A DNA stretch of 64,000 bases from the sequence record MW394390.1. The stretch is one strand, 5' to 3'. Source of the stretch: Klebsiella phage vB_KpM_FBKp34. Made by a program: the position numbers and the translations under genes. The number at the start of each line of letters is the position of its first letter. Within the stretch, counting starts at the first letter, position 1. The notes under the pieces were generated by a model. It ran no database searches and was not told the DNA's origin. It saw only the letters and a list, made by a program, of their open reading frames with translations. Positions 1 through 64,000 of the stretch are shown here, piece by piece.

Positions 1-377
1 CTGTAACACTCAATCTCTTTCTGCTTAGTAGTATGATCTGTAATTAACTCTAAGATATTTTCTACAATATCATGACACCCATCTTTTCTTCCTCTGAAGA
101 TTATAGGGTACATCTGACCAATTCTTTTATTATCTAATCTTAGGATCCTTTCATAAGATGTTTCATATTTTATCTTACTCATCTAACTCCTTACTTAATA
201 TTAATATGATTAATTATAATTATTATAATTTCTGGGAGGGTACTATACTCCATCCTAATACTGTTTTGCTTCCAGGCCAGATATACCAAGGCTTGCAGCC
301 AGATCAGAGTTCATGACTTTTATAGTGTCTGTAAAAGACAAAACACACAACATATAGGTATAGTGGTTACTAACTTT

Positions 378-614
378 TTAATCAAGATTTTTACCTTCAA
401 CAGTCACACTACGATCATTTTTAGAAACATAGTAATCCGCAGTTCTATAATTCCATAACTCTAAAGCAGATTGAGGTTTGTAATCACCCTCAACTTCAGC
501 ACAGCAACCTAAACAGCTTACCCGATCAGTTATCTTAGTTTCTTTGTTACCTTTTGTCCAGTGTGCTCTTTCACCACAAAACGGGCAACCTTTTAAGATT
601 AATATTTTTGCCAT
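378..614 (-). CDS. Lar-family restriction alleviation / zinc-ribbon protein
   Basis: 78 aa; N-terminal LKGCPFCGE plus a second Cys pair (CLGCCAEVEG) and a conserved Trp-Asn near the C-terminus, typical of the Lar family. Confidence 0.5.
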   Translation of the reverse strand: MAKILILKGCPFCGERAHWTKGNKETKITDRVSCLGCCAEVEGDYKPQSALELWNYRTADYYVSKNDRSVTVEGKNLD

Positions 615-751
615 AATATACCCTAAAATCGTGAATCAAATTTAAGACACCTAGAAACGATTCTGAGAGGTTTTAGTTTAAAGTAACCCATACGGATATC
701 TTCTCTCTAAAAACCTCTCATATTGCTTTCTAGACCGCTAATTTTTGATTA

Positions 752-2104
752 TCAAAACATTGGTCCGGTTACACTGACGGGTTCAACAGCACTCCCTTCA
801 TTTTCTTCAGGCAAATCTTCCAAATCCAGTTCTTCATTTCGACAATGATTCTCTGAGACTTTGATATTAAATTTACTACTAATATCTACAGTAGACAGGT
901 CAGGAGATTTGACATAAGGCTCATTAACAACACTCAGAACTTTAACCTTAGTGAAACGAAGTTCATTAGATCTGTGAGCCGTGCGATCTTTAATTTCTGC
1001 AAGACACATCAACATAACAACGCCTTCACGATTTGCAAAGTAGTGGTCTTTAATATCTGTATCCTTGCAGAAGAATAAGCCAGATTGCTCATCTACGGCA
1101 TCTTTACCAAGTTCGTATAAGAAAGAATCTCGGTGAATAGATTTAAAGATATTTGGATTCTCTGTTTTATGCACCCATTTATAAAACATTCCACTAGTAG
1201 GCTCTTCTGGGTTTACATTTTCAAAGACTTCATTTTGAGGTGCAAACAGCAAAGCAATATTTAGTGGAACGGATTGACGAGCATATTCAGACCTGTAATG
1301 AGCTACATCTCCATCTCGATACCAACCACCATCTAATGGATTATCAGAGTGAATAAGACGAGCAAGCTGATGAACAGCAAGTGTAGGTTCATTTGGCTTT
1401 GAAATAACTTTGTTAATTTCTGGTTTACTTCCTTCAGAAGATTCATTTAAGACCTTCAGACCTTTTTCAAGATCAAAATCTTTATCATCCAGCTTGGAAA
1501 GCGCTGCCAAAGCACTGTTACCATAGAAACCACCAACCTGCTCAATAAACTGACGAGGTGTTTTAATTTCAAGCTGTGAAACAGTTAAAAGAAGTTTAAT
1601 CATTTCACTACGAGAAATTTGATAACCACGCTCTTTAAATTTATTTACTCGCAAAGCACTAACCAAAGGATATGCTGTATTTTTATTAAAACTCAGACGG
1701 CGCTGTGATAAATCACTAAAGAAGTCAGGATGATATTCTAGCTTTTCAGTTTTGAAATCATATCCACACATAGAGATTGTGAAGTCAAAAGTGTTGAAAA
1801 CATCCTGAAGATCTTCAAAATACTTAAAATAGATTAATTGAATTGGTACACTTCCACCAATCAACGTCACAGATTTATCAGTAATAGAGATACAAAAACG
1901 CTTGTCGCCGTACTCCGAAATATAATTCAGAAAGCGAACAAGATCAGCTTTAGATCGAAAATAGCAATCAACATCATTTACTTCTTTCTTGGTAAAAAGG
2001 GAAGTAAAAACTCCGCCTGCAATCATCATATTACACTCTTTGAAAAGAGCTTTTTCATATTTAAATGTATTAAGTACAGTCTCAATAACAAATTCTTTAC
2101 TCAT
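752..2104 (-). CDS. hypothetical protein, possible nucleotidyltransferase-fold (AGG...DVDCYF)
   Basis: 450-aa ORF; N-terminal MMIAGGVFTSLF...NDVDCYF resembles a G[GS]-x(9-13)-DxD NTase signature; large C-terminal extension of unknown function. Confidence 0.3.
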   Translation of the reverse strand: MSKEFVIETVLNTFKYEKALFKECNMMIAGGVFTSLFTKKEVNDVDCYFRSKADLVRFLNYISEYGDKRFCISITDKSVTLIGGSVPIQLIYFKYFEDLQDVFNTFDFTISMCGYDFKTEKLEYHPDFFSDLSQRRLSFNKNTAYPLVSALRVNKFKERGYQISRSEMIKLLLTVSQLEIKTPRQFIEQVGGFYGNSALAALSKLDDKDFDLEKGLKVLNESSEGSKPEINKVISKPNEPTLAVHQLARLIHSDNPLDGGWYRDGDVAHYRSEYARQSVPLNIALLFAPQNEVFENVNPEEPTSGMFYKWVHKTENPNIFKSIHRDSFLYELGKDAVDEQSGLFFCKDTDIKDHYFANREGVVMLMCLAEIKDRTAHRSNELRFTKVKVLSVVNEPYVKSPDLSTVDISSKFNIKVSENHCRNEELDLEDLPEENEGSAVEPVSVTGPMF

Positions 2105-2116
2105 TTAATTCTCCTG

Positions 2117-2437
2117 TTAAGATAAAACACACATTGATTTTTTAAAAAGGTATTGCGAATGACGGTCTCCACAACCATTATCACCATCTACAACTAAGTA
2201 TTTCTCAGATTCATATACAATCCAATTAACTTCCACACTATAAGTATTCCCTTCTCGCCATTCAAGATCCTCTATACTGGCATCTTCATTCCAAGCAATA
2301 GAGTACTGATCTTGTTCATAAGGATATTTAGTTAAATCTATTAATCCAATATGTAAATCAGGGTACTGACCTTGACTAAATTCCTCAAGTACCCCATTTA
2401 ACTCAATAATTTTCTCAATAACTTTATCTGCTTCCAT
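2117..2437 (-). CDS. hypothetical protein
   Basis: 106-aa ORF tightly packed in a minus-strand early gene array. Confidence 0.5.
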   Translation of the reverse strand: MEADKVIEKIIELNGVLEEFSQGQYPDLHIGLIDLTKYPYEQDQYSIAWNEDASIEDLEWREGNTYSVEVNWIVYESEKYLVVDGDNGCGDRHSQYLFKKSMCVLS

Positions 2438-2443
2438 AATTCC

Positions 2444-2692
2444 TCACTTATTGTTTTTGAATAAAACATCTACAGCATGTTGAATTTTATTCCATGTTTC
2501 AAGATCAAAAGAGATCTCACCATTACTTACATAGTCTTTTAAGTTTTCATTAAATTCTTCATATGAAAGGACGACAACATCAGGAAAATCTGGAGAAGTT
2601 TTAACTGAATAACGCCAGGCATCAAAATGTGGACTATCATAGATGTGTGCAGAGAAGTCAATGGTATTCTCTTGAATATTTTCTTTAGTCAA
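2444..2692 (-). CDS. hypothetical protein
   Basis: 82-aa ORF, packed array. Confidence 0.45.
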   Translation of the reverse strand: MTKENIQENTIDFSAHIYDSPHFDAWRYSVKTSPDFPDVVVLSYEEFNENLKDYVSNGEISFDLETWNKIQHAVDVLFKNNK

Positions 2693-2700
2693 ATTTCCTC

Positions 2701-2895
2701 CTAATCCTTGCTCAATGTAATTTTAGTCTCAATAGACAAACCTTGTGTAGTATGCTCAATTTGCTCTAAGATAGCAATTGCTGAATCTAAACCACGCATT
2801 GCATTATGATATTTGTTTTCATAATAGGTTCCAGCTAAAGCATCTGAACGTTTTTTCTTAATATAATCAAGTGTCTCTTTGCTAACAATACTCAT
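2701..2895 (-). CDS. hypothetical protein
   Basis: 64-aa ORF; its start overlaps the stop of the neighbouring ORF (ATGA-type overlap). Confidence 0.4.
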   Translation of the reverse strand: MSIVSKETLDYIKKKRSDALAGTYYENKYHNAMRGLDSAIAILEQIEHTTQGLSIETKITLSKD

Positions 2896-3089
2896 TTTAT
2901 CTCCTTAACTTCTAATTTGACGGGCTTACCTTCAATATAAAAACAATCATATGAAGCTTTATCTCCTTGAGTAGTAGGCCAATGCAAAGCTACATAACAT
3001 TCTGCAGGAGTTTTATAAATTTGTGCTTGGTCTATTTCTTGCTTACCATTCAAAGTAGCAACTACAACCCAACCAGATAAAGTTATCAT
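2892..3089 (-). CDS. hypothetical protein
   Basis: 65-aa ORF overlapping its neighbour by 4 nt. Confidence 0.4.
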   Translation of the reverse strand: MITLSGWVVVATLNGKQEIDQAQIYKTPAECYVALHWPTTQGDKASYDCFYIEGKPVKLEVKEIK

Positions 3090-3328
3090 ACTTTAGCCAC
3101 CCAGCCTTTTTCAATTAAGATTTCAAAGATTGGCATATGTTCATTGTATTCTAAAATATCACCAACAGAATATGCACCTAAGCAGGATAAAGCAGCACCG
3201 TAATTTTCAAATGCACGGATATCAGTAATACGTAATTTCATTATTTCCCCTCATTCATAAGCTTTTGTTTAGCAAGGATTAAATCCATTGCTGTGTAAGG
3301 TTTATTCGTCCCATGATACTCTAAAGGT

Positions 3329-3550
3329 TTAATCATCCCATTTTTCCTTATAACTATAGCCAATTAATTCACCGTGTTGCCTAAGTGAAGAAATGTCAAT
3401 AGGGAAAATATTTCGTGTTTTAAGATTTTCCATATCAACTGTATATCTAAAAACTTGAATAACTACACAGTGAGCATACACTACGGAATCACCTAGCTTA
3501 TATGGTAGTTTTACAATCATTCCCGGACAAACAAAAGTATTTTGATTCAT
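3329..3550 (-). CDS. hypothetical protein
   Basis: 73-aa ORF. Confidence 0.4.
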   Translation of the reverse strand: MNQNTFVCPGMIVKLPYKLGDSVVYAHCVVIQVFRYTVDMENLKTRNIFPIDISSLRQHGELIGYSYKEKWDD

Positions 3551-3918
3551 TATTTTCTACTCTTCAACTTATGAACGATGTCTAAATCCCCTTTAGAAAG
3601 ATAATACACACCAAAACGAGTGTCAATATAAAATTGACGTTTAGTGTGGTCCATGCAAAGTTTTGCTTCTTGTTTGCATAAGACTTCTTTGTAAGGTGTA
3701 CCTTGACCACCATCCCTGAAGAAAGAAACAGTAAGGATTTGTTCATCATCTTCATTCATAAAGAAACTATCAATTTTGACAAATTTCCCAGAAGTAACAC
3801 CAGGGAATAATTCATTTAAACTATAACGCCCATCTGGGTTAATGGAATCAAACTCTTGTTTAATCAGATCTTTATCTTGTACAATCTGAACTTTAATTGG
3901 TACATAGTAACCATTCAT
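3550..3918 (-). CDS. hypothetical protein
   Basis: 122-aa ORF abutting downstream ORF. Confidence 0.5.
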   Translation of the reverse strand: MNGYYVPIKVQIVQDKDLIKQEFDSINPDGRYSLNELFPGVTSGKFVKIDSFFMNEDDEQILTVSFFRDGGQGTPYKEVLCKQEAKLCMDHTKRQFYIDTRFGVYYLSKGDLDIVHKLKSRK

Positions 3919-3945
3919 AATAAACTCCTGAAATTTAAATAAAAA

Positions 3946-4440
3946 TCAATCTTCGTGAATAGATTTTAATTTATCTAAGATTGTGTTGACGTCATCTAAA
4001 GTTTCAGCTTCTTGGAGACGACGAGTCAGAGTATTAATTAAACCCTTAATCACAGCAGGATTTGTTTTAGGTTTACGTTCTAAAAGTAGTTCCATTTCTT
4101 TTTGATGATTGCTTATCAATGTAGCTTGTTCTTGTTGCCAAGCTTCTTCATCCATAGCACCTTTACATACACAAGTATAACCGTAAACCTGATAATCACC
4201 TTCTTCAATATAAGGTTGTAAAGGTAAACCTTCATGACCACAATATGCACAAATTGGAGCACCTGAGCTAAAGACCATCTTAGTTGGTTGTGCGTTACAT
4301 TCAGGACTCCAATACATCCTATAACTACTGCCATTTTCACCATGAAAACTACCTACAAAACTTTTACGAAAACGATTGTAGGAACGTTCATCTGCATAAC
4401 TTGGGATAGCCATTTTAGTTTCCTTATAGACTATAAACAA
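3946..4440 (-). CDS. hypothetical zinc-finger protein
   Basis: 164 aa; Cys clusters CAYCGH...CVCKG. Confidence 0.45.
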   Translation of the reverse strand: MFIVYKETKMAIPSYADERSYNRFRKSFVGSFHGENGSSYRMYWSPECNAQPTKMVFSSGAPICAYCGHEGLPLQPYIEEGDYQVYGYTCVCKGAMDEEAWQQEQATLISNHQKEMELLLERKPKTNPAVIKGLINTLTRRLQEAETLDDVNTILDKLKSIHED

Positions 4441-4570
4441 CAGATTTAATATCTTGAACGTTTAACTCAGTCAAAGAGATAAAACGTTCAATAGCTAAAC
4501 AGATATTTGATGCTGAAATTCTCAATGAAGTGCCATTGAAAGCAGTAATGTTATACATAATCTTTTCTCC

Positions 4571-4858
4571 TCAGAATGCAAGTACACGTTTGATGTCTTT
4601 TGGTGCATTTTCGAACAACTCAATTACAAAGTCAAGCATTTTTATTAGATCATTCGTCACACTATACTCTTTGTAAGACCTCAAGCATGTTTTCTGTTCA
4701 CCAACTTGATGCAAAACCTTGATTGGTGCATCCAGGCGGATGTTACGGTCTTCGTCCTCCTCAAAAGAAGCTAACCACTTTTCATTGTCACCATGGACAG
4801 CAATTATGATCCCATAACCGTCAACAGTTTCTGAAATGTTTTTAGTTGCCTTTATCAT
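4571..4858 (-). CDS. hypothetical protein
   Basis: 95-aa ORF. Confidence 0.45.
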   Translation of the reverse strand: MIKATKNISETVDGYGIIIAVHGDNEKWLASFEEDEDRNIRLDAPIKVLHQVGEQKTCLRSYKEYSVTNDLIKMLDFVIELFENAPKDIKRVLAF

Positions 4859-5396
4859 TCAAGAGTTCCTCAATGTGACTAACACGATGTTCATAATAAT
4901 CCCCAAGAGAAAAGTAAGCTGCTGGGCTATGCAAAACATCCCATTCAAGCATCATCTCAATAGTTTTGTACATCTTAAGATACTTTTGCATTCTTGCAAA
5001 GTCTTTTTCTCGCAAACCTTTTAAACGACGAATATCTGTGTTGTGACGAAGATCAGCCAGCTTCACACGACACGTATCAGAAGAATACAAAATGCCTGAA
5101 AGGTACTCATTATGAGATTGACCTGCTTTCTTGGTTAAACGATTGATGCCATCCACTACCCGCTCTGAAAAACCGTAGGCAGCAAGTTCGATAAAAGTCA
5201 CATCACAATCTTCAACCAAATCATGACCGACAGCAATGCAGTTAAGTTCATCATCATCCGATTTGAGATAGTGCATAACCTTTAGTACATGCAAAATGTA
5301 AGGTCTTCCACCTTTATCAAATTGATCTTTATGGCCTTCTGCTGCTAACTTAATCATAAGGGAGAGTTGTTGTGCTGGAGTAAGTTCAAATTTCAT
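4842..5396 (-). CDS. HD-domain small alarmone hydrolase (SpoT/MESH1-like (p)ppGpp hydrolase)
   Basis: 184 aa; H...HD...ED motif (EGHKDQFDKGGRPYILHVLKV...GHDLVEDCDVTFIEL), FGERVVDGINRLTK and KLADLRHNTD match the Rel/SpoT hydrolase HD domain. Confidence 0.7.
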   Translation of the reverse strand: MKFELTPAQQLSLMIKLAAEGHKDQFDKGGRPYILHVLKVMHYLKSDDDELNCIAVGHDLVEDCDVTFIELAAYGFSERVVDGINRLTKKAGQSHNEYLSGILYSSDTCRVKLADLRHNTDIRRLKGLREKDFARMQKYLKMYKTIEMMLEWDVLHSPAAYFSLGDYYEHRVSHIEELLNDKGN

Positions 5397-5426
5397 TTGT
5401 ATGTCCTTCTTGGTTAAGATAACTCC

Positions 5427-5454
5427 ATCTTACTCTAAAAATATTTCATGTCAA
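5427..5454 (-). promoter_or_regulatory. sigma70-like promoter (TTGACA-N16-TAAGAT) for the minus-strand early operon
   Basis: reverse complement of 5427-5454 reads TTGACATGAAATATTTTTAGAGTAAGAT, directly upstream of the gene starting at 5396. Confidence 0.45.
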
Positions 5455-5457
5455 GGG

Positions 5458-5485
5458 TTGACTTTCTTTTTCGGTTTGATAAGAT
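5458..5485 (+). promoter_or_regulatory. sigma70-like promoter (TTGACT-N16-TAAGAT) for the plus-strand early/middle block
   Basis: TTGACT at 5458-5463 and TAAGAT at 5480-5485, followed by RBS GAGAGGAG and ATG at 5516; back-to-back with the minus-strand promoter. Confidence 0.45.
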
Positions 5486-5515
5486 TGTTGCATACCAAAC
5501 GAGAGGAGAAAAAAG

Positions 5516-5878
5516 ATGCCTATTTACCATGTAACTACTGAAGGTGATGATGAAGGTCGTAGCACTCGCGACCTGGGATATGTTGAAGCAAATAGCCCTG
5601 AACATGCTGTCAAATACTTGAAAAGTATTGGTATCCATGAATATTATGATTACTATGTGGACGTAGCACTGAATGTTGTTCGTAAAGCCGCCCCAGAAGA
5701 AACTCTGAATATGTGGGTAGCCGAACTATCCCTGCGGCCTTACAGCAAAGATTCTTACAAAGGTAAGGTAGTTGAAAACACAGAAGTACGTAAGCGTTGT
5801 CAACAAACTGTTCGAGAAGCAATGAAACGTGCAGGGCTTTCTTATGAAGACGTAGTTAACTTTGGTAAAGGAGAATAA
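5516..5878 (+). CDS. hypothetical protein
   Basis: 120-aa ORF with strong RBS; first gene of the plus-strand block. Confidence 0.55.
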   Translation: MPIYHVTTEGDDEGRSTRDLGYVEANSPEHAVKYLKSIGIHEYYDYYVDVALNVVRKAAPEETLNMWVAELSLRPYSKDSYKGKVVENTEVRKRCQQTVREAMKRAGLSYEDVVNFGKGE

Positions 5879-5880
5879 CA

Positions 5881-6252
5881 ATGTATAACCTCACCTGGAC
5901 GCAAGCCCAAGAAGCAATGCGTGAAGGTAAACGTGTAAAAAACTGTCACTTTACTGATGATGAGTGGTTTACAATGCAGGGTTGCTCTATTATAGATGAA
6001 GCTGGATATTCAATGGAAGGTTGGTATCGTGGTGAGCCTTGGCAAGATGTTGGTTGGACAGTTATTGCTGATGAAATAGCAGAACTTACAAAAGATGTAG
6101 AGTTTGTTCTGGACTTTACTAATCTTGAAAAGTATACTCTTAAAAGTATGATAGCTACAACAACTAAAGATAGATCTGATAGTGACTATGCCACTACAAA
6201 AATCTATAAAGGTAAAGGTCATAACAAGCTCCAGAAGAGGAAGAAGAAATGA
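5881..6252 (+). CDS. hypothetical protein (basic C-terminus)
   Basis: 123-aa ORF ending KLQKRKKK. Confidence 0.5.
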   Translation: MYNLTWTQAQEAMREGKRVKNCHFTDDEWFTMQGCSIIDEAGYSMEGWYRGEPWQDVGWTVIADEIAELTKDVEFVLDFTNLEKYTLKSMIATTTKDRSDSDYATTKIYKGKGHNKLQKRKKK

Positions 6253-6477
6253 AAATATTATATATTGAAGATGTTATGTGCGAGAAATGTTATGGTAGTA
6301 TTTTCTCTGGTGGGTGTATTTGTAAATGACTATCTATCAAAACATGTTTCGTGCTATCATGCGTAAGTATATCGGAAGTAAGGGGTATGCATCCCTTGAT
6401 GGTGGAAACACTTGGTCAGAAAGTGGAACACCAGAGGAGTTGATCAAACGTCTACCTTACTATGTGGAGATTAAATA

Positions 6478-6801
6478 ATGTTTTTATATTTTATTGGAGT
6501 TTTGGTTAGTGGTCTGCTATGGTTTGGTTTAATTAAGCTTCGACAGAAAGGTTTTGGTATAAAGATGCCAAAGTCTTTTGGTGAAGATTCCTTTTTCTTA
6601 GAACCTCTGGATAATAGAAGTGTGAACTATTCTTTAGTTATGATAGGGTTACTGCTATTCTCAATTCTATGGCCTATTGCTTGGGTCTTTCTTTTTTGGT
6701 TATATCTAATGGCATATATAATCGAGTTTGTTCAGTGGTTGTGGAAGAACTCAGTAGGAAATGAGAAATTTGTCAAGAAATTTTTTGGAGTAAGCAAGTG
6801 A
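6478..6801 (+). CDS. hypothetical membrane protein
   Basis: 107 aa with three hydrophobic helices. Confidence 0.5.
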   Translation: MFLYFIGVLVSGLLWFGLIKLRQKGFGIKMPKSFGEDSFFLEPLDNRSVNYSLVMIGLLLFSILWPIAWVFLFWLYLMAYIIEFVQWLWKNSVGNEKFVKKFFGVSK

Positions 6802-7007
6802 CTGACTGGGTTAAAATTAAAGCTACTAAAGAAATTCCTGTAGGAAAGTGGTTAGTCTACATGGAAGATGGAGAATATGGCTATTGTGAAGTAAACAAAA
6901 CTAAAAGTGGTACAATCGCTGTTATAAACGGTCGTTTTTACTTTGACATAGCTAGTGTAGTAGCATACACTTCATTTAACCACTATGAAGGAGGTAAAAA
7001 TGTTTAG
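6798..7007 (+). CDS. hypothetical protein
   Basis: 69-aa ORF, 4-nt overlap with its neighbour. Confidence 0.4.
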   Translation: MTDWVKIKATKEIPVGKWLVYMEDGEYGYCEVNKTKSGTIAVINGRFYFDIASVVAYTSFNHYEGGKNV

Positions 7008-7341
7008 TAACACAGTTCTGGATTCATTGGGAATCTTGCTTAATGCTGGGATCGAGGTCTCAATGCATTATGATCGTGAGAAAAAATTGTGGTATGCTGA
7101 CCTTAACACTGGGGCAAAAAGTCACATGCATTTGTATGATGATGGAAAAATCATCACATTAGAAAAACGTTATAATGAAAAAGATCAATTAAATTATGAG
7201 TTTGATAATTCGATGGAAGATATCTTGAACTTTTATTGTTGTAATTTTGTATCATGTATCAAAGGACGATCTTTTGCTAATGAAAATTGGGTTGCTTTTG
7301 CAAAAGAACGAGGTTATACTGCTGTCTTCGGAATTAATTAA
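6985..7341 (+). CDS. hypothetical protein
   Basis: 118-aa ORF. Confidence 0.45.
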   Translation: MKEVKMFSNTVLDSLGILLNAGIEVSMHYDREKKLWYADLNTGAKSHMHLYDDGKIITLEKRYNEKDQLNYEFDNSMEDILNFYCCNFVSCIKGRSFANENWVAFAKERGYTAVFGIN

Positions 7342-7350
7342 GGAGACCAA

Positions 7351-7587
7351 ATGTTAAATTCATTATATGTAAAAGACTATAATGACAATGTTTATACAAA
7401 AGTTGTAGCTGTCCTTCTGATCAATAATGTACCAACCTATATCGACGCCTACGGTGAAGGATATGAAGTGGGTGTTGCACATGTTATTGATATTGATCAC
7501 ATAGTTGATCCATATTTAGGTATTGAATGGCATGATAATGGGTTAACTTTTAAAACTTATGAACGGAAATATCCAAGGGAGCTTTAA
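7351..7587 (+). CDS. hypothetical protein
   Basis: 78-aa ORF with RBS AAGGAGA. Confidence 0.45.
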   Translation: MLNSLYVKDYNDNVYTKVVAVLLINNVPTYIDAYGEGYEVGVAHVIDIDHIVDPYLGIEWHDNGLTFKTYERKYPREL

Positions 7588-7589
7588 TA

Positions 7590-8288
7590 ATGCAAGTTAA
7601 AAATTTAAAACCTTTAATCACAGAAAGTTCACATGCAGGGGATGTTTCACAAAAGATTAGTCATCCTGCATATGGACTAATTTCTGTTACACGTCCGATG
7701 GGTGGCAGAAAAGAAATGTTTGGTTCTGATTTACGTCATGACAACACTGTGACAATCCGAATATCTAATGCTATTGAAGAACGTTCATTAGGACGTTCCT
7801 GGTACTATGAGAAAGGTCAAATCATTGAATTGGATATGACTGAAGCACAGTGGGCTAAGTTTGTCTCCTCACATGGTATGTCGGGAACACCGGTTACTTT
7901 ACGATATATCCGCGAAGAAGGTCAAATTCCTTGGATTGAATCTCAGAATAGCAAAGCAGATTACTCAGAAAAAGAATTTGAACGTGTTATTAAGAACAAT
8001 ATGCAGTACGCTCAAGATGCTTTAAATGAAGTTAAAGAACTCATTGCCAAGGGTAAAGCAGGTAAAAAGGATTTAGAGAATCTTGAAAAGGTTCTTTGGC
8101 GTATTGTTGAACGTTTCCCAGATAGTGCAGCGTTTGCAGTAAGAGCTTTCAAAGAAGAAACTGAAGAAATGGTAGAAGGTGCTAAAATTGAGATTGAAGC
8201 CTCTTTATCAGCTTTGGTGCAAAATACAGGTATTGAAGCTTTAGGTATTAAAAACTGGAATAAACTTGAGGATAAATCTGATGAGTAA
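7590..8288 (+). CDS. hypothetical protein
   Basis: 232-aa ORF. Confidence 0.5.
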   Translation: MQVKNLKPLITESSHAGDVSQKISHPAYGLISVTRPMGGRKEMFGSDLRHDNTVTIRISNAIEERSLGRSWYYEKGQIIELDMTEAQWAKFVSSHGMSGTPVTLRYIREEGQIPWIESQNSKADYSEKEFERVIKNNMQYAQDALNEVKELIAKGKAGKKDLENLEKVLWRIVERFPDSAAFAVRAFKEETEEMVEGAKIEIEASLSALVQNTGIEALGIKNWNKLEDKSDE

Positions 8289-8475
8289 GATTGTAATGGA
8301 AACCATCTTTGGTTCACATTTATATGGTCTGAATACCCCTAACAGTGATACAGATTACAAAGGAATTTTTATTCCTGATGCAAAAGATATTCTCTTAGGA
8401 AAAGCTCCTAAAACAATTCAATCATCTACAGGTGATAAACACTCAAAGAATACAAAAGATGACATTGATCGCTAA
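8266..8475 (+). CDS. nucleotidyltransferase, N-terminal part (GS-x9-DxD); ends at an in-frame TAA
   Basis: FGSHLYGLNTPNSDTDYKGIF is a classic pol-beta/MNT-type NTase signature; the next ORF continues in the same frame after a single TAA. Confidence 0.5.
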   Translation: MRINLMSKIVMETIFGSHLYGLNTPNSDTDYKGIFIPDAKDILLGKAPKTIQSSTGDKHSKNTKDDIDR

Positions 8476-9237
8476 ATGTTTAGTTTGAGTAAATTCATCA
8501 GTCTTGCTTGTGAAGGTGATACAGTAGCTATCGACATGATTCATGCTGATGATAGTAAGCTCGTAACCAATTCTGAAACGTGGCAATATATTCGTGACAA
8601 TCGTCACCGTTTTTATACTAAAAAGCTGACAGGACTTTTTGGTTATGTAAGGAAACAAGCATCTAAGTATGGAATTAAAGGCTCCAGGCTTGCAGCATTA
8701 CGTGAAGTTGTAGAATATATTAAGACAATAGATGATTCTAAAAAGGTTGGTGATTTCAAAGAATATTTTCCACTCAATGAGTTTGCATATTGGATCTTTG
8801 CTACGGATAAAAATGGTGTAAATCAAATCTTTTATGAAGTTCTTGGAAGAAAGTTTCAACAAACAGTCTCAGTAAAAGAAATGAAAACATCTTTATTTAA
8901 ACTGTGGGAAGAATATGGTGATAGAGCACGTTTGGCTGAGGCTAATCAAGGTGTGGATTGGAAAGCTCTGAGCCACGCTCTTCGTGGTGGATATCAACTT
9001 ATTAACATTTATAAGCATGGTGATCTTGTTTATCCTATGGAACAAAATCCCTTGATTTTATCTGTTAAGACTGGTAACATGCCTTTCAATGAGGTTCAGG
9101 AAGAACTTGAGAAGGTTGTACAGGAAGTTGAAATTTTAGCAGAAAACTCTCATTATCCTTCTTCAGTAGATAAGGAATTTTGGGAAGATTTTCTAGAAGA
9201 GGTTTATTCAGAACATATTCTTGGAGCATATTTGTGA
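8476..9237 (+). CDS. nucleotidyltransferase, C-terminal part (same frame as 8266-8475)
   Basis: starts with ATG right after the TAA; contains VAIDMIHADD (possible third acidic residue) and a long helical domain. Confidence 0.5.
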   Translation: MFSLSKFISLACEGDTVAIDMIHADDSKLVTNSETWQYIRDNRHRFYTKKLTGLFGYVRKQASKYGIKGSRLAALREVVEYIKTIDDSKKVGDFKEYFPLNEFAYWIFATDKNGVNQIFYEVLGRKFQQTVSVKEMKTSLFKLWEEYGDRARLAEANQGVDWKALSHALRGGYQLINIYKHGDLVYPMEQNPLILSVKTGNMPFNEVQEELEKVVQEVEILAENSHYPSSVDKEFWEDFLEEVYSEHILGAYL

Positions 9238-9251
9238 CTAATGAATACCAG

Positions 9252-9515
9252 ATGCCTTACAGAATTCATGAGATTGTCTTAGTAGATGGGATAGAAGCTA
9301 CTATCCGGGATATCTATAATAAGACTGTTAGAATCAAAGGAGAAGGCACTGAAGAAGACTCTTTCATGACAGTCTGGAGTTATCGTATTCATGAAAAGCC
9401 TTGGTGGGGCCAGGATGTTCTCCCACATAGAATTGAAAAACTTAACGGCGAACTGAGATTTGAGGAAAAGACCTATGCTAAACCCACAACAAAAGCATTT
9501 CTTCCTTACGAATGA
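9252..9515 (+). CDS. hypothetical protein
   Basis: ORF 9180-9515 trimmed to the internal ATG at 9252 to avoid overlap; a GTG at 9234 is an alternative start. Confidence 0.35.
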   Translation: MPYRIHEIVLVDGIEATIRDIYNKTVRIKGEGTEEDSFMTVWSYRIHEKPWWGQDVLPHRIEKLNGELRFEEKTYAKPTTKAFLPYE

Positions 9516-9699
9516 GGATTATAGTGATACTAAAACTTTTAACCTTGAGCAGTTACTATTAGAGCAATCTAATAATAACGTAGGTGAGATGTTTGTTTTG
9601 CTGGTTACAAATTTGTTTGAAAGAAAATTGTTGACAAAAGACGATCTGGCAGATATGATGGGCATCTCCCATTCCCAATTAGAAGAGGCACCTTGGTAA
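9460..9699 (+). CDS. hypothetical protein
   Basis: 79-aa ORF. Confidence 0.4.
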   Translation: MRKRPMLNPQQKHFFLTNEDYSDTKTFNLEQLLLEQSNNNVGEMFVLLVTNLFERKLLTKDDLADMMGISHSQLEEAPW

Positions 9700-10076
9700 T
9701 GAATAAAAATAAAAAACTAATTAAAGCTTTGAACACTTTTAGAAATGAACTTATTAGAGATTTGCATTCCTTTCGAAAATGTTCGGTGAACAGGAAAAAG
9801 ATGGATCAAAGTTATTTCAGTAAAACTTGTAATAAGATTAAACTTGAAATTAAAGAAGTTGATAAGTTAATCGAAGAAGCAAAGTTACAGAAAGAAAAGA
9901 ATTTCTTCGACTTGCGCCCGCAATGTTCAAGTATTGAAAGTGGACCAGAGCCAAGCATCACGATGCTTCTTGAAGACTACTATCGGGAATACTTTCCTGA
10001 AGATTATAAGAAGATGGCAAAAGATTATTTAGATAAACTTATGGAGATGAAGGATGCAGAACAAGTTAGTCTATAA
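9693..10076 (+). CDS. hypothetical protein
   Basis: 127-aa ORF, Lys-rich. Confidence 0.45.
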   Translation: MVMNKNKKLIKALNTFRNELIRDLHSFRKCSVNRKKMDQSYFSKTCNKIKLEIKEVDKLIEEAKLQKEKNFFDLRPQCSSIESGPEPSITMLLEDYYREYFPEDYKKMAKDYLDKLMEMKDAEQVSL

Positions 10077-10090
10077 AGTTGGAGATTTGA

Positions 10091-10753
10091 TTGAAACAAA
10101 AACTTGTACATAACTATGGCATTAATGATAGTGTAGACCCTGTCTCTATAAATAGATTTGAAGATGGTAAATGGAAGCAAATTTGGCTCTGTCCGATATA
10201 TAGCCGATGGAAAGACATTCTTAGAAGATGTTATAATTTAAAACAAAAAGATCCATATTATTTTGTCTATGAAGGTTGTACTGTAAGTGAAGAGTGGAAA
10301 TACTTTTCAAATTTTAAAGCTTGGGCCATATCTAAGGATTTTGATAATTTATGCATTGATAAGGATATATTAATTAAAGGTAATAAGCTTTATAGTAAAG
10401 AGACTTGCGTTATGGTTCCGAACTATATTAACTGCCTATTAACAGATAGTAGATCTGCAAGAGGACACCTCCCACTAGGGGTAAGTCTTAAAAAGAAGAA
10501 AAAGCCTCATCATAGGGATAGGTTCCAAGCTTATTGTCATGTATCTGGTAAGATTGTTTATCTAGGTTATCATAACTCACCAGACCTTGCTCATAAACAG
10601 TGGCAAGATTATAAAATTATTGCAATCAAGGAAAGCTTACAAAAATATAAAGAATCTGCACACTTTAATAAGGTTGTTGAAACTGCCTTACTTGATAGGA
10701 TCCAAGATATAAAAGAAGATATAAGTTTAAATAGAGAGACATTAAAATTATAG
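10091..10753 (+). CDS. homing-endonuclease-like protein (HNH_3-like region + AP2 DNA-binding domain)
   Basis: 220 aa; IDKDILIKGNKLYSKETCVMVPNYIN resembles an HNH_3 core; C-terminal RFQAYCHVSGKIVYLGYHNSPDLAHKQW matches the AP2 fold; paralog of 34973-35671. Confidence 0.55.
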   Translation: MKQKLVHNYGINDSVDPVSINRFEDGKWKQIWLCPIYSRWKDILRRCYNLKQKDPYYFVYEGCTVSEEWKYFSNFKAWAISKDFDNLCIDKDILIKGNKLYSKETCVMVPNYINCLLTDSRSARGHLPLGVSLKKKKKPHHRDRFQAYCHVSGKIVYLGYHNSPDLAHKQWQDYKIIAIKESLQKYKESAHFNKVVETALLDRIQDIKEDISLNRETLKL

Positions 10754-10761
10754 GGGGTAAT

Positions 10762-11277
10762 ATGTTGAAATATAAAGTGATGGATTTGTTATTGGCTGCA
10801 AAAAGTGGAGAAGTAAATGTTATTGCACAACAATGTAACTGTTTTAATGCACGTAAACGTGGGATTGCCCCACTTTTAGATAAAGCTTTCCCGGAAGTCG
10901 CTATTGCAGATGATTCAACTATTAAAGGAGACCCTAAAAAATTTGGAGATTTCTCATATGCCCATTCTCCATTGTATAATTTAAGTATTTATAATTTATA
11001 CGGACAGTGGGGTTGGTGGAAACGTGAGGATGGAAAACCAAATACAGATTTAGATAAGCTTGAATCTTCTTTCAAAGCTATGTCTAAACAGCTAATGCTT
11101 TTTGAAAATCAGGATCTTAAAATTGGACTTCCCAAACTTGGTGCAGGTCTTGGAGGAGCAGAGTGGTCTTCTGTTGAAGATATTATCAAAAAGACATTGT
11201 GTGAAGCCGGGTACAATGTTACCATCTATGTACTTGATGAAGCTGAAATCCCTGAAAATGCCACTGTGATCAAATAA
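10762..11277 (+). CDS. macro-domain protein (ADP-ribose binding/hydrolase)
   Basis: 171 aa; VIAQQCNCFNARKRGIAPLLDKAF (macro N-terminal Gly-rich motif) and IGLPKLGAGLGGAEW (second macro motif). Confidence 0.55.
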   Translation: MLKYKVMDLLLAAKSGEVNVIAQQCNCFNARKRGIAPLLDKAFPEVAIADDSTIKGDPKKFGDFSYAHSPLYNLSIYNLYGQWGWWKREDGKPNTDLDKLESSFKAMSKQLMLFENQDLKIGLPKLGAGLGGAEWSSVEDIIKKTLCEAGYNVTIYVLDEAEIPENATVIK

Positions 11278-11286
11278 GAGGTCTAT

Positions 11287-12216
11287 ATGAAGTTAGACGA
11301 ACAAGAACTCAAAAAACGTTTTGAATCTAAGAAAAAAGATGCCAGGAAGCGTGGTATTGATTTCAAATTAACCATTGAAGATATGAAAGCACTTTTCTTA
11401 CGTAATGAGGGTAAGTGTGATTATACTGGTGTTACCTTTGATGAGGATAAACATAAGATATCCATTGAACGTTTAGATGATAAACTCGGTTATGAACGAG
11501 GAAATGTTTGTTTAACTTCAGTAGCAGTAAATAGAATAAAAGATTATGCTCTTGACAAAACCGAAGTACAAGTAGTAAGGATCAATGAAACTTCTGAAGC
11601 AATTTTACGAGTAGTTCAAGAGAAAGTTACACCAGAGTATAAAAGGTTTTTATCTTATAAATACAACCATTTAATTAAATTTGAATCTAATGTTTATAAA
11701 AATTATTTTAAAGGTATTGACTATACAAATTTTTATGATAACTTGAATGGTGTCTTAACACAAAAAATTGAACTATCACGTAATGATCAAGGAGTCCTGA
11801 AGATGTCAGATAAACAGATTGCCCCAGATGTACGCATTGCCTCTTACTATTCTGATATGGCTAAACATGCCTCTGCGGAAAAGAAAGAGTTTACAGTTAG
11901 TTTTGCAGAGTTTAAAGCTAAGTTTTCAGGAACTAAGTGCAAATTAACAGGAGAGACAATTGAACTGTCTCAAAAAGTCTTTATCCTGTTAGACCAAACC
12001 CAGGGTTATACTAAAGATAACATAGTGCTTGTAGGTAAAGAGGTGGGTTCAAAGATGGTAGAAGCTAGTAAGCTCTTAGGAATGTCTATTCCAGAGATGG
12101 CTAAGAATCTTAATCCTTTTGTCAAGAACTATGTACCAAAAAAGAAACCTGTACCCAAAACCCCGCTTGTATCTTTAAGCTCTATTATGAAAAGTAAAAG
12201 TGGAGATAAGAAGTGA
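11287..12216 (+). CDS. hypothetical protein with tandem degenerate HNH-like repeats
   Basis: 309 aa; two similar segments (CDYTGVTFDED...ISIERLD...GNVCL...NRIK and CKLTGETIELS...ILLD...DNIVLVGKE) resemble HNH cores lacking the catalytic His. Confidence 0.3.
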   Translation: MKLDEQELKKRFESKKKDARKRGIDFKLTIEDMKALFLRNEGKCDYTGVTFDEDKHKISIERLDDKLGYERGNVCLTSVAVNRIKDYALDKTEVQVVRINETSEAILRVVQEKVTPEYKRFLSYKYNHLIKFESNVYKNYFKGIDYTNFYDNLNGVLTQKIELSRNDQGVLKMSDKQIAPDVRIASYYSDMAKHASAEKKEFTVSFAEFKAKFSGTKCKLTGETIELSQKVFILLDQTQGYTKDNIVLVGKEVGSKMVEASKLLGMSIPEMAKNLNPFVKNYVPKKKPVPKTPLVSLSSIMKSKSGDKK

Positions 12217-12395
12217 TTACAGTAATTAGTTATATTGTCTTAAGACACTTATTTCAAGAAGATTATCCTGGATGGTTGTTATTCCTTCCGGTGGTATTGG
12301 ACTTAACTTTAATTGATCGTATAGGTAAATAGCATATGTATAGAGGTTATGTTTTAAAAAATGAATTTGTTAATAAAATTTTAGGAGAAGAAATG

Positions 12396-12746
12396 AATAA
12401 AGAAATTAAAGTAGCAAAACCACGTTTTCACAAGAAGCGTAAACCAGTCCCAGTTCGTAAGAAAACTGACATTACCGTTTACTATTCCACAGGGGAAAAA
12501 TATACCATTAAAAATGTAAAAGCTTTATGTGTTAAAGGTGATACTATCTGCATTGGTTTGACTCCAGAGGTTAAAAATGGATATTTTGAGGGAAATTCTT
12601 TTGGTTTCACTACTGGAAATGTGGATTCTTTCCTTGTAAAAACACCAAAAGGAAGTTATACTCTTGATTCTGTTGGAGACAATGAGTTTATTCTGACTCA
12701 AGAAGGTTCTGTTATGACTCTGACGGAGCTAAATCAGACCTTTTAA
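12396..12746 (+). CDS. hypothetical protein
   Basis: ORF 12336-12746; the ATG at 12396 is preceded by AGGAGAAG. Confidence 0.45.
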   Translation, partial: NKEIKVAKPRFHKKRKPVPVRKKTDITVYYSTGEKYTIKNVKALCVKGDTICIGLTPEVKNGYFEGNSFGFTTGNVDSFLVKTPKGSYTLDSVGDNEFILTQEGSVMTLTELNQTF

Positions 12747-12758
12747 GGGAGGTATATT

Positions 12759-13196
12759 GTGAGTGTTGATCATAAAGTGTTTGTTTGTTGTTCAAAAGAT
12801 AAAGCCCTTGAAGTATATGGGGCTGTATTAACAGCACTGAGAGAATTTTATCGAAATAGGATTGCAAAGTTACGTTCTCAGTATAATTGCAATACTGTAC
12901 ATGAACTTCCAGAAGAAATTAAGTCAAAACTAAATAATGTTGACATAACCTCTTCTGATTTTAAGCACTTTTGGATCTATTTTAGTACAGAGGAAGAATC
13001 TAGGAACATCTTTATGTCACACTCGTGTTCTTCAGATTATAAAGAGATTTATGATGGGGAGAAGATTATCTTTAGTATAGGTCACTGGGGAGACCACCAA
13101 ATCTATATGGATATTATTAAAGATGCAATTAAAGACTTTGGTGACGTTTATGAAGATGTCAACGATTGCGATGATATTGATTTTGAAAAGGTATAA
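12759..13196 (+). CDS. hypothetical protein
   Basis: 145-aa ORF with RBS GGGAGG. Confidence 0.5.
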   Translation: MSVDHKVFVCCSKDKALEVYGAVLTALREFYRNRIAKLRSQYNCNTVHELPEEIKSKLNNVDITSSDFKHFWIYFSTEEESRNIFMSHSCSSDYKEIYDGEKIIFSIGHWGDHQIYMDIIKDAIKDFGDVYEDVNDCDDIDFEKV

Positions 13197-13223
13197 TTGT
13201 AGTACTAATTAGAGGAGTAATTT

Positions 13224-13661
13224 ATGAATCCACTGTTTGATAAAATTAATGATTGGTTTGAAGATCTTAAGGAATATGCTGAAAACTCTCCCAAAGAGTT
13301 TCTTAAAGATATGGAATATATTTTAGATTCTAGCTTCTTTGAAGAAGTTTATGAGAAACTTGATACTGTTCGAAGCTCTTTGGATGACCTCCGTGAAGAA
13401 GTTGAAGCTAAAGTAGCACCTGAGTTTCGTGTTGAAAAACTTCATAAGTTGATTAAGCTTGTTGAAATTACAGATTTGAAAGGGAAATATGTTCGAGATG
13501 GATTTGAAGAAGATCTTTTTCTGAACCACAAAGATAAGATCCGTCCTCCAGTCAATACCCACCAAGTTGGAGACGTATTCCAAATTGAAGAGGTCGAAGC
13601 ACTCCTCGGTTCAACTGTTCTTAATAAAGAAGCTGTGTTGAAACTTCTGGAAAAACTTTAA
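13224..13661 (+). CDS. hypothetical acidic protein
   Basis: 145-aa ORF with RBS GAGGAG; followed by a terminator. Confidence 0.5.
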   Translation: MNPLFDKINDWFEDLKEYAENSPKEFLKDMEYILDSSFFEEVYEKLDTVRSSLDDLREEVEAKVAPEFRVEKLHKLIKLVEITDLKGKYVRDGFEEDLFLNHKDKIRPPVNTHQVGDVFQIEEVEALLGSTVLNKEAVLKLLEKL

Positions 13662-13682
13662 GGGCGAAAGCCCTTTTATTCA
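13661..13682 (+). terminator. rho-independent terminator
   Basis: AGGGCGAAAGCCCT hairpin followed by TTTATT. Confidence 0.55.
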
Positions 13683-13698
13683 CTTAACAGGGGGTGAA

Positions 13699-14985
13699 AT
13701 GTCTGAGAGTAAAATGCTAATCATGTTTGATTCAAAGAATAATAACAATAAATTCTATGAAGCAACCTTAGATGACGTTGGAAATATTGCAGTTCGTTTT
13801 GGTCGGGTAGGTGGCGGGGTTCAAACTACCTCCTACTCTGGTGGTAAAAAGAAGTTTGACAGTCTTGTTGCATCTAAAATCAAGAAAGGTTATAAAGAAG
13901 CACAACTAGAAGCTGTCTCTGGTGAAACTGGGTTGACTCAAAAAGTTAACGTAGTAGACATTGCACTTAAGCAAATTGATTGTAAAGACGACACAAGTCG
14001 TAATCTTATTCAAGCAATTGCTAAAGCAAACATTCATAATATCACCAGTTCTACCAACATTAAATATGATGAAAAAGATGGTCTGTTTAAGTCTCCTTTA
14101 GGAGTTGTAAAGAAAGCTGCTGTGGAAGAAGCAATGATCCATCTTGGTAATATTGAATCCCTTTTGGATGAATATGAAAAGAGTGGTAAAGGTGAAGATG
14201 AGATCTTAACTTTAAATGATTCTTATTTTGTTCTTATTCCTAATAAAGTTGCAACTACACGTGATAAACGTCACTTGTTGTTTAGTCAGAAAAAGATTGA
14301 TGAACAACGTGAAATTTGTAAAGCACTTCTGGAAACCTTAGACCTTATTGAAGAACTTAAGAAGAATCAGGAAGATAAACCTAAAGAAGAAGTTGAAGTA
14401 GAAAAAATCTTTAATTTTGGTATCTCTCATGTTGAAGATTCTGCTACAATTGATCGTATTGTTAAGTACTACAATGAAAGTAAAAATGCCCAACACGGCG
14501 GTCGCATCATGGGTTCTAAGGTTAAAAATATCTATAAAATTAATCTTGGAAATCAACAAGCACCATTTGATAAAGCCATTACTAAGTATGGAAATGTTCA
14601 TGAACTGTGGCATGGAACACGTGTAGCTAATTTGTTATCTATTTTCTGTAAAGGTTTGATGATGCCTAAGCAATCACCAGGGCAGAAAGCTGGTGCAATG
14701 TTTGCAGACGGTATATATTTCGCTAACCAAAGTTCTAAGAGCATCAACTATTGTGACGGCGGGTACTGGACAGGCGGTTCTGGTAGTGGTAAGGTATACA
14801 TGTTCCTAGCTTCAGTGGCTGTCGGAAATGCTTATACACCTAGAGGTCCAACGAGTCAATTGCCTCCGAAAGGTTATCATTCATATTGGGCGAAGGCTGG
14901 TTACTCTGGAGTCAGAAATGATGAAATCATTGTTTTTGATCTGAGTCAGATTCGTTTAGATTACTTACTTGAAATTGAATATTAA
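13699..14985 (+). CDS. WGR-domain poly(ADP-ribose) polymerase-like ADP-ribosyltransferase (H-Y-E class)
   Basis: 428 aa; N-terminal FYEATL...AVRFGRVGGGVQ (WGR-like); catalytic region HELWHGTRVANLLSIFCKGL...MFADGIYFANQSSKSINYC...NDEIIVFDLSQIRLDYLL is near-collinear with the PARP1 catalytic core (H-G-S, Y-F-A, catalytic Glu at 14923-14925). Confidence 0.8.
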   Translation: MSESKMLIMFDSKNNNNKFYEATLDDVGNIAVRFGRVGGGVQTTSYSGGKKKFDSLVASKIKKGYKEAQLEAVSGETGLTQKVNVVDIALKQIDCKDDTSRNLIQAIAKANIHNITSSTNIKYDEKDGLFKSPLGVVKKAAVEEAMIHLGNIESLLDEYEKSGKGEDEILTLNDSYFVLIPNKVATTRDKRHLLFSQKKIDEQREICKALLETLDLIEELKKNQEDKPKEEVEVEKIFNFGISHVEDSATIDRIVKYYNESKNAQHGGRIMGSKVKNIYKINLGNQQAPFDKAITKYGNVHELWHGTRVANLLSIFCKGLMMPKQSPGQKAGAMFADGIYFANQSSKSINYCDGGYWTGGSGSGKVYMFLASVAVGNAYTPRGPTSQLPPKGYHSYWAKAGYSGVRNDEIIVFDLSQIRLDYLLEIEY

Positions 14986-15002
14986 AATATAAGGAGTGAT
15001 AG

Positions 15003-15470
15003 ATGGGTAAAGCCATTAAAAGTATAGAGTTTGTTTTTGAAAACTGTGAATCCTTGGTGTTTAATTACCCAGATGTCTTTATGTTTAATATTTGGGGTGA
15101 AAAAGAATCTTACCACTCTTACTCTAATTGTATACTGCTTGAGAAAAGTATCTCAGGTTTTTATGCAGGCATTAATAAAGATGCAAAACCCACACATGAA
15201 AGTTGCTACTGGGGAAATGAAGGGCAAGAACCAAATTTATATCACTTATTACAATATAAGGATGTTACTCAGGTTCTTATTAATTTCGAAAATTCTGGCT
15301 CATGTTGTTACTTTGTTGAATGGCCCGAGGGGGATTCAACAAGCCATAGTGGGCAATCTTGGCAAAAAACAGAAGAAGGTCATATCTTCTATTTGAGTAC
15401 TATGAAAGATAGTCCTCAAGAGATTCCATCTATAGAAGACGTTGATAGTTTTGCATATATGGCACTTTAA
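15003..15470 (+). CDS. hypothetical protein
   Basis: 155-aa ORF with RBS AAGGAG. Confidence 0.5.
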   Translation: MGKAIKSIEFVFENCESLVFNYPDVFMFNIWGEKESYHSYSNCILLEKSISGFYAGINKDAKPTHESCYWGNEGQEPNLYHLLQYKDVTQVLINFENSGSCCYFVEWPEGDSTSHSGQSWQKTEEGHIFYLSTMKDSPQEIPSIEDVDSFAYMAL

Positions 15471-15482
15471 AAGGAAACTAAA

Positions 15483-15890
15483 ATGATTATTGAAAAAATG
15501 AAACAAGACCAACTTGCTTTTCGTAAATCCGGTGATAAAGAAAAGGCTGCTACTCTAACCTTTCTTTTAGGAAAATTGTCACAAGATAAAAATTCAACTG
15601 ACGAAGATGCTATTGCCTTAATTAAGTCTACTGTAAAATCTACTCGTGCAAGTCTTGAAGGTCATGAAGCACAACTGAAACAGTATGAAGAAGAAATTGC
15701 TTTTATGGAAAGTTATCTTCCTGCACAGTTGAGTGAAGAAGAGATTCGTGATTTCTTGGATACTGCGGTACAGAATGGTGATAAAATCACTATGAGTTTC
15801 ATGGGTAAAATTAACATGGTTGCTAAAGCTGCTGGTAAAACAGTAGACAACCAATTAGCAAAAACTATTCTTCAAGCTTATCTGATTTAA
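15483..15890 (+). CDS. GatB/YqeY-domain protein
   Basis: 135 aa; IALIKSTVKSTRASLEG...EEEIAFMESYLPAQLSEEEIRDFL...MGKINMVAKAAGKTVDNQLAKTILQAYL matches the YqeY/GatB C-terminal domain. Confidence 0.6.
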   Translation: MIIEKMKQDQLAFRKSGDKEKAATLTFLLGKLSQDKNSTDEDAIALIKSTVKSTRASLEGHEAQLKQYEEEIAFMESYLPAQLSEEEIRDFLDTAVQNGDKITMSFMGKINMVAKAAGKTVDNQLAKTILQAYLI

Positions 15891-15937
15891 ATCAAGATCT
15901 GAAATCAGAATAAAAGCTAAAATAAGGATCTACTTTT

Positions 15938-15967
15938 AAGCCAGTTAACGCTGGCTTCTTATTTTGG
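15938..15967 (+). terminator. stem-loop AAGCCAG-TTAACG-CTGGCTT with U tract (terminator or 5'-UTR hairpin)
   Basis: perfect 7-bp stem followed by CTTATTTTGG; a near-identical hairpin recurs at 39760. Confidence 0.5.
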
Positions 15968-15974
15968 AGGAATA

Positions 15975-18900
15975 ATGCACCACCCATACAAAATTATAAA
16001 ACGTGATGGACGCACTGAACAATTTGATGAACGTAAAGTTTACAATGCAGTATATCAAGCAGCACTAGCTAACTCTTCATTATCAATCACAGCAGAACAT
16101 GTTGCTGATCAAATCACAGAACACGTTATTAAAAATCTCAAAGAGAATAAGTCAGTCTCAAATGTTCAAAAAATGATTGAAGATTTCCTTATGTCTAATC
16201 CAAAGACATATGATATAGCCAGAACCTATATTGAGTACAGACATGATAGAGATAAAATTCGTGAAGGAAATGGGAAACTTTATAATGACATCTCTGGCTT
16301 CTTAGAACAAACAGCAGAAGAATTTACTCGTGAGAACGCTAATAAACCCAGCAATGTTGTAAACACGCACAGAGACCTCTTAGCAGGGATTTTAAGTAAG
16401 CATGTAGCATTAACTCAAATACTACCTAAAAACCTCTCAGAATGGCATACAAGCGGTTTTGGGCATATTCATGACCTAGATTATCTAATCAGTCCTCTTA
16501 CAAATTGTCTAGGAAGAGAAACAGCTTTTATCACAAAAGAAGGAACAAAAACGTTTTTCGATTTTAATAGTGGAGATGATGTCCTAGCCTTAACCCATAC
16601 AGGTACTTTTAAGAAGGCAAAAGTTTACAATTATGGGTACGGACTTTTAAATGAAATTACATTAAAACGTGGACGTCTAAGAAAAACAATACGTGCAACA
16701 GCTAATCACAGGTGGTTATTAGAGGATGGCACAGTCACTACTAACCTTAAGGTAGGTGATAAACTACTGAAAACTCCTACAACATATAATAGAGATTGGG
16801 CCACATTGAGCAACTCTGAAAAAAGAGCTTGGTGTTTTGGTTTTGGATATGCAGATGGTGTGAGTAGGATTACACAATGGGGTAATTTTTTTACTATACC
16901 CCTTATTGGTAAAAAACAGGATTATCAAGAATTATTTGAAGATGCTGGATTTAGAGTTACTAAAACAAAGTTGTACTCTGTAGTACATTTAGGTAAATTA
17001 GAAAAATTTTTACCTACAACATTAACCCATACAGAAAATGAGATTTTTTGTTTTGTTGATGGGCTTATAGCAGCAGACGGACATAAAAAATATAGACCTA
17101 AGCTAAATAAAAATATTCCAGCGTCGATTCAGATGACTGGAGAAGAAATAAATGACTTTATACAAACTTGGTTTGAACCTGCTGGGTATTATTTGGGGGC
17201 AACGTTAGATCTTTCCTGTCAAGAAACAAATTATGGTAAAAGAAACGGAAAAACTATAGAATATAAATTAAACCCAGAACAGAACCATATGGCATGGACT
17301 GTCACTGAAATTATCAACACAGGCAAAGAAGAGGAGGTGTGGTGTTTGGAGGTGGAAGAAGATGCAAGTTTTATTCTTTCTAATGGAGTAGTCACAGGTA
17401 ACTGTTGTCTTGTTAACTATCAAGATATGTTAGAAAATGGTTTCCATATTGGAAATGCTTTCATTGAAAAACCTAAATCAATTGGTGTTGCTACTACAGT
17501 GTTGACACAAATTATTCAGGCGGTGGCCTCTAGTCAATATGGTGGACAAACTTGCGCACATATTGATACAGGATTAAAACAGTATGTAGAGTCAACATAC
17601 TATAGGAATGAAGGTTTATTTAATCAATATAATATCTCAGAATATAAAGTAGATGCTTTTAGGAAAACAGAACAAGATGTCTATGATGCAATGCAAACCC
17701 TTATTTATCAGGTTAATACATTAATGAGTGTAAATGGTCAGTCTCCATTCATCACTATTAGTCTTGGTTTAGATACTTCAGAATTTGGTAGAATGATCAC
17801 TCGTAACTATCTAAAAATTCATAAAGAAGGTCTGGGTAAAGATAAAGTAACACCTGTGTTCCCGAAAGTGATTTTCTTTCTTGAAGAAGGTGTAAACATG
17901 CACCCTGATGATCCTAATTATGACCTGAAACAACTAGCAATGGAGTGTTGTGCAGAAAGAATTTATCCAGATTTTATTTCAGTTCCTAGAAATAAACTAG
18001 TTACAAAATCTTCAAAAGGTCATGTTACTAGCATGGGCTGTCGTAGCTTCCTTTCTTATTTTGCTACAGAACAAGGTGAGAAATATGATGGCAGATTTAA
18101 TCTTGGGGTAGTGTCTTTAAACCTACCGATGATTGCCAAGGATTGTACCACCAACGGAAAACTTTTTCTTGAAGAACTTTATAAGCATATGCAAACAGCA
18201 TATGAAGCACATATGCTGAGGATTAATCGCCTTAAGGGAACTAAAGCAAAACAAAATCCTGTGATGTTCGTTGAAGGAGCATTAGCTAGACTCGATCCTG
18301 AAGAAACTATTGACAAACTTTTTTACAAAGGTTATGCTTCAGCAAGTTTTGGTTATGTAGGGCTTTACGAATGTGTAAAAATCCTTTATCCAGAGGTAAC
18401 TTTAGACGAGTACAAGGATTTTGGACAAAAAATTCTTAAATTTATGTCTAATATGGCAGAAGATTATAAAAAGAAAACAGGTGTAGGTTTTGGTCTTTAT
18501 GGAACCCCAGCAGAATCACTTTGCTATAAGTTTGCTAATAAAATTAATGAGAAATTCCCAGGAACTATCGAGAAAGATTACTTGACCAACTCTTTCCATG
18601 TTCCAGTAGACCAAGAAGTAGACCCTTTTACTAAATGGAATGTTGAATCAGGGTTTGACTTTATCAGTTCAGGTGGTAATATAGGTTATGTTGAGACACC
18701 AAATCTGAAACACAACATGCAAGGACTGGAAGCATTAATCAACTATGGATATGAAAATATTCATTACTTTGGGATTAATCAACCTGTTGATAAATGTCTG
18801 AAGTGTGGCTTTCATGGAGAGTTTAAAGCAACAGCAGAAGGCTTTGAATGTCCTGATTGTGGCAATACTGAGGAAGGAACGATCAACGTGATTCGGAGAG

Positions 18901-18992
18901 TCTCAGGTTACTTATCTGCACCTAACAGCAGACCTTTTAATAAGGGTAAGATGCAGGAAGTTGTTCAACGTGTAAAACATACAAATTTATGA
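15975..18992 (+). CDS. nrdD: anaerobic ribonucleoside-triphosphate reductase NrdD carrying an intein
   Basis: 1005 aa; C-terminal glycyl-radical motif RRVSGYLSAP and Zn-ribbon CLKCG...CPDCG; ATP-cone-like N-terminus; 299-aa in-frame insertion with intein and LAGLIDADG signatures. Confidence 0.8.
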   Translation: MHHPYKIIKRDGRTEQFDERKVYNAVYQAALANSSLSITAEHVADQITEHVIKNLKENKSVSNVQKMIEDFLMSNPKTYDIARTYIEYRHDRDKIREGNGKLYNDISGFLEQTAEEFTRENANKPSNVVNTHRDLLAGILSKHVALTQILPKNLSEWHTSGFGHIHDLDYLISPLTNCLGRETAFITKEGTKTFFDFNSGDDVLALTHTGTFKKAKVYNYGYGLLNEITLKRGRLRKTIRATANHRWLLEDGTVTTNLKVGDKLLKTPTTYNRDWATLSNSEKRAWCFGFGYADGVSRITQWGNFFTIPLIGKKQDYQELFEDAGFRVTKTKLYSVVHLGKLEKFLPTTLTHTENEIFCFVDGLIAADGHKKYRPKLNKNIPASIQMTGEEINDFIQTWFEPAGYYLGATLDLSCQETNYGKRNGKTIEYKLNPEQNHMAWTVTEIINTGKEEEVWCLEVEEDASFILSNGVVTGNCCLVNYQDMLENGFHIGNAFIEKPKSIGVATTVLTQIIQAVASSQYGGQTCAHIDTGLKQYVESTYYRNEGLFNQYNISEYKVDAFRKTEQDVYDAMQTLIYQVNTLMSVNGQSPFITISLGLDTSEFGRMITRNYLKIHKEGLGKDKVTPVFPKVIFFLEEGVNMHPDDPNYDLKQLAMECCAERIYPDFISVPRNKLVTKSSKGHVTSMGCRSFLSYFATEQGEKYDGRFNLGVVSLNLPMIAKDCTTNGKLFLEELYKHMQTAYEAHMLRINRLKGTKAKQNPVMFVEGALARLDPEETIDKLFYKGYASASFGYVGLYECVKILYPEVTLDEYKDFGQKILKFMSNMAEDYKKKTGVGFGLYGTPAESLCYKFANKINEKFPGTIEKDYLTNSFHVPVDQEVDPFTKWNVESGFDFISSGGNIGYVETPNLKHNMQGLEALINYGYENIHYFGINQPVDKCLKCGFHGEFKATAEGFECPDCGNTEEGTINVIRRVSGYLSAPNSRPFNKGKMQEVVQRVKHTNL
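16506..17402 (+). mobile_element. intein with double-motif LAGLIDADG homing endonuclease inside nrdD
   Basis: begins SPLTN|CLGRETAFITKEG (block A-like, Cys1) and ends FILSNGVVTGN|CCLVNY (block G-like, terminal Asn, +1 Cys); internal FGFGYADGVS and FVDGLIAADGH LAGLIDADG motifs. Confidence 0.7.
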
Positions 18993-19001
18993 GGATAAAT
19001 T

Positions 19002-19253
19002 ATGACAACAGTAAGTAAATTGCCAGAAGTTGGTACTAAGGAGTGGGGTAACTTAGTGGAGAATGAGTTTGCTATAGTTGAAACCTCTAAAAGACCTGTA
19101 TCATCTTATGAAGAAATTATGACAGCGCTTGCTTGGTACTTTGGGGACGATGGGTATTATGCAAGTGCAGAAAGTATCTATGAGATTATTAATCAAGAAC
19201 ATGATCCTATTGAGACTATTGCAAAGGCATTGGATGACTATCGGGAGCAGTAA
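19002..19253 (+). CDS. hypothetical protein between nrdD and nrdG
   Basis: 83-aa ORF with RBS GAGGA. Confidence 0.45.
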   Translation: MTTVSKLPEVGTKEWGNLVENEFAIVETSKRPVSSYEEIMTALAWYFGDDGYYASAESIYEIINQEHDPIETIAKALDDYREQ

Positions 19254-19732
19254 TGAACTATTCAGGTTACATTTTTGGTGACTTGGTTAATGGAGAGGGA
19301 GCCAGGTGCTCCCTTTTTGTTTCTGGGTGTTCACAAGGTTGTGAAGGATGCTTTAACAAAGAGACATGGAACTATAACCATGGTCAACCTTTTACTAAAG
19401 ATTTTCAAGACAAACTGTTGAAAGATTTGAAGAAAACTTTCATTAATGGGTTAAGCATCTTGGGAGGAAACCCTTTAGAAAGAAAAAATTTTGACACAGT
19501 ATTAAAGCTTTGCTATTCTGTTAAACAAGAGATGCCAGAGAAGACAATCTGGTTATGGTGTGGGCAGACAATGCAAGAGATAAAAAATAACTTGCTTTAT
19601 GCTCAAATACTGGATATAGTGGATGTCATCATAGATGGGAAGTTTGTGAAAGACCTTCCTACAAAGAAACCTTTTAGGGGATCTGATAACCAAGTTTTAT
19701 GGAGAAAAGTTAATGGTAAGTGGGAAAGCTGA
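19253..19732 (+). CDS. nrdG: anaerobic RNR activating enzyme (radical SAM)
   Basis: 159 aa; CSLFVSGCSQGCEGCFN cysteine cluster and position directly downstream of nrdD. Confidence 0.75.
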   Translation: MNYSGYIFGDLVNGEGARCSLFVSGCSQGCEGCFNKETWNYNHGQPFTKDFQDKLLKDLKKTFINGLSILGGNPLERKNFDTVLKLCYSVKQEMPEKTIWLWCGQTMQEIKNNLLYAQILDIVDVIIDGKFVKDLPTKKPFRGSDNQVLWRKVNGKWES

Positions 19733-20096
19733 TTTAGAAATCCATGTACTGAACAATATTTACAATTTTAACATTGTTCTTGGTGGTTATGAAGATTTGA
19801 AGAGAGGGAATACATATTTTCTTATCCAACATGTAAATGGAAATAATGGTGCACATTCATTTTATGAACCGTTGCAAAAGATGAGTGAAGTGGAATGGTT
19901 ATCTTGCCACTATGAAATGTTAAACCATTTCCATGATACCACCAATCTTTTTGGAGTTTACAAGGTTATTAAGAAAGTCAAAAATGAGATTTTATCTTTT
20001 AACCCTTGGAATAAGAAATATTTGCTTCAGAGATATGAAAATGGTTGGTGCATACATGCAGAAGTAATAAAATCACAATCAAATTCAATAAATTAA
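19713..20096 (+). CDS. hypothetical protein
   Basis: 127-aa ORF. Confidence 0.4.
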   Translation: MVSGKADLEIHVLNNIYNFNIVLGGYEDLKRGNTYFLIQHVNGNNGAHSFYEPLQKMSEVEWLSCHYEMLNHFHDTTNLFGVYKVIKKVKNEILSFNPWNKKYLLQRYENGWCIHAEVIKSQSNSIN

Positions 20097-20105
20097 GGTG
20101 ATATA

Positions 20106-20288
20106 ATGAAAGAGGCATGGCAAGAGGTCTGTTACTACTATGGTGCCTGTGTTGCGATTAAATTGTGGTTGCCGGAATATGTTGATACACTTTTTCGTTG
20201 TAAGAGATTGGTAATAAAAGCTAAAACAAAAACCCTAATCGTACAAGATAGGGTCTTAACTTACAGAGAAGATGAAGCTTATGAATAA
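20106..20288 (+). CDS. hypothetical protein
   Basis: 60-aa ORF with RBS AAGGTG. Confidence 0.35.
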   Translation: MKEAWQEVCYYYGACVAIKLWLPEYVDTLFRCKRLVIKAKTKTLIVQDRVLTYREDEAYE

Positions 20289-20703
20289 TACTGATTATAG
20301 TAAGATGAGTGATCTGGAAATAAACATCAATGTGGCTGAATTACTGCATCCTGGTAAAAAATTTACCGCAGCGTATTCATTCTTCCAGCCAGAAGGTCCG
20401 GCTGTTCAGTGGATTTGTGGTTACGCTGAGTATATTAAGGCAGATTACTGCAATAACCCAGAAGATGCATGGCCTGTAATTACAAAATATAAAATAAATA
20501 TAGAATTTCACCAGTGGAAAAATGACATAACAAAACCATATTCATTAAGCAATAAGACTGGGTTATCTGCTTATAGTGATAATCCGCTTCGTGCAGCAAT
20601 GATTGTCTTTCTGAAAATGCAGGATAGTAAAAATGTTTCTGAAAGAATGTTAAACAATTTAGAAAACACTTTAAAGACAGAAAATTTTGATACTTATGAA
20701 TGA
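20272..20703 (+). CDS. hypothetical protein
   Basis: 143-aa ORF. Confidence 0.45.
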   Translation: MKLMNNTDYSKMSDLEININVAELLHPGKKFTAAYSFFQPEGPAVQWICGYAEYIKADYCNNPEDAWPVITKYKINIEFHQWKNDITKPYSLSNKTGLSAYSDNPLRAAMIVFLKMQDSKNVSERMLNNLENTLKTENFDTYE

Positions 20704-20710
20704 GGTAAAT

Positions 20711-20929
20711 ATGATCCATTATACAAATCAAAAACGTGTTATTAAACTTCCACGATTGGCTTATCACCTTCTCTTGGAAAAAGTTTGTGAGAATGTCACA
20801 ACTTGGGTTGTTACTCAAAAAGAGCCAGCATACAAAGGCGATACCCGGTCATTTGAGTTCATGGGTGTTATCTACGTTGAGGAAGATGAGAGTTCCATGA
20901 ATGGTAACTCAGGGTGGCTTAACCCATGA
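20711..20929 (+). CDS. hypothetical protein
   Basis: ORF 20687-20929; the ATG at 20711 follows GAGGTAAAT. Confidence 0.4.
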   Translation: MIHYTNQKRVIKLPRLAYHLLLEKVCENVTTWVVTQKEPAYKGDTRSFEFMGVIYVEEDESSMNGNSGWLNP

Positions 20930-21258
20930 ATAAGGTAAGCTTTTGTTATACTTTGTTAGATAAAATACATAAGATAGTGGAATCTCATTACGAGAACGAT
21001 TGGGATTTAGATGTCTTAAAAATTTGTCTATCCATAGAGGATTGGTATGAACTGATCCGCGATGAGAACTCACTGATATATCTGAATAAATTTACTGGTT
21101 ATAATAACTTAAAGTTTTCAAACTTTAAATTGGAAATTTATTCAACTATTAAGAAGTCATATATTCTTGTAGACAGATATCGGGTATGTGAGTTTCTTAA
21201 TGTGGAAATGACCAGCGATGAATTTAATCTGTGGGGTGAACATAAGATTGAACTATAG
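20926..21258 (+). CDS. hypothetical protein
   Basis: 110-aa ORF. Confidence 0.45.
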   Translation: MNKVSFCYTLLDKIHKIVESHYENDWDLDVLKICLSIEDWYELIRDENSLIYLNKFTGYNNLKFSNFKLEIYSTIKKSYILVDRYRVCEFLNVEMTSDEFNLWGEHKIEL

Positions 21259-21266
21259 GTGACAAC

Positions 21267-21458
21267 ATGTTTATATGTCTTTGTAATAAAATTAATGACA
21301 AAATGCTACAAAAAGTTATAAAAGATTTTTCTTGTAAGTCATTGGAAGATGTGCAAAGATATATACCAGTCGCCACTTGTTGTGGTAAATGTAAACAAAC
21401 GATAGTTGAGGTGTTAAATGAAAATAATGATAGCTCTTTGTCTGATCCTGTTTTGTAG
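21267..21458 (+). CDS. BFD-like [2Fe-2S]-binding domain protein
   Basis: 63 aa; CLCNKI...CCGKCK pattern typical of the bacterioferritin-associated ferredoxin domain. Confidence 0.5.
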   Translation: MFICLCNKINDKMLQKVIKDFSCKSLEDVQRYIPVATCCGKCKQTIVEVLNENNDSSLSDPVL

Positions 21459-21624
21459 TTTGACAATGGCTGAAGATAGCGTTACAGTTAAACGAGTGTA
21501 CAACGGCTACACTGCTGTTAACAAGATTTACATCATGAAGGACGATATTAATGGAAAATTCTGTTATATTGTGTATAATGATGCAGGTAGTAACGCAATG
21601 TACTGTTTTGATAAGCAAAAATAA
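21418..21624 (+). CDS. small secreted protein
   Basis: 68 aa; signal-peptide-like MKIMIALCLILFCSLTMA. Confidence 0.4.
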   Translation: MKIMIALCLILFCSLTMAEDSVTVKRVYNGYTAVNKIYIMKDDINGKFCYIVYNDAGSNAMYCFDKQK

Positions 21625-21652
21625 TTTATTTTAAACTGAGGAGAGTAAAATA

Positions 21653-22630
21653 GTGACACATCATTTTGGGTTCCCCCTTCTGGATATTGCAGTTCTTGTT
21701 GGAGTTCTTGCACTATCAATCCTTGTAGATTTCTTTGGACACAAGGAAAATAAAGAGATCGGTATTAAGTCTGCATTGGCTTGGTCTGCATTTTGGATCG
21801 CATTAGCATTTGCATACTATGGTTTTATTTGGGTAGAGTATGGCAAAGAATTTGCCTCTTTGTTTCTGAGTGGGTATGTGCTAGAAAAATCATTGTCTGT
21901 GGATAACTTGATGGTGTTCATGGCAATCTTCGCTAGCTTCGGGATCAAATCGACACACTTACAGCATAAGATTCTTCTTTGGGGTATTGCTGGTGCCATT
22001 GTATTTCGAGGTATCTTTGTGGCAGCAGGTACGGCAATCTTTAATTTACACTGGTTTTTCCAAGTGCTGTTCGGTCTGATTGTAGCATGGTCTGCACTGG
22101 CTATTATCAAAGGCGGCGATGATGAGGAAGATGAAGTTGATTACTCTAAACACTGGGCGACTCGTCTGGTTGGTAAGATTCTTCCTGTTCATCCGGCTCT
22201 AGATGGCGAGAAATTTATCACCATTAAGAATGGGATCAAGTATGCAACTCCGGCTTTGTTGTGTGTCTTTGTAGTGGAGTTTACTGATGTAATTTTCTCC
22301 TTTGACTCTGTCCCGGCTGTAATTGGTGTGACGCAAGAACCTCTGCTGGTTTACTCTGCAATGTTATTTGCAATTCTTGGTCTCCGTGCACTGTTCTTTG
22401 TACTGAGTGTAGCAGTTAAATACTTGGTTCATCTGGAAAAAGCCGTTGCTGTAGTTCTAGTGTTTGTAGGTGCTAAACTGATTTACCATCCTTTTGGTGA
22501 GACACTAAATGCAAAATGGTCTTTCCTGCCACATGATATCTCAGCAAACGTAAGTCTTTGTATTGTACTTGGAACGCTGGCCTTGGGTATTATTGCAAGT
22601 CTGGTTTTTCCTGAGAAAAAAGAAGCTTGA
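21653..22630 (+). CDS. TerC-family integral membrane protein
   Basis: 325 aa, multi-pass; LEKSLSVDNLMVFMAIFASF matches the TerC E-x-SLSVDN signature; GTG start with RBS GAGGAGA. Confidence 0.7.
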   Translation: MTHHFGFPLLDIAVLVGVLALSILVDFFGHKENKEIGIKSALAWSAFWIALAFAYYGFIWVEYGKEFASLFLSGYVLEKSLSVDNLMVFMAIFASFGIKSTHLQHKILLWGIAGAIVFRGIFVAAGTAIFNLHWFFQVLFGLIVAWSALAIIKGGDDEEDEVDYSKHWATRLVGKILPVHPALDGEKFITIKNGIKYATPALLCVFVVEFTDVIFSFDSVPAVIGVTQEPLLVYSAMLFAILGLRALFFVLSVAVKYLVHLEKAVAVVLVFVGAKLIYHPFGETLNAKWSFLPHDISANVSLCIVLGTLALGIIASLVFPEKKEA

Positions 22631-22634
22631 GAAT

Positions 22635-22657
22635 AGCCCCGAAAGGGGCTTTAGTTT
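22635..22657 (+). terminator. rho-independent terminator
   Basis: AGCCCCGAAAGGGGCT hairpin followed by TTAGTTT. Confidence 0.55.
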
Positions 22658-22674
22658 AAAGAGGAAACTTTAAC

Positions 22675-23037
22675 ATGAATGATATTTTTGATGAAATGGA
22701 AGAATATGCTTGGGCTTTGGGTGATAATGTAAATGCAATGGCTTTACTCCAAGAAAGATACCCACAAACAAACATTCAGATCTTAGAAGTTTCCGATCTA
22801 ATTCTTCCTAAAGGTGTTGTAGCTTGTTGTGGTACGGGCGCAGGGGAAGTAACACCTGTAAAACGTTTAGAAATGGCTTTTGGCTCCAGTTTAAATGGTG
22901 AAATGGAAAATGCTACCTTTGTCCAATTCTGGACTTCACCAAATGCTAAATTATTTGACAACACAACTTGGGAACTTTTCTTCTGGGATCAGGTGAAGGA
23001 TCGAGAGGTACAGTTTGAAGTTCCTGTTGTAGAATAA
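22675..23037 (+). CDS. hypothetical protein
   Basis: 120-aa ORF with RBS AAGAGGA. Confidence 0.5.
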   Translation: MNDIFDEMEEYAWALGDNVNAMALLQERYPQTNIQILEVSDLILPKGVVACCGTGAGEVTPVKRLEMAFGSSLNGEMENATFVQFWTSPNAKLFDNTTWELFFWDQVKDREVQFEVPVVE

Positions 23038-23146
23038 TGTTGACTTTTGCTAAGACAAGCTTTATAGTTTGTCTTGTTGAAAGAAACAAACCAGTAAGGA
23101 GTAAAAATGTTTGCTGAAGAAGATATTCATTCAGAGATAGAATGGC

Positions 23147-23353
23147 TTGAATTTATTACAGAAAATTGGGAAGGTTAAAATGTTTGATTTGACTTATCAG
23201 TTTGACCCTGAGAGAGTATGTCTATGCCCAATTTGTGATCAACCAATGTTTACTTACGAAGCAGTAACAACTATCGTAGTCGATGATTGTCAATGTATGG
23301 CACACAATTTTTGTGCAATCAATTTCGACGAGGAAGAAGACGATGAAGATTGA
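23147..23353 (+). CDS. hypothetical zinc-finger protein, acidic C-terminus
   Basis: 68 aa; CLCPICDQ...CQCMAHNFC...EEEDDED. Confidence 0.4.
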   Translation: MNLLQKIGKVKMFDLTYQFDPERVCLCPICDQPMFTYEAVTTIVVDDCQCMAHNFCAINFDEEEDDED

Positions 23354-23528
23354 GATCATTCACTCAGCAGGAACACCTTTTGAGGAAGGTAAACAATATG
23401 ACTTGGTCTACGATAGATATCTTCGTACCTATATGATCCAAGAGTGGGAACATGGTGAGTTATTGGAAACGTGGCTCAATGATTTGATTCATGATGCAGT
23501 TGAGTTTAAAATTATTAAGGAGAGTTAA
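23343..23528 (+). CDS. hypothetical protein
   Basis: ORF 23283-23528 trimmed to the ATG at 23343. Confidence 0.35.
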   Translation: MKIEIIHSAGTPFEEGKQYDLVYDRYLRTYMIQEWEHGELLETWLNDLIHDAVEFKIIKES

Positions 23529-23732
23529 ATGCCCAACATGAGCTATTGCCAATTTAGAAATACAGAAGGTGATTTTCGTCAATGTCTTGATGCAATTGGC
23601 AACGCAGAGTCAATTGAAGATTTTTCACAAAGTGAGCAAAACTCTGCGGAAAATTTATATGAAATGGCGAAAGATTATGTCAATTGGTATGAACAATTAT
23701 TAGATCAAGAGGTTGAAGATGAAGATTGTTGA
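23529..23732 (+). CDS. hypothetical acidic protein
   Basis: 67-aa ORF. Confidence 0.4.
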   Translation: MPNMSYCQFRNTEGDFRQCLDAIGNAESIEDFSQSEQNSAENLYEMAKDYVNWYEQLLDQEVEDEDC

Positions 23733-23976
23733 ACAATATGTTTTTGAAGTTGGGGATGTCTTTACAGGTAAAGGTGATGGTTGTTGGTTAGTGCCAAATC
23801 AACGAAGACTCCTTTCAGCACCAGATCACTATCTTTTTGTAAAAGAAGTTGGGATCAATGCAGTTTATCTTTGTGGTGTAGGGTATGCTTATAATTTTTC
23901 ACCAGAAGAGTTGACAGACCATATTAAAAAAGATAATCTCATTTATCTTGGTAATGTTTACAAAGGTAAAAACTAA
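23713..23976 (+). CDS. hypothetical protein
   Basis: 87-aa ORF. Confidence 0.45.
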   Translation: MKMKIVEQYVFEVGDVFTGKGDGCWLVPNQRRLLSAPDHYLFVKEVGINAVYLCGVGYAYNFSPEELTDHIKKDNLIYLGNVYKGKN

Positions 23977-24308
23977 TGAAAATTTTAATTATCTATGAAA
24001 ATATTCCAGAAACAACAGATCTTTTTGTTCTTGAAACTTCTGATTCTGAAGAGATCAAAAATCTGAGCGTCATTCATGGACACTATATTAATGCAGAAGA
24101 GAATGAAAAAATTCTTGACAATTGTACACGGTGGTACTATAAGCTATACGGTGAGACTACTTGGGCTGACAAGGAAGAGTATAGTAAATATGGTGTGCAG
24201 GATAGTGAAGTAGGAAAATATCTTAAAAATAAGATTGACTATCAAGATATCTTAGATGTAAAATCTTTAGATATTGATTATGTAGTTGTAACAGGATTTA
24301 TTTGTTAA
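23976..24308 (+). CDS. hypothetical protein
   Basis: 110-aa ORF. Confidence 0.45.
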   Translation: MKILIIYENIPETTDLFVLETSDSEEIKNLSVIHGHYINAEENEKILDNCTRWYYKLYGETTWADKEEYSKYGVQDSEVGKYLKNKIDYQDILDVKSLDIDYVVVTGFIC

Positions 24309-24328
24309 TTTAGAGGAGAAACACTAAT

Positions 24329-25042
24329 ATGAGTAATAAACTATCACTTGAGAAACGTACTGAGACTGTAAAACTGTCCCTGGAAAAAGCTGGTGTTCAA
24401 CGCAAGGATATTTGTCTCCGTGTAGCGCTTGCACTGGATAAAAGTGGATCAGCAGAAGATTTCTATCGTAATGGTCAATTTGAAGAGTTGGTTGATCGAC
24501 TCCTACCAGTCTCTGCAAATATGGATGATGACGGTACTATTGACACTTGGCTATTCCATACTCGCTCAATGGAGGTTGAACCTGCAACACCTAAAAACTA
24601 TGGCGGATACATCTCTAACGTCATCATGAAGGGTAAATATAAAAACGAGTGGGGTGGTACTAATTATGCTCCAGTGATGAAAGACATTCATCATCATTAC
24701 TTTGGAAAAGAAGAGAAGAAAGGTCTGTTTGGTTTTGGTAAAGCCAAAACTGTCCCTGTAACAGATTCAGATATTCCCGCACTTGTTTTCTTTATTACCG
24801 ATGGTTCTAATAGTGATCGGGTTGAGACTTTGCGACTACTTGACAGTATCAAAGATGAGCCTGTATATTGGATGACAGTAGGTGTTGGTCCAGATAGCTA
24901 CTTCACTTTCCTTCGTGAGATTGCTGAACGTTATGATAATGTAGGATTTGTTAATTTTAACAATCTAAATATTAGTGATGAGCAAATGTATAATGCAATC
25001 ATTGATGGTGAACTTGCAGCATGGATTAATAAGGTCTCCTAA
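24329..25042 (+). CDS. vWA-domain protein (TerY-like)
   Basis: 237 aa; MIDAS motif LALDKSGSAED (DxSxS); position immediately upstream of two TerD genes, as with TerY in ter operons. Confidence 0.55.
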   Translation: MSNKLSLEKRTETVKLSLEKAGVQRKDICLRVALALDKSGSAEDFYRNGQFEELVDRLLPVSANMDDDGTIDTWLFHTRSMEVEPATPKNYGGYISNVIMKGKYKNEWGGTNYAPVMKDIHHHYFGKEEKKGLFGFGKAKTVPVTDSDIPALVFFITDGSNSDRVETLRLLDSIKDEPVYWMTVGVGPDSYFTFLREIAERYDNVGFVNFNNLNISDEQMYNAIIDGELAAWINKVS

Positions 25043-25109
25043 AAGAGTTGACTTTAAATTTTACTTTGAATATAATATTTAAACTGAATAACTAAGAGAG
25101 GAAATAAAT

Positions 25110-25691
25110 ATGTCACTTAATCTGGAAAAAGGTTCTTCATTGCCAATGGTTAAAGAAGATGGCAAAACTCCACTAAAACGAGTTCGTGTAGAGTTATCCT
25201 GGAATCCTAATACCAATTCATCTTCACATGATTTTGATCTGGATGTTCTTGGCGCAGTCTGTAAGAATGAAAATCTGCAAGCTGTATCAGTTAGTGAAGT
25301 TGCATACTGGGGGCAAAAACAGACTAAAGCAATTAACGTCTCCCCTGATAATCAAACTGGTATTGGTGATGGTGTTGATGAGTTCCTGGATATTAATCTT
25401 GAAAATGTGTCTTCAGACGGAGATCGTATTCCAGTTTTGGTTTATATCTACAATGCACGACCACGAAATCAGAGTTTTGCTCAGGTAGATGGTGCTAGTG
25501 TTGTTCTTCGTGACCTTGACTCAGGTAAAACTATTGGTTCTTGTAATATCTCTGAGAAAGGTTCTTCTATAGATGAGTCGCTTCTTGTTGGTGTATTTGA
25601 GAAACAAGCAGATGGAACTTTTATTTACAACCAAGTGAATGAGTTTTATGATAAGAGTTTTCAAGAATGGGTAGGTGTTTTTACTAACTAA
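25110..25691 (+). CDS. TerD-family protein
   Basis: 193 aa; MSLNLEKGSSL, DFDLDVLG, PDNQTGIGDGVDEFLDINL and RNQSFAQVDGA are collinear with E. coli TerD. Confidence 0.8.
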   Translation: MSLNLEKGSSLPMVKEDGKTPLKRVRVELSWNPNTNSSSHDFDLDVLGAVCKNENLQAVSVSEVAYWGQKQTKAINVSPDNQTGIGDGVDEFLDINLENVSSDGDRIPVLVYIYNARPRNQSFAQVDGASVVLRDLDSGKTIGSCNISEKGSSIDESLLVGVFEKQADGTFIYNQVNEFYDKSFQEWVGVFTN

Positions 25692-25752
25692 TTAGTTAAA
25701 GGCACTATTGGAGATAGTGCCACTTTTAATCTCGAAAACAGGAGAAAATATT

Positions 25753-26334
25753 ATGGTTTTAAGTCTGGATAAAGGTTCTAAGCTGTCACTAGATAAATTT
25801 CAAGCATCTGATCTGAAAGTATTGCGTGTTGAAATGACTTGGGACGCACCAGAGAAAACGAGTTCTTTCTTTAAGAGCTATGATTATGATCTTGATGTAA
25901 TTGCAGTTATTGTAGACAAAGATAATAAGGCTGTGGATGGCTCTAAACACTTTTGTTTCTTCAACCAACAGGAAACTCCAGCAATCAAAAGTTCTGGAGA
26001 TGATTTAAATGGGGAGGATGGCGGTGAATCTCTCCTGATTACCCTGGATAAAGTTCCTGAAAAAGGTAAACATATTCCAATTATTGTTGACCTTCATAAG
26101 GCTAAGGAACGTAAACAGAACCTTTCTCAAATGAAAGATGGTACGGTTCGTATTCTTAATCATGAAACAGACGAACTTCTTGCAGAAATTAAGATGAATA
26201 CTTTCTCAAGTAATGATACATCTATCTTGTTTGTGGTTGTTAATCGCACGGATACGGGTTTTGAAGTAGAGAACGTTAGTACAGCATACCCTAAGAGTAT
26301 TGTTGACTGGATTGAACTTTACCAAGTACAATAA
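25753..26334 (+). CDS. TerD-family protein (second paralog)
   Basis: MVLSLDKGSKLSL...YDYDLDV...GDDLNGEDGGESLLITLDKVP; start set to the ATG at 25753 after AGGAGAAAAT. Confidence 0.7.
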   Translation: MVLSLDKGSKLSLDKFQASDLKVLRVEMTWDAPEKTSSFFKSYDYDLDVIAVIVDKDNKAVDGSKHFCFFNQQETPAIKSSGDDLNGEDGGESLLITLDKVPEKGKHIPIIVDLHKAKERKQNLSQMKDGTVRILNHETDELLAEIKMNTFSSNDTSILFVVVNRTDTGFEVENVSTAYPKSIVDWIELYQVQ

Positions 26335-26352
26335 GATCATTTTAAACTGTTA

Positions 26353-26377
26353 GGTGGGCCGATGCCCACCTTTTATT
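26353..26377 (+). terminator. rho-independent terminator
   Basis: GGTGGGCCGATGCCCACC hairpin followed by TTTTATT. Confidence 0.6.
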
Positions 26378-26392
26378 AGGAAGGAGATTAAA

Positions 26393-27271
26393 ATGAGTGC
26401 AGACTATAAAAACCTTTTCAATAAACAAAAAGATTATTCTAATCTGTTCTCTGACAGTCAAAAACAAACTAAACAGGAATCAAACATGTCATATAAAAAT
26501 ATATTTGGCAATTCGGTATCTGTTCCCGAAGTTACTAAAATAAAATCAGTTTTCCCTGAAAAACAAATTGATGCACGAGTAAAAGATATTCAAACTATAG
26601 ATGCTAAAATTAGTACCCATGCTGTGATAAGCTGGATAGATAATTTTGATAATAACTTCAAGAAACTCACTACCATCAACCAGGAAGTTTCTCAATGTGA
26701 GTTAGATTTAGCAATGGAATTTACTAGTGGCAGACTTCAAGTACAAACCCTCTTCAATGATATAAAACAGGCTGTTTCCAAGTTAAAGGGACCGCAAAAG
26801 AAGCCTGGGCTACTATCACGTATTTTAGGTTCTAATGAGGAGTTTAAGTTAACTCAGGAAATTATTACCGAAGTTATCCAAGAGATTAAATTAAACTTGG
26901 AACAATTTAAGAACAAGGCCAAATATAACACTAGCATGTTTTTAAAATCAGAAATGAGGGCTATAGAAGCTAAAATTTTGGATTTAAAAAGTGACCTGGA
27001 GTGTGCTATTGTTGCTGCAACTTACATGATAAATAGTGATGATTTTAAGGGAACTGTTAGATTAGAGAAATTAAAACAAGTAAGTGGTTTAACAAATATT
27101 TCAGAATTGCAATTAAAAAATACTTACCAACTTCTTGAGAAAGATCTTGAAGCATACGAGAACTTAAAAAACATGACAATTCCATTTTTGTATGCTAAGA
27201 TCCAAACCTTAATGAGTAGCACTTTAGATTCTGAAGCGCTTAACGTGATTAATGATATTGATAAACTTTGA
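26393..27271 (+). CDS. TelA-like helical protein, paralog 1 (call by context)
   Basis: 293 aa from the ATG at 26393 (RBS GGAAGGAG); shares the N-terminal MS..YKNLFNK motif with the next gene; all-helical and Lys/Glu-rich; sits after TerD as TelA/YceH does in ter clusters. Confidence 0.35.
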   Translation: MSADYKNLFNKQKDYSNLFSDSQKQTKQESNMSYKNIFGNSVSVPEVTKIKSVFPEKQIDARVKDIQTIDAKISTHAVISWIDNFDNNFKKLTTINQEVSQCELDLAMEFTSGRLQVQTLFNDIKQAVSKLKGPQKKPGLLSRILGSNEEFKLTQEIITEVIQEIKLNLEQFKNKAKYNTSMFLKSEMRAIEAKILDLKSDLECAIVAATYMINSDDFKGTVRLEKLKQVSGLTNISELQLKNTYQLLEKDLEAYENLKNMTIPFLYAKIQTLMSSTLDSEALNVINDIDKL

Positions 27272-27281
27272 GGATTAAATT

Positions 27282-28358
27282 ATGTCATATGGTAATCTAT
27301 TCAATAAAACACAAGCTGCTGAAAATGTTGCAAACAAAAACTCTACAACATTTACTCAACCTGTAAAATCTTTACCTATTTTAAAAGATGCAGAAGGCAA
27401 TACTTATGCAATGGAATTGAGTGAAATTCAAAATTTTGGTATTGTTAAAAATTCAAAACAATCTGAAATTAATAATCAAATCTTATCTAAAACTCTTGTT
27501 GCAGATAGTGGTGTAATGGCACAAGGCTTTACTCAAATTATGGCTCTATCTGAAAAAGTAGATATTGGTTCTTTAACTGATGGCAAAGTTGGTTTCTTAA
27601 AAAGTTTACGTAATAAGTTTATTGATCGTAAAGCTGAAGTGAAAGCTCAATTTACTACTGTGCGTAAACAAATTACAGATGTCGCAGCTAACCTTAAGAC
27701 GAAACTTATTGAAATGGAAGAAGAAGGTAAGTGGTTAGAATCTATGTATAAGGCAAACCTTGAAGAAGTTCGTATGTGGGAGCAAAATAAAATTCTTGTT
27801 AATGATGCACTTGAACAAGCTGAGAGTTACCTACAAAACTTAATTAATACAGATGCCTCCGTAGATCAAATCGAAGAAACTCGAATGAAAGTTAATGCAC
27901 TAAGTAAACAAGCAGATAAAGTAAATAAAATGCACCAACTGAGTGCTATTGCTGCACCAGAGATACGTATGATGCAAGTTACCAACTTCAATAATGTGAA
28001 TAAGTTCAATGATATTCTTGAGTTAACAATCCCATACTGGGAAAAGAAAATGTCCCTGGCATTAAACGCAGAAAATCAGCGACAACAAATTGCTCAAGCA
28101 AAAGTTATGGATGATTTTACTAACAACTTAATTCAAGAAACCGCTAAACAGGTAGGACAAAATATGGTAGATTCGGCTAAAGCAAATCAAAGAGGGATTG
28201 CTGATGTAGATATTATGGTAGAAGCTACTAATGTCATTATCAATTCTATAAAAGAAGTTGTAGAGATTGATAAGAATGGTAATAATGTACGTAAAGAAAA
28301 TGCCAAAAAGATTGAAAAATCTTTGGTAGATATGCAGGATGCATTACGTAGTGTATAA
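27282..28358 (+). CDS. TelA-like helical protein, paralog 2 (call by context)
   Basis: 358 aa, a size typical for TelA/KlaB; coiled-coil-rich; paralogous N-terminus MSYGNLFNK. Confidence 0.4.
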   Translation: MSYGNLFNKTQAAENVANKNSTTFTQPVKSLPILKDAEGNTYAMELSEIQNFGIVKNSKQSEINNQILSKTLVADSGVMAQGFTQIMALSEKVDIGSLTDGKVGFLKSLRNKFIDRKAEVKAQFTTVRKQITDVAANLKTKLIEMEEEGKWLESMYKANLEEVRMWEQNKILVNDALEQAESYLQNLINTDASVDQIEETRMKVNALSKQADKVNKMHQLSAIAAPEIRMMQVTNFNNVNKFNDILELTIPYWEKKMSLALNAENQRQQIAQAKVMDDFTNNLIQETAKQVGQNMVDSAKANQRGIADVDIMVEATNVIINSIKEVVEIDKNGNNVRKENAKKIEKSLVDMQDALRSV

Positions 28359-28374
28359 AATTTTATGTTGACTA

Positions 28375-28405
28375 AAAGGGGCTAATTGCCCCTTTACTAT
28401 TTTTA
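28375..28405 (+). terminator. rho-independent terminator
   Basis: AAAGGGGCTAATTGCCCCTTT hairpin followed by ACTATTTTT. Confidence 0.6.
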
Positions 28406-28422
28406 AAATATAAGGAGGACTT

Positions 28423-28932
28423 TTGCTAAAGAAACTGCCAATGATTTTGTTGACAGCGATACTAGCGCTTCAGAACGCTGCTGCGAGCACTTCAAGTAAA
28501 GATAAGCCATTACATACCTGTACTAAGAAAGATTCAACCACGCTCGTTTTGGCGTGCTCTATGTATGCTGAGGCACGTGGAGACGGTGAAAAAGGTATGT
28601 TGATGGTAGGTAATGTAATTTTAAACAGGAAAAATCATGAAGATTACCCCTCTAAAATCAAAAAAGTAGTTTATCAGAAGAATCAATTTTCATACTTAAC
28701 AGGAAGTCCTGTAAGAATTTATGAAAAAGACACCTGGAATAAAGCTAAAAACTTAGCTAAATTTTTGATTTTATTAGAGAATGAAGATCCTTCTCTGAGG
28801 GTATTGCACGACCGAACTAAAGGTGCTATCTTTTATGTCAAGAGAGGTACAAGAGTAGCTTGGTTAAAATCAATGAAAAAGGTTGCAAGCTATAAAGACC
28901 ATGATTTCTATGTTCCAAAATCAGATACATAA
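28423..28932 (+). CDS. SleB-like cell wall hydrolase (Hydrolase_2 family), secreted
   Basis: 169 aa; signal peptide MLKKLPMILLTAILALQNAAAS; LACSMYAEARGDG...VGNVILNR...YQKNQFS matches the SleB family; TTG start 5 nt after TAAGGAGG. Confidence 0.6.
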   Translation: MLKKLPMILLTAILALQNAAASTSSKDKPLHTCTKKDSTTLVLACSMYAEARGDGEKGMLMVGNVILNRKNHEDYPSKIKKVVYQKNQFSYLTGSPVRIYEKDTWNKAKNLAKFLILLENEDPSLRVLHDRTKGAIFYVKRGTRVAWLKSMKKVASYKDHDFYVPKSDT

Positions 28933-28944
28933 TGGAGATTAAAA

Positions 28945-29196
28945 ATGGCTGGTTATCACATTAAAGAAATTGAAAAACGTCGTTATGGATCATTAGGTAA
29001 GATTCAGGAGGAAGTAGAAGAACTTCTAGATGCACATCAACAAGGTAGCTACATTATGATGTTGGTAGAACTCTCTGATTTATACGGTGCTATTGAAGGT
29101 TTCATGGAAGAAAACTTTCCTGACATGAAGATTGCAGATCTTAAAAAGTTCTCAGATATCACAAAACGTGCGTTTAAAGAAGGTCATCGATCATGA
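28945..29196 (+). CDS. MazG/HisE-like all-alpha NTP pyrophosphohydrolase
   Basis: 83 aa; IQEEVEELLDAH...MMLVELSDLYGAIEGF matches the EExxE...E(L)xD(L) metal-binding helices of MazG/HisE. Confidence 0.45.
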   Translation: MAGYHIKEIEKRRYGSLGKIQEEVEELLDAHQQGSYIMMLVELSDLYGAIEGFMEENFPDMKIADLKKFSDITKRAFKEGHRS

Positions 29197-29783
29197 ACAT
29201 AAATCTTGACTTGATCCAAAAAGCTATTGATTGGTATAGCACAGATTGTGTTTTATCAAGCGTACCATACTTAGTGGACCAAGATATTATGAAGTGGACT
29301 TGTCCACCTGGTGTTGTAGATCGTAGAATGACACACTACAATGATAAACAATACGTTGCCAGTGCAGAACAATCTTTCCTTCAGCTAGAGAAAGATGGAG
29401 AGATAACAGATGGGATTAAACCGCTTATTGCATTGACGCCTTGTTATAGAGACGAACCAATTCTTGATGAGACTCATTTTAACATCTTTTTAAAATTAGA
29501 AATTTTTGATTATAACCCTAAAGGTCCAGTAGATTATTCAGTTTTCTGGGCTAAAAGAATGTCTCTATTTTTCCTAGAGTTTGATCTAAAAACAGACATC
29601 ATTCAAACAGATATTGGTTATGATGTGATGTACGGAGACTTAGAGTTAGGAAGTTTTGGAGAAAGAATCTCACCAAAAGGTATCCCTTACGTGTATGGTA
29701 CAGGTCTTGCAGAACCCAGGGCATCTTTAGCATTACAAAGAAATTCTAAAAAGTTGTTGCTTTCTGACTCAAGTGTGTCATAA
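29193..29783 (+). CDS. small class-II aminoacyl-tRNA-synthetase-like ligase core (AsnA/EpmA-like?)
   Basis: 196 aa; LTPCYRDEP resembles class II motif 2 (c-[FY]-R-[DN]-E) and VYGTGLAEPRASLAL resembles motif 3 (G-x-G-x-x-R). Confidence 0.3.
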   Translation: MNINLDLIQKAIDWYSTDCVLSSVPYLVDQDIMKWTCPPGVVDRRMTHYNDKQYVASAEQSFLQLEKDGEITDGIKPLIALTPCYRDEPILDETHFNIFLKLEIFDYNPKGPVDYSVFWAKRMSLFFLEFDLKTDIIQTDIGYDVMYGDLELGSFGERISPKGIPYVYGTGLAEPRASLALQRNSKKLLLSDSSVS

Positions 29784-29814
29784 TTAGCTCATCAAAACAT
29801 GAGAGGGCTTATTA

Positions 29815-30117
29815 ATGAAACGTACATTAGGTTTTCAAGCAGAAGATTTGATTTTCAAAAGTGAAGAATTCAATATCTTTAATGAGTTCACTACTGAAAT
29901 CTCTGCTACAAAGATATTTGAATACGCCAATGAGATTAAGAATAACTGTTCAGAAGATCAGTATGCGATAGCTTGGGCTTGTGCACTTAAAGGTGCTAGG
30001 GCTGGTCTTGATAATTGGGAAGAGGATGGTGCTCTAGGTGGTATTGAGGATTATATGGATGATGGAATCATAGCCGAACTCTATGACTTTTTCTTTACCT
30101 GTAATGGAGCAGCTTAA
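29815..30117 (+). CDS. hypothetical protein
   Basis: 100-aa ORF with RBS GAGAGGG. Confidence 0.45.
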   Translation: MKRTLGFQAEDLIFKSEEFNIFNEFTTEISATKIFEYANEIKNNCSEDQYAIAWACALKGARAGLDNWEEDGALGGIEDYMDDGIIAELYDFFFTCNGAA

Positions 30118-30119
30118 TA

Positions 30120-30395
30120 ATGAAATTATCAGATGCACAAATCTACACTTTACGTAGAATGAATTCTGGTACAAGATACTTCATGAGAGGTGATGGTCTC
30201 AAAGGTGAAGAAGATCGAAGTGTAAGATACTCCGTAGACAGGGTAAACTGTAAATCAATCCCTGTGCTCTATGAAAAAGGTCTAGTAGAATTTTGTAGTG
30301 ATTGTTTGAAACTTAAATCTAGTTGGTATAGTATAAGACTTTCATTACTAGGCAAAGAAATCTTACAAGATCTTAAAACATCTGGAGAAAAATAA
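30120..30395 (+). CDS. hypothetical protein
   Basis: 91-aa ORF. Confidence 0.45.
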   Translation: MKLSDAQIYTLRRMNSGTRYFMRGDGLKGEEDRSVRYSVDRVNCKSIPVLYEKGLVEFCSDCLKLKSSWYSIRLSLLGKEILQDLKTSGEK

Positions 30396-31045
30396 TGATT
30401 AAGCATATCTCTTTTGACGTATGGAATACTTTGATCACTGCAAATCCTTTATATAGTGAAATTCGTACTAAAATAATTGCAAAGTATGCAAATGTAACTG
30501 ATCGTGAAGCAGGTACAATGTATCGGAAAGTAAAGAAATATTTAGACCAAAACGCAGAAAAAGGTATTTGTAGTTTTACCTCGACTGCTTGGTATGTTTT
30601 AGGTAAAAATTTAAACATGGAACCAAAAGCAATTACTCAAATGCAACGCGAATGTGAAGAAGCTTTTCTTGCATTCTCACCACGTTTAAATGAAGATTTA
30701 GTTGACCAATTAATAAGCCTTGATGACAAGTATGAACTGAGTATTAAAAGCAATACTAACTTTATTTCAGGAAGGATCTTGTCTGAAGCTGTAGGCTTTG
30801 ATAGAATGCCATGGTGTAGTTTTATGCATTTCTCGGATGAACATCTGCTTTGTAAACCAGACATTTTATTCTTTGCTAAAACTCTGCTTTCTAGTAAGCT
30901 GTCTAACCTAGCAAACTACGAAATTTTGCACATTGGGGATAGTGAAGTTTTTGATGGAAAATGTGTTGACTTAGGATTTAAGTTCTGCCATATTAAAAAC
31001 CCTGAAGACCTTTTAAACAAACTCATTAATGGAGAAGTAATCTAA
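30395..31045 (+). CDS. HAD-superfamily hydrolase (haloacid-dehalogenase-like)
   Basis: 216 aa; motif I ISFDVWNTLI (compare FDxYGTL) and motif IV HIGDSEVFD. Confidence 0.5.
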   Translation: MIKHISFDVWNTLITANPLYSEIRTKIIAKYANVTDREAGTMYRKVKKYLDQNAEKGICSFTSTAWYVLGKNLNMEPKAITQMQRECEEAFLAFSPRLNEDLVDQLISLDDKYELSIKSNTNFISGRILSEAVGFDRMPWCSFMHFSDEHLLCKPDILFFAKTLLSSKLSNLANYEILHIGDSEVFDGKCVDLGFKFCHIKNPEDLLNKLINGEVI

Positions 31046-31869
31046 TGCGTAATGAAACTCAATTCTTTACTCACGCTTTTTCTGAACTGAAATCTGCACC
31101 ATTTTCACCTGAGAAATATTCTCGTTTGAAGTTTGGTAGTGATAAAGTAGCTAAAGAATTTGGTTATGATCTTGCAGACTCATTCTTCAAGCATTATGGT
31201 GATGATTTTATTGAACACAAAGGTGTAGTTATTCCATCACCTTATAATCAAGTTAAGAATGCTGCAACAATCATGTCTGAACATTTCATGGATCGTATGA
31301 ATGACCTGTTGGTTTCTCATGGTGGTTCAAATCTCGAATGGTCCGTCATTAATCGTAAAGTTTCTTATATTAACGACTATGGTTTCCTCGATAAAGAGAA
31401 GCGTAAAGCTTTGATTGATGGAGATGTGTTCCATTTGAACAAAGGTTTTCTTGAAGGTAAGAAACTCATTTTTATCGACGACGTCAATATCACTGGGACG
31501 CATGAAGACAAACTGATTGAAATCTTGGATCATAATGAAATTAAAAATGATGCATATTTCCTGTACTATGCTAAGTACACAAAAGGTGCAGTAGATGCTA
31601 ATATTGAAGCAGCATTGAACTTTGCCGGGATCCGTGATGCACGAGATTATGTTGCATTGACAGCAGAAAAGAACCACCATCTGATTGTGCGTCCTATTAA
31701 GTTTCTGATGAGCCGGGATCCTGCGGAATTTGAAAAAGTTATTAAAGACCTTGACATTGAGTTCATCCAGAAATTATACTATGGTTGCTTAAGTGAAGGT
31801 TATCATAAGATTAAAGAATATCAGATTAACTTTAAATTTCTGATGTGGTATCTTGGTAAAAATAAATAA
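31045..31869 (+). CDS. type-I phosphoribosyltransferase-like protein
   Basis: 274 aa; KKLIFIDDVNITGTH fits the PRPP-binding signature (hydrophobic-hydrophobic-D-D-hydrophobic-x-x-T-G). Confidence 0.5.
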   Translation: MRNETQFFTHAFSELKSAPFSPEKYSRLKFGSDKVAKEFGYDLADSFFKHYGDDFIEHKGVVIPSPYNQVKNAATIMSEHFMDRMNDLLVSHGGSNLEWSVINRKVSYINDYGFLDKEKRKALIDGDVFHLNKGFLEGKKLIFIDDVNITGTHEDKLIEILDHNEIKNDAYFLYYAKYTKGAVDANIEAALNFAGIRDARDYVALTAEKNHHLIVRPIKFLMSRDPAEFEKVIKDLDIEFIQKLYYGCLSEGYHKIKEYQINFKFLMWYLGKNK

Positions 31870-31878
31870 GGAGTCATT

Positions 31879-32298
31879 GTGAAATCATTAATTATCTCTC
31901 TGAAACAAATCCTGTCAGAATCAAAAGAAGAATTATCTACGGTAGGATTGCAACTGGCAAGTCTGGGAATGTTCATGGATTCTCTAAACTATGTTTACAA
32001 GAATAAGAACGGAACTACCTTTACTTACAAAGGAGAGGATAAACGTTTTCCAAAGGAACTTACCTGGAAAGATGCAGTAATTTTGCATAATACTGGTTTC
32101 TTTCTTATTGGTGATAAAGGATTTTACCAAGTTCCTCAAATGCATGTACATTATGTTAAGAGTTATACGTTTGATCTAAAAGAAGCTGTCAACTCTTCTC
32201 CTCTGGTTAAGATTTATCTTCAGTGGAACAAAAAGAAGAAACACTGGCAAACATCTACTAATCGTATTAAATTTAACGAGGAGTATTTCAATGGGTGA
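31879..32298 (+). CDS. hypothetical protein
   Basis: 139 aa; GTG start after AGGAG. Confidence 0.45.
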   Translation: MKSLIISLKQILSESKEELSTVGLQLASLGMFMDSLNYVYKNKNGTTFTYKGEDKRFPKELTWKDAVILHNTGFFLIGDKGFYQVPQMHVHYVKSYTFDLKEAVNSSPLVKIYLQWNKKKKHWQTSTNRIKFNEEYFNG

Positions 32299-32551
32299 AG
32301 TTATCAGTTTTGATTTCAAAGAAAAGAAAAAGATTGAAAAATATGTAATTACACCTTGGAAATGTCTTGTTTGCAAAATAGCTTTCCAGTATGATTCTCG
32401 CAAAGATAAAGAGAATATGCCAAGGATTATTCTTCGTGAAGGAACTAAGCAACGTTCTGAAGAAGCAATATGCAAGAATTGCTCCCTGGATATAAAAGCA
32501 ACTGCTGAAGATTGTAAGTGGAAATATGATGAGGAAGACAGCAATGACTGA
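32291..32551 (+). CDS. hypothetical zinc-ribbon protein
   Basis: 86 aa; CLVCK...CKNC. Confidence 0.45.
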   Translation: MGEVISFDFKEKKKIEKYVITPWKCLVCKIAFQYDSRKDKENMPRIILREGTKQRSEEAICKNCSLDIKATAEDCKWKYDEEDSND

Positions 32552-32963
32552 TATCACCGAACTGGCGCAGAGCCTGAAAGCGGCAGCAGATAGAGAGATG
32601 ATTTGCCGAGATGGCGCCGAAACTTCTGAAATCTGGGAAAGAACTGTAACGCCGGAAAACATCCTCGCGCTGGTAGAGGCGCTGGAGAAGGCACAGGCGG
32701 ACCACCGACTACACGCAGCGCGGTTAATCAGCGAAAAAGCTTTGTTGAATGAGCGCATCGCCGAGCTGGAGTCCCGCACCGTGACGCTGCCGAAACCTAA
32801 AGATTCTGACCCGGGTTGGAAAATTGATCCAGAATTTATCAGCAAAGTTCAGAACGCAATAGGGTACGATGACCAATGCGAATGTTGGGAGGGTACACCT
32901 TCCATGGAGGTAGTAGAGGCCGTTTTGCTGGCCGCCGCTGGCATCAAGGTGGAGGCTGAATGA
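32544..32963 (+). CDS. lambdoid-prophage-like protein (Ead/Ea22-like?) in a GC-rich island
   Basis: the ATG at 32544 (MTDITELAQSLKAAADRE...) follows GAGGA; about 57% GC against about 36% in flanks; enterobacterial-type codon usage. Confidence 0.45.
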   Translation: MTDITELAQSLKAAADREMICRDGAETSEIWERTVTPENILALVEALEKAQADHRLHAARLISEKALLNERIAELESRTVTLPKPKDSDPGWKIDPEFISKVQNAIGYDDQCECWEGTPSMEVVEAVLLAAAGIKVEAE

Positions 32964-33139
32964 TGGCAGAGCTTTGGAAAACATATCTCACTATCGCATT
33001 CATCGGCTTGGGAGCTACGCCGATAAGCATGGTAGCGGCAAAGATTGACGTACCTGTTTGGGCGCTTATTGCCGGGCACTGCGGCGCGATTATAGCAGGA
33101 TTTATTTGTGCAGAACTTGGAAAGGGGGACAACCAATGA
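32960..33139 (+). CDS. small membrane protein (59 aa) in the GC-rich island
   Basis: MMAELWKTYLTIAFIGLGATPISMVAAKIDVPVWALIAGHCGAIIAGFICAEL; ATGA overlap with the upstream stop and TGA/ATG overlap with the downstream gene; below the ORF-track cutoff. Confidence 0.4.
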   Translation: MMAELWKTYLTIAFIGLGATPISMVAAKIDVPVWALIAGHCGAIIAGFICAELGKGDNQ

Positions 33140-33552
33140 CCAAATCAACCATAACCAGAGATGAGCTTAACGAAGTGATTTCCACATACGGAAAGCATCA
33201 CATTGCTCATCGAATGGCTAATGCATTGTTGGCCGCAATGGACAGCGAGCCGGATTGTAATGAGCGACAGCTTTTCTGTTCAACCGATACAGCTAGGATG
33301 AGGAAGGCAATCTCTGTCTCTGCTGGGACCAAGGTTGCACCGATTTATCACCATACTAAGCCAGCACCGGTAGTGCCGGATAACAGAGCTATTACTGTGG
33401 TGTTAAAATATACATCAGAGCCAAACGCCTTTGCTCCATGGGTAGCAAAAGCTTTTTATCAGTTTCATAAAGATACAGTAGATTCTTGTGTAAAAGCTTT
33501 CTCTGAAGCGTGTAATGAATCTAATATAAAACTTGAGATCATTTATAAATGA
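33136..33552 (+). CDS. hypothetical protein spanning the island junction
   Basis: ATG at 33136 (MTKSTITRDELNEV...) after AAGGGGGA; GC content decays toward the phage-like level across this gene. Confidence 0.45.
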   Translation: MTKSTITRDELNEVISTYGKHHIAHRMANALLAAMDSEPDCNERQLFCSTDTARMRKAISVSAGTKVAPIYHHTKPAPVVPDNRAITVVLKYTSEPNAFAPWVAKAFYQFHKDTVDSCVKAFSEACNESNIKLEIIYK

Positions 33553-34055
33553 ATAACTTATCAAATACAGAATTATCAAATATTAAATGGTATGCAGGAG
33601 AGGCCATGTGCCATTCTGATCCTAATTATCAACAAGAATTCTATAACCTAGTCTACCCTGGGAATGTGTTGAGTTTAGTTACTGAATTACAGCAACTTAG
33701 GGAAGATAATAAAACACTAGAAGAAACAGTTGAGGAGTTGAAAAATATTTGTGCTGAATCTTATCAAGTAGTCGGTTATCTTGCATATAGATCGGGAGTG
33801 TTTGATGAACTTCGTGTTATAAAAGCCTTAGATAATCTATCCTCTCAAGAGATGCTACATAAAGATATTTTACCTTTTTCTTTAGATGAAGATATTATGG
33901 TAAATTTTGAACAACATAAATTACGTGAGTTAGTAGATCTTGTTTGGAATACTGCTACTGAAAGTACTGAAGTGCCAAGCACAAAATGGGCTGATGAATT
34001 AATTACTAAAGTTTTTGGAGTTTATAAAAATGACAACTACTCCCCTGTTAGCTAG
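33549..34055 (+). CDS. hypothetical protein
   Basis: 168-aa ORF. Confidence 0.45.
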   Translation: MNNLSNTELSNIKWYAGEAMCHSDPNYQQEFYNLVYPGNVLSLVTELQQLREDNKTLEETVEELKNICAESYQVVGYLAYRSGVFDELRVIKALDNLSSQEMLHKDILPFSLDEDIMVNFEQHKLRELVDLVWNTATESTEVPSTKWADELITKVFGVYKNDNYSPVS

Positions 34056-34677
34056 TCGGTTAAAAGGCTACAATAAAAATATTTTTGTTGTTCCTAACGC
34101 TTTACCTTTTGATGAAAGCCAGTTTACAATTAGTAGAGATAAAGACTTCAAAAGTCCTATTGTATGGGTTGGCGGTGCATCTCATTATCCAGATTTAAAA
34201 GAAATTAAAGGTTGTTCTTTTATCAAGCCGCCGACGCTTTGTGGCTATGAACCTAAACCAGGACTTACACATGAGGAGTGGTTAAAGATCAGGGATGATC
34301 ATCCGACAGCCACATATGAAAAAGGATTACAAGAGTCTAATTATATGGACTTGTACGATGGTCATAAAGTTAGCATTGCGCCTTTATTAAATTCTGACTT
34401 TAATGCTTGCAAATCTAACTTAAAAGTGTTAGAATCTGGAGCTAAAGGATTACCTATCGTCTGCTCTAAAGTAGAACCCTACTACAATTCTATTGATTCC
34501 AAATATGTTTTATATGCAGAAACAAAACATGAATGGGAAACACATGTAAATAATCTTATAAAATATGAAGCATACAATGAAGATGTAGGTAAAGCTTTGT
34601 CTGAACATGTAAGATTACAGTATAATTTAAAAGATATTAATATCTTAAGAAAACATATTATTGAATCATTTAATTAA
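34030..34677 (+). CDS. glycosyltransferase-like protein (GT-B C-terminal-domain-like)
   Basis: the ATG at 34030 follows GGAG; KVLESGAKGLPIVCSKVEPYYNSID resembles the GT1 C-terminal E-x7-E region. Confidence 0.3.
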   Translation: MTTTPLLASRLKGYNKNIFVVPNALPFDESQFTISRDKDFKSPIVWVGGASHYPDLKEIKGCSFIKPPTLCGYEPKPGLTHEEWLKIRDDHPTATYEKGLQESNYMDLYDGHKVSIAPLLNSDFNACKSNLKVLESGAKGLPIVCSKVEPYYNSIDSKYVLYAETKHEWETHVNNLIKYEAYNEDVGKALSEHVRLQYNLKDINILRKHIIESFN

Positions 34678-34713
34678 CATTGTCCATCCTTTGGGCATTT
34701 TACGGAAGGTGTT

Positions 34714-34965
34714 ATGAAAAATATTATCTCTTTGTGCGTCCCGTACAATACATCTACTTCACAGACATTTTATGTAGATGTTGAAATTGATTATCAACTC
34801 CCAGATTTAAATCAAAATGATTCTGACTGGGATTATTATGGATGTTTTGATATTGTAGACTATTCCTCTGATTATCCTGATGAAATAAATCTGAATAAAC
34901 TTAAGCAAATTTGTCGTGAATATATTCGTGAACTTGTTATCTCCCAAACATTATATTTAGAGTAG
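34714..34965 (+). CDS. hypothetical acidic protein
   Basis: 83-aa ORF. Confidence 0.4.
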   Translation: MKNIISLCVPYNTSTSQTFYVDVEIDYQLPDLNQNDSDWDYYGCFDIVDYSSDYPDEINLNKLKQICREYIRELVISQTLYLE

Positions 34966-34972
34966 GAGGCTC

Positions 34973-35671
34973 ATGAGTTTTATTAAGAAGTTATTTGATG
35001 TTGGAGTAAAAGATGTAGATTATCCCTTATATAAATGGCACTATGAGGGAAGTAAACAAATAATCGACTGGTGTTGTCCATACTACCTCTTATGGAAGGA
35101 ATTACTAAGGAGATGTTATTCCACTAAAGAGCATATTAGATACCCTACGTATGTAGAATGCGAAGTAAGCCCTATATGGTATAGTCTAAATAATTTCACA
35201 ACATGGGTTAAAGATCAAAAACAACATGACCTTTGGTTAAGTGAAAAAGGTAAATCACGCAAAGATAAGAAAATAAACTTTCATCTTGATAAAGATATTT
35301 TAAGTATAGGGAGCAAAATATATAGCCCAGAAACTTGCGTTTTCATTCCTAATTATTTGAATAGTCTTTTGTTAATACAAAAATCTCAAAGAAATGCATT
35401 TAGCTTAGGTGTTGGCTGGGATAAAAAGTTAAATAAATTTCGAGCGTATATTTCTATAGGAAGTACCTATAAATATTTAGGCCACTTTGACAAAGAAGTG
35501 GACGCCCATAAAGCTTGGCAAAAAGCTAAAGCACAAAATATCTTGAATGTAAAAAGTAATTATCAAAAAGAGGACTATTCAGACTTAAGAGTAGTTTTAA
35601 AATTACAAGAGATAGCAGAAAGACTGTTAACGGACTATTCCCTTGATATAGAAACTAAAACCTTAATATAA
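34973..35671 (+). CDS. homing-endonuclease-like protein (HNH_3-like + AP2), paralog of 10091-10753
   Basis: 232 aa; shared blocks WKELLRRCYS, YVECEVSPIWYSLNNFTTW, LDKDILSIGSKIYSPETCVFIPNYLN and the AP2-like KFRAYISIGSTYKYLGHFDKEVDAHKAWQKA. Confidence 0.55.
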   Translation: MSFIKKLFDVGVKDVDYPLYKWHYEGSKQIIDWCCPYYLLWKELLRRCYSTKEHIRYPTYVECEVSPIWYSLNNFTTWVKDQKQHDLWLSEKGKSRKDKKINFHLDKDILSIGSKIYSPETCVFIPNYLNSLLLIQKSQRNAFSLGVGWDKKLNKFRAYISIGSTYKYLGHFDKEVDAHKAWQKAKAQNILNVKSNYQKEDYSDLRVVLKLQEIAERLLTDYSLDIETKTLI

Positions 35672-35684
35672 TTTGTGAGGCAGA

Positions 35685-37484
35685 GTGGACTATAAACATA
35701 TAAAATGGTATGGTACTGAGGTTGATCTAACAAAACAAGGTCATACAGGATGCCCTAGATGTATTTCAAAAGGCAGGGACAAAAATAAAGATAATTTAAT
35801 GGTATATGGGGAAAACTCTGAGGGCTATCATACAGGAGCTTTTTGTTTCTCTTGTCAGTTAAGTATACCAGATGAAATTTATATGATGGAAAATGATGAA
35901 GATTATGAAGAGGAGGATATATTGGGTAGTGAGTTTAACTCAGAAATTCATGAAAAACTTAAAGAAACCACTGGCCTTAAATCCAATGGTTATAGAGGGA
36001 TTAGAGATGAAATCTCAAAATTCTTCGGTGTAAGATACAAATATGATGAAACAGATGGTAAAACAGTAAAAGCTGTACTTTATCCTACAACTACTTCTTA
36101 TGAGATATCTGGTTATAAACAAAGAACACACCCCAAAAATTTCAAGTCGCCCGGACCAATCGGTGAAACTGGAAAAGAGTGTGACTTATTTGGGCAGTTT
36201 CGCTTTAAAACCTTCAGTAACACTTTGTTAATAGTTGGAGGGGAACATGATCAGTTAGCTGCATATCAAATGCTGGTTGATGCTCAGAAAAATAAGAATT
36301 ATGATCCAATTGCGGTAGTTAGTGGCACAACTGGTGAATCTTCTGTTTACAAACAGCTTCAAAACAATTATGATTTCATTAATCAGTTTAAGAAGATTGT
36401 CATCTGTATGGATGCAGATAAAGCAGGTGCTGAAGCCACTGAACGAATTCATGAAGTTTTACCGAAAGGTAAAGTCTTTGTGATGAAGATGCGTTATAAA
36501 GATCCTAATGAATACATTTATAATAAAGAAACAGGGAAATTAGTCCACAAAGAACAAGAGTTCGTCAATGATTTCTGGGCTGCTAAACCTTATACTCCAC
36601 ATGGTGTAAAAAGTGCAGCAGACGGCTTGGATGAGATTGAAGAAGAGCTAAGAAAGCCACGCATTACCCTTCCTGAATACATGCATGAAATGCAAGTAAT
36701 GATGGGTGGTGGTATGATTCAGGGTAGGATTGCAAACATTATTGCAGACACTTCTAGTGGTAAATCCACTCATGTTAACCGTATGGTTTACCATTGGATT
36801 TTCAACAGTCCGGTTACTCCAACTATTGTTAGTCTTGAAGCAACTGCTGCACAGTATATGTTGGAAATGTTATCGATTCATTTAGAAGTAAACTTACTCT
36901 GGAAAATGGCTCCAGAAGAAATTATCACGTGGTTGAAGACAGAAGAAGGACAAAGGGTTTATAGGGAGTTAGCTTATAAAGAAGATGGTCAACCACGTTT
37001 CTACATTCTTGATGAACGGGCTGGTAGTATTAAAGATTTGGAAGCAGAGTTAGAAATGCTTTATAGAAAACATGACAGCAAGCTTTTTGTCATTGATGTT
37101 CTTTCAGATTTACTTCGTGGTTCTAGTGAAGAACATGCAGAAGACCATATGAACTTTCAAAGAAATATGGCTAAGAATGGTGTTACCATTGTTAATGTTC
37201 TACACACTCGTAAACCACCACAAAACTCTGAAGGTAAGCCAAGAAAAGTCACTGAGTATGATGCATTGGGTACTGGGAGTTTTGTGCAATCAGCAGCATA
37301 TAATATCGTATTAAATAGAGATAAACTTTCAGAGGATTCTATTGAGAAAAATACCACTGAAGTAGATTTACCAAAATGCCGTGGTGGTAAGACAGGGGCT
37401 GCGGGTAAATGGTATTATGAATTTGACAAAAGCAAATGTCATGATCTAAATGACTACTTCTCGGATAAACCAGCACGGAGTTAA
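35685..37484 (+). CDS. bifunctional DNA primase/helicase (T7 gp4-like)
   Basis: 599 aa; N-terminal Zn-ribbon CPRC...CFSC, TOPRIM-like middle, helicase Walker A ADTSSGKST and DnaB-family C-terminus; GTG start after GTGAGG. Confidence 0.75.
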   Translation: MDYKHIKWYGTEVDLTKQGHTGCPRCISKGRDKNKDNLMVYGENSEGYHTGAFCFSCQLSIPDEIYMMENDEDYEEEDILGSEFNSEIHEKLKETTGLKSNGYRGIRDEISKFFGVRYKYDETDGKTVKAVLYPTTTSYEISGYKQRTHPKNFKSPGPIGETGKECDLFGQFRFKTFSNTLLIVGGEHDQLAAYQMLVDAQKNKNYDPIAVVSGTTGESSVYKQLQNNYDFINQFKKIVICMDADKAGAEATERIHEVLPKGKVFVMKMRYKDPNEYIYNKETGKLVHKEQEFVNDFWAAKPYTPHGVKSAADGLDEIEEELRKPRITLPEYMHEMQVMMGGGMIQGRIANIIADTSSGKSTHVNRMVYHWIFNSPVTPTIVSLEATAAQYMLEMLSIHLEVNLLWKMAPEEIITWLKTEEGQRVYRELAYKEDGQPRFYILDERAGSIKDLEAELEMLYRKHDSKLFVIDVLSDLLRGSSEEHAEDHMNFQRNMAKNGVTIVNVLHTRKPPQNSEGKPRKVTEYDALGTGSFVQSAAYNIVLNRDKLSEDSIEKNTTEVDLPKCRGGKTGAAGKWYYEFDKSKCHDLNDYFSDKPARS

Positions 37485-37500
37485 TTTTTAAGAGGGGAAG

Positions 37501-39717
37501 ATGAAGAAAATAGTTAACTGGAGAAAAGGTACAGTTGTAGATATTGAAACAGATGGACTTTTAGATGAATTAACAAAATGTCACGTAATGAGTTTTCAAA
37601 TGTGTGGCAAAGATAAACCTTCATCAATTGAAGGTAGTAATCTAAAAAGAATTAAGACAATGCTCCAATGGCATATCGACAATGAGATCCCAATTGTGGG
37701 CCATAACTTTATTCTGTTTGACTCCCCTGCCTTAGAAAAAATTACAGGTATGGATTTGTCTGAACTGAAGATAATTGATACTATGGCTTTAAGTTGGTAT
37801 CTTAATACCTTTAGGAAACAACATGGTCTTGACTCTTTTCATGAGGATTATGGAATCAAAAAACCAGAGATAACTGACTGGGAAAACTTAACTTACGAAG
37901 AGTATAGACATCGTTGTGAAGAAGATGTTAAGATTAACCAAGCACTATGGGATGATTTTAAAAATCGATTAACTGTGATGTATACCCTTTCAAAAGAACA
38001 AATTGATCTAGGGAATGTTGGAGGTACAAGGATGTCTCCAGATGAAGAGATCTACATTGACAGTTTAAAAGGTTTAAGCGTAGATGATCACATAGAAAGA
38101 TTTTTAACGTTCATGATGTTTAAAATGGATACATACCGTATTCAAGAGAAGGAAGGCATTCTTCTTGATAAAGTGCATATTGAAAAGAAAGAGGAAGAGT
38201 ACGCAGTTAAGGTGCAAGAATTAAAAACAGCTTTGGAATCTGTCATGCCAAAGATCGCAAAATACTCTAAGAAGAAAAAACCTGCAAAAGCCTTTAAACA
38301 AAATGGAGAATTAAGTGCTTCTGGATTAGCTTGGGAAGAGATAAAAACTCAGTACCTTGAGAAAACCACTGATGAATATGGAACAAGATTGGTTCTCTTA
38401 GGAAAAGATGAACCTACGATACTTGTTAATGGTGAAGAGAGATGCCGTCAGGTTGATGAAATAGAAGAGTTTCAAGTTTTTAAAGAGTATGAGAAACCTA
38501 ATGCCAACTCACCAGACCAAATTAAAGCTTTCCTATATGCACACGGATGGATACCAGAGACATTTAAGGAAGTAAAAGATAAGGAAGCAGAACAAGCTTG
38601 GCAGAATGAAATGAAAGCTTGGAAAGCTATCAAAGGAAGAAAGCCTAAGAAACCAGAACGCCCAGTAGCAAGACAAGTCCCTCAAGTTACAGTGCCTGGA
38701 GAAGATGGCAAAGAACTTTGTAGAAGTGTTGAACGTTTGGCTGAAGAAGTACCTGAAATCAAACTCTATTCAAACCTGAACCTTTTCAAACACCGTCATG
38801 GTGTGTTTAAAGGCTTCTTGAGAGATATGGATGAAAATGGAAGAATTAAAGCTTCTATTGGTGGTATGACAAATACCTTACGTGTTAAGCACAGAAATAT
38901 TGTGAATTTAGTTGGTGTTGATAAAATAGGTGGAGAAGATATTCGTGGATCATTAATTGCAGACCCTGGTATGGTGTTCTGTGGTAGCGATTTGAGTAGC
39001 CTTGAAGATCGAACCAAGCATCACTTCATGCTTCCACTTGATCCTGAATATGTAAACACAATGATGGCGGACGACTTTGACCCTCATCTTCTTATGGCTG
39101 TTACTGCACATTTCATCACAGAGCAAGAGATGCAGGACTACAAAGCAGGGATTAAACTACCTCATGTTGTCAAAGGTCGTAAGTTAGGTAAATCAACAAA
39201 CTACTCCGCAGTATATGGTGCAGGTGCCCCTAAGATTGCTTTAACAGCAGGTGTTGATGACGAGACAGGTCGATTGTTGCACACTTCCTACTGGAAACTG
39301 AACTGGAGTGTTCAGGCTATTGCAGAGGAACAAGTAATTATTGAACTCAGCCAAGATAATGATGAATATTCTGGTTGGCATAAGATGTGGCTCATTAACC
39401 CCATTAATGGATTCTTGTATAGTCTCCGTGCTAAGAAAGATGTATTCAGTACATTGTGTCAAGGTTCTGGTTCATTCTTCTTTGATATGTGGTTGAAAAA
39501 TGTATTACGTCGTCAGAAAGAGACTTTTGGTGTTCAAAAAGTTCAATTACAGATGCATGATGAATTAGCATTCTGCTTTAAGGATACTGAAAAACTTCGT
39601 GAGAAATTCTATCATATCGTTAAAGAAGCTATTTATGATGTTAATAAAGAATTTAAATTACGTAGGCCATTAGATAATGATATTCAATTTGGGTATGCTT
39701 ATTCAGATATACACTAA
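37501..39717 (+). CDS. family-A DNA polymerase with 3'-5' exonuclease (T7 gp5-like)
   Basis: 738 aa; Exo I VVDIETDGL; pol motif B KLGKSTNYSAVYGAG; motif C LQMHDELAF. Confidence 0.8.
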   Translation: MKKIVNWRKGTVVDIETDGLLDELTKCHVMSFQMCGKDKPSSIEGSNLKRIKTMLQWHIDNEIPIVGHNFILFDSPALEKITGMDLSELKIIDTMALSWYLNTFRKQHGLDSFHEDYGIKKPEITDWENLTYEEYRHRCEEDVKINQALWDDFKNRLTVMYTLSKEQIDLGNVGGTRMSPDEEIYIDSLKGLSVDDHIERFLTFMMFKMDTYRIQEKEGILLDKVHIEKKEEEYAVKVQELKTALESVMPKIAKYSKKKKPAKAFKQNGELSASGLAWEEIKTQYLEKTTDEYGTRLVLLGKDEPTILVNGEERCRQVDEIEEFQVFKEYEKPNANSPDQIKAFLYAHGWIPETFKEVKDKEAEQAWQNEMKAWKAIKGRKPKKPERPVARQVPQVTVPGEDGKELCRSVERLAEEVPEIKLYSNLNLFKHRHGVFKGFLRDMDENGRIKASIGGMTNTLRVKHRNIVNLVGVDKIGGEDIRGSLIADPGMVFCGSDLSSLEDRTKHHFMLPLDPEYVNTMMADDFDPHLLMAVTAHFITEQEMQDYKAGIKLPHVVKGRKLGKSTNYSAVYGAGAPKIALTAGVDDETGRLLHTSYWKLNWSVQAIAEEQVIIELSQDNDEYSGWHKMWLINPINGFLYSLRAKKDVFSTLCQGSGSFFFDMWLKNVLRRQKETFGVQKVQLQMHDELAFCFKDTEKLREKFYHIVKEAIYDVNKEFKLRRPLDNDIQFGYAYSDIH

Positions 39718-39724
39718 TTATTTA

Positions 39725-39754
39725 TTGACTTACTTCATAGAAATGTTGTAATAT
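39725..39754 (+). promoter_or_regulatory. sigma70-like promoter TTGACT-N18-TAATAT upstream of ssb
   Basis: TTGACT at 39725-39730, TAATAT at 39749-39754; transcript would start at the conserved hairpin. Confidence 0.4.
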
Positions 39755-39759
39755 AACCA

Positions 39760-39776
39760 AGCCAGTTAATCTGGCT
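39760..39776 (+). promoter_or_regulatory. conserved stem-loop AGCCAG-TTAAT-CTGGCT (5'-UTR or processing element)
   Basis: near-identical to the hairpin at 15938-15957; lies between the promoter and the strong RBS AAGAGGAGA of ssb. Confidence 0.45.
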
Positions 39777-39809
39777 ATTTCCTAAAACTAAAAGAGGAGA
39801 CTCAAATTT

Positions 39810-40670
39810 ATGTCTATTATTACTACTGTAGTTAACCCTGTAGATGATTCTGAAGTAACCCTGGCTACTGGCCTTGTAAAACGTATTCTGTTTAAAGATG
39901 CAAGTGCAGCACAGAAGAAATATGACACTACTCACAATGCCTCTATTATCCTAGCTGCTCAAGGTGAAGATGATGTTTTCGTAAACCTCTCTCTTAAAAT
40001 TAAAGATGGGCAAGAGCCTCAGATTCGTTATGCTGAAGGTAAGAAAGGTAGTGAAACTTGGCACACTCTTAATGCTGGAGATGAAGTTAAAATCCAGATG
40101 AAAGACGTCAATAAAGTAGGTGATAAAACTTATTATCAGACTTCTGTTTCTCGTATTAAAGTTACTAAGCGTAATGAGAATGCAGGTAGTCAAAATGAGG
40201 CACCTAAATCAAGCGTAGGGCAGAGTTCTTATAAGAAACGTGATATGACAGGGATGGAGACTGGACACGCTCTGAATGGTGCTCTGGAGCTTGTACGTGG
40301 TGGTTCTGTTGTGCATGATGAAGTAGAACTAGCTAAACTGGTTCATCAGATTACTGTAGATCTGAAAGCAGAAGTTGCAAAAGAGAAAGGAGTAGATGTT
40401 TCTGATTATGACATCGGTGCTTCTGTAGGTCATGCTGTTCTGAATGCTTGTCGTAATTTCCAAGGTGGTCAGATTGACAAAGATGAACTGATTGCAGAAG
40501 CTAAACGTATTCTGGCTATCGCAGAAGAAGTAACTAAATTTATTAAAGGTGAAGTTAAAGAAGAAACTAAAGTTGTAAAACCAAAAGTAAAGAAAGAAGT
40601 TAAAAAGGAAGACCCGGCAGAACAACTTGCTGAACCGCCAATGGACTTCGACGACGACATTCCGTTCTGA
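39810..40670 (+). CDS. ssb: single-stranded DNA-binding protein with host-SSB-like acidic C-terminal tail
   Basis: 286 aa; C-terminus AEPPMDFDDDIPF is identical in its last 9 residues to gamma-proteobacterial SSB tips; acidic linker; sits beside the replisome genes. Confidence 0.6.
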   Translation: MSIITTVVNPVDDSEVTLATGLVKRILFKDASAAQKKYDTTHNASIILAAQGEDDVFVNLSLKIKDGQEPQIRYAEGKKGSETWHTLNAGDEVKIQMKDVNKVGDKTYYQTSVSRIKVTKRNENAGSQNEAPKSSVGQSSYKKRDMTGMETGHALNGALELVRGGSVVHDEVELAKLVHQITVDLKAEVAKEKGVDVSDYDIGASVGHAVLNACRNFQGGQIDKDELIAEAKRILAIAEEVTKFIKGEVKEETKVVKPKVKKEVKKEDPAEQLAEPPMDFDDDIPF

Positions 40671-40802
40671 TGAAAATTCTTTAGTATAGGGTATAAAAAT
40701 GACTATTGAAGACCAAAGTGGAAAAGGATTAGCAGCAGAGAACGGCGGCGGTTTCGAATGTAGAGTTTCGCTATAGATGTATTCATAAATAATTAAAGTA
40801 AT

Positions 40803-40827
40803 AAAAAGGGCCTTTCGGCCCTTTTTC
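40803..40827. terminator. bidirectional rho-independent terminator between convergent ssb and tailspike genes
   Basis: AAAGGGCCTTTCGGCCCTTT with T/A tracts on both sides. Confidence 0.65.
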
Positions 40828-40831
40828 CTTA

Positions 40832-43800
40832 TCACTCCCCGCCCGCGATAGCGGCTTCTATTCTCTCCAACCTTCTGCGCTGATACGCAGCCTCCATAGC
40901 ATTACATTCATTCATAACAAGCCGCCATTCACCTCCTGCTGGTATCGCTTCTTTGGTAACTCGCGATCCTGCCGGGCGCACAAGGACCTGCATCTCATCA
41001 GAGATCTTAACCCCCTGCTCATCGTACTGCGCCGGAATGGTTTCGTACTCATCGTCCCATGACTCCACCTGCTCAGGCTGGGCGTCCCATTCATTGCGTA
41101 CAAGCAACGCCCATTCGGTAGCGTCCTCCCCTGCGGCTTCGAATGCTTCAATAATGTCCTGAGCAATATAGCCCACATGCCAGCGCGCACTATCTTCCCC
41201 CTTCCTAGCAATAGCCCAGTCATACTTAAACCGCTTGATACTGATTGTTCCCCAGATATCAAGGATCTTATCCGGTATCCCTTCCCGTACAGGCTTACGG
41301 TCGCGGTCTGAAACAACAGTTACCGCATTCTGGGCGTAGATGTTTTTGACCGTATTACCCGGGGAGCCTATATCCCAGGTATTTGTCGCGCTGAAACCAA
41401 TATTCCCACCGAAGACAAGAGCCGAGGCGTTAAGACCAAGTGAGGTTCCGTATGCGTTTATATCGGCGGATTTAGTGGTGGCACCTCCGACATAAAATTC
41501 AACGGTACGTGTACTTGTCGACCCAGCGTTATACCCGAAGCGCATTGTAGTACCACGCAGGGTGAAACTGCCGTTTGCTGTCAAGGCGTCTGCGGTGTAG
41601 TCTCGGCGATAAGTACGCGCTGTTAGTGTCCGCTGGTTGATATTCAGAGTATCGCCAACAGCTCCAACAACCGCATCAAGGACGTACTGCCCGCTAAGAG
41701 TTCCATCAGTTTTCAGGTTACGCTTATGGATACGGGTTTCACCAGTATATCCAGTGGACGAACCTCCGGTAATATTCAGAGGAACCCCCATGAAAACGTA
41801 TGGCTTATATGCAGCTGGTACGTCTACGGTTGTCCGACTATTAGTGGAGTCAACCTCAACAACATTTACGGTAAACTCCTTGGCGAAGAAGGAACCAATA
41901 CTATTACCACCTTTGATGATTAACGGCAGATTCGTAAAGCCATAATCCTCGTAAACAGTGGTTGCGAACTTGTAATTTGTGTTCGCCCGCTGGTGTGCCG
42001 TCCAGGGGTAAATGACATCCTCGGGCATGAAGATACCACCACCAACCTTTTTGAACAGGTTATATTTAAACCCGTTACTTGGATTGACGTGGCCCCATAC
42101 ACATAAGTCTGACGTCTCAGGACGATAATCCAGTCCGACAGGGAATACCGGAATACCACCAGTGAACGCCTGAACGGCCTTGAGAATAATGGGAGTGGTG
42201 TCAGGGATAGTAAACTGCAACGACTGCTGACTACCCGCTGTACCTACACCGTCATTGTTGTTCCATTTCAAGTTCTGGATAATCGCCATCTTATAGCCAT
42301 TACCATAATCAATGGCCATTTCCGCGCGGGCAAAGAACAGGTTCTGGTTGTACCCGGCATCTGCGGAATTCTGGTCAATGTTGGCATTAGTCCAGATAGC
42401 GATGTTGGACAGGTCAAAACTTCCGGTCAGGTCTTTGTACCAGATACAGATATTACTGTGCATCGCAGGCGACAAAACTGGCAGTTGCAGGATGCCATTC
42501 GCCGCCATCAACCCATACGGAGAGAACATCTCCTTGGTGGTTTTGTGCCCGCGCATACTATCCACATCTGGCGGATTTGGATAAGTGGTGTTTGTGCTGT
42601 ACATCACACCATAGGTGCCGTATTTGAAGTCAAACCCGCCATGTGGGAATGCGCCAGTATCGTGTGTCGGACTACCGAAGCGAACGAAGTCAATGCCGTT
42701 GGTTGACGGGTACGAACCGTATCCGGCTGGCGGCACCCAGTTCTCATTAGCATCATAATACCCAAATGCGCCTGGCTCGAAAGTCAGGTACTTATAGGTT
42801 CGGTCAGGACGATACTGTGAACCGATACAGTCGATATTTAAACCGAAACCTTTCTCGTTGCCATCGTTCCACCACTTGTTAAGGATTGTAACGTAGGACG
42901 GGGTGTCTTCCATATAACAAGCCGAATAGACGGAACCACGAGCGGCGGTAGCGATGACGGATTTGTTCGGTTTGCGTTCAGTCGGGTTGTACGCCGGGAT
43001 ACTGAGATATGTCCCTGAACAATGGAAACCATGTCCAGTTTCGATCAAGTAATAATCACATTGCTGACCGCTTACGGATGATGTCCAACGCCCGTTATTA
43101 GAGATCGTTCCGCCAATCCACTGACACCAGTCGATGTGCAATCGAACACAACAGTAACGCGCCGTGCTGATATATAGATTTTTGAAGACACACCCGTAGA
43201 AGTTGCCAATCTTCTCTGGGAGAACACTAGATTTGTATGGGATGATATCGCTGGACATCACGCCATCTTCATCAATACGGACCTGCATCCCGACTAGGTT
43301 GACACGGAAATTTTCTACGCGGATGTCTTCAAAAGAACAGTACCACGGGTTAAGTGCCAGTATACCGATACCAGCAGTACAATCAGCATCCAGCGTACCA
43401 GGTACATGGTCGCCAATAATCTTCCCACCAGTCATCTGTGTGAAGCCCAGACTTACCGATTCCCAGTAGAGCTTGTTTCCGAGCGCCGTGTACACCTCTT
43501 CCACGTCTTCTACAGAGTGCTCAAATCCGTTAAGGTACTCACCAGTAACCTGGAATTTACGGGAGGCGCTGGCCTTGACGTAAATCGTGGACGCGCCGAG
43601 ATTGTAGATGACGTTGGAACGTAGCTTCGCAGCCTCTTTCCCGATACGCCACAACCCAGATGAAATATTGAACGTGATTACAGAGTAGGTGCTCTGGTCA
43701 TTGATGTTATTACCGGGCTGCATCCACAGCGGGAGTACGCTGATGATGCCGTTAACTGCCTGCCCTAAGCATACAAAATCATCAGTATCAGCTTGTGCCT

Positions 43801-44434
43801 CAGCATAGTCCGCGACTTCCTTGGCGCCGTTGGCTTTGGGGCTGATAATACCCATACCGACACCTACCTGAAGCTGGTATTCAACACCATTGGCGTTATA
43901 GATTTTTGCTTCAGTGATGACGTGAGTTCCGGCTTTTGAGGCGTCAGTGTTTCCAGTGGCTACCCATATGCCATCCCCGCCATCATTAGGTGTATAAAAA
44001 CCTCTTACACGTATTTCATCAAAAATACTAGGTAATGTAAAAATATCTATCGCAGAATCCACAGTAAACGTATAAGGAAACGAATAAAGTTTCCAGTTTG
44101 CGTCCCCTACTGGGGTATCTCCCATCAAAATTGGATTTGTGGCTGTGGCTGTAGGTGCATAATACCAACCTTTATTGATATTATCTGTGTCATAAACATA
44201 GAGTTGGTTAAAGACTGTATTAGTATTTCCTGGATTCCATTGAATCGGATTTTTGAAATAAAAATTATCAATTAAAGCTTTTCTTAATGTAGGGATATCA
44301 CCGCTCTCGGTGCTTACAACTGAAGTTGCATCCCCATTAATTACATCCCCAAGCTGGTTACTGGAGTATATTGTAAGATCTACAGCTTGGTCAAATGACG
44401 TAGCAGGGTATTGTGGAAAATTATCTGCCATCAT
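40832..44434 (-). CDS. tailspike/tail-fibre protein with beta-helix-like middle and C-terminal S74 intramolecular-chaperone domain
   Basis: 1200 aa; C-terminal VVSDRDRKPVREG...FKYDWAIARKGEDSARWHVGYIAQDIIEAF matches the endosialidase-type auto-cleaving chaperone; N-terminal 150 aa is AT-rich, the rest about 55% GC. Confidence 0.7.
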   Translation of the reverse strand: MMADNFPQYPATSFDQAVDLTIYSSNQLGDVINGDATSVVSTESGDIPTLRKALIDNFYFKNPIQWNPGNTNTVFNQLYVYDTDNINKGWYYAPTATATNPILMGDTPVGDANWKLYSFPYTFTVDSAIDIFTLPSIFDEIRVRGFYTPNDGGDGIWVATGNTDASKAGTHVITEAKIYNANGVEYQLQVGVGMGIISPKANGAKEVADYAEAQADTDDFVCLGQAVNGIISVLPLWMQPGNNINDQSTYSVITFNISSGLWRIGKEAAKLRSNVIYNLGASTIYVKASASRKFQVTGEYLNGFEHSVEDVEEVYTALGNKLYWESVSLGFTQMTGGKIIGDHVPGTLDADCTAGIGILALNPWYCSFEDIRVENFRVNLVGMQVRIDEDGVMSSDIIPYKSSVLPEKIGNFYGCVFKNLYISTARYCCVRLHIDWCQWIGGTISNNGRWTSSVSGQQCDYYLIETGHGFHCSGTYLSIPAYNPTERKPNKSVIATAARGSVYSACYMEDTPSYVTILNKWWNDGNEKGFGLNIDCIGSQYRPDRTYKYLTFEPGAFGYYDANENWVPPAGYGSYPSTNGIDFVRFGSPTHDTGAFPHGGFDFKYGTYGVMYSTNTTYPNPPDVDSMRGHKTTKEMFSPYGLMAANGILQLPVLSPAMHSNICIWYKDLTGSFDLSNIAIWTNANIDQNSADAGYNQNLFFARAEMAIDYGNGYKMAIIQNLKWNNNDGVGTAGSQQSLQFTIPDTTPIILKAVQAFTGGIPVFPVGLDYRPETSDLCVWGHVNPSNGFKYNLFKKVGGGIFMPEDVIYPWTAHQRANTNYKFATTVYEDYGFTNLPLIIKGGNSIGSFFAKEFTVNVVEVDSTNSRTTVDVPAAYKPYVFMGVPLNITGGSSTGYTGETRIHKRNLKTDGTLSGQYVLDAVVGAVGDTLNINQRTLTARTYRRDYTADALTANGSFTLRGTTMRFGYNAGSTSTRTVEFYVGGATTKSADINAYGTSLGLNASALVFGGNIGFSATNTWDIGSPGNTVKNIYAQNAVTVVSDRDRKPVREGIPDKILDIWGTISIKRFKYDWAIARKGEDSARWHVGYIAQDIIEAFEAAGEDATEWALLVRNEWDAQPEQVESWDDEYETIPAQYDEQGVKISDEMQVLVRPAGSRVTKEAIPAGGEWRLVMNECNAMEAAYQRRRLERIEAAIAGGE

Positions 44435-44916
44435 ATCTCCTTAAAGTGTGAGGCAATAGCAAGTATGTAGTTACATGCTGCAAAAGTTAGCCAAAAATTT
44501 GTTCTTTTATCTATTCTTTTTAATACAGTCAAAAGATAGGTAATTAAAATCTCGTTTGCATAAGCAGAAGAATGTTTACAAAACACGTAAAGATAATAAC
44601 TTAATGAATCATCTCTTTGTATAAAGAAATCAATTGCAAGTATAAACATTGGATTTAATAATGTGAGGGTTACAGCAAAAGAAAATACCAATCTTAGTCT
44701 AATATCTTTTACAAAAGGTAATCCTATAAACATTAAAATCATTTCTACAAATGTTATACTAATTAAATACTCAATGGGTGAAACTAATAAATCATAAAGT
44801 ATAGTGTCAAACAGGTAGTCGAGACACAAAATGATAAAAACAATTTTAATATTTGTATCTTTAATCAAAAAGATCCCTAAGAGGTATATTAGAAGATACT
44901 GTTCATACAATAACAT
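44431..44916 (-). CDS. multi-pass membrane protein
   Basis: 161 aa; at least 4 predicted TM helices; ATGA overlap with the tailspike gene. Confidence 0.45.
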   Translation of the reverse strand: MLLYEQYLLIYLLGIFLIKDTNIKIVFIILCLDYLFDTILYDLLVSPIEYLISITFVEMILMFIGLPFVKDIRLRLVFSFAVTLTLLNPMFILAIDFFIQRDDSLSYYLYVFCKHSSAYANEILITYLLTVLKRIDKRTNFWLTFAACNYILAIASHFKEI

Positions 44917-44945
44917 CTTACCTCCTAGTTATTCTACATGAAAAA

Positions 44946-45284
44946 TCACTTTTTATCAATAAGTTTAGATAACATATCCTTGACAGGACCAATTTTTAGG
45001 TCCATAGTTTTCTCGATTCTTGTTTCCAACGTATTATTACTTTTTTCTAGATTCATTAAAAATTCTTGGAATAGATCACGCATTTGGTCTTGAGTTACAA
45101 ATGAGGATTCCATCTTAATAATTTTCTTTTCCAAGTCTGAATTTGCCATATTAAGCTTTTCAATATCTGAATCCATTCGAGACAACTTTTGTTGAAATAT
45201 TGCATAGATTAAACCTAATACAGGGAAGACTGCTACTTTAACAATATCCCAAAGAATAGGCCAAGATAACATATTAACCTCCAA
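44946..45284 (-). CDS. type-II membrane protein with coiled coil (i-spanin-like topology?)
   Basis: 112 aa; N-terminal TM (VAVFPVLGLIYAIF) then a heptad-rich helical region. Confidence 0.3.
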   Translation of the reverse strand: MEVNMLSWPILWDIVKVAVFPVLGLIYAIFQQKLSRMDSDIEKLNMANSDLEKKIIKMESSFVTQDQMRDLFQEFLMNLEKSNNTLETRIEKTMDLKIGPVKDMLSKLIDKK

Positions 45285-45762
45285 TGTTTTCTGTCAGAAC
45301 AGGAGGATCAATGCTACCATCCCCAGTTGATATATAAGATCTTAATTTTTTCCTGTAGTCTGTAAGTGAAGATTTAGCAGTTTGCAATTCTTCTTCACTT
45401 AGTTCTTCAAAATCCTGATCTTGTAATCTGTCAACATAATCTTGAATAGTTTTAGACACAGATTCATACTGCTCTTGAGCTTTATTAAGATTTGCTTTAT
45501 TCTTTATTTTCTTTTCTGCTTCAATCTGTTCAGTGCTTTGAGTCCATTTTAAACTATCTTTGTTGAAGGAGTAATATGGACTGGGTTTTGCTGTATCAGA
45601 TAGAGTTATGTCATTACCTTCAATCATTGCAAAAAAGCCTTGATTAATTTTATCTAAAGTGTCTAACCATACAATCTCATCAATAGTGATGACATCTGTA
45701 GGCAGCGATACATACTCTAAAGTTTCATCATAAAAAGCTTGAGTTTTTTCACTAAATAACAT
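45274..45762 (-). CDS. tail-fibre-associated protein (assembly chaperone?)
   Basis: 162-aa ORF immediately downstream of the tail-fibre gene. Confidence 0.3.
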   Translation of the reverse strand: MLFSEKTQAFYDETLEYVSLPTDVITIDEIVWLDTLDKINQGFFAMIEGNDITLSDTAKPSPYYSFNKDSLKWTQSTEQIEAEKKIKNKANLNKAQEQYESVSKTIQDYVDRLQDQDFEELSEEELQTAKSSLTDYRKKLRSYISTGDGSIDPPVLTENIGG

Positions 45763-45763
45763 A

Positions 45764-46792
45764 TTATCTCCCTATTGCAATCCAATAACATGGCTGTGCA
45801 ATGCTAAAATCTTGTCCAGAGTTACTATCACCCCATAAAGAAAAGCCTGTTGTTGTGCCATTTACACAAGCTAGGACTGTAATATTTCCTGTAGAGGTAT
45901 TCATCTGATTCAGCTTAGGATTAGCATTAATAGAATATACAGCATTAGGGAAAGTAATAGGAAATGTCACACCTACACTAGTTTGAGCTGAACCTGATGT
46001 TGTAGGCAGTGTTACAGAACCCCATTGAATAATAGTGCCAGTATTTACATCTTTCCAGTAACCATTAGTTGCAAATGATGCGGTACTCTTAGAATCAATA
46101 TAACTTCTTAATGTACCATCTAAATTACTTATTTGTCCATCAACATAATCTTTTCTTGTGAGATCTGCATTATCTGTACCTTGTGTACTTCTTGATCGAG
46201 GAGAAGTTAATTCTACCCTACCTGCATATAGAACAATTTCAGATGTTTTTGCAGTTGGTGTTCCTTTATAGATAGTAATAACATCGCCTGTTCTATCCCA
46301 CGCAAAAGAACCTCTTTGAGTATTACTAGCTGCTTGATCATAAATTCTATAATCAAAGTTTTGCCCTGCTGGGGCATATCCATAAAAGTTTTGTAGTGCT
46401 CCAAATCCACCACCACTATCTCTTTTTACAAGAGTATTTGGAGTAGGGTCAGAAGTTGCTGCATTTAAGGTTGCAGAGGATAGAGTCACAGAAGTAACTG
46501 CATCACCATTCCAAGTAGCAGTTCCTGAAATATCCCCTTCAAAGGTTAATTGTGTACCATCTTTAGGTAAATACACATCAGGAAGTCCTGCAATAACTTC
46601 ATCGTTTAAATATCTAATCCATTGACCAAGATTATTTAGTTCCCAGTTGAATTCTTCTGCACTAGGGATTTGACCTTTATCCCAGCCAATAGTTAAAAGG
46701 CTATTCTTAGGTCTAACCTTATTCGTTTGTCCTGTAGAAGGCAGTGTAGTGTCTTCTGTAGCCCAATCAGGATAGTATGTAGGTTGTGCCAT
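45764..46792 (-). CDS. tail fibre protein
   Basis: 342 aa; Ser/Thr/Gly/Asn-rich beta-rich composition; follows the baseplate I/J-like genes. Confidence 0.5.
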   Translation of the reverse strand: MAQPTYYPDWATEDTTLPSTGQTNKVRPKNSLLTIGWDKGQIPSAEEFNWELNNLGQWIRYLNDEVIAGLPDVYLPKDGTQLTFEGDISGTATWNGDAVTSVTLSSATLNAATSDPTPNTLVKRDSGGGFGALQNFYGYAPAGQNFDYRIYDQAASNTQRGSFAWDRTGDVITIYKGTPTAKTSEIVLYAGRVELTSPRSRSTQGTDNADLTRKDYVDGQISNLDGTLRSYIDSKSTASFATNGYWKDVNTGTIIQWGSVTLPTTSGSAQTSVGVTFPITFPNAVYSINANPKLNQMNTSTGNITVLACVNGTTTGFSLWGDSNSGQDFSIAQPCYWIAIGR

Positions 46793-46804
46793 TATATCTC
46801 CTTT

Positions 46805-47428
46805 TTAAGGTGTGGCGGTTAATAGTGAAGGTAAATGCCCACCATATGAATTCTCATCAAATACAGAACCAAATCCTTGGAAAACATCCGATGGTGTTTC
46901 ATCATAGACTGATCCAAAACCAAAAGGTGTCCCTGATTTCAATAGAAGTCTGTAACTACTAAGAATTGGGAAAATCTCTGTTAATTCCTCTTCTGCTTTT
47001 TCTGCATTTAAACATCCTTCATAAAATGCAATATCAAAAGATTTTTGACTACCAATATAAATATTTATACTTTGTTCATCTACTCCGGTAAACCTAACTA
47101 AAAGATCTATAATCTCTGGCATAGTTCCAGAAGTTTTAGTTCTATAAGATCTTATTTTTAGTACGTTTCTGTAATCATCATCAGAAGACCCATTTCTAGG
47201 AACCCCTAATTCCTCTCCGATATTATCAAGAACAATCCCTGTTCCTGTATCTATCGTTCTATTTTTACCCAAAAAGATAACTTCGTCATCTATTTGCTTT
47301 TTCATACTAGCAATAACTTGCAAAAGCTTGACAAGATTATCAGATCCTTTAAACTGTTCTAAAAGTAAATCAAAGGTATCTTTTACATAATCAGGATTAT
47401 ATTGGATATGGTCAACACTGTTAGCCAT
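46805..47428 (-). CDS. baseplate protein (P2 gpI / XkdU-like)
   Basis: 207 aa, directly downstream of the J-like gene. Confidence 0.45.
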   Translation of the reverse strand: MANSVDHIQYNPDYVKDTFDLLLEQFKGSDNLVKLLQVIASMKKQIDDEVIFLGKNRTIDTGTGIVLDNIGEELGVPRNGSSDDDYRNVLKIRSYRTKTSGTMPEIIDLLVRFTGVDEQSINIYIGSQKSFDIAFYEGCLNAEKAEEELTEIFPILSSYRLLLKSGTPFGFGSVYDETPSDVFQGFGSVFDENSYGGHLPSLLTATP

Positions 47429-47437
47429 GTGACCTCC

Positions 47438-48922
47438 TTAAATCACTTGTTCAAACGAAACATTTTCTGTAGAGATGGCTGCAATTTCAGAAAACGCTGG
47501 AGTAATGTCTGAAGTAGAGAAACTTGAATCAGGATCAGATGCTTTTTTAGTTTGAACTTCTAAATAACTTAATCTTCCAAAAGTAATAGAACTAAAAACA
47601 ACACTTTGTAATTGAACATTAAATATAGTTGTCCCAATCTCAAAAGATGAAGCCAGATTAACAAAGTTATTTTGGATAACTGTTTGTTCTTCTGCTGTCA
47701 ATGGAGAATCATCTACTGTTCTGTATCTTACTCTAATACTATATTCAGTTTCACTAGCAGGAGTATATTTTATAACTTCAATACCACCATCTGGAAGCGC
47801 TTGATTATAACTGACTGTACCTGATGTCAGAGTATTAATAGGTTTTTTATTATATAATGTAGTTGCAATTTCTTGAGGATCACCACCTAGCACTACTGTA
47901 TTAAATGTAAATGCTGGGGCTTCTGGTGTATCATTAATAGTTGGATTATCATAGATTCTAACTTTCTCAACACCGTCTAAATCAGAAATAGCTTTATAAA
48001 TTGCTGGTCTTGTTGCAGCATTTGATTCATCAATAACATCGTTAAATCTTGCTCTATACTCTGCATCTGTTTCAACATCACGACCCGGATAAAACTCAGT
48101 AAAGTTACCTACAGCAAGTTGACCTGTGATTGAAGGTGTTATACTAACAATTCCACCAGGAAAAACATCATAAACCCCAGTCTCAGTTGCTGTTACAGGA
48201 ATAAGACTCCACTTAGTTCCTACGTTAACTGTTGCATAGAATTTAACAGAAGAATTTAAACCAACAGGATTGGTTAAATCTGTACTATTAAATCCTACAT
48301 ATAAAGTATTATTCTGAACAAAAACTTTACTGGTCTCAGATGATGCAACGTTAGAAGATATAAAAGTTGCCAGATCTGTCATCAATGTTGAAGAGTTTGT
48401 TGCAAAAGTCGCAGTATTTAAGGCTCCACTAACTACATTTGTAATATAGAATGTAATGGATGTCCCAGCGGCAGTCAATTGCGATTTAGTAACCGTGTAA
48501 GCAGCAATACGATCACGTAATGCTGTTTCTATAGATACCTGGTATGTTTGACCACTAGATGATCTAAAAGATGTTGACAGCGGAATACTTGTCGTCCATA
48601 ATGCAGTATTATTTGTCTTAATGAAGGCATAACCATTCCCGGCTGCACTTGTCTTTCTAAATATACTACGTCTTGAGAGGATTTCATCCAGATAAATACC
48701 TTCTGCACCATTCAAAGTTTGGCTATTATAAACAGCTTGCAATCCTTGCCAAGTATAGATATCCTGAAATGCAAAGATACTCAGAAACTGTCCTATAACA
48801 GAAGAGTCTCCTATGTTTACATCACTCCCAAATGTTGCCCTTGCGTTTTCATAATATGCAGATCTCCAGTCATCATAAGAAGGCATTATGAAACCGAAAT
48901 CCTTTAATCCAAAGTCACTCAT
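47438..48922 (-). CDS. baseplate J-like protein (P2 gpJ / T4 gp6 family)
   Basis: 494 aa; position after the gp25-like gene; N-terminal architecture typical of baseplate J. Confidence 0.55.
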   Translation of the reverse strand: MSDFGLKDFGFIMPSYDDWRSAYYENARATFGSDVNIGDSSVIGQFLSIFAFQDIYTWQGLQAVYNSQTLNGAEGIYLDEILSRRSIFRKTSAAGNGYAFIKTNNTALWTTSIPLSTSFRSSSGQTYQVSIETALRDRIAAYTVTKSQLTAAGTSITFYITNVVSGALNTATFATNSSTLMTDLATFISSNVASSETSKVFVQNNTLYVGFNSTDLTNPVGLNSSVKFYATVNVGTKWSLIPVTATETGVYDVFPGGIVSITPSITGQLAVGNFTEFYPGRDVETDAEYRARFNDVIDESNAATRPAIYKAISDLDGVEKVRIYDNPTINDTPEAPAFTFNTVVLGGDPQEIATTLYNKKPINTLTSGTVSYNQALPDGGIEVIKYTPASETEYSIRVRYRTVDDSPLTAEEQTVIQNNFVNLASSFEIGTTIFNVQLQSVVFSSITFGRLSYLEVQTKKASDPDSSFSTSDITPAFSEIAAISTENVSFEQVI

Positions 48923-49238
48923 TATTTACGTCCTTACCTTTAGGTCTAGGCTCTTGATCGTCTTCAGTTTGATTAAAATCTCCGTAACGATACTTCATTA
49001 ATTTACTTGCAAGATTAGGAGTAACTACGATACATGCATAAATCCATGCATACCATTCAGGCAATCCTATGAAAAAGCCAAAGTAAATAAATACTGCGGT
49101 CATACATAGAAAACCAACATTACTCCAAAACCTTGTATGTGAATATTGCCCACCAGGTCTAAAGGCAAATAAAAAAGATTTTAAAAAATTTATCATTTGC
49201 ACCTCTAAACTATCCCCAGTTATTCCACCAAGTTGCAT
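48915..49238 (-). CDS. small membrane protein embedded in the baseplate module
   Basis: 107 aa; two TM helices (GFLCMTAVFIYFGFFIGL, WIYACIVV); charged C-terminus. Confidence 0.4.
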   Translation of the reverse strand: MQLGGITGDSLEVQMINFLKSFLFAFRPGGQYSHTRFWSNVGFLCMTAVFIYFGFFIGLPEWYAWIYACIVVTPNLASKLMKYRYGDFNQTEDDQEPRPKGKDVNNE

Positions 49239-49734
49239 AAGTGTTTATAGGTAGACCATTAAAATTAATAAACTCGTATAGTTTATTCACATAAGTTATT
49301 TGATCACCTAATCCACAATCAATATGAGGGTTATCATCACCAAAATCTGGGTATTCCCATTCAGCCTGTGGAGAAATTTCTGCATCAACAAAAATAACAC
49401 CGTCGTCTGTTACTACAGCAACTTTTAGATCATAAATTCTTAATTGTCTATCCCATGTAGATGAGAAGGAATCAATAGAGTTAACTCCTTCTTCTTGTCT
49501 AATTTCATTAAGAAAAATTGTATCTACATCTTTTTTATTACGGGCTTTACCTATAATCTCTTGTTGATAGGGTATCCCATAATCTTGGTTTATAAACCAC
49601 TCAGTTTCAAAAGTATTAAGTCTTATTTTCAATCTTTGACCTAACTCTTCGTCTTTCTTAGATGTAAAAGTTAAATCTTGATCCACAAAAATAAGATCAT
49701 TTGTATCCTTATCAAGTTTAAAATCAAAACTCAT
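49210..49734 (-). CDS. baseplate wedge protein (gp25/gpW lysozyme-like family)
   Basis: 174 aa; LGQRLKIRLNTFETEWFINQDYGIPY matches the GPW/gp25 motif. Confidence 0.65.
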   Translation of the reverse strand: MSFDFKLDKDTNDLIFVDQDLTFTSKKDEELGQRLKIRLNTFETEWFINQDYGIPYQQEIIGKARNKKDVDTIFLNEIRQEEGVNSIDSFSSTWDRQLRIYDLKVAVVTDDGVIFVDAEISPQAEWEYPDFGDDNPHIDCGLGDQITYVNKLYEFINFNGLPINTYATWWNNWG

Positions 49735-49736
49735 AA

Positions 49737-50390
49737 TTAACTCCCAAGTGGATTAGTACTGCTTCCACCACTCTCAACACCACCATGGGTATGTTTATCA
49801 ACAACAGAACCATCTACAAGTGTTAATTGTCCAGTAGGAGATATTTTTAAACCATTTAAGTTAATAGTTCCATCCGAACCCATTTCAATTTTCCCCCCAG
49901 AATTTTCAATAATAATTGTTCCATCTGGATATAAGGTAAATTTAGATTGATCATTAGCAATGACCAAATTTTCACTATCTATTTCTGTTGAACTATTTCC
50001 AGCAGATAAACATGGTATAATCGCAATAGGATATAAACCTAAATAAGTTCTCTGTGCAGGTTCACTTAAATTGTCACCATTATTTCCAGAAAGGAAGTTA
50101 GATGGGTCTCTTTCAGAGAAGACCACTAACACTGTATCACCAGGTTTAATAGGGAAAGTAATTTTTGCTTTACCACCATTACCAGATTGTACTACAATAG
50201 GAATATCTAACAATTCTGGATAGGGTATTGTTTTACTTGTACCTATGGCAGTTTTCACAAGTGGTTGTGCAGATCCTTTCCCTGAGCCATAGTTAATAGA
50301 AGTTAATCTCGCCGGAACTGCTGTATGGACATCTGCCAGTTTGCTTGTGATCAGATCTCCTAATGTTGTTGTAAATCTATCTGGATTCAC
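49737..50390 (-). CDS. baseplate spike/assembly protein V-like (OB-fold)
   Basis: 217 aa; IVVQSGNGGKAKITFPIKPGDTVLVVFSERDPSN matches the Phage_base_V core; Gly/Ser-rich C-terminal tip. Confidence 0.55.
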   Translation of the reverse strand: MNPDRFTTTLGDLITSKLADVHTAVPARLTSINYGSGKGSAQPLVKTAIGTSKTIPYPELLDIPIVVQSGNGGKAKITFPIKPGDTVLVVFSERDPSNFLSGNNGDNLSEPAQRTYLGLYPIAIIPCLSAGNSSTEIDSENLVIANDQSKFTLYPDGTIIIENSGGKIEMGSDGTINLNGLKISPTGQLTLVDGSVVDKHTHGGVESGGSSTNPLGS

Positions 50391-51356
50391 TTAAGCCCCC
50401 TGTTTTGATATAGTAGCATCTATTGGAACTGCTTCTACACGGGTTGTCCACTCAGACTCTTCATAACTTCCTTTATGAGTAACTTTTGTGACTCTAAATG
50501 CACCGTCATAGCCCCTGGCCTTGACATAAATTGTAGAATCAGGAATAATAGCACCATCAAGTTGACACTCCAAAGATATACCGTTTGCAGGTGTTTTATT
50601 CTTTTTAGATTTTTTCTCACTCTGACTTAATGGCTCTGGTCCCTGTTTGAGTCCCGTCTCATCTGACAAATACGCAGATTGCTGAGTTAATCTTTTATTA
50701 TTAGGTAACACATAAATAGAGCCGTCTTGAATTGAATAAGAGTGGTTAATCCCACTGGCAAGATTTCCTAATTGATTAGATGTTCCACCTACAAAAGAAA
50801 CAGGCGTTGTAGTTGTAGGCACAGAAGAGTCTATTTCAATTCTACCTACAGGAGTTCCTAAATCTTTTGCTAGGTCATTAAAGATTTGATCATATGTTGT
50901 CCCAGCAGGGTACGTCCTTGACGTTAGTGCCTCTTTTACATTCACAGCACCATCTGCACATTTAAGTGTAGTTTGTCTTGTTTCTCTTTCCCATTTATCA
51001 ATTATTTTTGCAACAGTGCCTTTAAATACAGTTTTAACTTCTCCAACCCAGCCAGCTTCTAAAATTAGAACCAAATAGTTTTCAATATTAGTTTTAATAT
51101 AATTTACAAGGTTATCATCTAAGTTAAATATTGTTATCTCAGTACTATTAGGTTCTTTATTATTATCTTTCTTTATTGTAAAGGAAATTTGATGAGTTGT
51201 CAACTCATAAGCATTTGTTCTTCCTTTAGAATCCTGAATATTTTTATCCAAATCAACAGGCACTGTGAAGGAAGAATTTGTGGATAAATTTTGTGATAAA
51301 GGTACACCAGTACCAAATCTTAACCTGTACTGATGAAGAAATCTATAATTTTCCAT
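50391..51356 (-). CDS. baseplate hub-like protein (XkdQ / Mu gpP-like position)
   Basis: 321-aa ORF between the DNA-circulation-like genes and the spike. Confidence 0.4.
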   Translation of the reverse strand: MENYRFLHQYRLRFGTGVPLSQNLSTNSSFTVPVDLDKNIQDSKGRTNAYELTTHQISFTIKKDNNKEPNSTEITIFNLDDNLVNYIKTNIENYLVLILEAGWVGEVKTVFKGTVAKIIDKWERETRQTTLKCADGAVNVKEALTSRTYPAGTTYDQIFNDLAKDLGTPVGRIEIDSSVPTTTTPVSFVGGTSNQLGNLASGINHSYSIQDGSIYVLPNNKRLTQQSAYLSDETGLKQGPEPLSQSEKKSKKNKTPANGISLECQLDGAIIPDSTIYVKARGYDGAFRVTKVTHKGSYEESEWTTRVEAVPIDATISKQGA

Positions 51357-51365
51357 TTAAGTTCC

Positions 51366-51707
51366 TCATAATGTTACAGTTTCTGTTGAATCAAAGTAAA
51401 CTAATCTATATCTCTTATCAATACCAAAATTATCGTAATCTACTCTTCCCCATATAGCTACTAGGTCTATGGCATAAAGAGATCCGTTAGGCACACCATC
51501 CATATATTTATATGGCCTTAATAAATCAAATCCATTAGTTATTTTAAATGAAGCAGAAGGATCTTCACCTGTAATACCTATATATGCTTGCCAAGATTCA
51601 TCTCTATCAATCCATTTCAATCTTAGATCGTAAGTGTTACCTTCTAGCACAACAGTATAAGTGACATCAACATCTTCTCCACTTTTTAGATACCAAACTG
51701 ACATCAC
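51366..51707 (-). CDS. tail protein (small, XkdR-like position?)
   Basis: 113-aa ORF in the conserved tail module. Confidence 0.35.
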   Translation of the reverse strand: MMSVWYLKSGEDVDVTYTVVLEGNTYDLRLKWIDRDESWQAYIGITGEDPSASFKITNGFDLLRPYKYMDGVPNGSLYAIDLVAIWGRVDYDNFGIDKRYRLVYFDSTETVTL

Positions 51708-51715
51708 ACCTCCAG

Positions 51716-52417
51716 CTAATTATTTGCTTCATTTCTTTTTATTGCTGCATCTCTTTCAGTTTTATATTTATCCTGTGCTGCAACAGCCGCTTCAGATTTT
51801 GCAGAACCACCACTATTAGTATTAGATGCCACACTCTTCTTAGTGCTTTTTGAAACATTTAAAGTGACCTGTTTAGCAAAAGCTAAACGAGTTTGTTCTA
51901 TAGCTATTTTAAAATTAATAGCTTCTTGTGCTTCTTGATCAAATTCTATACCAGTAATAATACAATTATCTATCTTTTGAAACTCACTGTATAAGGTGAA
52001 TAATGTTTTATTTTTAAAGAATTCTTCAAGATAGTCAACAGCAGCTTTAGTCCTTTGTGTACCCGTTCCATAAGTACTAAAATATTCTCCATCATGAGTT
52101 TCAAATGGAGTATTTGAAATAACACCCTCTAAGGTAAATTTATTATTTCTTATGGTAATGTGATCAGTAATATCTGAACCTTGAGACACAGGATACTTTG
52201 TTAAATCACCTTCCCACTTAGTATTGAACTTTGTTGTAACATCCAGTGCAATTATTTTTTGTTGATCACTTTGTGTTTTATCTCCTTGCTCATCAGTTTT
52301 TATATTACCACCTTCCTTGGCAGTAAACAGTCGAGAGGCAAGAAATAAATATGTTACAGTATTTCCCTCCTGAGAAGTACTCCCAGAGGTATTTGACACT
52401 GTAGATTTAGTTGCCAT
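51716..52417 (-). CDS. tail protein downstream of the tape measure (XkdP / DNA-circulation-like position)
   Basis: 233-aa ORF immediately after the tape measure. Confidence 0.4.
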   Translation of the reverse strand: MATKSTVSNTSGSTSQEGNTVTYLFLASRLFTAKEGGNIKTDEQGDKTQSDQQKIIALDVTTKFNTKWEGDLTKYPVSQGSDITDHITIRNNKFTLEGVISNTPFETHDGEYFSTYGTGTQRTKAAVDYLEEFFKNKTLFTLYSEFQKIDNCIITGIEFDQEAQEAINFKIAIEQTRLAFAKQVTLNVSKSTKKSVASNTNSGGSAKSEAAVAAQDKYKTERDAAIKRNEANN

Positions 52418-52421
52418 TTTA

Positions 52422-54365
52422 CTATTCCCCTAAAATACTTTGGTTAATTTGGAAGTTCTGATCATCAAATGCCCACTCAATTCTTTGGTCAGCACGTGCA
52501 TCAATCAGGTTGCCAAATTCTTCAGAAGGTTCTACTTGAACTACTACAGGCGCTGGTGTAATATTTAAATTATACTGTGGAAGATTAAATGGATTGTTAC
52601 CGCCAAAATTATTTTGATTAGCATACATAGCACTAGGTGCATTAGAACCACTTGAGAACCAGTTATCCCAAAGGTATGTTAACTGATCAGATAGACTCAT
52701 GGAAGTAGGATCAATGACAGCCAAAGGTAAATCACTTTGAGTGATACCTAAAGAAGCCTGGAAGTTCTTTCTCCAATCTAAGAGGCTGTTAATAGCCCCA
52801 CCAAGTTTAATAAATGAACCAGTTAAATCACCTGTGACTTTACCTAAAGCTTGAATAACAGGAACGAAACCTGACAATTCTTTTGAAAGATTGTTGCTAT
52901 TTATACCTGCATCTTTCAAGCCTTGAACAAACGCAGCACCAAATTGACCTTCCATAAAATCTGCTGTTTTACTAAAGGTTGCAGACATATCAGAAAGATC
53001 TTTCAAATTATCTCGTTGAACTTTGGTATAAAGCAAACCTGCGTCTGTTAGTTCATTAAGAGTTGCGACAACATTTTCACCATCTCTACCAACAGATTTA
53101 GCAATATAAGAGAAGTCATTTATTGCTTCTGCTAACGCAGTAAATTCAGAATCTGTAAGTTTTGCACTTTTACGTAAACCTTCAAGTAAGACTGCCAGTT
53201 CAACTGGGCCTTTTACGCTTCTTAGTGTTGCCAGTGCACCTTCACGGCTAAAACCACCACGTTCAGTCATGATCTTTAACCAGTCAGCCATTTCACCACC
53301 ACCACTAAAAGACCAATCCCCAGTTTTCTTATTTTGTTTCCATTCACCAAGGCTTAACTGACCAATTTTATCCTGCACGTCTTTAGAAATATCAGAAATT
53401 TTCTCGAAAGATAGATCGAATCCTGTTGATCTTAGGGCTGCAAGTTGCAAAGCTTGGGTTTCTTCAGGCATGATACCCATAGAACTAACACGACTTAACC
53501 CTCTAGATTGCAATACGGCGCTCTGGAGAGCCATGACAGCACGAGAGTAGCCCATGTAACCTAATGCACCTGCACCTATTAATCCAGCCCCTGCAATAGC
53601 ACCACCGAAGCCTAGACCACCTGATCCACCTTTTCTTAAGTCACCAATCCTCTCTCTGAGAGTCATATGCTCTTTTGAAAGATCTCTTGTGCTTCTTAAA
53701 AGTTGTCTTGTGCTTTCTCTGTATTGGTCTAGTTCTATTTTACCAGAACGGTATCTCCTGTTTAAATTTTCCAGTTCTCTTGAGAATTGTCTAGCTTCTT
53801 TAGCACCAAGATTTAATCTACTCACTTCAAAAGCTAATTGATTACTTCTTAAGCCAGATTTACTATCTCGTTTTTCTTGATTTCTTCTTGCAAGCAAAGC
53901 TTCTCTTGCGATCCTTTCACGAATTTTATCTACGTTTTTTTGCTGATCAAGCATATCCCTAGTATATCTTGCCATTTCAGCATTTTGTCTTTTTACCCTT
54001 TCGTTATCTTCTGCAAAAGCTTTTTTAAAAACGTTAGCACTATCTCTTGCAGATTTCCCAGGTGTCTTATTTACACCAAGTATTTTATTATATGAGTTTT
54101 GAACATTTTTTGCCGCTTGTTTACTTCTAAGCTTTGCAACATCTTCCATAGCTTTTATATGAGCATCCATAACTTGGGTTGCTGTTTTTTTAGCATTTCT
54201 TACGGTTGCTCTCGCAGCTACAGGAGATGCTATGGCATTAGAAGCAGTTTTAGAAAACTCTTGTTGAAGCTTTTTCATGTCATTTCTGACAGCTTTCAAA
54301 CTCTTGGTGTCTGTTTTATAGACAATCCTGTTGACAAGTGTTGCGGCTTCTACCTTAGTAGCCAT
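52422..54365 (-). CDS. tail tape measure protein
   Basis: 647 aa; N-terminal coiled-coil, Gly-rich membrane-like segment GGSGGLGFGGAIAGAGLIGAGALG; position after the chaperones. Confidence 0.7.
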   Translation of the reverse strand: MATKVEAATLVNRIVYKTDTKSLKAVRNDMKKLQQEFSKTASNAIASPVAARATVRNAKKTATQVMDAHIKAMEDVAKLRSKQAAKNVQNSYNKILGVNKTPGKSARDSANVFKKAFAEDNERVKRQNAEMARYTRDMLDQQKNVDKIRERIAREALLARRNQEKRDSKSGLRSNQLAFEVSRLNLGAKEARQFSRELENLNRRYRSGKIELDQYRESTRQLLRSTRDLSKEHMTLRERIGDLRKGGSGGLGFGGAIAGAGLIGAGALGYMGYSRAVMALQSAVLQSRGLSRVSSMGIMPEETQALQLAALRSTGFDLSFEKISDISKDVQDKIGQLSLGEWKQNKKTGDWSFSGGGEMADWLKIMTERGGFSREGALATLRSVKGPVELAVLLEGLRKSAKLTDSEFTALAEAINDFSYIAKSVGRDGENVVATLNELTDAGLLYTKVQRDNLKDLSDMSATFSKTADFMEGQFGAAFVQGLKDAGINSNNLSKELSGFVPVIQALGKVTGDLTGSFIKLGGAINSLLDWRKNFQASLGITQSDLPLAVIDPTSMSLSDQLTYLWDNWFSSGSNAPSAMYANQNNFGGNNPFNLPQYNLNITPAPVVVQVEPSEEFGNLIDARADQRIEWAFDDQNFQINQSILGE

Positions 54366-54376
54366 AATAACTCCTG

Positions 54377-54598
54377 TTATATTTTAGGTTTATTTTTCTC
54401 AGAAAGTCTTTTAACCTCAATATCTCTATATTCAAGATCTCTTATATACTCTTTAAGTGCAATTGCTTCATGAAGTTGTAAGAAATAGTCAATACCATAT
54501 TGATCTAAAGAGTATCTCGTTTCTGATGTCTCTGATACTACTTTAAAAAACATATAATCATACCAAGTTAAAGACGAACTTTTCCTAGCAACATCCAT
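54377..54598 (-). CDS. tail assembly chaperone, downstream frame (possible frameshift partner)
   Basis: 73-aa ORF in a different frame 20 nt after the 171-aa ORF, directly before the TMP. Confidence 0.35.
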   Translation of the reverse strand: MDVARKSSSLTWYDYMFFKVVSETSETRYSLDQYGIDYFLQLHEAIALKEYIRDLEYRDIEVKRLSEKNKPKI

Positions 54599-54618
54599 AG
54601 CTCTTTTGATGCTAGGGT

Positions 54619-55134
54619 TTACTCGGCTTTGCTCAGACCCACCACTGGAATGATCGAGCGAATAAGTTTTCCGAAACCTGTCTTGAAAAAAGGGGAGTAG
54701 TTTATCTCAACAACTTTAGCCATTAGTTGTAAAATAACCTCGTTTTTACCCATGAAAAGAGTATCGAAGTTTTCAAGAACACTTGTATTCTCATAATAAA
54801 CTTCATCTAACAACAGAGCAATGAATTGAAGAAGATCATCTTCATCCATTGTATTAAATAGCTGTAACAGAGCAGCAGGAAGGGCTTCAGAAAAGCTAGC
54901 TTCTCCTGGCTTTGTATCGACCATCATAGAAACAGGTACAGCAAAATACTTACCGATTTTAGAAATTCTTGAAAAAGTTTTAGTTGGACTCCAGTGGATA
55001 ATCCTGAAATTCATTTTTTCACCGCTAATACACTCAGCAGTAAACGTTGTCTCTGGTGCAGCTAATCTTTTCATTGTAGATTGCTGTTGCATACCTTGAA
55101 TACTTTGCATATTATCTCCATAAAAATAAAGCAC
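54619..55134 (-). CDS. tail assembly chaperone
   Basis: 171-aa acidic ORF between the tube and the TMP. Confidence 0.45.
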   Translation of the reverse strand: MLYFYGDNMQSIQGMQQQSTMKRLAAPETTFTAECISGEKMNFRIIHWSPTKTFSRISKIGKYFAVPVSMMVDTKPGEASFSEALPAALLQLFNTMDEDDLLQFIALLLDEVYYENTSVLENFDTLFMGKNEVILQLMAKVVEINYSPFFKTGFGKLIRSIIPVVGLSKAE

Positions 55135-55155
55135 GACATTGTGCCGTGCTTTTAT
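55123..55155 (-). terminator. rho-independent terminator after the tail tube gene
   Basis: minus-strand AAAGCACGGCACAATGTCGTGCTTT hairpin followed by ATTTTTAT. Confidence 0.55.
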
Positions 55156-55186
55156 TATAACATAAATATTTTTATTTTAAAACAAC

Positions 55187-55666
55187 TTAAACAGTAATAC
55201 CTTGGATAGAGTTCAGAGAAATTGCAGTAGTTCCTCTTACAAGACTACAATCTTTAAGTCCAATCACCCAATCTACAGAAGTAACTTCTGAACCGATTGT
55301 ATTTTCACCTTGACTTTGAATCCAGCCAATTGTATTAATAATAAAACCACGGGGGTCTTCCATATACACAGGGAAAGCAACTTCTCTTGTTAAATACATC
55401 TGCTCATGATACGCTGTAATAACATCATTAGCACTAGACGTTGCTTGCAGTGATAGAGTAAGAGTTCCTAGTTTATTTCTTTGCAGTGCAAGAGATACGT
55501 CACCATCTGTCCCTGAATAAGGAACAATGATATCACTGGTCTTAGTAATAGTGATTTTAGTATCTGTAGCAAAACCATAAGGTGCCCAACCACCCAGAAG
55601 TAACGTAACTTCTGAAGGATCGTAGGCCATTAGACCTGTTAGCATTTGATCCATTATATTCTCCAA
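55187..55666 (-). CDS. tail tube protein
   Basis: 159 aa, directly after the sheath, followed by a terminator (XkdM-like position). Confidence 0.5.
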   Translation of the reverse strand: MENIMDQMLTGLMAYDPSEVTLLLGGWAPYGFATDTKITITKTSDIIVPYSGTDGDVSLALQRNKLGTLTLSLQATSSANDVITAYHEQMYLTREVAFPVYMEDPRGFIINTIGWIQSQGENTIGSEVTSVDWVIGLKDCSLVRGTTAISLNSIQGITV

Positions 55667-55696
55667 TAATATGGGGAGCTTTACTCCCCTTTATAA

Positions 55697-57064
55697 TTAA
55701 CGGTCAACCAGAACGTTTACCTGAACTTTGATGTAGTGAATGAAACCAGCATAAACATATTCAACCACAACACCATTCAGAACACGTTGTGCAATGTCAT
55801 TCGTAGGAATATCTGCTCTATTAGGAACATAGACAGTAGGTCTTAAATCTTCTCTCATACCTGTTTCAGTAGAGACGTTGATTTCATTCGCAATAGATCC
55901 ATTTAAAATACCCTGATTAAGAGGATTATCCCAAATAGCTTGACGAACTTGACCCAGACCTACAGAAGTAAATCTTACTCCAGATAACAGATCAGAACGA
56001 CGTTTAAGCAGTGCAAACAGGCTTTCAGCTACACGAGCTTTAACCCACAATGCATGGTGAATTGTATCACAGAAGTTACCATCGACCATTCTACCATCAC
56101 GATAGAAGTTCTGTCCATATTCACGACGATAGATGTTACCATTCTGAGCTACGATATTTGTTTCTTGTGTAGTTGTTAGTTTCTGTACTGCAAGACCAAT
56201 TAGGGTTTTACCATGTAGGGTAGTAGTACCAGGATCAGCAGCAGCAATAGCACCTACAACAGCAGCTTCTGGGAATGTAGTGTCTGCATCAGTACGCCAC
56301 ATTGCAAAACCAGTATTACGATAACCTGAGAGCATCAGTTCTTGAAGAATGTTGCCATCTTCTGCGTTGACTACAGCGGTATCTTGTGAACTTGTCCAAT
56401 AAATCTTATCATGCTCTTGGGCATAGCCTGCAAGATTCATAACATCTGCTGGTACATGACTATCAGAAACCATCCAGAACCAAGTATTATTCACGTCTGC
56501 AACAGCAGTAATATCTTCCAGAATATCTGAACTTACATTACGTACCTGAACTAAATTAGTCCCTACAGATACATCTAATGCTTCACCTTCTACAGGGGTA
56601 AGTACCAGACTGTTTCCAGTTACAGATGCTGTTACTCTGGTATTCCATGTAGTATCTGCACTAATTAAAGTTTGCAGTCCAGTTGCAATTTCTGTTACTG
56701 TTGGTGAAGAAGTCGCCACAAACTGGAATGCTTTAGATACTGAGCCATGTTTTAAAGTAACTGTGTAAATAGCATTTGCTACAGCAGTTGGAGTGATAGT
56801 ATAATTTTCTAGTTGTCTACGTCCGATGACGATCTGATCTGGAGCACCAACACCCTGGAACATTAAAGATGCCATTTGGTATGTTGGGGAGTCACTAGCA
56901 AAACCTGCTTGAAGCATTGCATCAGTTGAAGTATAAACATCAACAGTATTTTCAGTGACATTGTGTGCTGCCAGGATCAGTGCAATATCGAATACAGCAG
57001 TTTCAATTACTGCTGAACCGAAGACTAGTGTTACGTCAATAACTTTATCAATTAAAGTTGCCAT
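55697..57064 (-). CDS. tail sheath protein
   Basis: 455 aa; position and size in the PBSX-like order sheath-tube-chaperones-TMP. Confidence 0.55.
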   Translation of the reverse strand: MATLIDKVIDVTLVFGSAVIETAVFDIALILAAHNVTENTVDVYTSTDAMLQAGFASDSPTYQMASLMFQGVGAPDQIVIGRRQLENYTITPTAVANAIYTVTLKHGSVSKAFQFVATSSPTVTEIATGLQTLISADTTWNTRVTASVTGNSLVLTPVEGEALDVSVGTNLVQVRNVSSDILEDITAVADVNNTWFWMVSDSHVPADVMNLAGYAQEHDKIYWTSSQDTAVVNAEDGNILQELMLSGYRNTGFAMWRTDADTTFPEAAVVGAIAAADPGTTTLHGKTLIGLAVQKLTTTQETNIVAQNGNIYRREYGQNFYRDGRMVDGNFCDTIHHALWVKARVAESLFALLKRRSDLLSGVRFTSVGLGQVRQAIWDNPLNQGILNGSIANEINVSTETGMREDLRPTVYVPNRADIPTNDIAQRVLNGVVVEYVYAGFIHYIKVQVNVLVDR

Positions 57065-57081
57065 TACAATAGATCCCCTTT

Positions 57082-57657
57082 TTAAGTTGTAAGGAAAGTG
57101 ACATTTATGCCTTGAATAACGGGGTTAACATCTCCCTCGTATTTATTTGTATATATTGACCCTGTTATAGTTTCAACTAAATTAGGGGCATTAGTATCAA
57201 GTGAAGAGATTCTTGCATTGAATGTTACAAGCATTCTTGCTCTTTTTTCTGTTTCAATTCCATCAAAGACAGTGTTAGCAGGTGTGGCATTAGAAACATC
57301 TAATAAACCAATCCCTTTAGAGTAAAGATGTTGATATCTTAATTCTTGAAAACCTCTAAAAGCTTGTATTAGTAGTGCAAGTGTTGCCATAGGTCTTCCA
57401 AATCTTGCTACTAATTCTACAGTAAAGGTTAAATCTGTTTTAGCTATATATCTACCATCTTCATTGATTTCATTAGTATTACCCCATCCATTTGAGTCGT
57501 CATATGATAAAATATGGACACCCACAGATGGTACTGTTTCATCAGGCCATGGTTGATCTATCAGAAATAAACTTAAACCAGTTACTTCTTGAATGAAGGC
57601 TCCTATGTTCTCAAGCAGATAGTCTTCGACTAATTCCATTTTATCTGCATTAACCAT
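57082..57657 (-). CDS. tail completion/neck protein
   Basis: ORF 57082-57789 trimmed to the ATG at 57657, which follows GGAGG and overlaps the upstream stop. Confidence 0.4.
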   Translation of the reverse strand: MVNADKMELVEDYLLENIGAFIQEVTGLSLFLIDQPWPDETVPSVGVHILSYDDSNGWGNTNEINEDGRYIAKTDLTFTVELVARFGRPMATLALLIQAFRGFQELRYQHLYSKGIGLLDVSNATPANTVFDGIETEKRARMLVTFNARISSLDTNAPNLVETITGSIYTNKYEGDVNPVIQGINVTFLTT

Positions 57658-58069
57658 AGTTTCCTCCAGTTGTATTTGAAGAGTCCATTGAGTTATTAAT
57701 TTCTTCTCGAACTGCTGCACAATGGTAGTGTGATAGATAAGATGTTCTGGTCCAATCTTTGAAATTATATATAGAGAACCACTCCCCATTAATTTGTATT
57801 TGATCAGCTAATTGGTTAGTATTCTGTTCTAAACCTTTCATTTCTGTTTTACACCAGAACTGATAAACAGCTTTTGATCTATAACCTTCTGGTAGAGCTT
57901 GAAGAGTTCTTCCATCTATTGGTTGCAAACTACAATCTTCGATGGTAAAATCTGTGTAATTAACTGTAGCGTAGGAATTTTTAAAGACGCTTTGGGTTGA
58001 TTTAACATATTCTCTATGTCTTCCTTGATAATTTTTTAATTCTATGAGTGTTAATTGTTCTAATAACAC
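57650..58069 (-). CDS. head-tail joining protein
   Basis: 139-aa ORF. Confidence 0.4.
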   Translation of the reverse strand: MLLEQLTLIELKNYQGRHREYVKSTQSVFKNSYATVNYTDFTIEDCSLQPIDGRTLQALPEGYRSKAVYQFWCKTEMKGLEQNTNQLADQIQINGEWFSIYNFKDWTRTSYLSHYHCAAVREEINNSMDSSNTTGGNYG

Positions 58070-58114
58070 AAAACCTCCTCTACACTTAATTTTAGCACGA
58101 AAATAGTATAATAA

Positions 58115-58600
58115 TCAAGACTTCTCATTAATCTTATATTCTGCGCTATTAAGTAATTCAGAAGTTTCTACAAGAATTGTGGAACTTCCTTTTTTCGCAA
58201 CAGTCGATGGTGCTAATGGAGTAAATCTTTGAGACATAATACTTCTTTGTATTGTTCTTACACCAGTCACACCTACTGGCTTGAATGAAGAATTAGCATC
58301 TTTCCTTTTGAAGAGATAATCTATCATTCCCTTTCTCATTGCAGAAATATCTTTATCATTTAATAGTTTTACACTATAAAAAACAAAAGGTCTTGCTGGA
58401 ATATTTCTTTTAACACTACCATATTCTTGAATAAGGGCTAAAGAACCAATAGGTAAACCAGAAGCATCATGCGTTTTGTCATCATAATAACCGTACTCTA
58501 CAGATACTTGATCTAACCTATAAGTTCTTTCTTCAAGTTGGTCAAAAAAAGATGTATCCCATTTACTGTCAATTTTCAAAGACATTATCTTCTTCTCCAA
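58115..58600 (-). CDS. head-tail joining protein
   Basis: 161-aa ORF. Confidence 0.4.
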   Translation of the reverse strand: MEKKIMSLKIDSKWDTSFFDQLEERTYRLDQVSVEYGYYDDKTHDASGLPIGSLALIQEYGSVKRNIPARPFVFYSVKLLNDKDISAMRKGMIDYLFKRKDANSSFKPVGVTGVRTIQRSIMSQRFTPLAPSTVAKKGSSTILVETSELLNSAEYKINEKS

Positions 58601-59091
58601 GGATTATATGGATCTACAAAAGTCCCTCTTGGTCTCCTGTTATCTACTCCAAAACCCCACAGACCATTAACACTATTAGGATCACATTTAACCCTATCGA
58701 CCTCGCATCTTTCAACACCACCGATAATTACACCTTTAGCGATTGGTCTTGTTGTTCCAGGTATCCATAAATCTCCATTCAGATATCCATCCAGTATTTT
58801 CTGCCATTTAGAAACATAATCAGCAGTATAACCAACTTCAACTTCAACCTGTCCAACCTTTTCCCTTCGTGTAGAACCAGCAGTTCCACCACTACCATTT
58901 GGATCTGTATAAATAAGATAATATAAACAATCTATGGTGGCATTATAAAGAACAACAGGTTCTTGTCTTGGATCAGGGTATATTGCAGTCCATTTATCAA
59001 TATTTGCTGCAATAATTTCATCTGGCAATTCTTGTTCTGTCGGATAAAAGCAATATGACCTAACTTTAAGAATTTGTTCTGGAGTAGCCAT
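58585..59091 (-). CDS. head completion/connector protein
   Basis: 168-aa ORF. Confidence 0.4.
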   Translation of the reverse strand: MATPEQILKVRSYCFYPTEQELPDEIIAANIDKWTAIYPDPRQEPVVLYNATIDCLYYLIYTDPNGSGGTAGSTRREKVGQVEVEVGYTADYVSKWQKILDGYLNGDLWIPGTTRPIAKGVIIGGVERCEVDRVKCDPNSVNGLWGFGVDNRRPRGTFVDPYNPWRRR

Positions 59092-59093
59092 AA

Positions 59094-59504
59094 TTACCCC
59101 TCAGTTTTAAGGAGATTAATGATTTCTTCTTTTTTCAGGGTTGGTTTTACTTCAAGACCTTTTTCAAGAGCCATGGCAAGCAGTTCAGCTTTAGTTTTTT
59201 CTTCAAGAGTACTTTTAGCTAATTCTTTTTCTACTTGATCAAGATAGCCATCTTCAAAGGTTACAAGATATCCGAAATTAGCTTCAATGCAACCAGACGG
59301 AATAAGCTTAACACCAAATGTTTCTTTGATTAGCTCACAAAGGTGTGTAAAATTACATCCACCGATAATGCCTTTAGATTTACTAAACATTGCATAATTA
59401 GGGGTTTGCTTATTTAATTCAACGTCACTGTTAATTTTATTTAAAAAGATTAAAAACTCACTAAAGTTCCAAAAACTTTTCTGATTTTCTTTTGTTACAA
59501 ACAT
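59094..59504 (-). CDS. hypothetical virion-module protein
   Basis: 136 aa with RBS GGAGG. Confidence 0.4.
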   Translation of the reverse strand: MFVTKENQKSFWNFSEFLIFLNKINSDVELNKQTPNYAMFSKSKGIIGGCNFTHLCELIKETFGVKLIPSGCIEANFGYLVTFEDGYLDQVEKELAKSTLEEKTKAELLAMALEKGLEVKPTLKKEEIINLLKTEG

Positions 59505-59521
59505 CGGTTCCTCCGATATAA

Positions 59522-59553
59522 ATAAAGGGAGATAGCTCTCACTATCTCCCTTT
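59522..59553 (-). terminator. strong rho-independent terminator after the major capsid gene
   Basis: minus-strand AGGGAGATAGTGAGAGCTATCTCCCT perfect 10-bp stem followed by TTATTTAT. Confidence 0.7.
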
Positions 59554-59570
59554 AGATAAGGACGCTATAC

Positions 59571-60569
59571 TTAGGACATTGTGCTACGTACAACCAGTTC
59601 AGGACGAGTGTTCACAGCCAGCAGAGAGAACTCTGTTTCAATGTGAGCAGTACGATGATCCTGAATCATGTACATATAGAAGTCTTGAGCAACTTCGTTG
59701 GCATCAGAAATAGCATCAGCAGGAGCATAGAACGCCTGGAACATATTCGGAATACCACGTGGGAAGAAGTAAGCTTCATTAGTCGGGATAGTTCCATACG
59801 GATCTTCTACATAAAGAACACCGTTGAAGAACCAAGAACGAGCATCAGAGTTACCACCAATACGATCACGCAGAGGAGACTGACCAGCAATACCATTATA
59901 AGCTGCACGAGTAAACGAGTTGCTTACAAGAGCCTGGAAATACTGACGACCACACAGTGCAACAATATCAGTAACAGCAGTACCAGTACCTTTGTTGTCG
60001 ATAATGAAACCACGAATTTCACTTTCAATAGTGTCAGTAGGGTTAACAGTAGTAGAACTGAAAGCTACATCAACAACTTCCTGGGTTACACCCCAAGTCT
60101 GGTAGTAGTCATAGTGCTCGTTAGCGTTTGCAGCAGTAACACCTGCATAGCTACGACCCATAACAGCTTCAGTAAAGATACGCTCTTTAGTGACAGACTC
60201 TGCATTACGAATCTGATTCAGCTTACGAGTAACAGCTTGCTGTACTGTAGCAGGAGTATCTTCACCAAGATCCAGAAGATTTGTAAAGTTCTGTACATCT
60301 ACAGCTTTAATGTTAGCATCAACTGGGAAGAATGGTACAATGAAGGCCACTTCTGAAGGTTGATTACCAGTGATCCAGTTACGTTCACCTTGACGTTGAC
60401 GAGCTTCAATCAGAACTTGTTCATCAACAATACGCTGTGCACGTACAGTGGTAGAACGGTCATAATTGATGTCGAACAGATCAAGAGATTCAACAACACC
60501 CGGAGTACGAGTGGTAATCTCAATCAGTGGAGACAGATCATAAAACTGGTTAGTTAAAAAATTAGGCAT
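59571..60569 (-). CDS. major capsid protein (HK97-like fold)
   Basis: 332 aa; higher GC and biased codon usage of a highly expressed gene; followed by a strong terminator; position after the decoration/scaffold genes. Confidence 0.65.
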   Translation of the reverse strand: MPNFLTNQFYDLSPLIEITTRTPGVVESLDLFDINYDRSTTVRAQRIVDEQVLIEARQRQGERNWITGNQPSEVAFIVPFFPVDANIKAVDVQNFTNLLDLGEDTPATVQQAVTRKLNQIRNAESVTKERIFTEAVMGRSYAGVTAANANEHYDYYQTWGVTQEVVDVAFSSTTVNPTDTIESEIRGFIIDNKGTGTAVTDIVALCGRQYFQALVSNSFTRAAYNGIAGQSPLRDRIGGNSDARSWFFNGVLYVEDPYGTIPTNEAYFFPRGIPNMFQAFYAPADAISDANEVAQDFYMYMIQDHRTAHIETEFSLLAVNTRPELVVRSTMS

Positions 60570-60586
60570 TTAGATATTCTCCTTTA

Positions 60587-60988
60587 TTAAGTAGTAGGCA
60601 GAAGGACTTTATCAGTCAGTTTCAGACCTTTCGCTTCCAGTGCGATTACACCTGCGTCATCAATGGCAGAACCATCAGAGTAGACAACACGGTAACGATT
60701 CAGAGTTGCATCTTGTTTAGCAACAACAGCACGGAATGAAGTACCTACTGGGATAGCATCTAGACCAAATGGCTGGTCAGCCCATACGAATACGGTGTCT
60801 GCATCAGCAGCGGCAGCAGCTTCTGTCAGGTCATCGGCAATAACGGAACCAAACTGAAGAGTCGCAGTCATTGTCAGGCTAACCTCACGGAAAGCGTGAC
60901 CAATGTCACTACCCATTACATAACCCAGAACTAGATCTGAGTAGTAAGGCATACGGCGGTCAGTTGGCACATAAGCTTGTTTTGGCAT
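60587..60988 (-). CDS. capsid-associated protein (decoration?)
   Basis: 133 aa, Ala/Val-rich, between the scaffold and the MCP. Confidence 0.35.
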   Translation of the reverse strand: MPKQAYVPTDRRMPYYSDLVLGYVMGSDIGHAFREVSLTMTATLQFGSVIADDLTEAAAAADADTVFVWADQPFGLDAIPVGTSFRAVVAKQDATLNRYRVVYSDGSAIDDAGVIALEAKGLKLTDKVLLPTT

Positions 60989-61003
60989 TGTTTACCTTCC
61001 TTA

Positions 61004-62344
61004 TTATTTAGATTGTTTTGCTTTAAGAACAGCAGCAATAGCTTTAACTTTTTCTACACCATCTTTCGGGGCTTCAGCCTTGCGGTCAGAACCTTTTTCG
61101 GAGGCAAATTCAGCTTTTACTTTTTCGATTTCTTCATGTGCTTTATTCAGCATTTCAATAAAGATTACAGAATTTTCAGTATCAGCCATCAGAGCTTTAA
61201 CTACTTCTTCTACTTTATCTTCTTCTACGAAACCGAAACCTTTGACCACATCTTCGTATGCAGTTTTAATACGTTTCTGTTCTGCTTTTTCTACTGCTTC
61301 AAGTCTTTCGTTAGCTTGTTTCAGAGATTTAGCCAGTTCTTCTTTTTCTGCATCTTTCTCTTTGGTTGCATCTGCAATAAGAGATTTCAGCATTTCTTGT
61401 GCTTCAGCACTTTTTAATAGTTCATTCAGATCCACAATATTGGCTCCTTGTTTTTTAGTGATTTTTCCAGAGGAATTCCCCTCTGATTTATCTTTATCCT
61501 CTGATTCAATCACAGAGTTTTTATTTTCCAGAGATTTAATAATGTCTGGGACATCATTATCCGGGAAGAATTTTTTATATGCTTTACGAACTTTAGCTTT
61601 AACAGAAGCAAGATCTTCTTCAGGAATTTCAACTTTATTTCCTCTGAAACCTTTACCAAGAGCAGCTACAGCCGCTGATGTATGTCTTGCATCGTCAATT
61701 CTAAGTTTCCAGGTGGAAGGTTTTTCTTTATCTGGTGTATAAGCATAATCAGAAGCTGTAAGCGTTGAACTACCAACTTTCTTAGTAGCAGCTTTAATAA
61801 CTTCTACGGTAGCTGGTTGACTTAGGGATTTAGCTAACATATCATAAACATCTTGTTCCATAGAATCCATTAGGTCTTCAGAAACAAGGATATCATTTCC
61901 GATAACAACATAGTCCTGAATAGGAACTACTGGATTAGCTACATCACCAACTTCAACATTTGTACCATCTGAGGTATAATCTACTGAATAAGTGCCTGAG
62001 TCTGTTGTAAATATTGCAACTGAATCATTCCAGTCAGAGACCCAAACATAATCATATTTATCTACAAACTCTTTTTCTCTGATTTTTTGATTTAGCATGT
62101 TTCTAAGGTCATTAGCATACATTGCTTTTTCAAGGTCTGTAGTATCTTCACCAAGTTCTTTCAACTTAATGATTAAATCTTTATTAATTTCTGTGTTGTC
62201 TGCTTTGAAAAGAAGTGGTTTATTATAGCCAGAAGCTGCACCACCTTGGAAGTCAAATGTGAGTGCAATATGTGCACCAAGACTATCCTCTGATTCTTCA
62301 AAGTCAAAACTAACATCTTCTAAATAAGTGTTAAGTTCTGGCAT
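61004..62344 (-). CDS. capsid scaffolding-like protein
   Basis: 446 aa; long charged coiled-coil C-terminal half (KEKDAEKEELAKSLKQANERLEAVEKAEQKR...). Confidence 0.45.
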   Translation of the reverse strand: MPELNTYLEDVSFDFEESEDSLGAHIALTFDFQGGAASGYNKPLLFKADNTEINKDLIIKLKELGEDTTDLEKAMYANDLRNMLNQKIREKEFVDKYDYVWVSDWNDSVAIFTTDSGTYSVDYTSDGTNVEVGDVANPVVPIQDYVVIGNDILVSEDLMDSMEQDVYDMLAKSLSQPATVEVIKAATKKVGSSTLTASDYAYTPDKEKPSTWKLRIDDARHTSAAVAALGKGFRGNKVEIPEEDLASVKAKVRKAYKKFFPDNDVPDIIKSLENKNSVIESEDKDKSEGNSSGKITKKQGANIVDLNELLKSAEAQEMLKSLIADATKEKDAEKEELAKSLKQANERLEAVEKAEQKRIKTAYEDVVKGFGFVEEDKVEEVVKALMADTENSVIFIEMLNKAHEEIEKVKAEFASEKGSDRKAEAPKDGVEKVKAIAAVLKAKQSK

Positions 62345-62832
62345 TATTTCTCCACTTTCTTACGTCTACCTTGAGCACCAATAGAGATACCCTTAAAGAC
62401 GCCATCTTTTCTTTTCTGAAAAAGTTCTGGATCATGGAACTTCAACTTCACTAATGGTAAACCTTCTTTAACTTCTTCTTCACCAATAACACAATCGCAT
62501 TCATTTACCCAGGCTTTAACTGGAGAGAATTTATCTGTGTTAATTGCATGACCAAAGTTACCTTTAATCTTATCTATATTGGCATTGAAGTTATCTACCA
62601 TTTTACGAATTTCAACTTCTGTCATTCCCTCGCCATGTGCATCTGCTTCTAACGGAGCACAATAAAGAACTTCAATACTCTCCATTTTCTCATCTTCAAA
62701 TTTCTTAATGACTGGGAGATTTACATTAGAAGGCTTTTCCGTGGAATGTTTTAATTCATCTTCAGAAGTCGTGTCGAGAAATTTTTTAAATAGCTCAACA
62801 AGAGATTCTTTGTTAAACAAAGGTTCCTCCAA
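62344..62832 (-). CDS. XkdF-like putative prohead protease
   Basis: 162 aa; EVLYCAPLEADAHGEGMTEVEIRKMVDNF resembles the PBSX XkdF / Peptidase_S78_2 family. Confidence 0.4.
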   Translation of the reverse strand: MEEPLFNKESLVELFKKFLDTTSEDELKHSTEKPSNVNLPVIKKFEDEKMESIEVLYCAPLEADAHGEGMTEVEIRKMVDNFNANIDKIKGNFGHAINTDKFSPVKAWVNECDCVIGEEEVKEGLPLVKLKFHDPELFQKRKDGVFKGISIGAQGRRKKVEK

Positions 62833-62858
62833 AAAGTTAGTTACCTTCTCTAATACTT

Positions 62859-62887
62859 ATTTTATAGTATTATTTTTATAATGTCAA
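62859..62887 (-). promoter_or_regulatory. sigma70-like promoter TTGACA-N17-TAAAAT upstream of the head genes
   Basis: minus strand: TTGACA (62887-62882), 17-nt spacer, TAAAAT (62864-62859); in the portal/protease intergenic region. Confidence 0.45.
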
Positions 62888-62967
62888 CACTATTAGATTA
62901 GAAAAGTATATTTTATTTAATAATTTAAAACTTATTTGTGGTAAAATAACCATCCTTGGTTAAAATT

Positions 62968-64000
62968 TTAAGCAGCATTCTCATTATTCATAGTTGAGGT
63001 ATCTGTTGAAGAAACAGAAGTTGAAGTGCCATTTAATCCACCTGCGGCAATTCCATCTCCAGATCTACTTGTTGATGCTGGAACATTATTTGCAATAAAT
63101 TCGGCAGCTTTCTCTGGATCAGAAACTATGTCATCAGGAATTCTATATTTAAAACCGCACATCTCTAGCATTTCATTCATTGTCTCAGCATTGAGAGGAA
63201 TTGCTCCTACAGCTACTACACGTTGAATCATTTTAGAATTGCCTTCAATGTCAGGATCACCAACATCACCAGGTTCAAATACAGGCATTTCTTCATCAGT
63301 AAGATACATGCCATTTAAAGCTAGGAGTTGTGGAATGAGGTCTTTATTAAGAACTTCAGAAATCCCTTTGACATCATGTTCAATAAATTGAGAATGAAGA
63401 GTTTGTTTATTATCGCTTAAAGAATATGAACCAGTTTCACTGTTACCCATAATAAGAAAACCAGCACCAAAACTGTCATATATTTCTTTTTTCCTTTGCT
63501 GTTTTAATTCTGTAGTATCAAATTGCTTACCTGAACCATCGATACCAAGGAATTTGATTTCATATTGTGGTGTTGTGCTTTGATCATGAAGATCCGATGG
63601 GATAATCATGTAAGCCTGTTCACCTGCATGAAGGTTAGCGAGGTTAGCTTTTAGAGTCTCAATGCTCATCGCTTCATCACTATTAGGATCAACAGCAGCA
63701 CGATTAAGGATGTCTGTTGGCACTTTTAATACCGGAGTACCACCTAAGTCTTTACCCACACCTACGACTTCATATTCAGAGATAAGTGTTTTTTCTTTCC
63801 ATGTAATATAAATAGACGAAAGAGGTGAGACACCTGTAGGATTAGAATCCGTAATTTGCTCACCAAACAACAGAAACTTATTTCTAGGAATATAAATCTC
63901 ACCAACCAGACTTACATCAGTATCTGTTGTGAAAGTGCTTTTGTTTGGGATCACTTGATAAACACCAAGAACGTCTCTACCATCATCAGAATATCTAAAT
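62968..64000 (-). CDS. portal protein (3' part; gene continues beyond the window edge)
   Basis: reading frame open to 64000 with no stop (the track's M at 63954 is a GTG); C-terminal Ser/Thr/Gly-rich tail. Confidence 0.5.
   Translation of the reverse strand, partial: FRYSDDGRDVLGVYQVIPNKSTFTTDTDVSLVGEIYIPRNKFLLFGEQITDSNPTGVSPLSSIYITWKEKTLISEYEVVGVGKDLGGTPVLKVPTDILNRAAVDPNSDEAMSIETLKANLANLHAGEQAYMIIPSDLHDQSTTPQYEIKFLGIDGSGKQFDTTELKQQRKKEIYDSFGAGFLIMGNSETGSYSLSDNKQTLHSQFIEHDVKGISEVLNKDLIPQLLALNGMYLTDEEMPVFEPGDVGDPDIEGNSKMIQRVVAVGAIPLNAETMNEMLEMCGFKYRIPDDIVSDPEKAAEFIANNVPASTSRSGDGIAAGGLNGTSTSVSSTDTSTMNNENAA

Follow-up and report, generated by a model that had tools for sequence, protein, structure and literature searches.

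Does the 299-residue segment that interrupts the anaerobic ribonucleotide reductase of Klebsiella phage vB_KpM_FBKp34 (MW394390.1) represent an intein, and can the element still move? A reading made from the letters alone had proposed an intein with a double LAGLIDADG homing endonuclease. In this study, we examined the locus within a 64,000-nt stretch of the phage DNA (the window). We are highly confident that the insert in NrdD is a genuine intein, probably still mobile, in a phage related to KP13-16 (Stephanstirmvirinae).

The nrdD host gene and its insertion site

The nrdD precursor ORF (anaerobic ribonucleoside-triphosphate reductase split by the intein) is found in the ORF list at 15975..18992 on the + strand and encodes 1005 aa plus stop. 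The precursor matched the NCBIfam equivalog NF006732 with 798 bits (cut-off 657) in two stretches separated at the insert, and also matched the Pfam families NRDD (2e-162), Gly_radical, and ATP-cone. The N-extein (15975..16505, +; 177 aa) contains the ATP-cone at residues 6-94 and ends in SPLTN, with Asn at position -1; it could be aligned with T4 NrdD as far as N78. The C-extein (17403..18992, +; 529 aa plus stop) carries the glycyl-radical domain and a C-terminal Zn ribbon. Its first residue, Cys+1 (17403-17405), is the counterpart of T4 NrdD Cys79 and E. coli Cys175 in the alignment to PDB 1h78 (579 bits), in which N78-C79-C80 was conserved. The family match, glycyl-radical domain, Zn ribbon, and catalytic Cys identify the host protein as the class III (anaerobic) ribonucleotide reductase NrdD. 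The activating enzyme and functional partner of NrdD is encoded downstream, outside the intein, by nrdG (19253..19732, +). This ORF has the radical-SAM motif CSQGCEGC, and a KP13-16 gene of equal length and position is annotated as nrdG. No tRNAs were found in the 64,000-nt window.

Translation of 16506..17402 (+) gave CLGRETAF...NGVVTGN, with SPLTN before and CCLVNY after it, so the insert, its ends, and its motifs were exactly as first described. The intein runs from Cys1 to Asn299 and corresponds to precursor residues 178-476. Without the insert, the nrdD product is 706 aa, identical in length to the intein-free NrdD of Klebsiella phage KP13-16. The spliced nrdD DNA (2121 nt) showed 88.3% nt and 90.4% aa identity to KP13-16 nrdD with zero gaps, in agreement with the earlier proposal that removal restores SPLTN-CCLVNY in an NrdD of about 706 aa. 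The KP13-16 nrdD sequence across the empty site reads ...CTCAGCAAC|TGTTGTCTCGTT... The intein is a presence/absence polymorphism in nrdD, as the window allele has it and the KP13-16 allele does not.

The insertion site is the Asn|Cys bond matching N78|C79 of T4 NrdD in the alignment to 1h78. In T4 NrdD, Cys79 serves the reductive half-reaction (PMC4493059); insertion at the equivalent position therefore makes this Cys the +1 nucleophile. In the DNA, the boundary could be drawn at either of two places one codon apart, since the intein starts with TGT and so does the C-extein. The coordinates 16506..17402 were chosen because intein chemistry (Cys1 ... Asn|Cys+1) selects them.

Could the 299 residues instead be a native NrdD domain or a lineage-specific insertion? 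Alignment to intein-free NrdD (KP13-16 and T4 NrdD 1h78) confirmed the insertion point. The residues were looked for in intein-free homologues and are missing from KP13-16 NrdD, T4 NrdD (1h78), 9d3x, and 8p23, all of which align through the junction. Matches to the NrdD family models break at the insert, and the same module is found in unrelated enzymes. The chance that the segment is such a domain or insertion is therefore negligible, and the native-domain reading was refuted by the alignments of KP13-16 and T4 NrdD across the junction. The gene should be annotated as an nrdD that contains an intein and whose mature product has 706 aa.

Splicing domain and nested endonuclease

The Ssp DnaB and DnaE inteins, to which the insert was aligned, and the block numbering of PMC2807308 served to set the block positions. 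Block A (CLGRETAFITKEG; 16506..16544, +) starts with Cys1 (16506-16508), and the family alignment shows no variation at C1, T6, and G13. Block B (GRLRKTIRATANHRWLL; 16671..16721, +), placed by HMMER alignment to the Ssp DnaB intein, contains Thr65 (B:7), His68 (B:10), and Trp70 (B:12). Block F (EVWCLEVEEDASFIL; 17334..17378, +) has Cys280 at F:4 (17343-17345), where the aligned Ssp DnaB and DnaE inteins have Asp, and Ala287 at F:13. Block G (NGVVTGN; 17382..17402, +) consists of the last residues of the intein, including Thr297 (G:5), the penultimate Gly298 (G:6), and Asn299 (G:7). Block G was matched by TIGR01443 intein_Cterm at 21.3-24.5 bits, above the cut-off of 15.6. The Pfam Intein_splicing match (E=1.2e-8, 35.3 bits) was 0.5 bit short of the gathering score of 35.8.

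An AF2 model of the intein, run on a 28-sequence alignment, had a pLDDT of 95.2 and a pTM of 0.91; a single-sequence AF2 model (pLDDT 30) was discarded. The model consists of a Hint domain (intein residues 1-~98 and ~250-299) and a two-motif LAGLIDADG endonuclease. Its best PDB matches by Foldseek were the TliVMA intein, PI-PfuI, PI-SceI, and PI-TkoII (E 1e-8 to 3e-5). PI-PfuI (1dq3), PI-SceI (1jva), and the TliVMA intein (7qss) have the same arrangement of Hint and nested two-motif LAGLIDADG domains (E~1e-8), but they are 10-12% identical to the window intein and larger (430-540 aa, with extra DNA-recognition regions). All three belong to class 1 and have the usual Asp at F:4 and a His as penultimate residue. 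Their hosts are VMA, class II RNR, and DNA polymerase. The window element thus combines an in-frame insertion missing from close homologues, blocks A, B, F, and G, a +1 nucleophile, a C-terminal Asn, and the Hint fold. These results, together with the intein family matches, uphold its identification as an intein.

We then relied on an exhaustive HMMER search with the window intein, which gave 116 cluster representatives at E<1e-30. Together with the TIGR01443 and Pfam matches, this puts the intein well outside what chance would produce. A word-indexed search had given only 3 relatives, and the family became visible by the exhaustive search; ~900 cluster representatives in metagenomes match the window intein. 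T65, H68, W70, C280, and N299 were each found in 123/123 relatives, Thr297 in 122/123, and the penultimate Gly in 116/123. Position 287 (F:13) was His in 69 of the 123 relatives, Lys in 20, Gln in 11, and Ala in 4, with Asn, Arg, and Glu also present. The window copy has neither usual Asn-cyclisation His (Gly at G:6, Ala at F:13), which makes it an extreme test case for Asn cyclisation.

The lack of either usual Asn-cyclisation helper at these two positions could mean that the intein is splicing-defective or decaying and that nrdD is dead, the element persisting because precise deletion is rare. NrdD is also conditionally dispensable, being required only under anaerobiosis. Non-functional inteins are documented (PMC3196547). 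However, the nrdD frame is intact over 3018 nt, all invariant family residues are kept, and the downstream nrdG is intact. The extein dN/dS against KP13-16 was 0.12 at a dS of 0.48, and 0.035 in the 150 nt to either side of the junction; the value of 0.12 argues that the interrupted nrdD remains under selection. Since F:13 is variable among the relatives (Lys, Gln, Asn, Arg, Glu, and Ala all occur), its Ala was rejected as a firm sign of decay. We consider a decaying intein improbable and infer that the window intein splices.

The penultimate Gly had been singled out by the sequence-only reading as a departure from the usual His. The residue is indeed Gly, but it is no oddity of a single copy, as it is common to 116 of the 123 relatives and has a precedent in the RDF intein (PMC5050341). 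In that intein, from Bethlehem gp51, the penultimate residue is Gly and the G316H change worsened splicing (PMC5050341). The Chlamydomonas ClpP intein is another penultimate Gly case, cited in PMC4031507. The RDF and ClpP inteins share Gly at G:6 with the window intein, although their host proteins are unrelated.

The nested LAGLIDADG homing-endonuclease domain was located at 16803..17246 (+), approximately intein residues 100-247 (~145 aa). In the AF2 model it forms two alpha-beta-beta-alpha-beta-beta repeats, with the secondary-structure order H103-117/E/E/H/E/E and then H177-191/E/E/H/E. Motif 1 (FGFGYADGVS; 16836..16865, +) was aligned to GLIIGDG of I-DmoI and contains the putative catalytic Asp117 (16854-16856). 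Motif 2 (FVDGLIAADGH; 17052..17084, +) was aligned to FIKGLYVAEG of I-DmoI and contains the putative catalytic Asp191 (17076-17078). The intein family profile matched I-DmoI with E=0.002, covering both motifs, and Foldseek gave E-DreI, I-DmoI, WhiA, I-OnuI, and I-AniI as free LAGLIDADG-type matches. The double endonuclease claimed earlier is supported by this profile match and by the resemblance of the AF2 model to intein endonucleases. The domain corresponds to the two-motif monomeric LAGLIDADG type with a modelled pseudo-dimeric fold, and cleavage activity is predicted.

It is also conceivable, though we think it rather unlikely, that the splicing domain works while the endonuclease is inactive, so that vertical descent would now be the intein's only route of inheritance. 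At ~145 aa the domain is small, with its motifs 74 residues apart, and no match at E<1 to the window protein came from Pfam LAGLIDADG_1/2/3 or Hom_end; in the relative P0013, the copy of the intein contains a LAGLIDADG_3 stretch. Mini-intein relatives (e.g. P0003) lack the endonuclease region, so the family does lose it. The divergence between phages was similar for intein and extein (43-53% vs 40-47%), and horizontal transfer is therefore unproven by those phage pairs. On the other side, both motif Asp residues are kept in the window copy and in ~97% of relatives (Asp117 in 120/123, Asp191 in 119/123), and the whole domain was modelled at pLDDT ~90-97 with a canonical fold. Moreover, the nearest extein relative (90% aa identity) has no intein. 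An active endonuclease is thus the preferred reading, and the compact ~145-aa domain with the empty KP13-16 target offers a ready-made endonuclease/target pair.

According to the mechanism that we propose, translation would yield a 1005-aa precursor in which the active site is divided between Asn177 and the catalytic Cys. Either Cys1, by the class 1 route, or Cys280, the invariant Cys of block F, by the class 3 route, would attack the N-terminal junction. The N-extein would then pass to Cys+1 and Asn299 would cyclise unaided by a penultimate His, after which an S-to-N shift would form the peptide bond. In this way the Hint domain would remove the 299-aa intein and ligate ...SPLTN to CCLVNY..., giving the 706-aa NrdD with its Cys79(T4)-equivalent restored. 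The LAGLIDADG endonuclease (Asp117, Asp191) is predicted to cut intein-less nrdD of co-infecting phages at AAC|TGT, and recombinational repair after cleavage would copy the intein into the empty nrdD (homing). We found no experiment showing that a member of this intein family splices or cuts DNA.

Class 1 and class 3 features of the splicing site

The window intein carries a complete class-3 WCT triplet, composed of Trp70 (B:12), Cys280 (F:4), and Thr297 (G:5), with Cys1 and Cys+1 alongside. WCT inteins with Ser1 or Cys1 were reportedly tested by Tori and Perler in 2011. The signature Trp(B:12)-Cys(F:4)-Thr(G:5) was defined for class 3 in PMC2807308, and Tori et al. found Ser1 or Cys1 in only 3/37 WCT inteins (PMC2807308). 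The class 3 inteins of mycobacteriophage Bethlehem DnaB, Msm/Mch DnaB-1, and Bvi IcmO share the triplet and the phage association with the window intein, and Bvi IcmO also has Cys+1. However, class 3 inteins have no position-1 nucleophile and lie mostly in helicase or terminase P-loops, whereas the window intein has Cys1, an invariant Thr(B:7), Gly at G:6, and an RNR host. As Cys1 is present, we did not file it as canonical class 3. The coexistence of the triplet with Cys1 is a more unusual feature than the penultimate Gly and was absent from the sequence-only reading.

We investigated the possibility that Cys280, not Cys1, attacks the Asn177-Cys1 bond. A block-F branched thioester would then form and pass to Cys+1, and Cys1 would be dispensable or serve only a redox or regulatory role. 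The WCT signature is complete, with Trp70 and Cys280 in 123/123 relatives and Thr297 in 122/123, and a penultimate His is of little importance in class 3 inteins (PMC2807308). Cys1 was found in 123/127 full-length relatives; the remaining four have Pro1 instead, and all are in class II RNR. These Pro1 relatives form one clade nested among Cys1 members. They have diverged to 44-63% identity yet retain the WCT triplet and terminal Asn, so that splicing evidently survives without an N-terminal nucleophile in this family. On the other hand, the presence of Cys1 in nearly all full-length relatives suggests that it is used, and the class 1 residues Thr(B:7) and His(B:10) are likewise invariant. In canonical class 3 inteins, position 1 has no nucleophile and the +1 residue is nearly always Ser or Thr (PMC2807308). 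Neither the structure nor the profile matches placed the splicing domain nearer to class 3 than to class 1 inteins. These results make attack by Cys280 a serious possibility, but one that we do not favor.

More tentatively, Cys1 beside a fully conserved WCT triplet could make the family a natural hybrid of class 1 and class 3, in which the Pro1 clade of class II RNR would have lost Cys1 and still splice. It could then be a living intermediate from class 1 to class 3 that is independent of the helicase and terminase class 3 inteins. Against an origin of class 3 from class 1 in this way, PMC7664689 argues that it is improbable, and we hold the hybrid reading to be less likely than not. If the hybrid existed, three or four clustered cysteines (Cys1, Cys280, Cys+1, and Cys+2) in this oxygen-sensitive enzyme could redox-gate splicing, and NrdD maturation might then take place only under reducing or anaerobic conditions. 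The combination of Cys1, the WCT triplet, and the penultimate Gly makes the family a convenient natural system for studying redundancy between Cys1 and the F:4 Cys and the evolution of class 3.

Relatives in nrdD and in other hosts

Members of the intein family were also found in class II RNR, isocitrate lyase, a DegT aminotransferase, and an AAA_24 protein, and the insertion almost always followed an Asn and preceded a Cys. At the same NrdD site, homologous inteins were found in Morganella phage vB_MmoM_MP1 (KX078569), Vibrio phage vB_VorS-PVo5 (KT345706), and Vibrio phage V6Aob (PV454620), which belong to different phage families (Straboviridae, Demerecviridae, and unclassified). As in the window, these inteins have the ..TN|C ... 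TGN|CCLV.. site, ~275-300 aa, the same blocks, and both LAGLIDADG motifs. They are 43-53% identical to the window intein and share WCT, Cys1, and the penultimate Gly with it, but have His at F:13 where the window intein has Ala. Occurrence at the same NrdD site in three other phage lineages, in other host enzymes, and as mini-inteins is the usual signature of a homing element.

Peptide patterns taken from the window intein gave zero matches in an IMG/VR scan, and the exact 1005-aa precursor had no entry in the gene-position collection. Across these two sources, no near-identical intein was found in a different extein background, and hence no copy that would point to recent homing.

The selfish element in nrdD of T4 is a group I intron with I-TevII, which acts at the RNA level (PMC3653736). 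A Rfam gathering scan of the whole window gave no match, and a group I intron like that of T4 nrdD is therefore absent, in line with the earlier claim of a protein-splicing element. The contrast drawn there with the T4-type intron is lessened by the fact that phage nrdD inteins were already known (PMC3653736) and that homologues at the exact site are present in three published phage genomes. The nrdD inteins reported previously are those of Clostridium phage c-st and Lactococcus phage 949 (PMC3653736). Neither was recovered from the phage collection by tblastn with the window intein at E<=1e-3, which indicates that they are not close relatives. The window intein is an ordinary kind of selfish element with an uncommon mix of splicing residues. 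In the MP1, PVo5, and V6Aob records the intein is unannotated, the genes being labelled 'anaerobic NTP reductase' or 'hypothetical protein', and these nrdD genes should also be annotated as intein-containing.

A 299-residue intein in the phage nrdD gene

The nrdD precursor ORF encodes 1005 aa at 15975..18992 (+, ORF list), and Pfam NRDD, Gly_radical and ATP-cone domains were all detected in its product. The equivalog model NF006732 scored 798 bits against a cut-off of 657, with precursor residues 475-1003 aligned to model positions 173-706. NrdD family models matched the flanks of 16506..17402 and passed over the segment itself. Translation of 16506..17402 (+) reproduced the 299 residues proposed by the sequence-only reading (CLGRETAF...NGVVTGN, between SPLTN and CCLVNY), including FGFGYADGVS and FVDGLIAADGH. 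Since both DNA junctions have the form AAY/TGT (AAT/TGTCTA at 16503..16511 and AAC/TGTTGT at 17400..17411), the insertion point in the DNA is uncertain by 3 nt, or one TGT codon; intein chemistry sets the boundary at 16506..17402.

Alignment to intein-free NrdD had been suggested as a check on the insertion. The window nrdD gene was compared with 50,697 phage records using megablast. Klebsiella phage KP13-16 (Stephanstirmvirinae) gave a two-piece match to all but the insert (69% of the query, 89% identity). The annotated KP13-16 nrdD is 2121 nt long, as is the window gene without 16506..17402, and the two aligned ungapped with 88.3% nucleotide and 90.4% amino acid identity. At the same spot, KP13-16 reads SPLSN-CCLVNY and the window SPLTN-[299 aa]-CCLVNY. 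These results favor an insertion over a native NrdD domain. Among Stephanstirmvirinae-like phages in the collection, megablast and tblastn found the intein in the window phage only.

The insert was identified as an intein. The window protein passed the cut-off of TIGR01443 (intein C-terminal region) and matched Pfam Intein_splicing at E=1.2e-8, 0.5 bit under the gathering score. Block B (ATANHRWLL) and block F of the Ssp DnaB mini-intein also aligned with it (phmmer against PDB). Because no Pfam LAGLIDADG model matched at E<1, the claimed double LAGLIDADG endonuclease was tested separately. Exhaustive HMMER searching of 1.84 billion metagenomic cluster representatives gave 900 matches below E=1e-3, of which 333 fell below 1e-10 and 116 below 1e-30. 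Counts of relatives rest on the best 150 of the 900, of which 127 cover the whole intein; residue conservation was counted in an aligned set of 123. A profile built from alignment A2, which holds 28 diverse members of the family, matched I-DmoI, a LAGLIDADG enzyme with two motifs in a monomer, at E=0.002 (profile positions 108-229, both motifs included), and PI-PfuI, I-Tsp061I, and I-MsoI more weakly. With A2 as input, AlphaFold2 modeled the intein at pLDDT 95.2 and pTM 0.91, with a beta-rich N-terminal part (1-~98), two alpha-beta-beta-alpha-beta-beta units and a beta-rich C-terminal part; helices 103-117 and 177-191, each finishing in an ..ADG motif, open the two units. The top Foldseek matches in PDB were the TliVMA intein, PI-PfuI, PI-SceI, and PI-TkoII (E 1e-8 to 3e-5), followed by E-DreI, mini-inteins, the WhiA LAGLIDADG domain, I-DmoI, I-OnuI, and I-AniI. 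The putative catalytic Asp117 and Asp191 are both present in the window intein and occur in 120/123 and 119/123 relatives. The endonuclease claim was thus borne out by the profile, the fold and the two Asp residues.

A WCT triplet together with Cys1

Class 3 inteins have no nucleophile at position 1 and carry a dispersed Trp (motif position B:12), Cys (F:4), and Thr (G:5); the penultimate residue is numbered G:6 and the terminal Asn G:7 (PMC2807308, PMC5222942). In this study, we found this WCT triplet, overlooked by the sequence-only reading, at Trp70, Cys280, and Thr297 of the window intein, counted from Cys1 to Asn299. Trp70 was placed at B:12 because His68 is B:10, and Cys280 lies opposite the F:4 Asp of the Ssp DnaB and DnaE inteins (VWCLEV against VFDLTV and VYDIGV). 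Trp70 and Cys280 occur in all 123 relatives and Thr297 in 122; Cys1, Thr at B:7 and Cys+1, the first C-extein residue, are likewise conserved. Canonical class 3 inteins share the triplet, whereas the window intein also has Cys1, and it was therefore not filed as class 3. Among the 37 WCT inteins recorded by Tori et al., only 3 start with Ser1 or Cys1, and the mechanism of these was left open (PMC2807308).

Four full-length metagenomic relatives (P0062, P0072, P0114, and P0116) have Pro in place of Cys at position 1 (PGRRST.., PLPRST..). All interrupt class II RNR at the corresponding ..FN/../CAF.. site, with the intein at about residues 94-417, and retain Trp(B:12), Cys(F:4), Thr(G:5), Gly-Asn, and Cys+1. 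In a neighbor-joining tree they formed a single clade nested among Cys1 members, with 49-51% identity to the nearest of these. The Bethlehem DnaB intein likewise starts with Pro. Proline is among the keywords of the paper on that prototype (PMC2807308). Since the members of the clade have diverged to 44-63% identity with the triplet and terminal Asn unchanged, the family evidently still splices when the N-terminal nucleophile is missing, and Cys F:4 would by implication be able to initiate the reaction. In the window copy the initiator may be Cys1 (class 1), Cys280 (class 3) or either; the element is an intein that sequence does not assign to class 1 or class 3.

The sequence-only reading had noted Gly in place of the usual penultimate His. 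The residue is as described, but it is not peculiar to this copy: Gly298 occurs in 116 of the 123 aligned relatives, with Asn299 in all 123, and 117 of the 127 full-length relatives among the best 150 matches end in Thr-Gly-Asn. Since it is so widely shared, we regard Gly298 as a trait of the family that selection maintains, rather than a defect. Previous reports showed that penultimate His is often missing from mycobacteriophage inteins and that changing the native Gly of the Bethlehem gp51 intein to His raised precursor accumulation (PMC5050341); PMC4031507 cites both splicing in the absence of this His and the Chlamydomonas ClpP case. At F:13 (residue 287, 17364..17366), the window copy has Ala, found in only 4 of the 123 relatives (His 69, Lys 20, Gln 11), and the homologues in Morganella phage MP1 and Vibrio phages PVo5 and V6Aob all have His. 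The window copy therefore lacks both histidines usual in Asn cyclization, which would argue against its function. For function speak the intact frame, the retention of every residue invariant in the family, the intact nrdG downstream, and an extein dN/dS against KP13-16 of 0.12 at dS 0.48, falling to 0.035 within 150 nt of the junction. We consider the intein likely to be competent to splice, and lean less firmly toward activity of its predicted endonuclease. The KP13-16 gene at the position of nrdG is annotated nrdG.

Insertion site, relatives, and mobility

Removal of the insert gives a 706-aa NrdD, as had been stated, which matched T4 NrdD (PDB 1h78) at about 580 bits, ...PLTNCCLVNY... facing ...PFTNCCLVDL.... 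Counted along this alignment, the junction maps between T4 Asn78 and Cys79. The reductive half-reaction uses Cys79 (E. coli Cys175), which is conserved (PMC4493059). By this alignment the +1 nucleophile of the intein is a catalytic residue of its host enzyme, so the precursor would be unable to act. Inteins usually sit at such catalytic-residue sites.

A tblastn search with the window intein matched six phage records. Homologues with 43-52% identity occupy the identical nrdD position (..N/C...GN/CCLV..) in three published phages, MP1 (Straboviridae, two records), PVo5 (Demerecviridae), and V6Aob; the other two records are unannotated gut-phage contigs. The nrdD products of MP1, PVo5, and V6Aob have 925, 1022, and 893 aa; public records do not mention their ~275-300-aa intein, and the PVo5 gene is labeled hypothetical protein. 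Host proteins in the family include NrdD, B12-dependent class II RNR (often with more inteins), isocitrate lyase, DegT-type aminotransferase, and AAA_24 ATPase, and at least 13 relatives are mini-inteins of 128-180 aa without endonuclease. The metagenomic class II RNRs P0001, P0011, P0013, P0015, and others have 1300-1770 aa, many with two or three inteins, and show further Intein_splicing, LAGLIDADG_3 or Hom_end matches downstream.

Among the 127 full-length relatives in the best 150 matches, the last N-extein residue (-1) is Asn in 126 and +1 is Cys in all. The -1 Asn is common to unrelated hosts, namely NrdD, class II RNR, isocitrate lyase (..AYN/CSPSFNW), DegT aminotransferase, and AAA_24. 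The family seems to require an Asn/Cys junction or to be directed at one. Presence and absence between 90%-identical exteins, scatter over phage families and hosts, and endonuclease-less derivatives together form the footprint expected of a putative homing element. Intein and extein divergence was similar among the four phages and no near-identical copy was found elsewhere in the gene-position collection or the IMG/VR scan, so these comparisons do not demonstrate the recent transfer that we infer. At 34.9%, the G+C content of the intein matches the exteins (35.3%) and lies near the window average (36.2%), so composition does not point to a recent arrival.

A 2013 report already described inteins in phage RNR genes, among them nrdD of Clostridium phage c-st and Lactococcus phage 949 (PMC3653736), and nrdD of gut jumbo phages is frequently broken up by intein-domain insertions (PMC12880540). 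The c-st and 949 elements likewise lie in nrdD but were not matched by the window intein at E<=1e-3 (tblastn, phage collection), and therefore belong to other intein families. The combination of WCT with Cys1 and Cys+1, the G:6 Gly, the near-absolute -1 Asn, and the nested Pro1 clade seem under-described. These are variations inside established intein biology, and are worth a bench test at the family level.

Genomic surroundings

The window is phage DNA, and no tRNAs or Rfam matches were found in the whole of it. Among its products are a primase-helicase, a family A DNA polymerase, a TelA-like (toxic anion resistance) protein in the early or metabolic region (27282..28358, +, Pfam E=1e-34), a 1200-aa tail fiber or spike with a C-terminal Peptidase_S74 intramolecular chaperone domain (40832..44434, -), a baseplate J homologue (47438..48922), and a PARP-type protein. 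The nrdD-nrdG gap (19002..19253, +) holds one 83-aa ORF against two (96 and 51 aa) in KP13-16, so that the two phages, syntenic otherwise, differ here by a small indel or replacement. The PARP-type protein (428 aa, 13699..14985, +), two genes upstream of nrdD, matched Pfam WGR (E=3e-7), PARP_reg (3e-8), and PARP-catalytic (1e-24), and the KP13-16 protein at the same position (573..1862 of its locus, L001) is annotated only as hypothetical. A phage protein with the complete eukaryote-like PARP architecture deserves a separate look.

Follow-up and report, generated by a model that had tools for sequence, protein, structure and literature searches.

The bacterial operons closest to the phage ter genes considered here are terZABCDEF of R478 (IncHI2) and yceCDEFGH of Bacillus subtilis, which likewise encode TerC, a TerF-type vWA, and several proteins with a TerD domain. 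In R478 TerF, the vWA is fused to TerD domains (the Pfam family PF10138 is named "vWA found in TerF C terminus"), whereas the vWA protein of the phage stands alone; TelA corresponds to YceH of the B. subtilis yce operon. Relative to terZABCDEF, the phage set lacks TerB, TerA, TerZ, and TerE and adds a phage-specific TelA partner, and its GC content and sequence are far from those of the host copy. The R478 ter locus inhibits phages and gives resistance to colicins (as cited in PMC8386662).

The locus itself has been published. Estrada Bonilla et al. (2021, DNA Res; PMC8386662) described the ter cluster of the same phage, as vB_KpnM_FBKp34, with terC numbered gp124, terF-vWA gp131, terD gp132 and gp133, and telA gp135, and suggested a possible anti-viral role for it. 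Theirs is the same sequence as ours, proteins of the window being identical to FBKp34 entries, and the gene numbering fits; gp134 is not named among the ter genes listed, and PRTase, phosphoribosyl, HAD, and phAPEC8 are all absent from their text by a term search. A superinfection-exclusion role for phage Ter had also been proposed (Iyer et al. 2021; PMC7824862). The cluster, its presence in FBKp34, and the superinfection hypothesis were thus all in the literature before, and our finding adds little; the modest leads added are a linked HAD and PRTase_3 pair, a gp134-TelA pairing that is strict and accompanied by an N-terminal motif common to both, and evidence for cassette replacement.

Three other phage arrangements are informative. 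phAPEC8, type species of Phapecoctavirus, belongs to the same subfamily as FBKp34 (Stephanstirmvirinae) and has its Ter genes in the same slot, flanked by nrdD/nrdG on one side and by a SleB-type cell-wall hydrolase on the other. Its TerC is 87% identical to that of FBKp34 at the amino acid level, and an HAD-like protein, PRTase_3, TelA, vWA-TerF-like, and TerD are also present; however, HAD-PRTase_3-Macro lie upstream of TerC, whereas the FBKp34 HAD and PRTase_3 pair lies downstream of TelA, and phAPEC8 has an SprT-like gene plus a different TelA subtype, one TerD, and neither a gp134 family member nor the YGNLF motif. The TerD-TerD-gp134-TelA block of FBKp34 is of a different lineage from phAPEC8. 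Xanthomonas jumbo phage XaC1 (349 kb) and related metagenomic contigs contain a contiguous vWA-TerC-TerD-TerD-gp134 homolog-TelA cassette, with 76, 69, 63, and 67% identity to FBKp34 for TerD1, TerD2, gp134, and TelA, respectively, and the same N-terminal YxNLF motifs; the XaC1 TerC, though, is located within the cassette and is of the DUF475 subtype, and the vWA proteins are 31% identical. Lastly, the Otagovirus phages PhiPsa374 and VCM, virulent myoviruses of ~98 kb, carry TelA-vWA-TerC-TerD (PMC9796965), i.e., the same four families, but their order differs, TerC is short, TerD is present only once, a gp134 partner is lacking, and amino acid identity is 22-28%.

Overall, the Ter module is standard in the whole subfamily Stephanstirmvirinae, and tblastn among 50,697 phage records found TerC in 174, vWA in 241, and TelA in 124. 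A preliminary description, made from the FBKp34 sequence alone, had considered a Ter set unusual on a virulent myovirus; the 2021 publication, the phAPEC8 locus, these counts, and Otagovirus all speak against that view.

Gene Content of the Ter Region

The window, i.e., the whole stretch of DNA analyzed, comprises 64,000 nucleotides (MW394390.1) of Klebsiella phage vB_KpM_FBKp34, a virulent Stephanstirmvirinae-type myovirus. It contains a genuine cluster of Ter (tellurite-resistance-type membrane and metal stress) genes at 21653-28358 (Table 1).

Table 1. Features of the FBKp34 Ter region; positions are those of the window.
Feature	Position	Strand	Evidence
TerC family inner-membrane protein, Alx subtype (gp124)	21653..22630	+	PF03741, E 5e-41
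Terminator-like GC hairpin 3' of TerC	22635..22650	+	Scan: 6 pairs, 5 GC
Six small ORFs (gp125-130)	22675..24308	+	No significant Pfam match
vWA protein, TerF C-terminal type, MIDAS motif DKSGS (gp131)	24329..25042	+	PF10138, E 2.6e-38
Sigma-70-like promoter match TTGACT-17-TATAAT, 11/12	25048..25076	+	Consensus match only; vWA-TerD intergenic gap
TerD domain protein 1 (gp132)	25110..25691	+	PF02342, E 4.6e-25; Ca-site motifs entered as DFDLD and DNQTGIGDGVDE
TerD domain protein 2 (gp133)	25753..26334	+	PF02342, E 1e-31
Terminator-like hairpin, TerD2/gp134 gap	26352..26371	+	8 pairs, 6 GC, then TTTATT
gp134, all-helical partner protein of TelA	26393..27271	+	phrog_13312; no Pfam match
TelA, toxic anion resistance protein (gp135)	27282..28358	+	PF05816, E 1e-34
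Terminator-like hairpin 3' of TelA	28375..28395	+	Scan: 8 pairs, 5 GC
HAD-like hydrolase	30395..31045	+	phrog_14393 "hydrolase", E 1.7e-86
PRTase_3, ComF-like phosphoribosyltransferase, Ter-associated	31045..31869	+	PF15610, E 1.5e-52, 179 bits

Pfam searches recovered TerC, the vWA protein, two TerD proteins, and one TelA where the preliminary description had placed them, and its six gene identities proved essentially right except for a TerY label and a second TelA. TerC also scores above the cut-off of TIGR03718, the NCBIfam model for the TerC/Alx subfamily (321.8 bits, cut-off 246.4), and LEKSLSVDN can be read directly in its translation, bearing out the E-x-SLSVDN motif originally noted. 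A yybP-ykoY Mn2+ riboswitch is absent before TerC, and an Rfam search of the whole window gave no match at or above the gathering score of any family. The second ORF upstream of TerC is BFD-like ([2Fe-2S]) and is conserved in the metagenomic relative L004; NrdD/NrdG lie further upstream. The small ORFs gp125-130 separate TerC from the vWA gene, and this spacer is variable, its content differing in KP13-16, L004, a second metagenomic relative (L008), and phAPEC8.

The vWA protein does have a MIDAS motif (D-K-S-G-S), but it is not TerY-like, since PF10138 (vWA-TerF-like), which it matches at 132.6 bits (cut-off 29.4), is of the TerF type. The TerY-P defense triad (TerY vWA, PP2C phosphatase, and Ser/Thr kinase) was rejected as a candidate on the basis of this TerF-type vWA, the lack of a match between any PADLOC model and any of the six Ter-cluster proteins, and the absence of kinase and phosphatase domains from the ORFs scanned.

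The two TerD proteins, which are 30% identical to each other, match K. pneumoniae TerD (PDB 2kxt) at E 8e-16 (TerD1) and 1e-15 (TerD2). The motifs DFDLD and GDNxTGxGDGxDE had been named for the TerD domains; TerD1 indeed has canonical Ca-site motifs (DFDLD and PDNQTGIGDGVDE, read from the translation), whereas those of TerD2 are variants (DYDLD and GDDLNGEDGGE). For TerD2, a start at ATG 25753 is preferred to TTG 25708; its counterpart is annotated as 193 aa in KP13-16. The terminator scan returned 10 sites, compared with 4.4 +/- 2.2 in shuffles, and the three hairpins first proposed as terminators (22635, 26352, and 28375) are its three top-listed plus-strand sites. With 39 found and 32.4 +/- 6.0 expected, the region shows no enrichment of promoter-like sites.

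All four families of the abbreviated phage Ter operon (TerC, TerD, TerF-type vWA, and TelA; PMC7824862) are present in the window. The set was nevertheless wrongly called complete: profile searches of the ORFs scanned from 21267 to 35671 gave no TerB match, and the HAD-like and PRTase_3 pair at 30395-31869 had been overlooked. This pair, ~2 kb downstream of TelA and beyond 21653-28358, belongs to the same Ter system; three arrangements link it to Ter genes, and the PRTase_3 family adjoins Ter genes in phAPEC8 and L008 too. The HAD-like ORF, the stop of which overlaps the start of the PRTase_3 gene, has no Pfam match of its own. It is 54% identical to the 218-aa phAPEC8 "dehalogenase-hydrolase" preceding PRTase_3, itself a PF00702 match below threshold, and 30% identical to a 215-aa ORF before PRTase_3 in L008; it aligns with the HAD phosphatase PDB 2om6 at E 0.004, FDVWNTL being common to both. 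Judged from these similarities, it is probably the phosphoesterase of a Ter-linked, nucleoside-like metabolite arm.

gp134 and TelA

Two TelA-like paralogs had been described. One is TelA itself, an exact match to QQV91763.1 of vB_KpM_FBKp34, after which comes a secreted SleB-type wall hydrolase. The other, gp134, was rejected as a TelA paralog: it matches no TelA model and belongs to a helical family with weak remote similarity to TelA. BLASTP against the adjoining TelA gave E 0.12, and profile-profile comparison (hhalign) gave E 6e-4 at 28% probability; among the Foldseek matches to its AF2 model (pLDDT 73) are TelA proteins of phages (E 0.015-0.045), but the reciprocal Foldseek search did not return gp134. 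No Pfam, NCBIfam, or PADLOC match was found for gp134, nor a Pfam match for its 26 relatives, and the family is rare, with 27 representatives among 1.84 billion proteins. The gp134 start is ATG 26393 and not GTG 26354, because the latter falls within the terminator hairpin.

A gp134-family gene lies directly upstream of TelA in 11/11 loci examined. The gp134 N-terminus is disordered and bears three YxN[LI]F repeats, and that of TelA has an invariant M-x-YGN[LI]F in alignment. The short motif common to both, [YWF]-x-[NDS]-[LIM]-F, is present in 2-4 copies in motif-bearing gp134-family proteins and once, at the extreme N-terminus, in TelA; in the nine gp134-TelA pairs compared, it is found in both partners or in neither. 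gp134 and TelA might together make up a scaffold of two proteins that is specific to phages and lies under the membrane, with the shared motif recruiting both to one common partner; we regard this arrangement as rather improbable.

Possible Roles of the Ter System

The most likely role, to which we assign a probability of roughly 45%, is that the phage's own abbreviated Ter system would keep the infected cell's envelope stable and its ions in balance and block competitors. Following the analyses of Anantharaman et al. (2012), as summarized in Iyer et al. (2021; PMC7824862), the Alx-type metal transporter TerC would sit in the inner membrane. On the same basis, TelA, gp134, and the vWA protein would build a structure under that membrane, the TerD proteins would act as ligand- or Ca-sensing modules, and the HAD and PRTase pair would give rise to a nucleoside-like signal. 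The Ter genes are probably expressed before lysis, because they lie in a plus-strand block with the replication genes (nrdG, primase-helicase, and DNA polymerase A) and a sigma-70-like site is upstream of TerD1. Stabilization of the envelope and ion balance during the latent period would then block entry of competitors such as superinfecting phages or colicins, in parallel with the inhibition of phages and the resistance to colicins seen with the R478 ter operon. Published proposals of a similar kind (PMC7824862 and PMC8386662) support this role at the level of hypothesis, and the superinfection control or membrane or metal manipulation suggested in the preliminary description agrees with the speculation in PMC7824862; our literature search on phage Ter genes found no experiment on any of them. 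Against exclusion stand the absence of TerB, treated as a sensor component of bacterial Ter systems, the lack of a PADLOC match, and a promoter match that is to consensus only in a region where such sites are not enriched.

A role in metal housekeeping is unlikely but is the most serious alternative. Here, the Alx-type TerC would export or deliver Mn2+ or another divalent ion and TerD would buffer Ca2+, maintaining ion levels for phage metalloenzymes or the metalation of exported phage proteins with no anti-competitor function. TerC does pass the TerC/Alx "metal homeostasis" model, and PMC10550928 and PMC10197570, which describe exoenzyme metalation by TerC proteins and Mn2+ export by Alx, support metal export and metalation well with no need for a defense function; in addition, TerC occurs without partners in many smaller phages. 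The neighbors mentioned above, i.e., the BFD-like ORF and NrdD/NrdG on one side and the secreted wall hydrolase on the other, fit as well. However, housekeeping leaves unexplained the strict TelA-gp134 pairing, the vWA protein, and the HAD and PRTase_3 pair travelling with the module, and the phage TerC is without the Mn riboswitch.

Counter-defense is improbable. The phage copies would disturb host Ter or nucleotide-based immune signaling, either as decoys or by way of a signal consumed or altered by HAD and PRTase, perhaps joined in relatives by Macro, a domain that adjoins HAD and PRTase_3 in phAPEC8 and KP2025. Inhibition of phages by ter operons of bacteria is on record (Whelan 1995, cited in PMC8386662), and such operons are described as widespread in Klebsiella (PMC12054061); yet the phage and K. 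pneumoniae TerD proteins match at domain level only (~61 bits), specific mimicry not being evident, and the module also occurs in phages of other hosts. A benefit to the infected cell, as tellurite or xenobiotic resistance, is what phage genome papers usually conclude from annotation (PMC11256456 and PMC11273794), but we consider it very improbable: any gain to the host would be brief because the phage is virulent, the set is without TerB, TerA, TerZ, and TerE, and Warring et al. (PMC9796965) judged incomplete Ter sets unlikely to give tellurium resistance.

Phage Origin and Probable Replacement of the Cassette

Mis-assembly of host DNA into the phage contig, named at the outset as a refuting condition, has practically no chance of being correct: no point in its support was found, the GC content of the Ter region (0.33-0.38) is like that of the rest of the window, the Ter genes are under purifying selection (dN/dS 0-0.16 in unsaturated comparisons), and the gene order is kept in the independently sequenced KP13-16 (97% nucleotide identity) and in two metagenomic relatives (L004 and L008), with the slot common to phAPEC8. 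The region is genuine phage DNA.

The phAPEC8 slot, between nrdDG and the SleB-type hydrolase, contains a different TelA/vWA/TerD set. In FBKp34, the TerC and HAD-like proteins are of phAPEC8 type, whereas the TerD-TerD-gp134-TelA block is 63-76% identical to XaC1. The comparison points to a Ter cassette that was replaced in the slot by another version rather than lost. The implied recurrent selection for Ter function in the same slot would favor envelope protection and competitor exclusion as the role of the system.

What Ter proteins do is a decades-old question in both bacteria and phages. In virulent phages, the genes are under purifying selection and have apparently undergone a cassette swap in the same slot, which together suggest that they matter during lytic infection. 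If the gp134-TelA pair is the effector of a phage superinfection-exclusion or envelope-protection system, it would provide the first concrete handle on TelA protein function, and small tractable phages such as FBKp34 and phAPEC8 are good systems in which to probe the function of Ter.

Composition and Phage Origin of the ter Cluster

Pfam HMM searches recovered TerC, two TerD proteins, and one TelA (E 4.6e-25 to 5e-41), as the preliminary description had proposed (Table), and a hairpin scan lists the three terminator-like hairpins that it named, near 22635, 26352, and 28375, ahead of all other + strand sites. The vWA domain also stands, but it is of the kind found at the TerF C-terminus rather than of the TerY type, and none of the six module proteins matched a PADLOC defence-system model, a collection that we presume covers the TerY-P system; a marginal PADLOC match of TerC to a 2TM effector (E 0.008) was set aside. 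TerC scored above the curated NCBIfam cut-off for the TerC/Alx metal-homeostasis subfamily. Rfam gave no match across the whole window, and thus no Mn riboswitch 5' of this Alx-type gene; the window likewise contains no tRNA genes. TerD1 and TerD2 share 30% identity, and each matches the solved K. pneumoniae TerD structure 2kxt; TerD1 has the canonical motifs DFDLD and DNQTGIGDGVDE, whereas TerD2, whose start is most likely at 25753, has the variants DYDLD and GDDLNGEDGGE. Because Pfam detected TerB in none of the ORFs scanned, calling the set complete was too strong.

Features of the window in and around the ter cluster, with other ORFs mentioned in the text
Feature	Position	Strand	Basis of assignment
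BFD-like [2Fe-2S] ferredoxin, 63 aa	21267-21458	+	PF04324, E 8.5e-12
TerC (gp124)	21653-22630	+	PF03741, E 5e-41 (Pfam)
Six small ORFs	22675-24308	+	No family match (Pfam)
vWA, TerF C-terminal type (gp131)	24329-25042	+	PF10138, E 2.6e-38 (Pfam)
TerD1 (gp132)	25110-25691	+	PF02342, E 4.6e-25 (Pfam)
TerD2 (gp133)	25708/25753-26334	+	PF02342, E 1e-31 (Pfam)
gp134	26354/26393-27271	+	No Pfam match
TelA (gp135)	27282-28358	+	PF05816, E 1e-34 (Pfam)
SleB-type cell-wall hydrolase	28423-28932	+	PF07486
196-aa ORF	29193-29783	+	PHROG 4806, E 7e-57; no Pfam match
HAD-like hydrolase (indirect)	30395-31045	+	phAPEC8 likeness, 2om6, PHROG; no Pfam match
PRTase_3	31045-31869	+	PF15610, E 1.5e-52 (Pfam)
286-aa ORF	39810-40670	+	No Pfam match
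Tailspike-like ORF, 1200 aa	40832-44434	-	C-terminal Peptidase_S74 chaperone domain

TelA is an exact match to QQV91763.1 and gp134 to vBKpMFBKp34_134, both of vB_KpM_FBKp34 (141,376 bp), and the FBKp34 gene numbers match the window exactly, six ORFs separating TerC from the vWA gene. The ter cluster of this phage is thus already published, under the heading of 'possible anti-viral functions' (PMC8386662), and is not new. Nor is it host DNA mis-assembled into a phage contig: its GC content (0.33-0.38) is that found elsewhere in the window, the same gene order occurs in Klebsiella phage KP13-16 (Stephanstirmvirinae) and in L004 and L008, two metagenomic relatives at a greater distance, and pairwise dN/dS is 0-0.12 across the six genes relative to L004 and no higher than 0.16 in the remaining unsaturated comparisons. 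KP13-16 is 97% identical to the region at 94% coverage, the shortfall arising from a 1251-bp CDS in its TerC-vWA spacer that is missing from the window; this spacer (window 22675-24308, comparison locus L001 7023-9917) differs among relatives. Two ORFs upstream of TerC lies a BFD-like ferredoxin ORF, kept at the same position in L004, which may be linked to iron handling, NrdG chemistry, or the Ter locus.

The preliminary description held a full Ter set on a virulent-looking myovirus to be unusual, a view that the database does not bear out. In tblastn searches of 50,697 phage records, the window TerC was matched in 174 (107 of them named Escherichia phages), the vWA protein in 241, and TelA in 124; the divergent TerD2 was found in only 29 at the sensitivity used. 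Phage phAPEC8, the type species of Phapecoctavirus, whose TerC is 87% identical to that of the window, has a Ter locus at the equivalent position, flanked on one side by nrdD/nrdG and on the other by a SleB-type hydrolase gene, and containing HAD-like hydrolase, PRTase_3, Macro, TerC, SprT-like, TelA, vWA-TerF-like, and TerD genes; the KP2025 locus resembles it. Otagovirus phages, VCM and PhiPsa374 among them, carry TelA-vWA-TerC-TerD (PMC9796965), and Iyer et al. 2021 (PMC7824862) report abbreviated TerD/TerC/TerF/TelA operons from jumbo 'and certain other related smaller tailed phages'.

gp134 and Its Relationship to TelA

The preliminary description counted two TelA paralogs, of which only gp135 is recovered as such. 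Neither gp134 nor any of its 26 relatives has a Pfam match, and BLASTP of gp134 against the neighbouring TelA gave E 0.12; at the sequence level gp134 is not a detectable TelA. The GTG start first assigned to its ORF is overlapped by the hairpin at 26352-26371; judged by the KP13-16 annotation and by its ribosome-binding site, the gene starts at the ATG at 26393, for a product of 292 aa. The family is rare, with 27 representatives (E < 1e-3) among 1.84 billion proteins. The gp134 gene is directly 5' of the TelA gene on the same strand in all 11 loci inspected (window, L004, L008, jumbo phage XaC1, L006, fHe-Yen9-04 g335/g336, and L012-L016), every one of which was found through gp134- or TelA-family matches.

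A gp134 profile was collinear with the TelA alignment over 158 columns (E 6e-4, probability 28%). The AlphaFold model of gp134 is all-helical (pLDDT 73), and two phage TelA proteins are among its Foldseek matches in a viral library (probability 0.99, E 0.015-0.045). The reverse search did not return gp134, but it carries little weight given the poor quality of the TelA model (pLDDT 60.9); sequence searches of solved structures with TelA and gp134 gave chance-level matches only. Common descent with TelA is only weakly indicated, and we regard gp134 as an obligate TelA partner that is possibly a very divergent TelA paralog.

The two proteins also have an N-terminal motif in common. The disordered N-terminus of gp134 (window 26393-26510) contains YKNLF, YSNLF, and YKNIF, and its relatives have one to four copies of [YWF]-x-[NDS]-[LIM]-F; the adjoining TelA N-terminus (window 27282-27305) aligns as an invariant, single-copy M-x-YGN[LI]F. 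Motif-bearing relatives are L002, L006, L008, and L012-L014. Both partners have the motif in six of nine gp134/TelA pairs compared (one degenerate), and neither has it in the other three. Over six frames, the pattern occurs seven times in window ORFs of at least 60 codons, four of these in the gp134 and TelA N-termini. This joint presence or absence, together with the distribution in the window, suggests a docking motif shared by gp134 and TelA. An association with TerD was dropped, as contig L016 has TerD without the motif. The motif may resemble the beta-clamp-binding pentapeptide.

The HAD-like/PRTase_3 Gene Pair

About 2 kb 3' of TelA are two genes that the preliminary description missed, a putative HAD-like hydrolase and PRTase_3, whose stop and start codons overlap. 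The former has no Pfam match of its own, so its identification relies on indirect evidence: 54% identity to the hydrolase encoded 5' of the PRTase gene in phAPEC8, a match (E 0.004) to 2om6, a HAD phosphatase with which it has FDVWNTL in common, and a match to a PHROG 'hydrolase' family. In phAPEC8 the pair is 5' of TerC, whereas in the window it is 3' of TelA. In the ~153-kb relative L008, TelA is immediately followed by a HAD-like ORF and PRTase_3, together with a membrane-scaffold protein of the Band_7/SPFH type (10101-12566); Band_7 is absent from the window. Such a pair has been predicted to form the signal-biosynthesis arm of Ter systems (PMC7824862), and the text of the FBKp34 paper makes no mention of the pair (PMC8386662). 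Between the wall hydrolase and this pair is a 196-aa ORF matching a PHROG annotated 'histidyl tRNA synthetase'.

Mosaicism of the Locus

XaC1 shares 63-76% identity with the window across the TerD-TerD-gp134-TelA block, whereas its vWA is only 31% identical and its TerC is of the DUF475 rather than the Alx subtype. Conversely, TerC (87%) and the HAD-like ORF (54%) of the window are of the phAPEC8 type, and loci of that type contain no gp134 gene and a TelA of a different subtype. The simplest reading of these comparisons is an ancestral Stephanstirmvirinae Ter locus in which the TelA/TerD part was swapped for a jumbo-phage-type cassette. The lineage shows mosaicism on a finer scale as well. 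The vWA, TerD1, TelA, and wall hydrolase proteins are 98-100% identical to those of L004 (dS 0.01-0.2; 0.10-0.20 for vWA, TerD1, and TelA), whereas across window 25753-27271 (L004 9348-10867) TerD2 is 88% and gp134 75% identical in amino acid sequence (dS about 1.2); divergence so far above that of the flanking genes indicates a recombination exchange inside the module.

Elsewhere in the window, the tailspike-like ORF has a GC content of ~0.49, against ~0.35 in the rest of the window, which suggests a receptor-binding protein recently acquired from a higher-GC source. The GC-rich 40-44 kb stretch was considered as the IS200/IS605 element reported for FBKp34 and proved instead to be this ORF. 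The 286-aa ORF that follows DNA polymerase A has the C-terminus ...PPMDFDDDIPF, which on visual inspection resembles the acidic tail at the end of bacterial SSB.

Possible Function

The preliminary description was largely right in what it observed and only partly right in its interpretation. Its suggestion that the phage deploys Ter machinery itself, for example for superinfection control, had already been put forward by Iyer et al. 2021 (PMC7824862). That this is a phage Ter system is nearly certain. For its function we prefer the published protective or exclusion reading, at a probability of about 0.35-0.45: a membrane-associated, metal-dependent Ter complex would be made in the latent period, would guard the envelope and ion homeostasis, and would keep competitors out. 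The Ter genes belong to a + strand block that also contains nrdG, primase-helicase, and DNA polymerase A, and a near-consensus sigma-70-like site lies 5' of TerD1; both are supporting context, by position only. The main rival is metal housekeeping through the Alx-type TerC, a family with published roles in metal export and metalation (PMC10550928, PMC10197570); the BFD-like ferredoxin two ORFs upstream of TerC agrees with this rival. Less likely are a counter-defence role of phage Ter genes and tellurite resistance benefiting the host. The gp134-TelA pair offers a small new handle on phage Ter function.

Follow-up and report, generated by a model that had tools for sequence, protein, structure and literature searches.

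Gene content and composition of the locus

The window analysed here is a stretch of 64,000 nucleotides from Klebsiella phage vB_KpM_FBKp34 (MW394390.1), a virulent phi92/phAPEC8-like myovirus of 141 kb that is AT-rich (36% GC in the window) and described as lytic (PMC8386662). Three consecutive plus-strand genes, each matching a reading frame described in the first-pass annotation, encode a 139-aa Ead/Ea22-type protein (32,544-32,963), a 59-aa small membrane protein (32,960-33,139) and a chimeric 138-aa protein (ORF3; 33,136-33,552). They are bordered on the left by a native AT-rich 86-aa gene (32,291-32,551, plus strand; phrog_15360), a homolog of phi92 gp168, and on the right by a native AT-rich 168-aa gene (33,549-34,055, plus strand).

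The GC content of 32,544-33,400 is 0.511 versus 0.362 for the whole window, corresponding to a robust z of 6.1 against 74 non-overlapping windows of the same length (mean 0.362, sd 0.042). In a 200-bp profile, GC rises from 0.31-0.33 at 32,200-32,499 to 0.51-0.57 at 32,500-32,799, remains at 0.43-0.55 until 33,499 and is 0.30 at 33,400-33,599. Tetranucleotide composition also sets the island apart from the window (L1 distance 0.57, versus 0.34 ± 0.07 for background windows), as does codon usage: GC3 is 0.47-0.57 within the island (0.571 in the Ead-like gene, 0.48 in the 59-aa gene, 0.47 in the first 88 codons of ORF3) versus 0.20-0.32 beside it (0.196 in the ORF3 tail, 0.22-0.32 in the native neighbours). 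Change points at 150-bp resolution place the GC rise at ~32,557 and the fall at ~33,443, and we set the right edge at ~33,385-33,440, giving an island of ~0.85 kb. The GC-rich island proposed in the first-pass annotation, with its shift in codon usage, is real, and its composition is foreign. The proposed start, the ATG of MTDITELAQ... at 32,544, was exact, whereas the proposed end at 33,300 lay ~100 bp too early. The only other stretch of comparable composition in the window lies at ~40.3-44.3 kb. The window contains no tRNAs, so these GC-rich stretches are not tRNA clusters.

The cassette is joined to its native neighbours in a same-strand operon, through an 8-nt overlap and ATGA overlaps that include the ORF3 stop and the start of the 168-aa gene, with all ORFs intact. 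The three island genes are predicted to be translationally coupled to one another and to these neighbours. A consensus scan, which phage-specific promoters may escape, detected no terminator-like sites in or beside the island; promoter-like sites were not enriched in the region (29 found versus 20.9 ± 5.4 expected), and the only same-strand match near the island was a weak one (9/12) at the right junction (33,380-33,409).

The Ead/Ea22-like gene

The 139-aa protein is recorded in GenBank as FBKp34 gp145. An upstream ATG at 32,526 (MMRKTAMTDI...) was rejected as its start, since every homolog begins MTDITEL. From its N-terminus, the protein comprises a leader, a shortened coiled coil, the linker RIAELESRTV and a C-terminal domain of ~65 aa (WKIDPEF...DDQCECWEGTPS...AAAGIKVEAE), and the GC content of its gene is 0.536. 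Its 2,672 homologs come mainly from Klebsiella and many carry PF13935, including the best non-self relative (P0002, 175 aa; 67% identity over 99% of the query, E 5e-58) and dozens more Klebsiella proteins that cover 99-100% of the 139 residues. With the Ead_Ea22 protein of the K. pneumoniae prophage locus L018 (BLASTP E 5e-10) it has in common the leader, LALVEALEKA, RIAELE and the terminal AAAGIKVEAE. The Ead/Ea22 assignment made in the first-pass annotation is thus upheld by homology, but the FBKp34 allele itself gives no PF13935 match at E <= 0.1. Against the PF13935 gathering score of 27 bits, same-site alleles of two related phages (L011, 39.4 bits; L014, 43.5 bits) and donor genes (65-90 bits) lie above the cut-off, and the KP13-16 same-site allele (19.2 bits) lies below it.

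An AF2 model places helices at residues 4-21 and 37-77 and a separate, lower-confidence C-terminal region; only the coiled coil is confident (block-mean pLDDT 82-96 for helix 37-77, 90-96 for residues 41-70). [quoted passage not shown] Many residues of the C-terminal domain are invariant across 59 aligned Ead-like proteins, mostly from Klebsiella. Foldseek with this model against the PDB returned nothing below E 2, and profile searches of PDB sequences returned nothing significant.

Modular alignment of ten Ead-like alleles revealed a conserved leader, a coiled coil and a linker ahead of a swappable C-terminal domain. The left junction and leader module (32,530-32,598, plus strand), comprising the RBS, the ATG and codons for MTDITELAQSLKAAA..., is a candidate left recombination anchor. 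Its nucleotide identity is 89.9% to ST11-VIM1phi8.1 and Chronis over its full length, 100% to the L018 Ead_Ea22 gene over 49 nt (32,542-32,590), and 100% over 47 nt (32,544-32,590) to a phage LASTA gene annotated ead/Ea22-like. Linker 1 (32,658-32,696, plus strand; codons for P.NILALVEALEKAQ) is common to otherwise unrelated alleles, with 93-97% identity to L002, L003, L004, L006, L016 and L018, and recurs in the lineage alleles L011, L014 and L029 and in phage 05F01. Linker 2 (32,752-32,791, plus strand; codons for RIAELESRTV.LP) separates the coiled coil from the variable C-terminal domain; it is 92-98% identical to L002, L004, L006 and L016 and occurs in L010 and L015, and 32,752-32,807 is 89% identical to L003. 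The C-terminal-domain module (32,757-32,968, plus strand) belongs to FBKp34 only among eight lineage genomes, with no match in any other lineage contig; it is 96.7% identical to a 217-aa gene (P0080; L021, L022), 97.7% to genes on Klebsiella plasmids and 89.3% to the K. pneumoniae Ead gene of L027.

The 59-aa gene, ORF3 and the native neighbours

The 59-aa protein matches phrog_4918 end to end (E 1.1e-39; residues 1-59 on profile positions 1-59 of 59). The first-pass annotation had suggested a membrane peptide, and the two hydrophobic segments (~aa 8-27 and 31-52) predict one with two helices. Homologs fall into 25 protein clusters, mainly from Klebsiella and also from Citrobacter and Cronobacter, and the gene shows 93-94% nucleotide identity to prophage and temperate-phage copies sited between Ead_Ea22 and DUF551. 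In a one-genome-per-species contig collection the peptide found no match, and the Ead-like protein found one Klebsiella grimontii locus only.

ORF3 had been described as spanning the compositional junction, and it proves to be both real and conserved. Its GC-rich N-module (aa 1-83; 33,136-33,384, plus strand), with the pattern MTKSTITR...DSEPDC.ER.LFCSTDTARMRK.ISVSAGT...PAPVVPD, is that of DUF551-type or 'Eaa1' prophage proteins. It has 611 homologs, of which the prophage ones terminate in PF04448 (DUF551); a Pfam scan gave no PF04448 match in ORF3. Nucleotide identity reaches 96% to VLCpiS10a (33,130-33,258), 84.5% to Chronis (33,230-33,352) and 86.8% to L026 (33,125-33,381). Six lineage proteins share the AT-rich constant tail (aa 84-138, RAITVVLKY...NIKLEIIYK; 33,385-33,552, plus strand; GC 0.327) at 98% identity, against 82% for L015 and 78% for P0226. 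The tail occurs in none of the prophage homologs retrieved and, on these comparisons, is specific to the FBKp34 lineage, where it usually borders the variable site on the right. With a pLDDT of 59, the AF2 model of ORF3 was too poor for use in the fold search.

The 86-aa gene forms the constant left flank. Its product is 98.8% identical in KP13-16, and its last ~20 nt contain an RBS-like GAGGA...CAGCA similar to what precedes Ead genes in prophages. Residues 54-113 of the 168-aa protein form a module common to lambdoid EaA/DUF550 proteins and phi92 gp011; hhalign between this protein and the Ead alleles gave a probability of 3%, the aligned motif being the expected one, and a search of IMG/VR with it gave no match. 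Searched against Pfam, NCBIfam and PADLOC, the island proteins yielded nothing beyond phrog-level groups without known function. None of ten proteins (the three cassette proteins, the native 86-aa and 168-aa proteins and five sister-phage alleles) matched PADLOC-DB 2.0 at E <= 0.01.

Different cassettes at one site in sister phages

Eight genomes or contigs represent the lineage: FBKp34, KP13-16 (Stephanstirmvirinae; backbone 97-99% identical to FBKp34), L010, L011, L012, L014, L015 and L029. All eight carry a different GC-rich cassette between the same AT-rich flanks, whose identity to FBKp34 is 97-99% in KP13-16, L010, L011, L012 and L014, 92-95% in L015 and 90% in L029. Seven lineage sequences are identical or nearly identical as far as the ATG at 32,544, and similarity then breaks at 32,570-32,598. 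It resumes at 32,923 in L010, at 33,226-33,236 in KP13-16, L011 and L012, at 33,346 in L014 and at 33,416 in L015. In the metagenome contig L029 it resumes inside the 168-aa gene, which serves there as an alternative right anchor: a GC-rich Ead-like N-terminal part is fused in frame to the C-terminal two thirds of the 168-aa protein. Where island segments are homologous, their divergence exceeds that of the backbone by a factor of 3 to >10. Different cassettes within flanks of 90-99% identity point to recurrent exchange at short conserved module boundaries rather than one recent insertion.

In the more distant Klebsiella relative 05F01, the gp168 homolog is likewise followed at once by an Ead-like gene that is GC-rich. 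In E. coli phage phi92, which lacks an Ead-like gene there, another small gene, gp167, comes after gp168. The eight lineage genomes and 05F01 all carry GC-rich Ead-type DNA at this position, and none of them offers an empty site. The primary insertion event is therefore beyond reconstruction, and the breakpoints, which the first-pass annotation had proposed to define with insert-lacking relatives, are set against alternative alleles only. Three further Klebsiella Stephanstirmvirinae (KP2025, FKP3 and KP13-26) are not syntenic downstream of the hydrolase and PRTase genes and are therefore unusable as empty-site references.

A patchwork from the Klebsiella temperate-phage gene pool

Database comparison revealed that matches in Klebsiella prophages, temperate phages and plasmids cover 90% of 32,544-33,415, with 76% covered at >=90% identity; 542 plasmid records match the island query, 492 of them typed as conjugative. 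These matches support an origin of the island DNA in the gene pool of enterobacterial temperate phages, in particular that of Klebsiella. In GC and GC3 the island matches the donor genes (module GC 0.50-0.56), and substitutions relative to prophage copies are balanced (19 GC-to-AT versus 19 AT-to-GC), with no AT-biased amelioration.

The gene order has direct counterparts in Klebsiella lambdoid prophages, where Ead_Ea22, a 58/59-aa gene and DUF551 follow one another between the replication genes and ninB. As read from K. pneumoniae contigs and induced prophages, L018 has the layout CII, replication genes (HTH_36, lambda P), DUF4752, Ead_Ea22, 59 aa, DUF551, NinB, NinG and Q, and L016 and ST11-VIM1phi8.1 have DnaB, Ren, Ead_Ea22, 58 aa, DUF551, NinB/NinE, NinG and Q. 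By this comparison, the order of the island genes is that of Klebsiella lambdoid prophages.

At the nucleotide level, the island is a mosaic of 30-230-bp modules, each 87-100% identical to various Klebsiella prophages, temperate phages or conjugative plasmids, which meet at short linkers conserved across alleles. No full-length single donor was found among ~11 donor loci compared at the DNA level, and a donor with the whole FBKp34 combination could exist unsampled. Among the matches listed from a 5.8-billion-protein database, no full-length relative of the 139-aa protein besides itself exceeded 68% identity. The recent acquisition from a host prophage proposed in the first-pass annotation is thus borne out as to its temperate-phage source; the patchwork, the lack of a full-length donor and the eight different cassettes speak against it in that simple form.

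Origin and maintenance of the cassette

Taken together, these results make it probable that the island is a three-gene cassette from the early-right ('nin') modules of Klebsiella lambda-like prophages, lying in a recombination hot spot of FBKp34-like phages. The first-pass annotation had instead suggested a recent acquisition from a host prophage, possibly a moron with an exclusion or host-interaction function, which we take as a single insertion from one prophage that forms an independent transcription unit. The abrupt compositional edges, a composition identical to that of the donor genes and the lack of amelioration would suit such an event, as would the 59-aa membrane peptide, since exclusion proteins are typically of about this size. 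We consider it very improbable all the same: the island DNA is pieced together from several sources with no single donor among the loci compared, the alleles at this position differ in all relatives, and the genes are coupled to native neighbours, with no terminator and a single weak promoter-like match in the consensus scan. The proposed exclusion function has found no support so far, PADLOC included, and a moron that benefits the lysogen makes little sense in a lytic phage (PMC8386662).

Could the cassette instead be functionless debris of phage-prophage recombination, tolerated at a dispensable locus? In favour of this, ea22 is non-essential in lambda (PMC10695390), the PF13935 core is missing from the window allele, neither a known defence family nor a functional lead from PDB sequence and fold searches emerged, and the deletions and in-frame fusions among alleles (L015, L029) could equally reflect neutral churn. 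We nevertheless judge this unlikely, because the cassette ORFs are intact and on the same strand in all eight genomes with their overlapping start/stop junctions kept, every fusion to the constant tail preserves the reading frame, that tail stays 98% conserved while the modules upstream turn over, and the C-terminal domain retains its many invariant residues. Mis-joining of host prophage reads into the phage contig is conceivable for so short an island, induced prophage DNA often being present in lysates, but extremely improbable given nine independent assemblies (KP13-16 and 05F01 from GenBank, one NCBI and five Logan contigs, and one JGI metagenome contig) that have GC-rich Ead-type DNA at exactly the same site with in-frame junctions, and given the GenBank record of the 139-aa protein as an FBKp34 product. 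We give equally little credence to the reverse direction, in which the modules arose in the virulent lineage and spread to prophages. It has no specific support, the direction of transfer being read from composition and abundance only, and it runs against the prophage-like GC of modules residing in a 36% GC phage, their presence in thousands of Klebsiella chromosomal and plasmid proteins, and the absence of the AT-rich tail from the prophage homologs retrieved.

For a cassette exchanged at a hot spot, as we prefer, the first step could have been illegitimate capture of prophage DNA, after which the captured leader, linkers and N-module would act as homology anchors. In an infected lysogen or a co-infected cell, the segment between anchors would then be exchanged, through double crossovers, for DNA of a resident prophage or a temperate phage. 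Relaxed recombination at short homologies is known to drive lambdoid mosaicism, as are Red/Rad52-like recombinases. Expression of the cassette may proceed by read-through of the same-strand operon together with translational coupling. A likely role for the Ead-like protein is that of an oligomeric coiled-coil scaffold of the Ea22 type, displaying an exchangeable C-terminal domain to a host or prophage partner. The three cassette proteins likely constitute a dispensable module for interaction with hosts or prophages that is subject to diversifying turnover, rather than a structural or replicative one.

A bolder extension, to which we attach little probability, is that the site is a dedicated cassette-exchange slot of Klebsiella Stephanstirmvirinae whose hybrid products co-oligomerise with prophage Ead/Ea22-type proteins, neutralising or hijacking them. 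Such a slot would have the final stretch of the gp168-like gene as its left flank and the invariant 55-aa tail or the EaA-like 168-aa gene as its right flank, and would keep sampling Ead/Ea22-family modules from the prophages of the current host. Because the captured N-terminal and coiled-coil modules are nearly identical to resident prophage proteins, co-oligomerisation could occur. This mimicry would be aimed at resident prophages or prophage-linked defences and be updated by recombination with the target itself.

These observations indicate that genes flow recurrently, at a single site, from the Klebsiella pool of temperate phages, prophages and plasmids into a strictly lytic myovirus, one of a kind considered for therapeutic use, and imply that propagation on lysogenic production strains can change phage gene content. 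With eight cassettes in eight near-identical backbones, the locus could mark the hosts or prophages recently met. It is also a tractable place to measure how lytic and temperate phages recombine at short homologies, and its natural chimeras could help to probe the function of Ead/Ea22, 59-aa and DUF551 accessory genes.

Comparison with known systems

Like temperate-phage morons, the cassette is a compositionally distinct insert between native phage genes; it differs in being operon-coupled, in lacking a terminator, in its weak promoter-like match at the right junction and in residing in a lytic phage.

Its closest protein-level relatives are the lambda Ea22/P22 Ead family (PF13935, IPR025153), with which it shares the succession of leader, coiled coil, linker and swappable C-terminal domain as well as extreme allelic mosaicism, and whose domain is present in homologs of the 139-aa protein and in the same-site alleles L011 and L014. 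The FBKp34 allele differs in its shortened length and lack of a PF13935 match, and its C-terminal domain, which gave no PDB sequence match, is unrelated to the solved lambda Ea22 C-terminal domain. Tetrameric assembly and a pro-lysogenic effect on infection outcome have been published for lambda and Stx phages only (PMC7093339, PMC10834534), and the latter role cannot apply as such to a strictly lytic 141-kb myovirus.

The Ead_Ea22, 58-59-aa and DUF551 trio of Klebsiella prophages (ST11-VIM1phi8.1, L016, L018) corresponds in order, orientation and overlapping junctions, with 93-100% nucleotide identity in the leader, linkers and 59-aa gene. In FBKp34, by contrast, the third gene keeps the N-module only, DUF551 being replaced by the AT-rich 55-aa tail, and the trio is flanked by virulent-phage genes rather than by replication and nin genes.

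Lytic lactococcal phages likewise acquire prophage DNA, and the FBKp34 locus shares with such virulent phage-prophage exchange a segment of foreign composition, short borders shared with temperate phages and multiple alleles in near-identical backbones. The FBKp34 lineage appears distinctive in using one fixed site and in fusing variable N-modules to a constant tail. As far as these alignments indicate, such exchange is documented here for a Klebsiella phage lineage of the Stephanstirmvirinae.

Composition and gene layout of the island

The 141,376-bp genome of FBKp34, a lytic myovirus, is 36.0% GC (PMC8386662), and the paper describing it does not mention the GC-rich island at 32,544 to ~33,400 (PMC8386662). 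Along 200-bp windows, GC climbs from 0.31-0.33 immediately before the island to 0.51-0.57 at 32,500-32,799, holds at 0.43-0.55 as far as 33,499 and has dropped to 0.30 by 33,400-33,599. Over 32,544-33,400 it reaches 0.511 versus 0.362 in the 64-kb window (robust z 6.1; background of 74 non-overlapping same-size windows, mean 0.362, sd 0.042), and the tetranucleotide distance between island and window is 0.57, against a background of 0.34 +/- 0.07. Composition change points fall at ~32,557 and ~33,443. The three coding segments of the island have GC3 values of 0.57, 0.48 and 0.47, compared with 0.20 over the final 50 codons of the third ORF (ORF3) and 0.22-0.32 in adjoining genes. These sliding-window GC and tetranucleotide profiles confirm the abrupt GC-rich island described in the first-pass annotation, and the GC3 values its claimed shift in codon usage; of its limits, the start at 32,544, the ATG of the first ORF, holds, and the end at 33,300 falls about 100 bp short. 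Only one comparable GC-rich stretch exists elsewhere in the window, at 40.3-44.3 kb.

The island genes and their neighbours all lie on the + strand within a long same-strand gene block. A native 86-aa gene (32,291-32,551; phrog_15360, homolog of phi92 gp168) precedes genes for a 139-aa Ead/Ea22-type protein (32,544-32,963), a 59-aa peptide with two hydrophobic segments (32,960-33,139; phrog_4918, E 1e-39) and the 138-aa ORF3 (33,136-33,552), followed by a native 168-aa gene (33,549-34,055). The 139-aa protein matches 'hypothetical protein vBKpMFBKp34_145 [Klebsiella phage vB_KpM_FBKp34]' at 100% identity. Across 32,291-34,055, neighbouring genes overlap in succession by 8 nt or ATGA; a consensus scan detected no terminator-like sites in or adjoining the island, and its only same-strand promoter-like match nearby was a weak 9/12 site at 33,380-33,409. 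Given the overlaps, the island genes are probably expressed through operon read-through and translational coupling. With no terminator, one weak promoter-like match and overlapping genes, the segment is not a classical moron, a moron having been raised initially as a possibility.

Further upstream, within 30395-31869, lie native genes for a 216-aa protein annotated as 'hydrolase' in relatives and a 274-aa ComF-like PRTase_3 protein (PF15610, E 1.5e-52), with a DUF7390 protein downstream of them (31,879-32,298). The hydrolase and PRTase_3 pair is widely conserved in Stephanstirmvirinae.

Allele turnover at a fixed site

Around the island, the backbone matches that of Klebsiella phage KP13-16 (Stephanstirmvirinae) at 97-99% identity, and full-length (138-aa) ORF3 relatives occur only on phage-sized contigs of ~140 kb. 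We compared a lineage sample of eight: the window, the contigs with full-length ORF3, KP13-16 and one JGI metagenome contig (L029). Their flanks are 97-99% identical to the window (92-95% in contig L015, 90% in L029), and the left junction, AT-rich backbone up to the RBS and ATG, is the same in every aligned lineage sequence. Similarity to the window ends at 32,570-32,598, within the conserved Ead leader, and restarts at 32,923 in contig L010, at 33,226-33,236 in KP13-16 and contigs L011 and L012, at 33,346 in contig L014, at 33,416 in L015 and at 33,738, within the 168-aa gene, in L029; in between, short linkers are the only matching sequence.

Gene content of the cassette differs in each of the eight genomes, although all cassettes are GC-rich, over 350-1,050 bp. 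FBKp34 carries the Ead-like 139-aa, 59-aa and 138-aa (ORF3) genes; KP13-16, 173 and 138 aa; L010, 153, 59 and 138 aa; L011, 182 (PF13935) and 138 aa; L012, a different 173 aa from that of KP13-16, and 138 aa; and L014, 236 (PF13935) and 145 aa. L015 has a single 136-aa gene in which an Ead-like N-part is joined directly to the constant tail of ORF3, and L029 a single 251-aa gene combining an Ead-like N-part with the C-terminal two thirds of the 168-aa gene. Homologous island segments are 91-93% identical, versus 98.7-99.4% in the adjoining tail and 168-aa segment; this contrast fits separate imports better than vertical descent.

In the K. quasipneumoniae phage 05F01 (L008), a distant member of Stephanstirmvirinae whose 86-aa protein is just 43% identical, a 154-aa GC-rich (45-49%) Ead/Ea22-like gene (L008 3230-3694) lies directly 3' of the gp168 homolog, at the position of the FBKp34 island. 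At the equivalent site E. coli phage phi92 carries the small AT-rich gp167, with no GC rise. No empty site was found among the eight lineage members, 05F01 and phi92.

Near window 31869-31879, small AT-rich genes come and go between near-identical relatives. Between the PRTase-like and DUF7390 genes, KP13-16 has a 66-aa gene and the contigs L009 and L010 a 107-aa gene; in L012 and L015 an 82-aa gene precedes the PRTase gene. The early region as a whole is thus plastic, but foreign composition is confined to the Ead site.

Modular origin of the island DNA

BLAST of the island returned matches to Klebsiella prophages, temperate phages and plasmids. Among phage genomes, 90-114 records matched at 90-99% identity, nearly all of them Klebsiella phages, and every match spans just part of the island. 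Induced prophage ST11-VIM1phi8.1 has the order DnaB, Ren, two small ORFs, Ead_Ea22 (280 aa), 58 aa, DUF551 (215 aa), NinB, NinE, NinG, which the K. pneumoniae prophage contig L016 mirrors; a second such contig, L018, has CII, HNH, HTH_36, lambda P, two small ORFs, DUF4752, Ead_Ea22, 59 aa, DUF551, NinB, NinG, Q. The Ead_Ea22/58-59-aa/DUF551 trio thus occurs in K. pneumoniae contigs too. The gene order of the island is therefore that found in the early-right accessory region of Klebsiella lambdoid prophages.

Segment by segment, the best matches outside the phage lineage change. Positions 32,542-32,590 are 100% identical to L018 (LASTA 100% over 32,544-32,590), and 32,547-32,696 match the K. 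pneumoniae Ead-like gene of locus L027 (175-aa, PF13935-positive product P0002) at 97.3%. Within the Ead-like gene, linker 1 (32,658-32,696) is 93-97% identical to six loci, and linker 2 (32,752-32,791) 92-98% to loci L002, L004, L006 and L016 and 89% to L003. The stretch 32,757-32,968 is 96.7% identical to a 217-aa gene (loci L021, L022), 32,931-33,161 93-94% to 58/59-aa genes, 33,130-33,258 96% to VLCpiS10a, and 33,125-33,381 86.8% to locus L026. Prophage, temperate-phage and plasmid matches cover 90% of 32,544-33,415, and 76% at no less than 90% identity.

A plasmid search found Klebsiella plasmid genes 97.7% identical to the 32,757-32,968 module; the island query hit 542 plasmid records, chiefly through this module, and 492 of these records are typed conjugative. 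On large Klebsiella plasmids the module corresponds to part of a 214-217-aa gene, at 97-98% identity; a few of the 542 records are in E. coli. At L021 4001-4654, this gene has gp32-like, 5'-3' exonuclease and RecA-like genes nearby.

In a 5.8-billion-sequence protein collection, the 139-aa protein had no full-length match above 68% identity but FBKp34's own. Island GC and GC3 equal donor-gene values, and differences from prophage copies show no AT bias (19 vs 19). These features suggest that the material was recently imported, yet not from one source. The host-prophage origin put forward at first pass was therefore right in kind, on module matches and prophage gene order, for an island that is real; a single recent moron insertion is contradicted by a patchwork without one source and by the different cassette in each lineage genome.

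A resident tail in ORF3

Residues 1-83 of ORF3 correspond to the N-module of prophage proteins with diverse C-terminal domains, often DUF551, and the break falls at the exact point where those proteins diverge (directly after ...PAPVVPD). ORF3 itself has no DUF551 match and is thus not a DUF551 protein. Its AT-rich residues 84-138 (RAITVVLKY...IIYK) occur in none of the prophage homologs retrieved. Six lineage proteins conserve them at 98% identity, and the value drops to 82% in L015 and to 78% in a single short protein from a metagenome. Because L015 carries the same tail behind an Ead linker (ELESRPVTVKLPY...), the tail behaves as a resident C-terminal module to which varied imported N-modules are joined in frame.

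Other features of the window

The second GC-rich island (~48-51% GC, ~3.6 kb) is a 1,200-aa tail-fibre/tailspike-type ORF on the - strand (40,832-44,434). Tail-fibre genes from Klebsiella phages of 42-44 kb (phi1_146045, Kpn BHU2/3), from KP2025 and from cp18 are 84-88% identical to it in nucleotide sequence. This ORF looks to be another import, in this case a receptor-binding protein swapped in horizontally. A third, milder GC rise lies at 59500-61000 (0.42-0.45 in 500-bp windows; tetranucleotide distance 0.47).

In the native AT-rich 168-aa protein, residues 54-113 share 50-57% identity with lambdoid EaA/DUF550-annotated segments and 43% with phi92 gp011, and the protein bears a P.N(V/I)L.LV.EL motif, like Ead proteins. 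At L029 1089-1844, its C-terminal part is joined in frame to an Ead-like N-part that is GC-rich. The 168-aa gene may belong to the same Ead-type mosaic family, as an old member that has since ameliorated.

On the 3' side of this gene (window 34030-34677), FBKp34 lacks a segment common to all relatives, from 1.6 kb relative to KP13-16 to 2.7 kb relative to L010-L015, which carries genes of 56 aa and 184 aa, glycosyltransferases and, in most relatives, an NAD-dependent epimerase. The deletion endpoints are two copies of the 9-bp TGACAACTA (junction 34031-34039), and the deletion fuses the beginning of the 56-aa gene (its ATG and first codons, MTT) in frame to the C-terminal part of a glycosyltransferase, about its last two thirds (phrog_7162 positions 98-308 of 309).

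Probable cassette exchange and comparison with Ea22

The site combines foreign composition, donor gene order, a modular patchwork, fixed flanks and allelic turnover. Lambdoid mosaics arise by relaxed short-homology recombination. We infer a similar route here: after an initial capture of prophage material at the site, short homologies would be supplied by the imported leader, with 49 nt matching prophage copies exactly, by the linkers and by the conserved N-module (DSEPDC.ERKLFCSTDTARMRK, which hardly varies among 45 aligned sequences). The intervening DNA would then be swapped by double crossovers with a resident prophage or with a temperate phage that infects the same cell. The island thus appears to be the current occupant of a recombination hot spot at which FBKp34-like lytic phages would swap Ead/Ea22-type modules with the Klebsiella temperate-phage and plasmid pool.

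Homology and architecture place the locus in the Ead/Ea22-like mosaic family, in agreement with the likeness first noticed for the opening ORF. Two sister alleles (L011, L014) exceed the Pfam PF13935 threshold; the FBKp34 139-aa allele has no PF13935 match at E <= 0.1 and is for that reason best called a shortened derivative of the family. Across 59 aligned Ead-like proteins, mostly from Klebsiella, the C-terminal domain has many invariant residues (W92, D95, C112-E-C-W-E-G-T-P-S120). PADLOC defence models matched none of the cassette proteins.

Ea22 consists of a short N-segment, a coiled coil with the Ead_Ea22 signature and a variable CTD; at full length it is a tetramer, pro-lysogenic and non-essential, with a partner not known (PMC10834534, PMC7093339, PMC10695390). 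The AF2 model of the 139-aa protein, with helix 37-77 (block-mean pLDDT 82-96, and 90-96 over 41-70) and a separate C-terminal region beyond it, fits this plan of a coiled-coil helix followed by a distinct C-terminal region. The pro-lysogenic role does not apply as such in a lytic phage, and the most economical reading of the cassette is a dispensable host- or prophage-interaction module with fast turnover. Mosaicism between virulent and temperate phages is already known; this well-resolved instance appears to be new.
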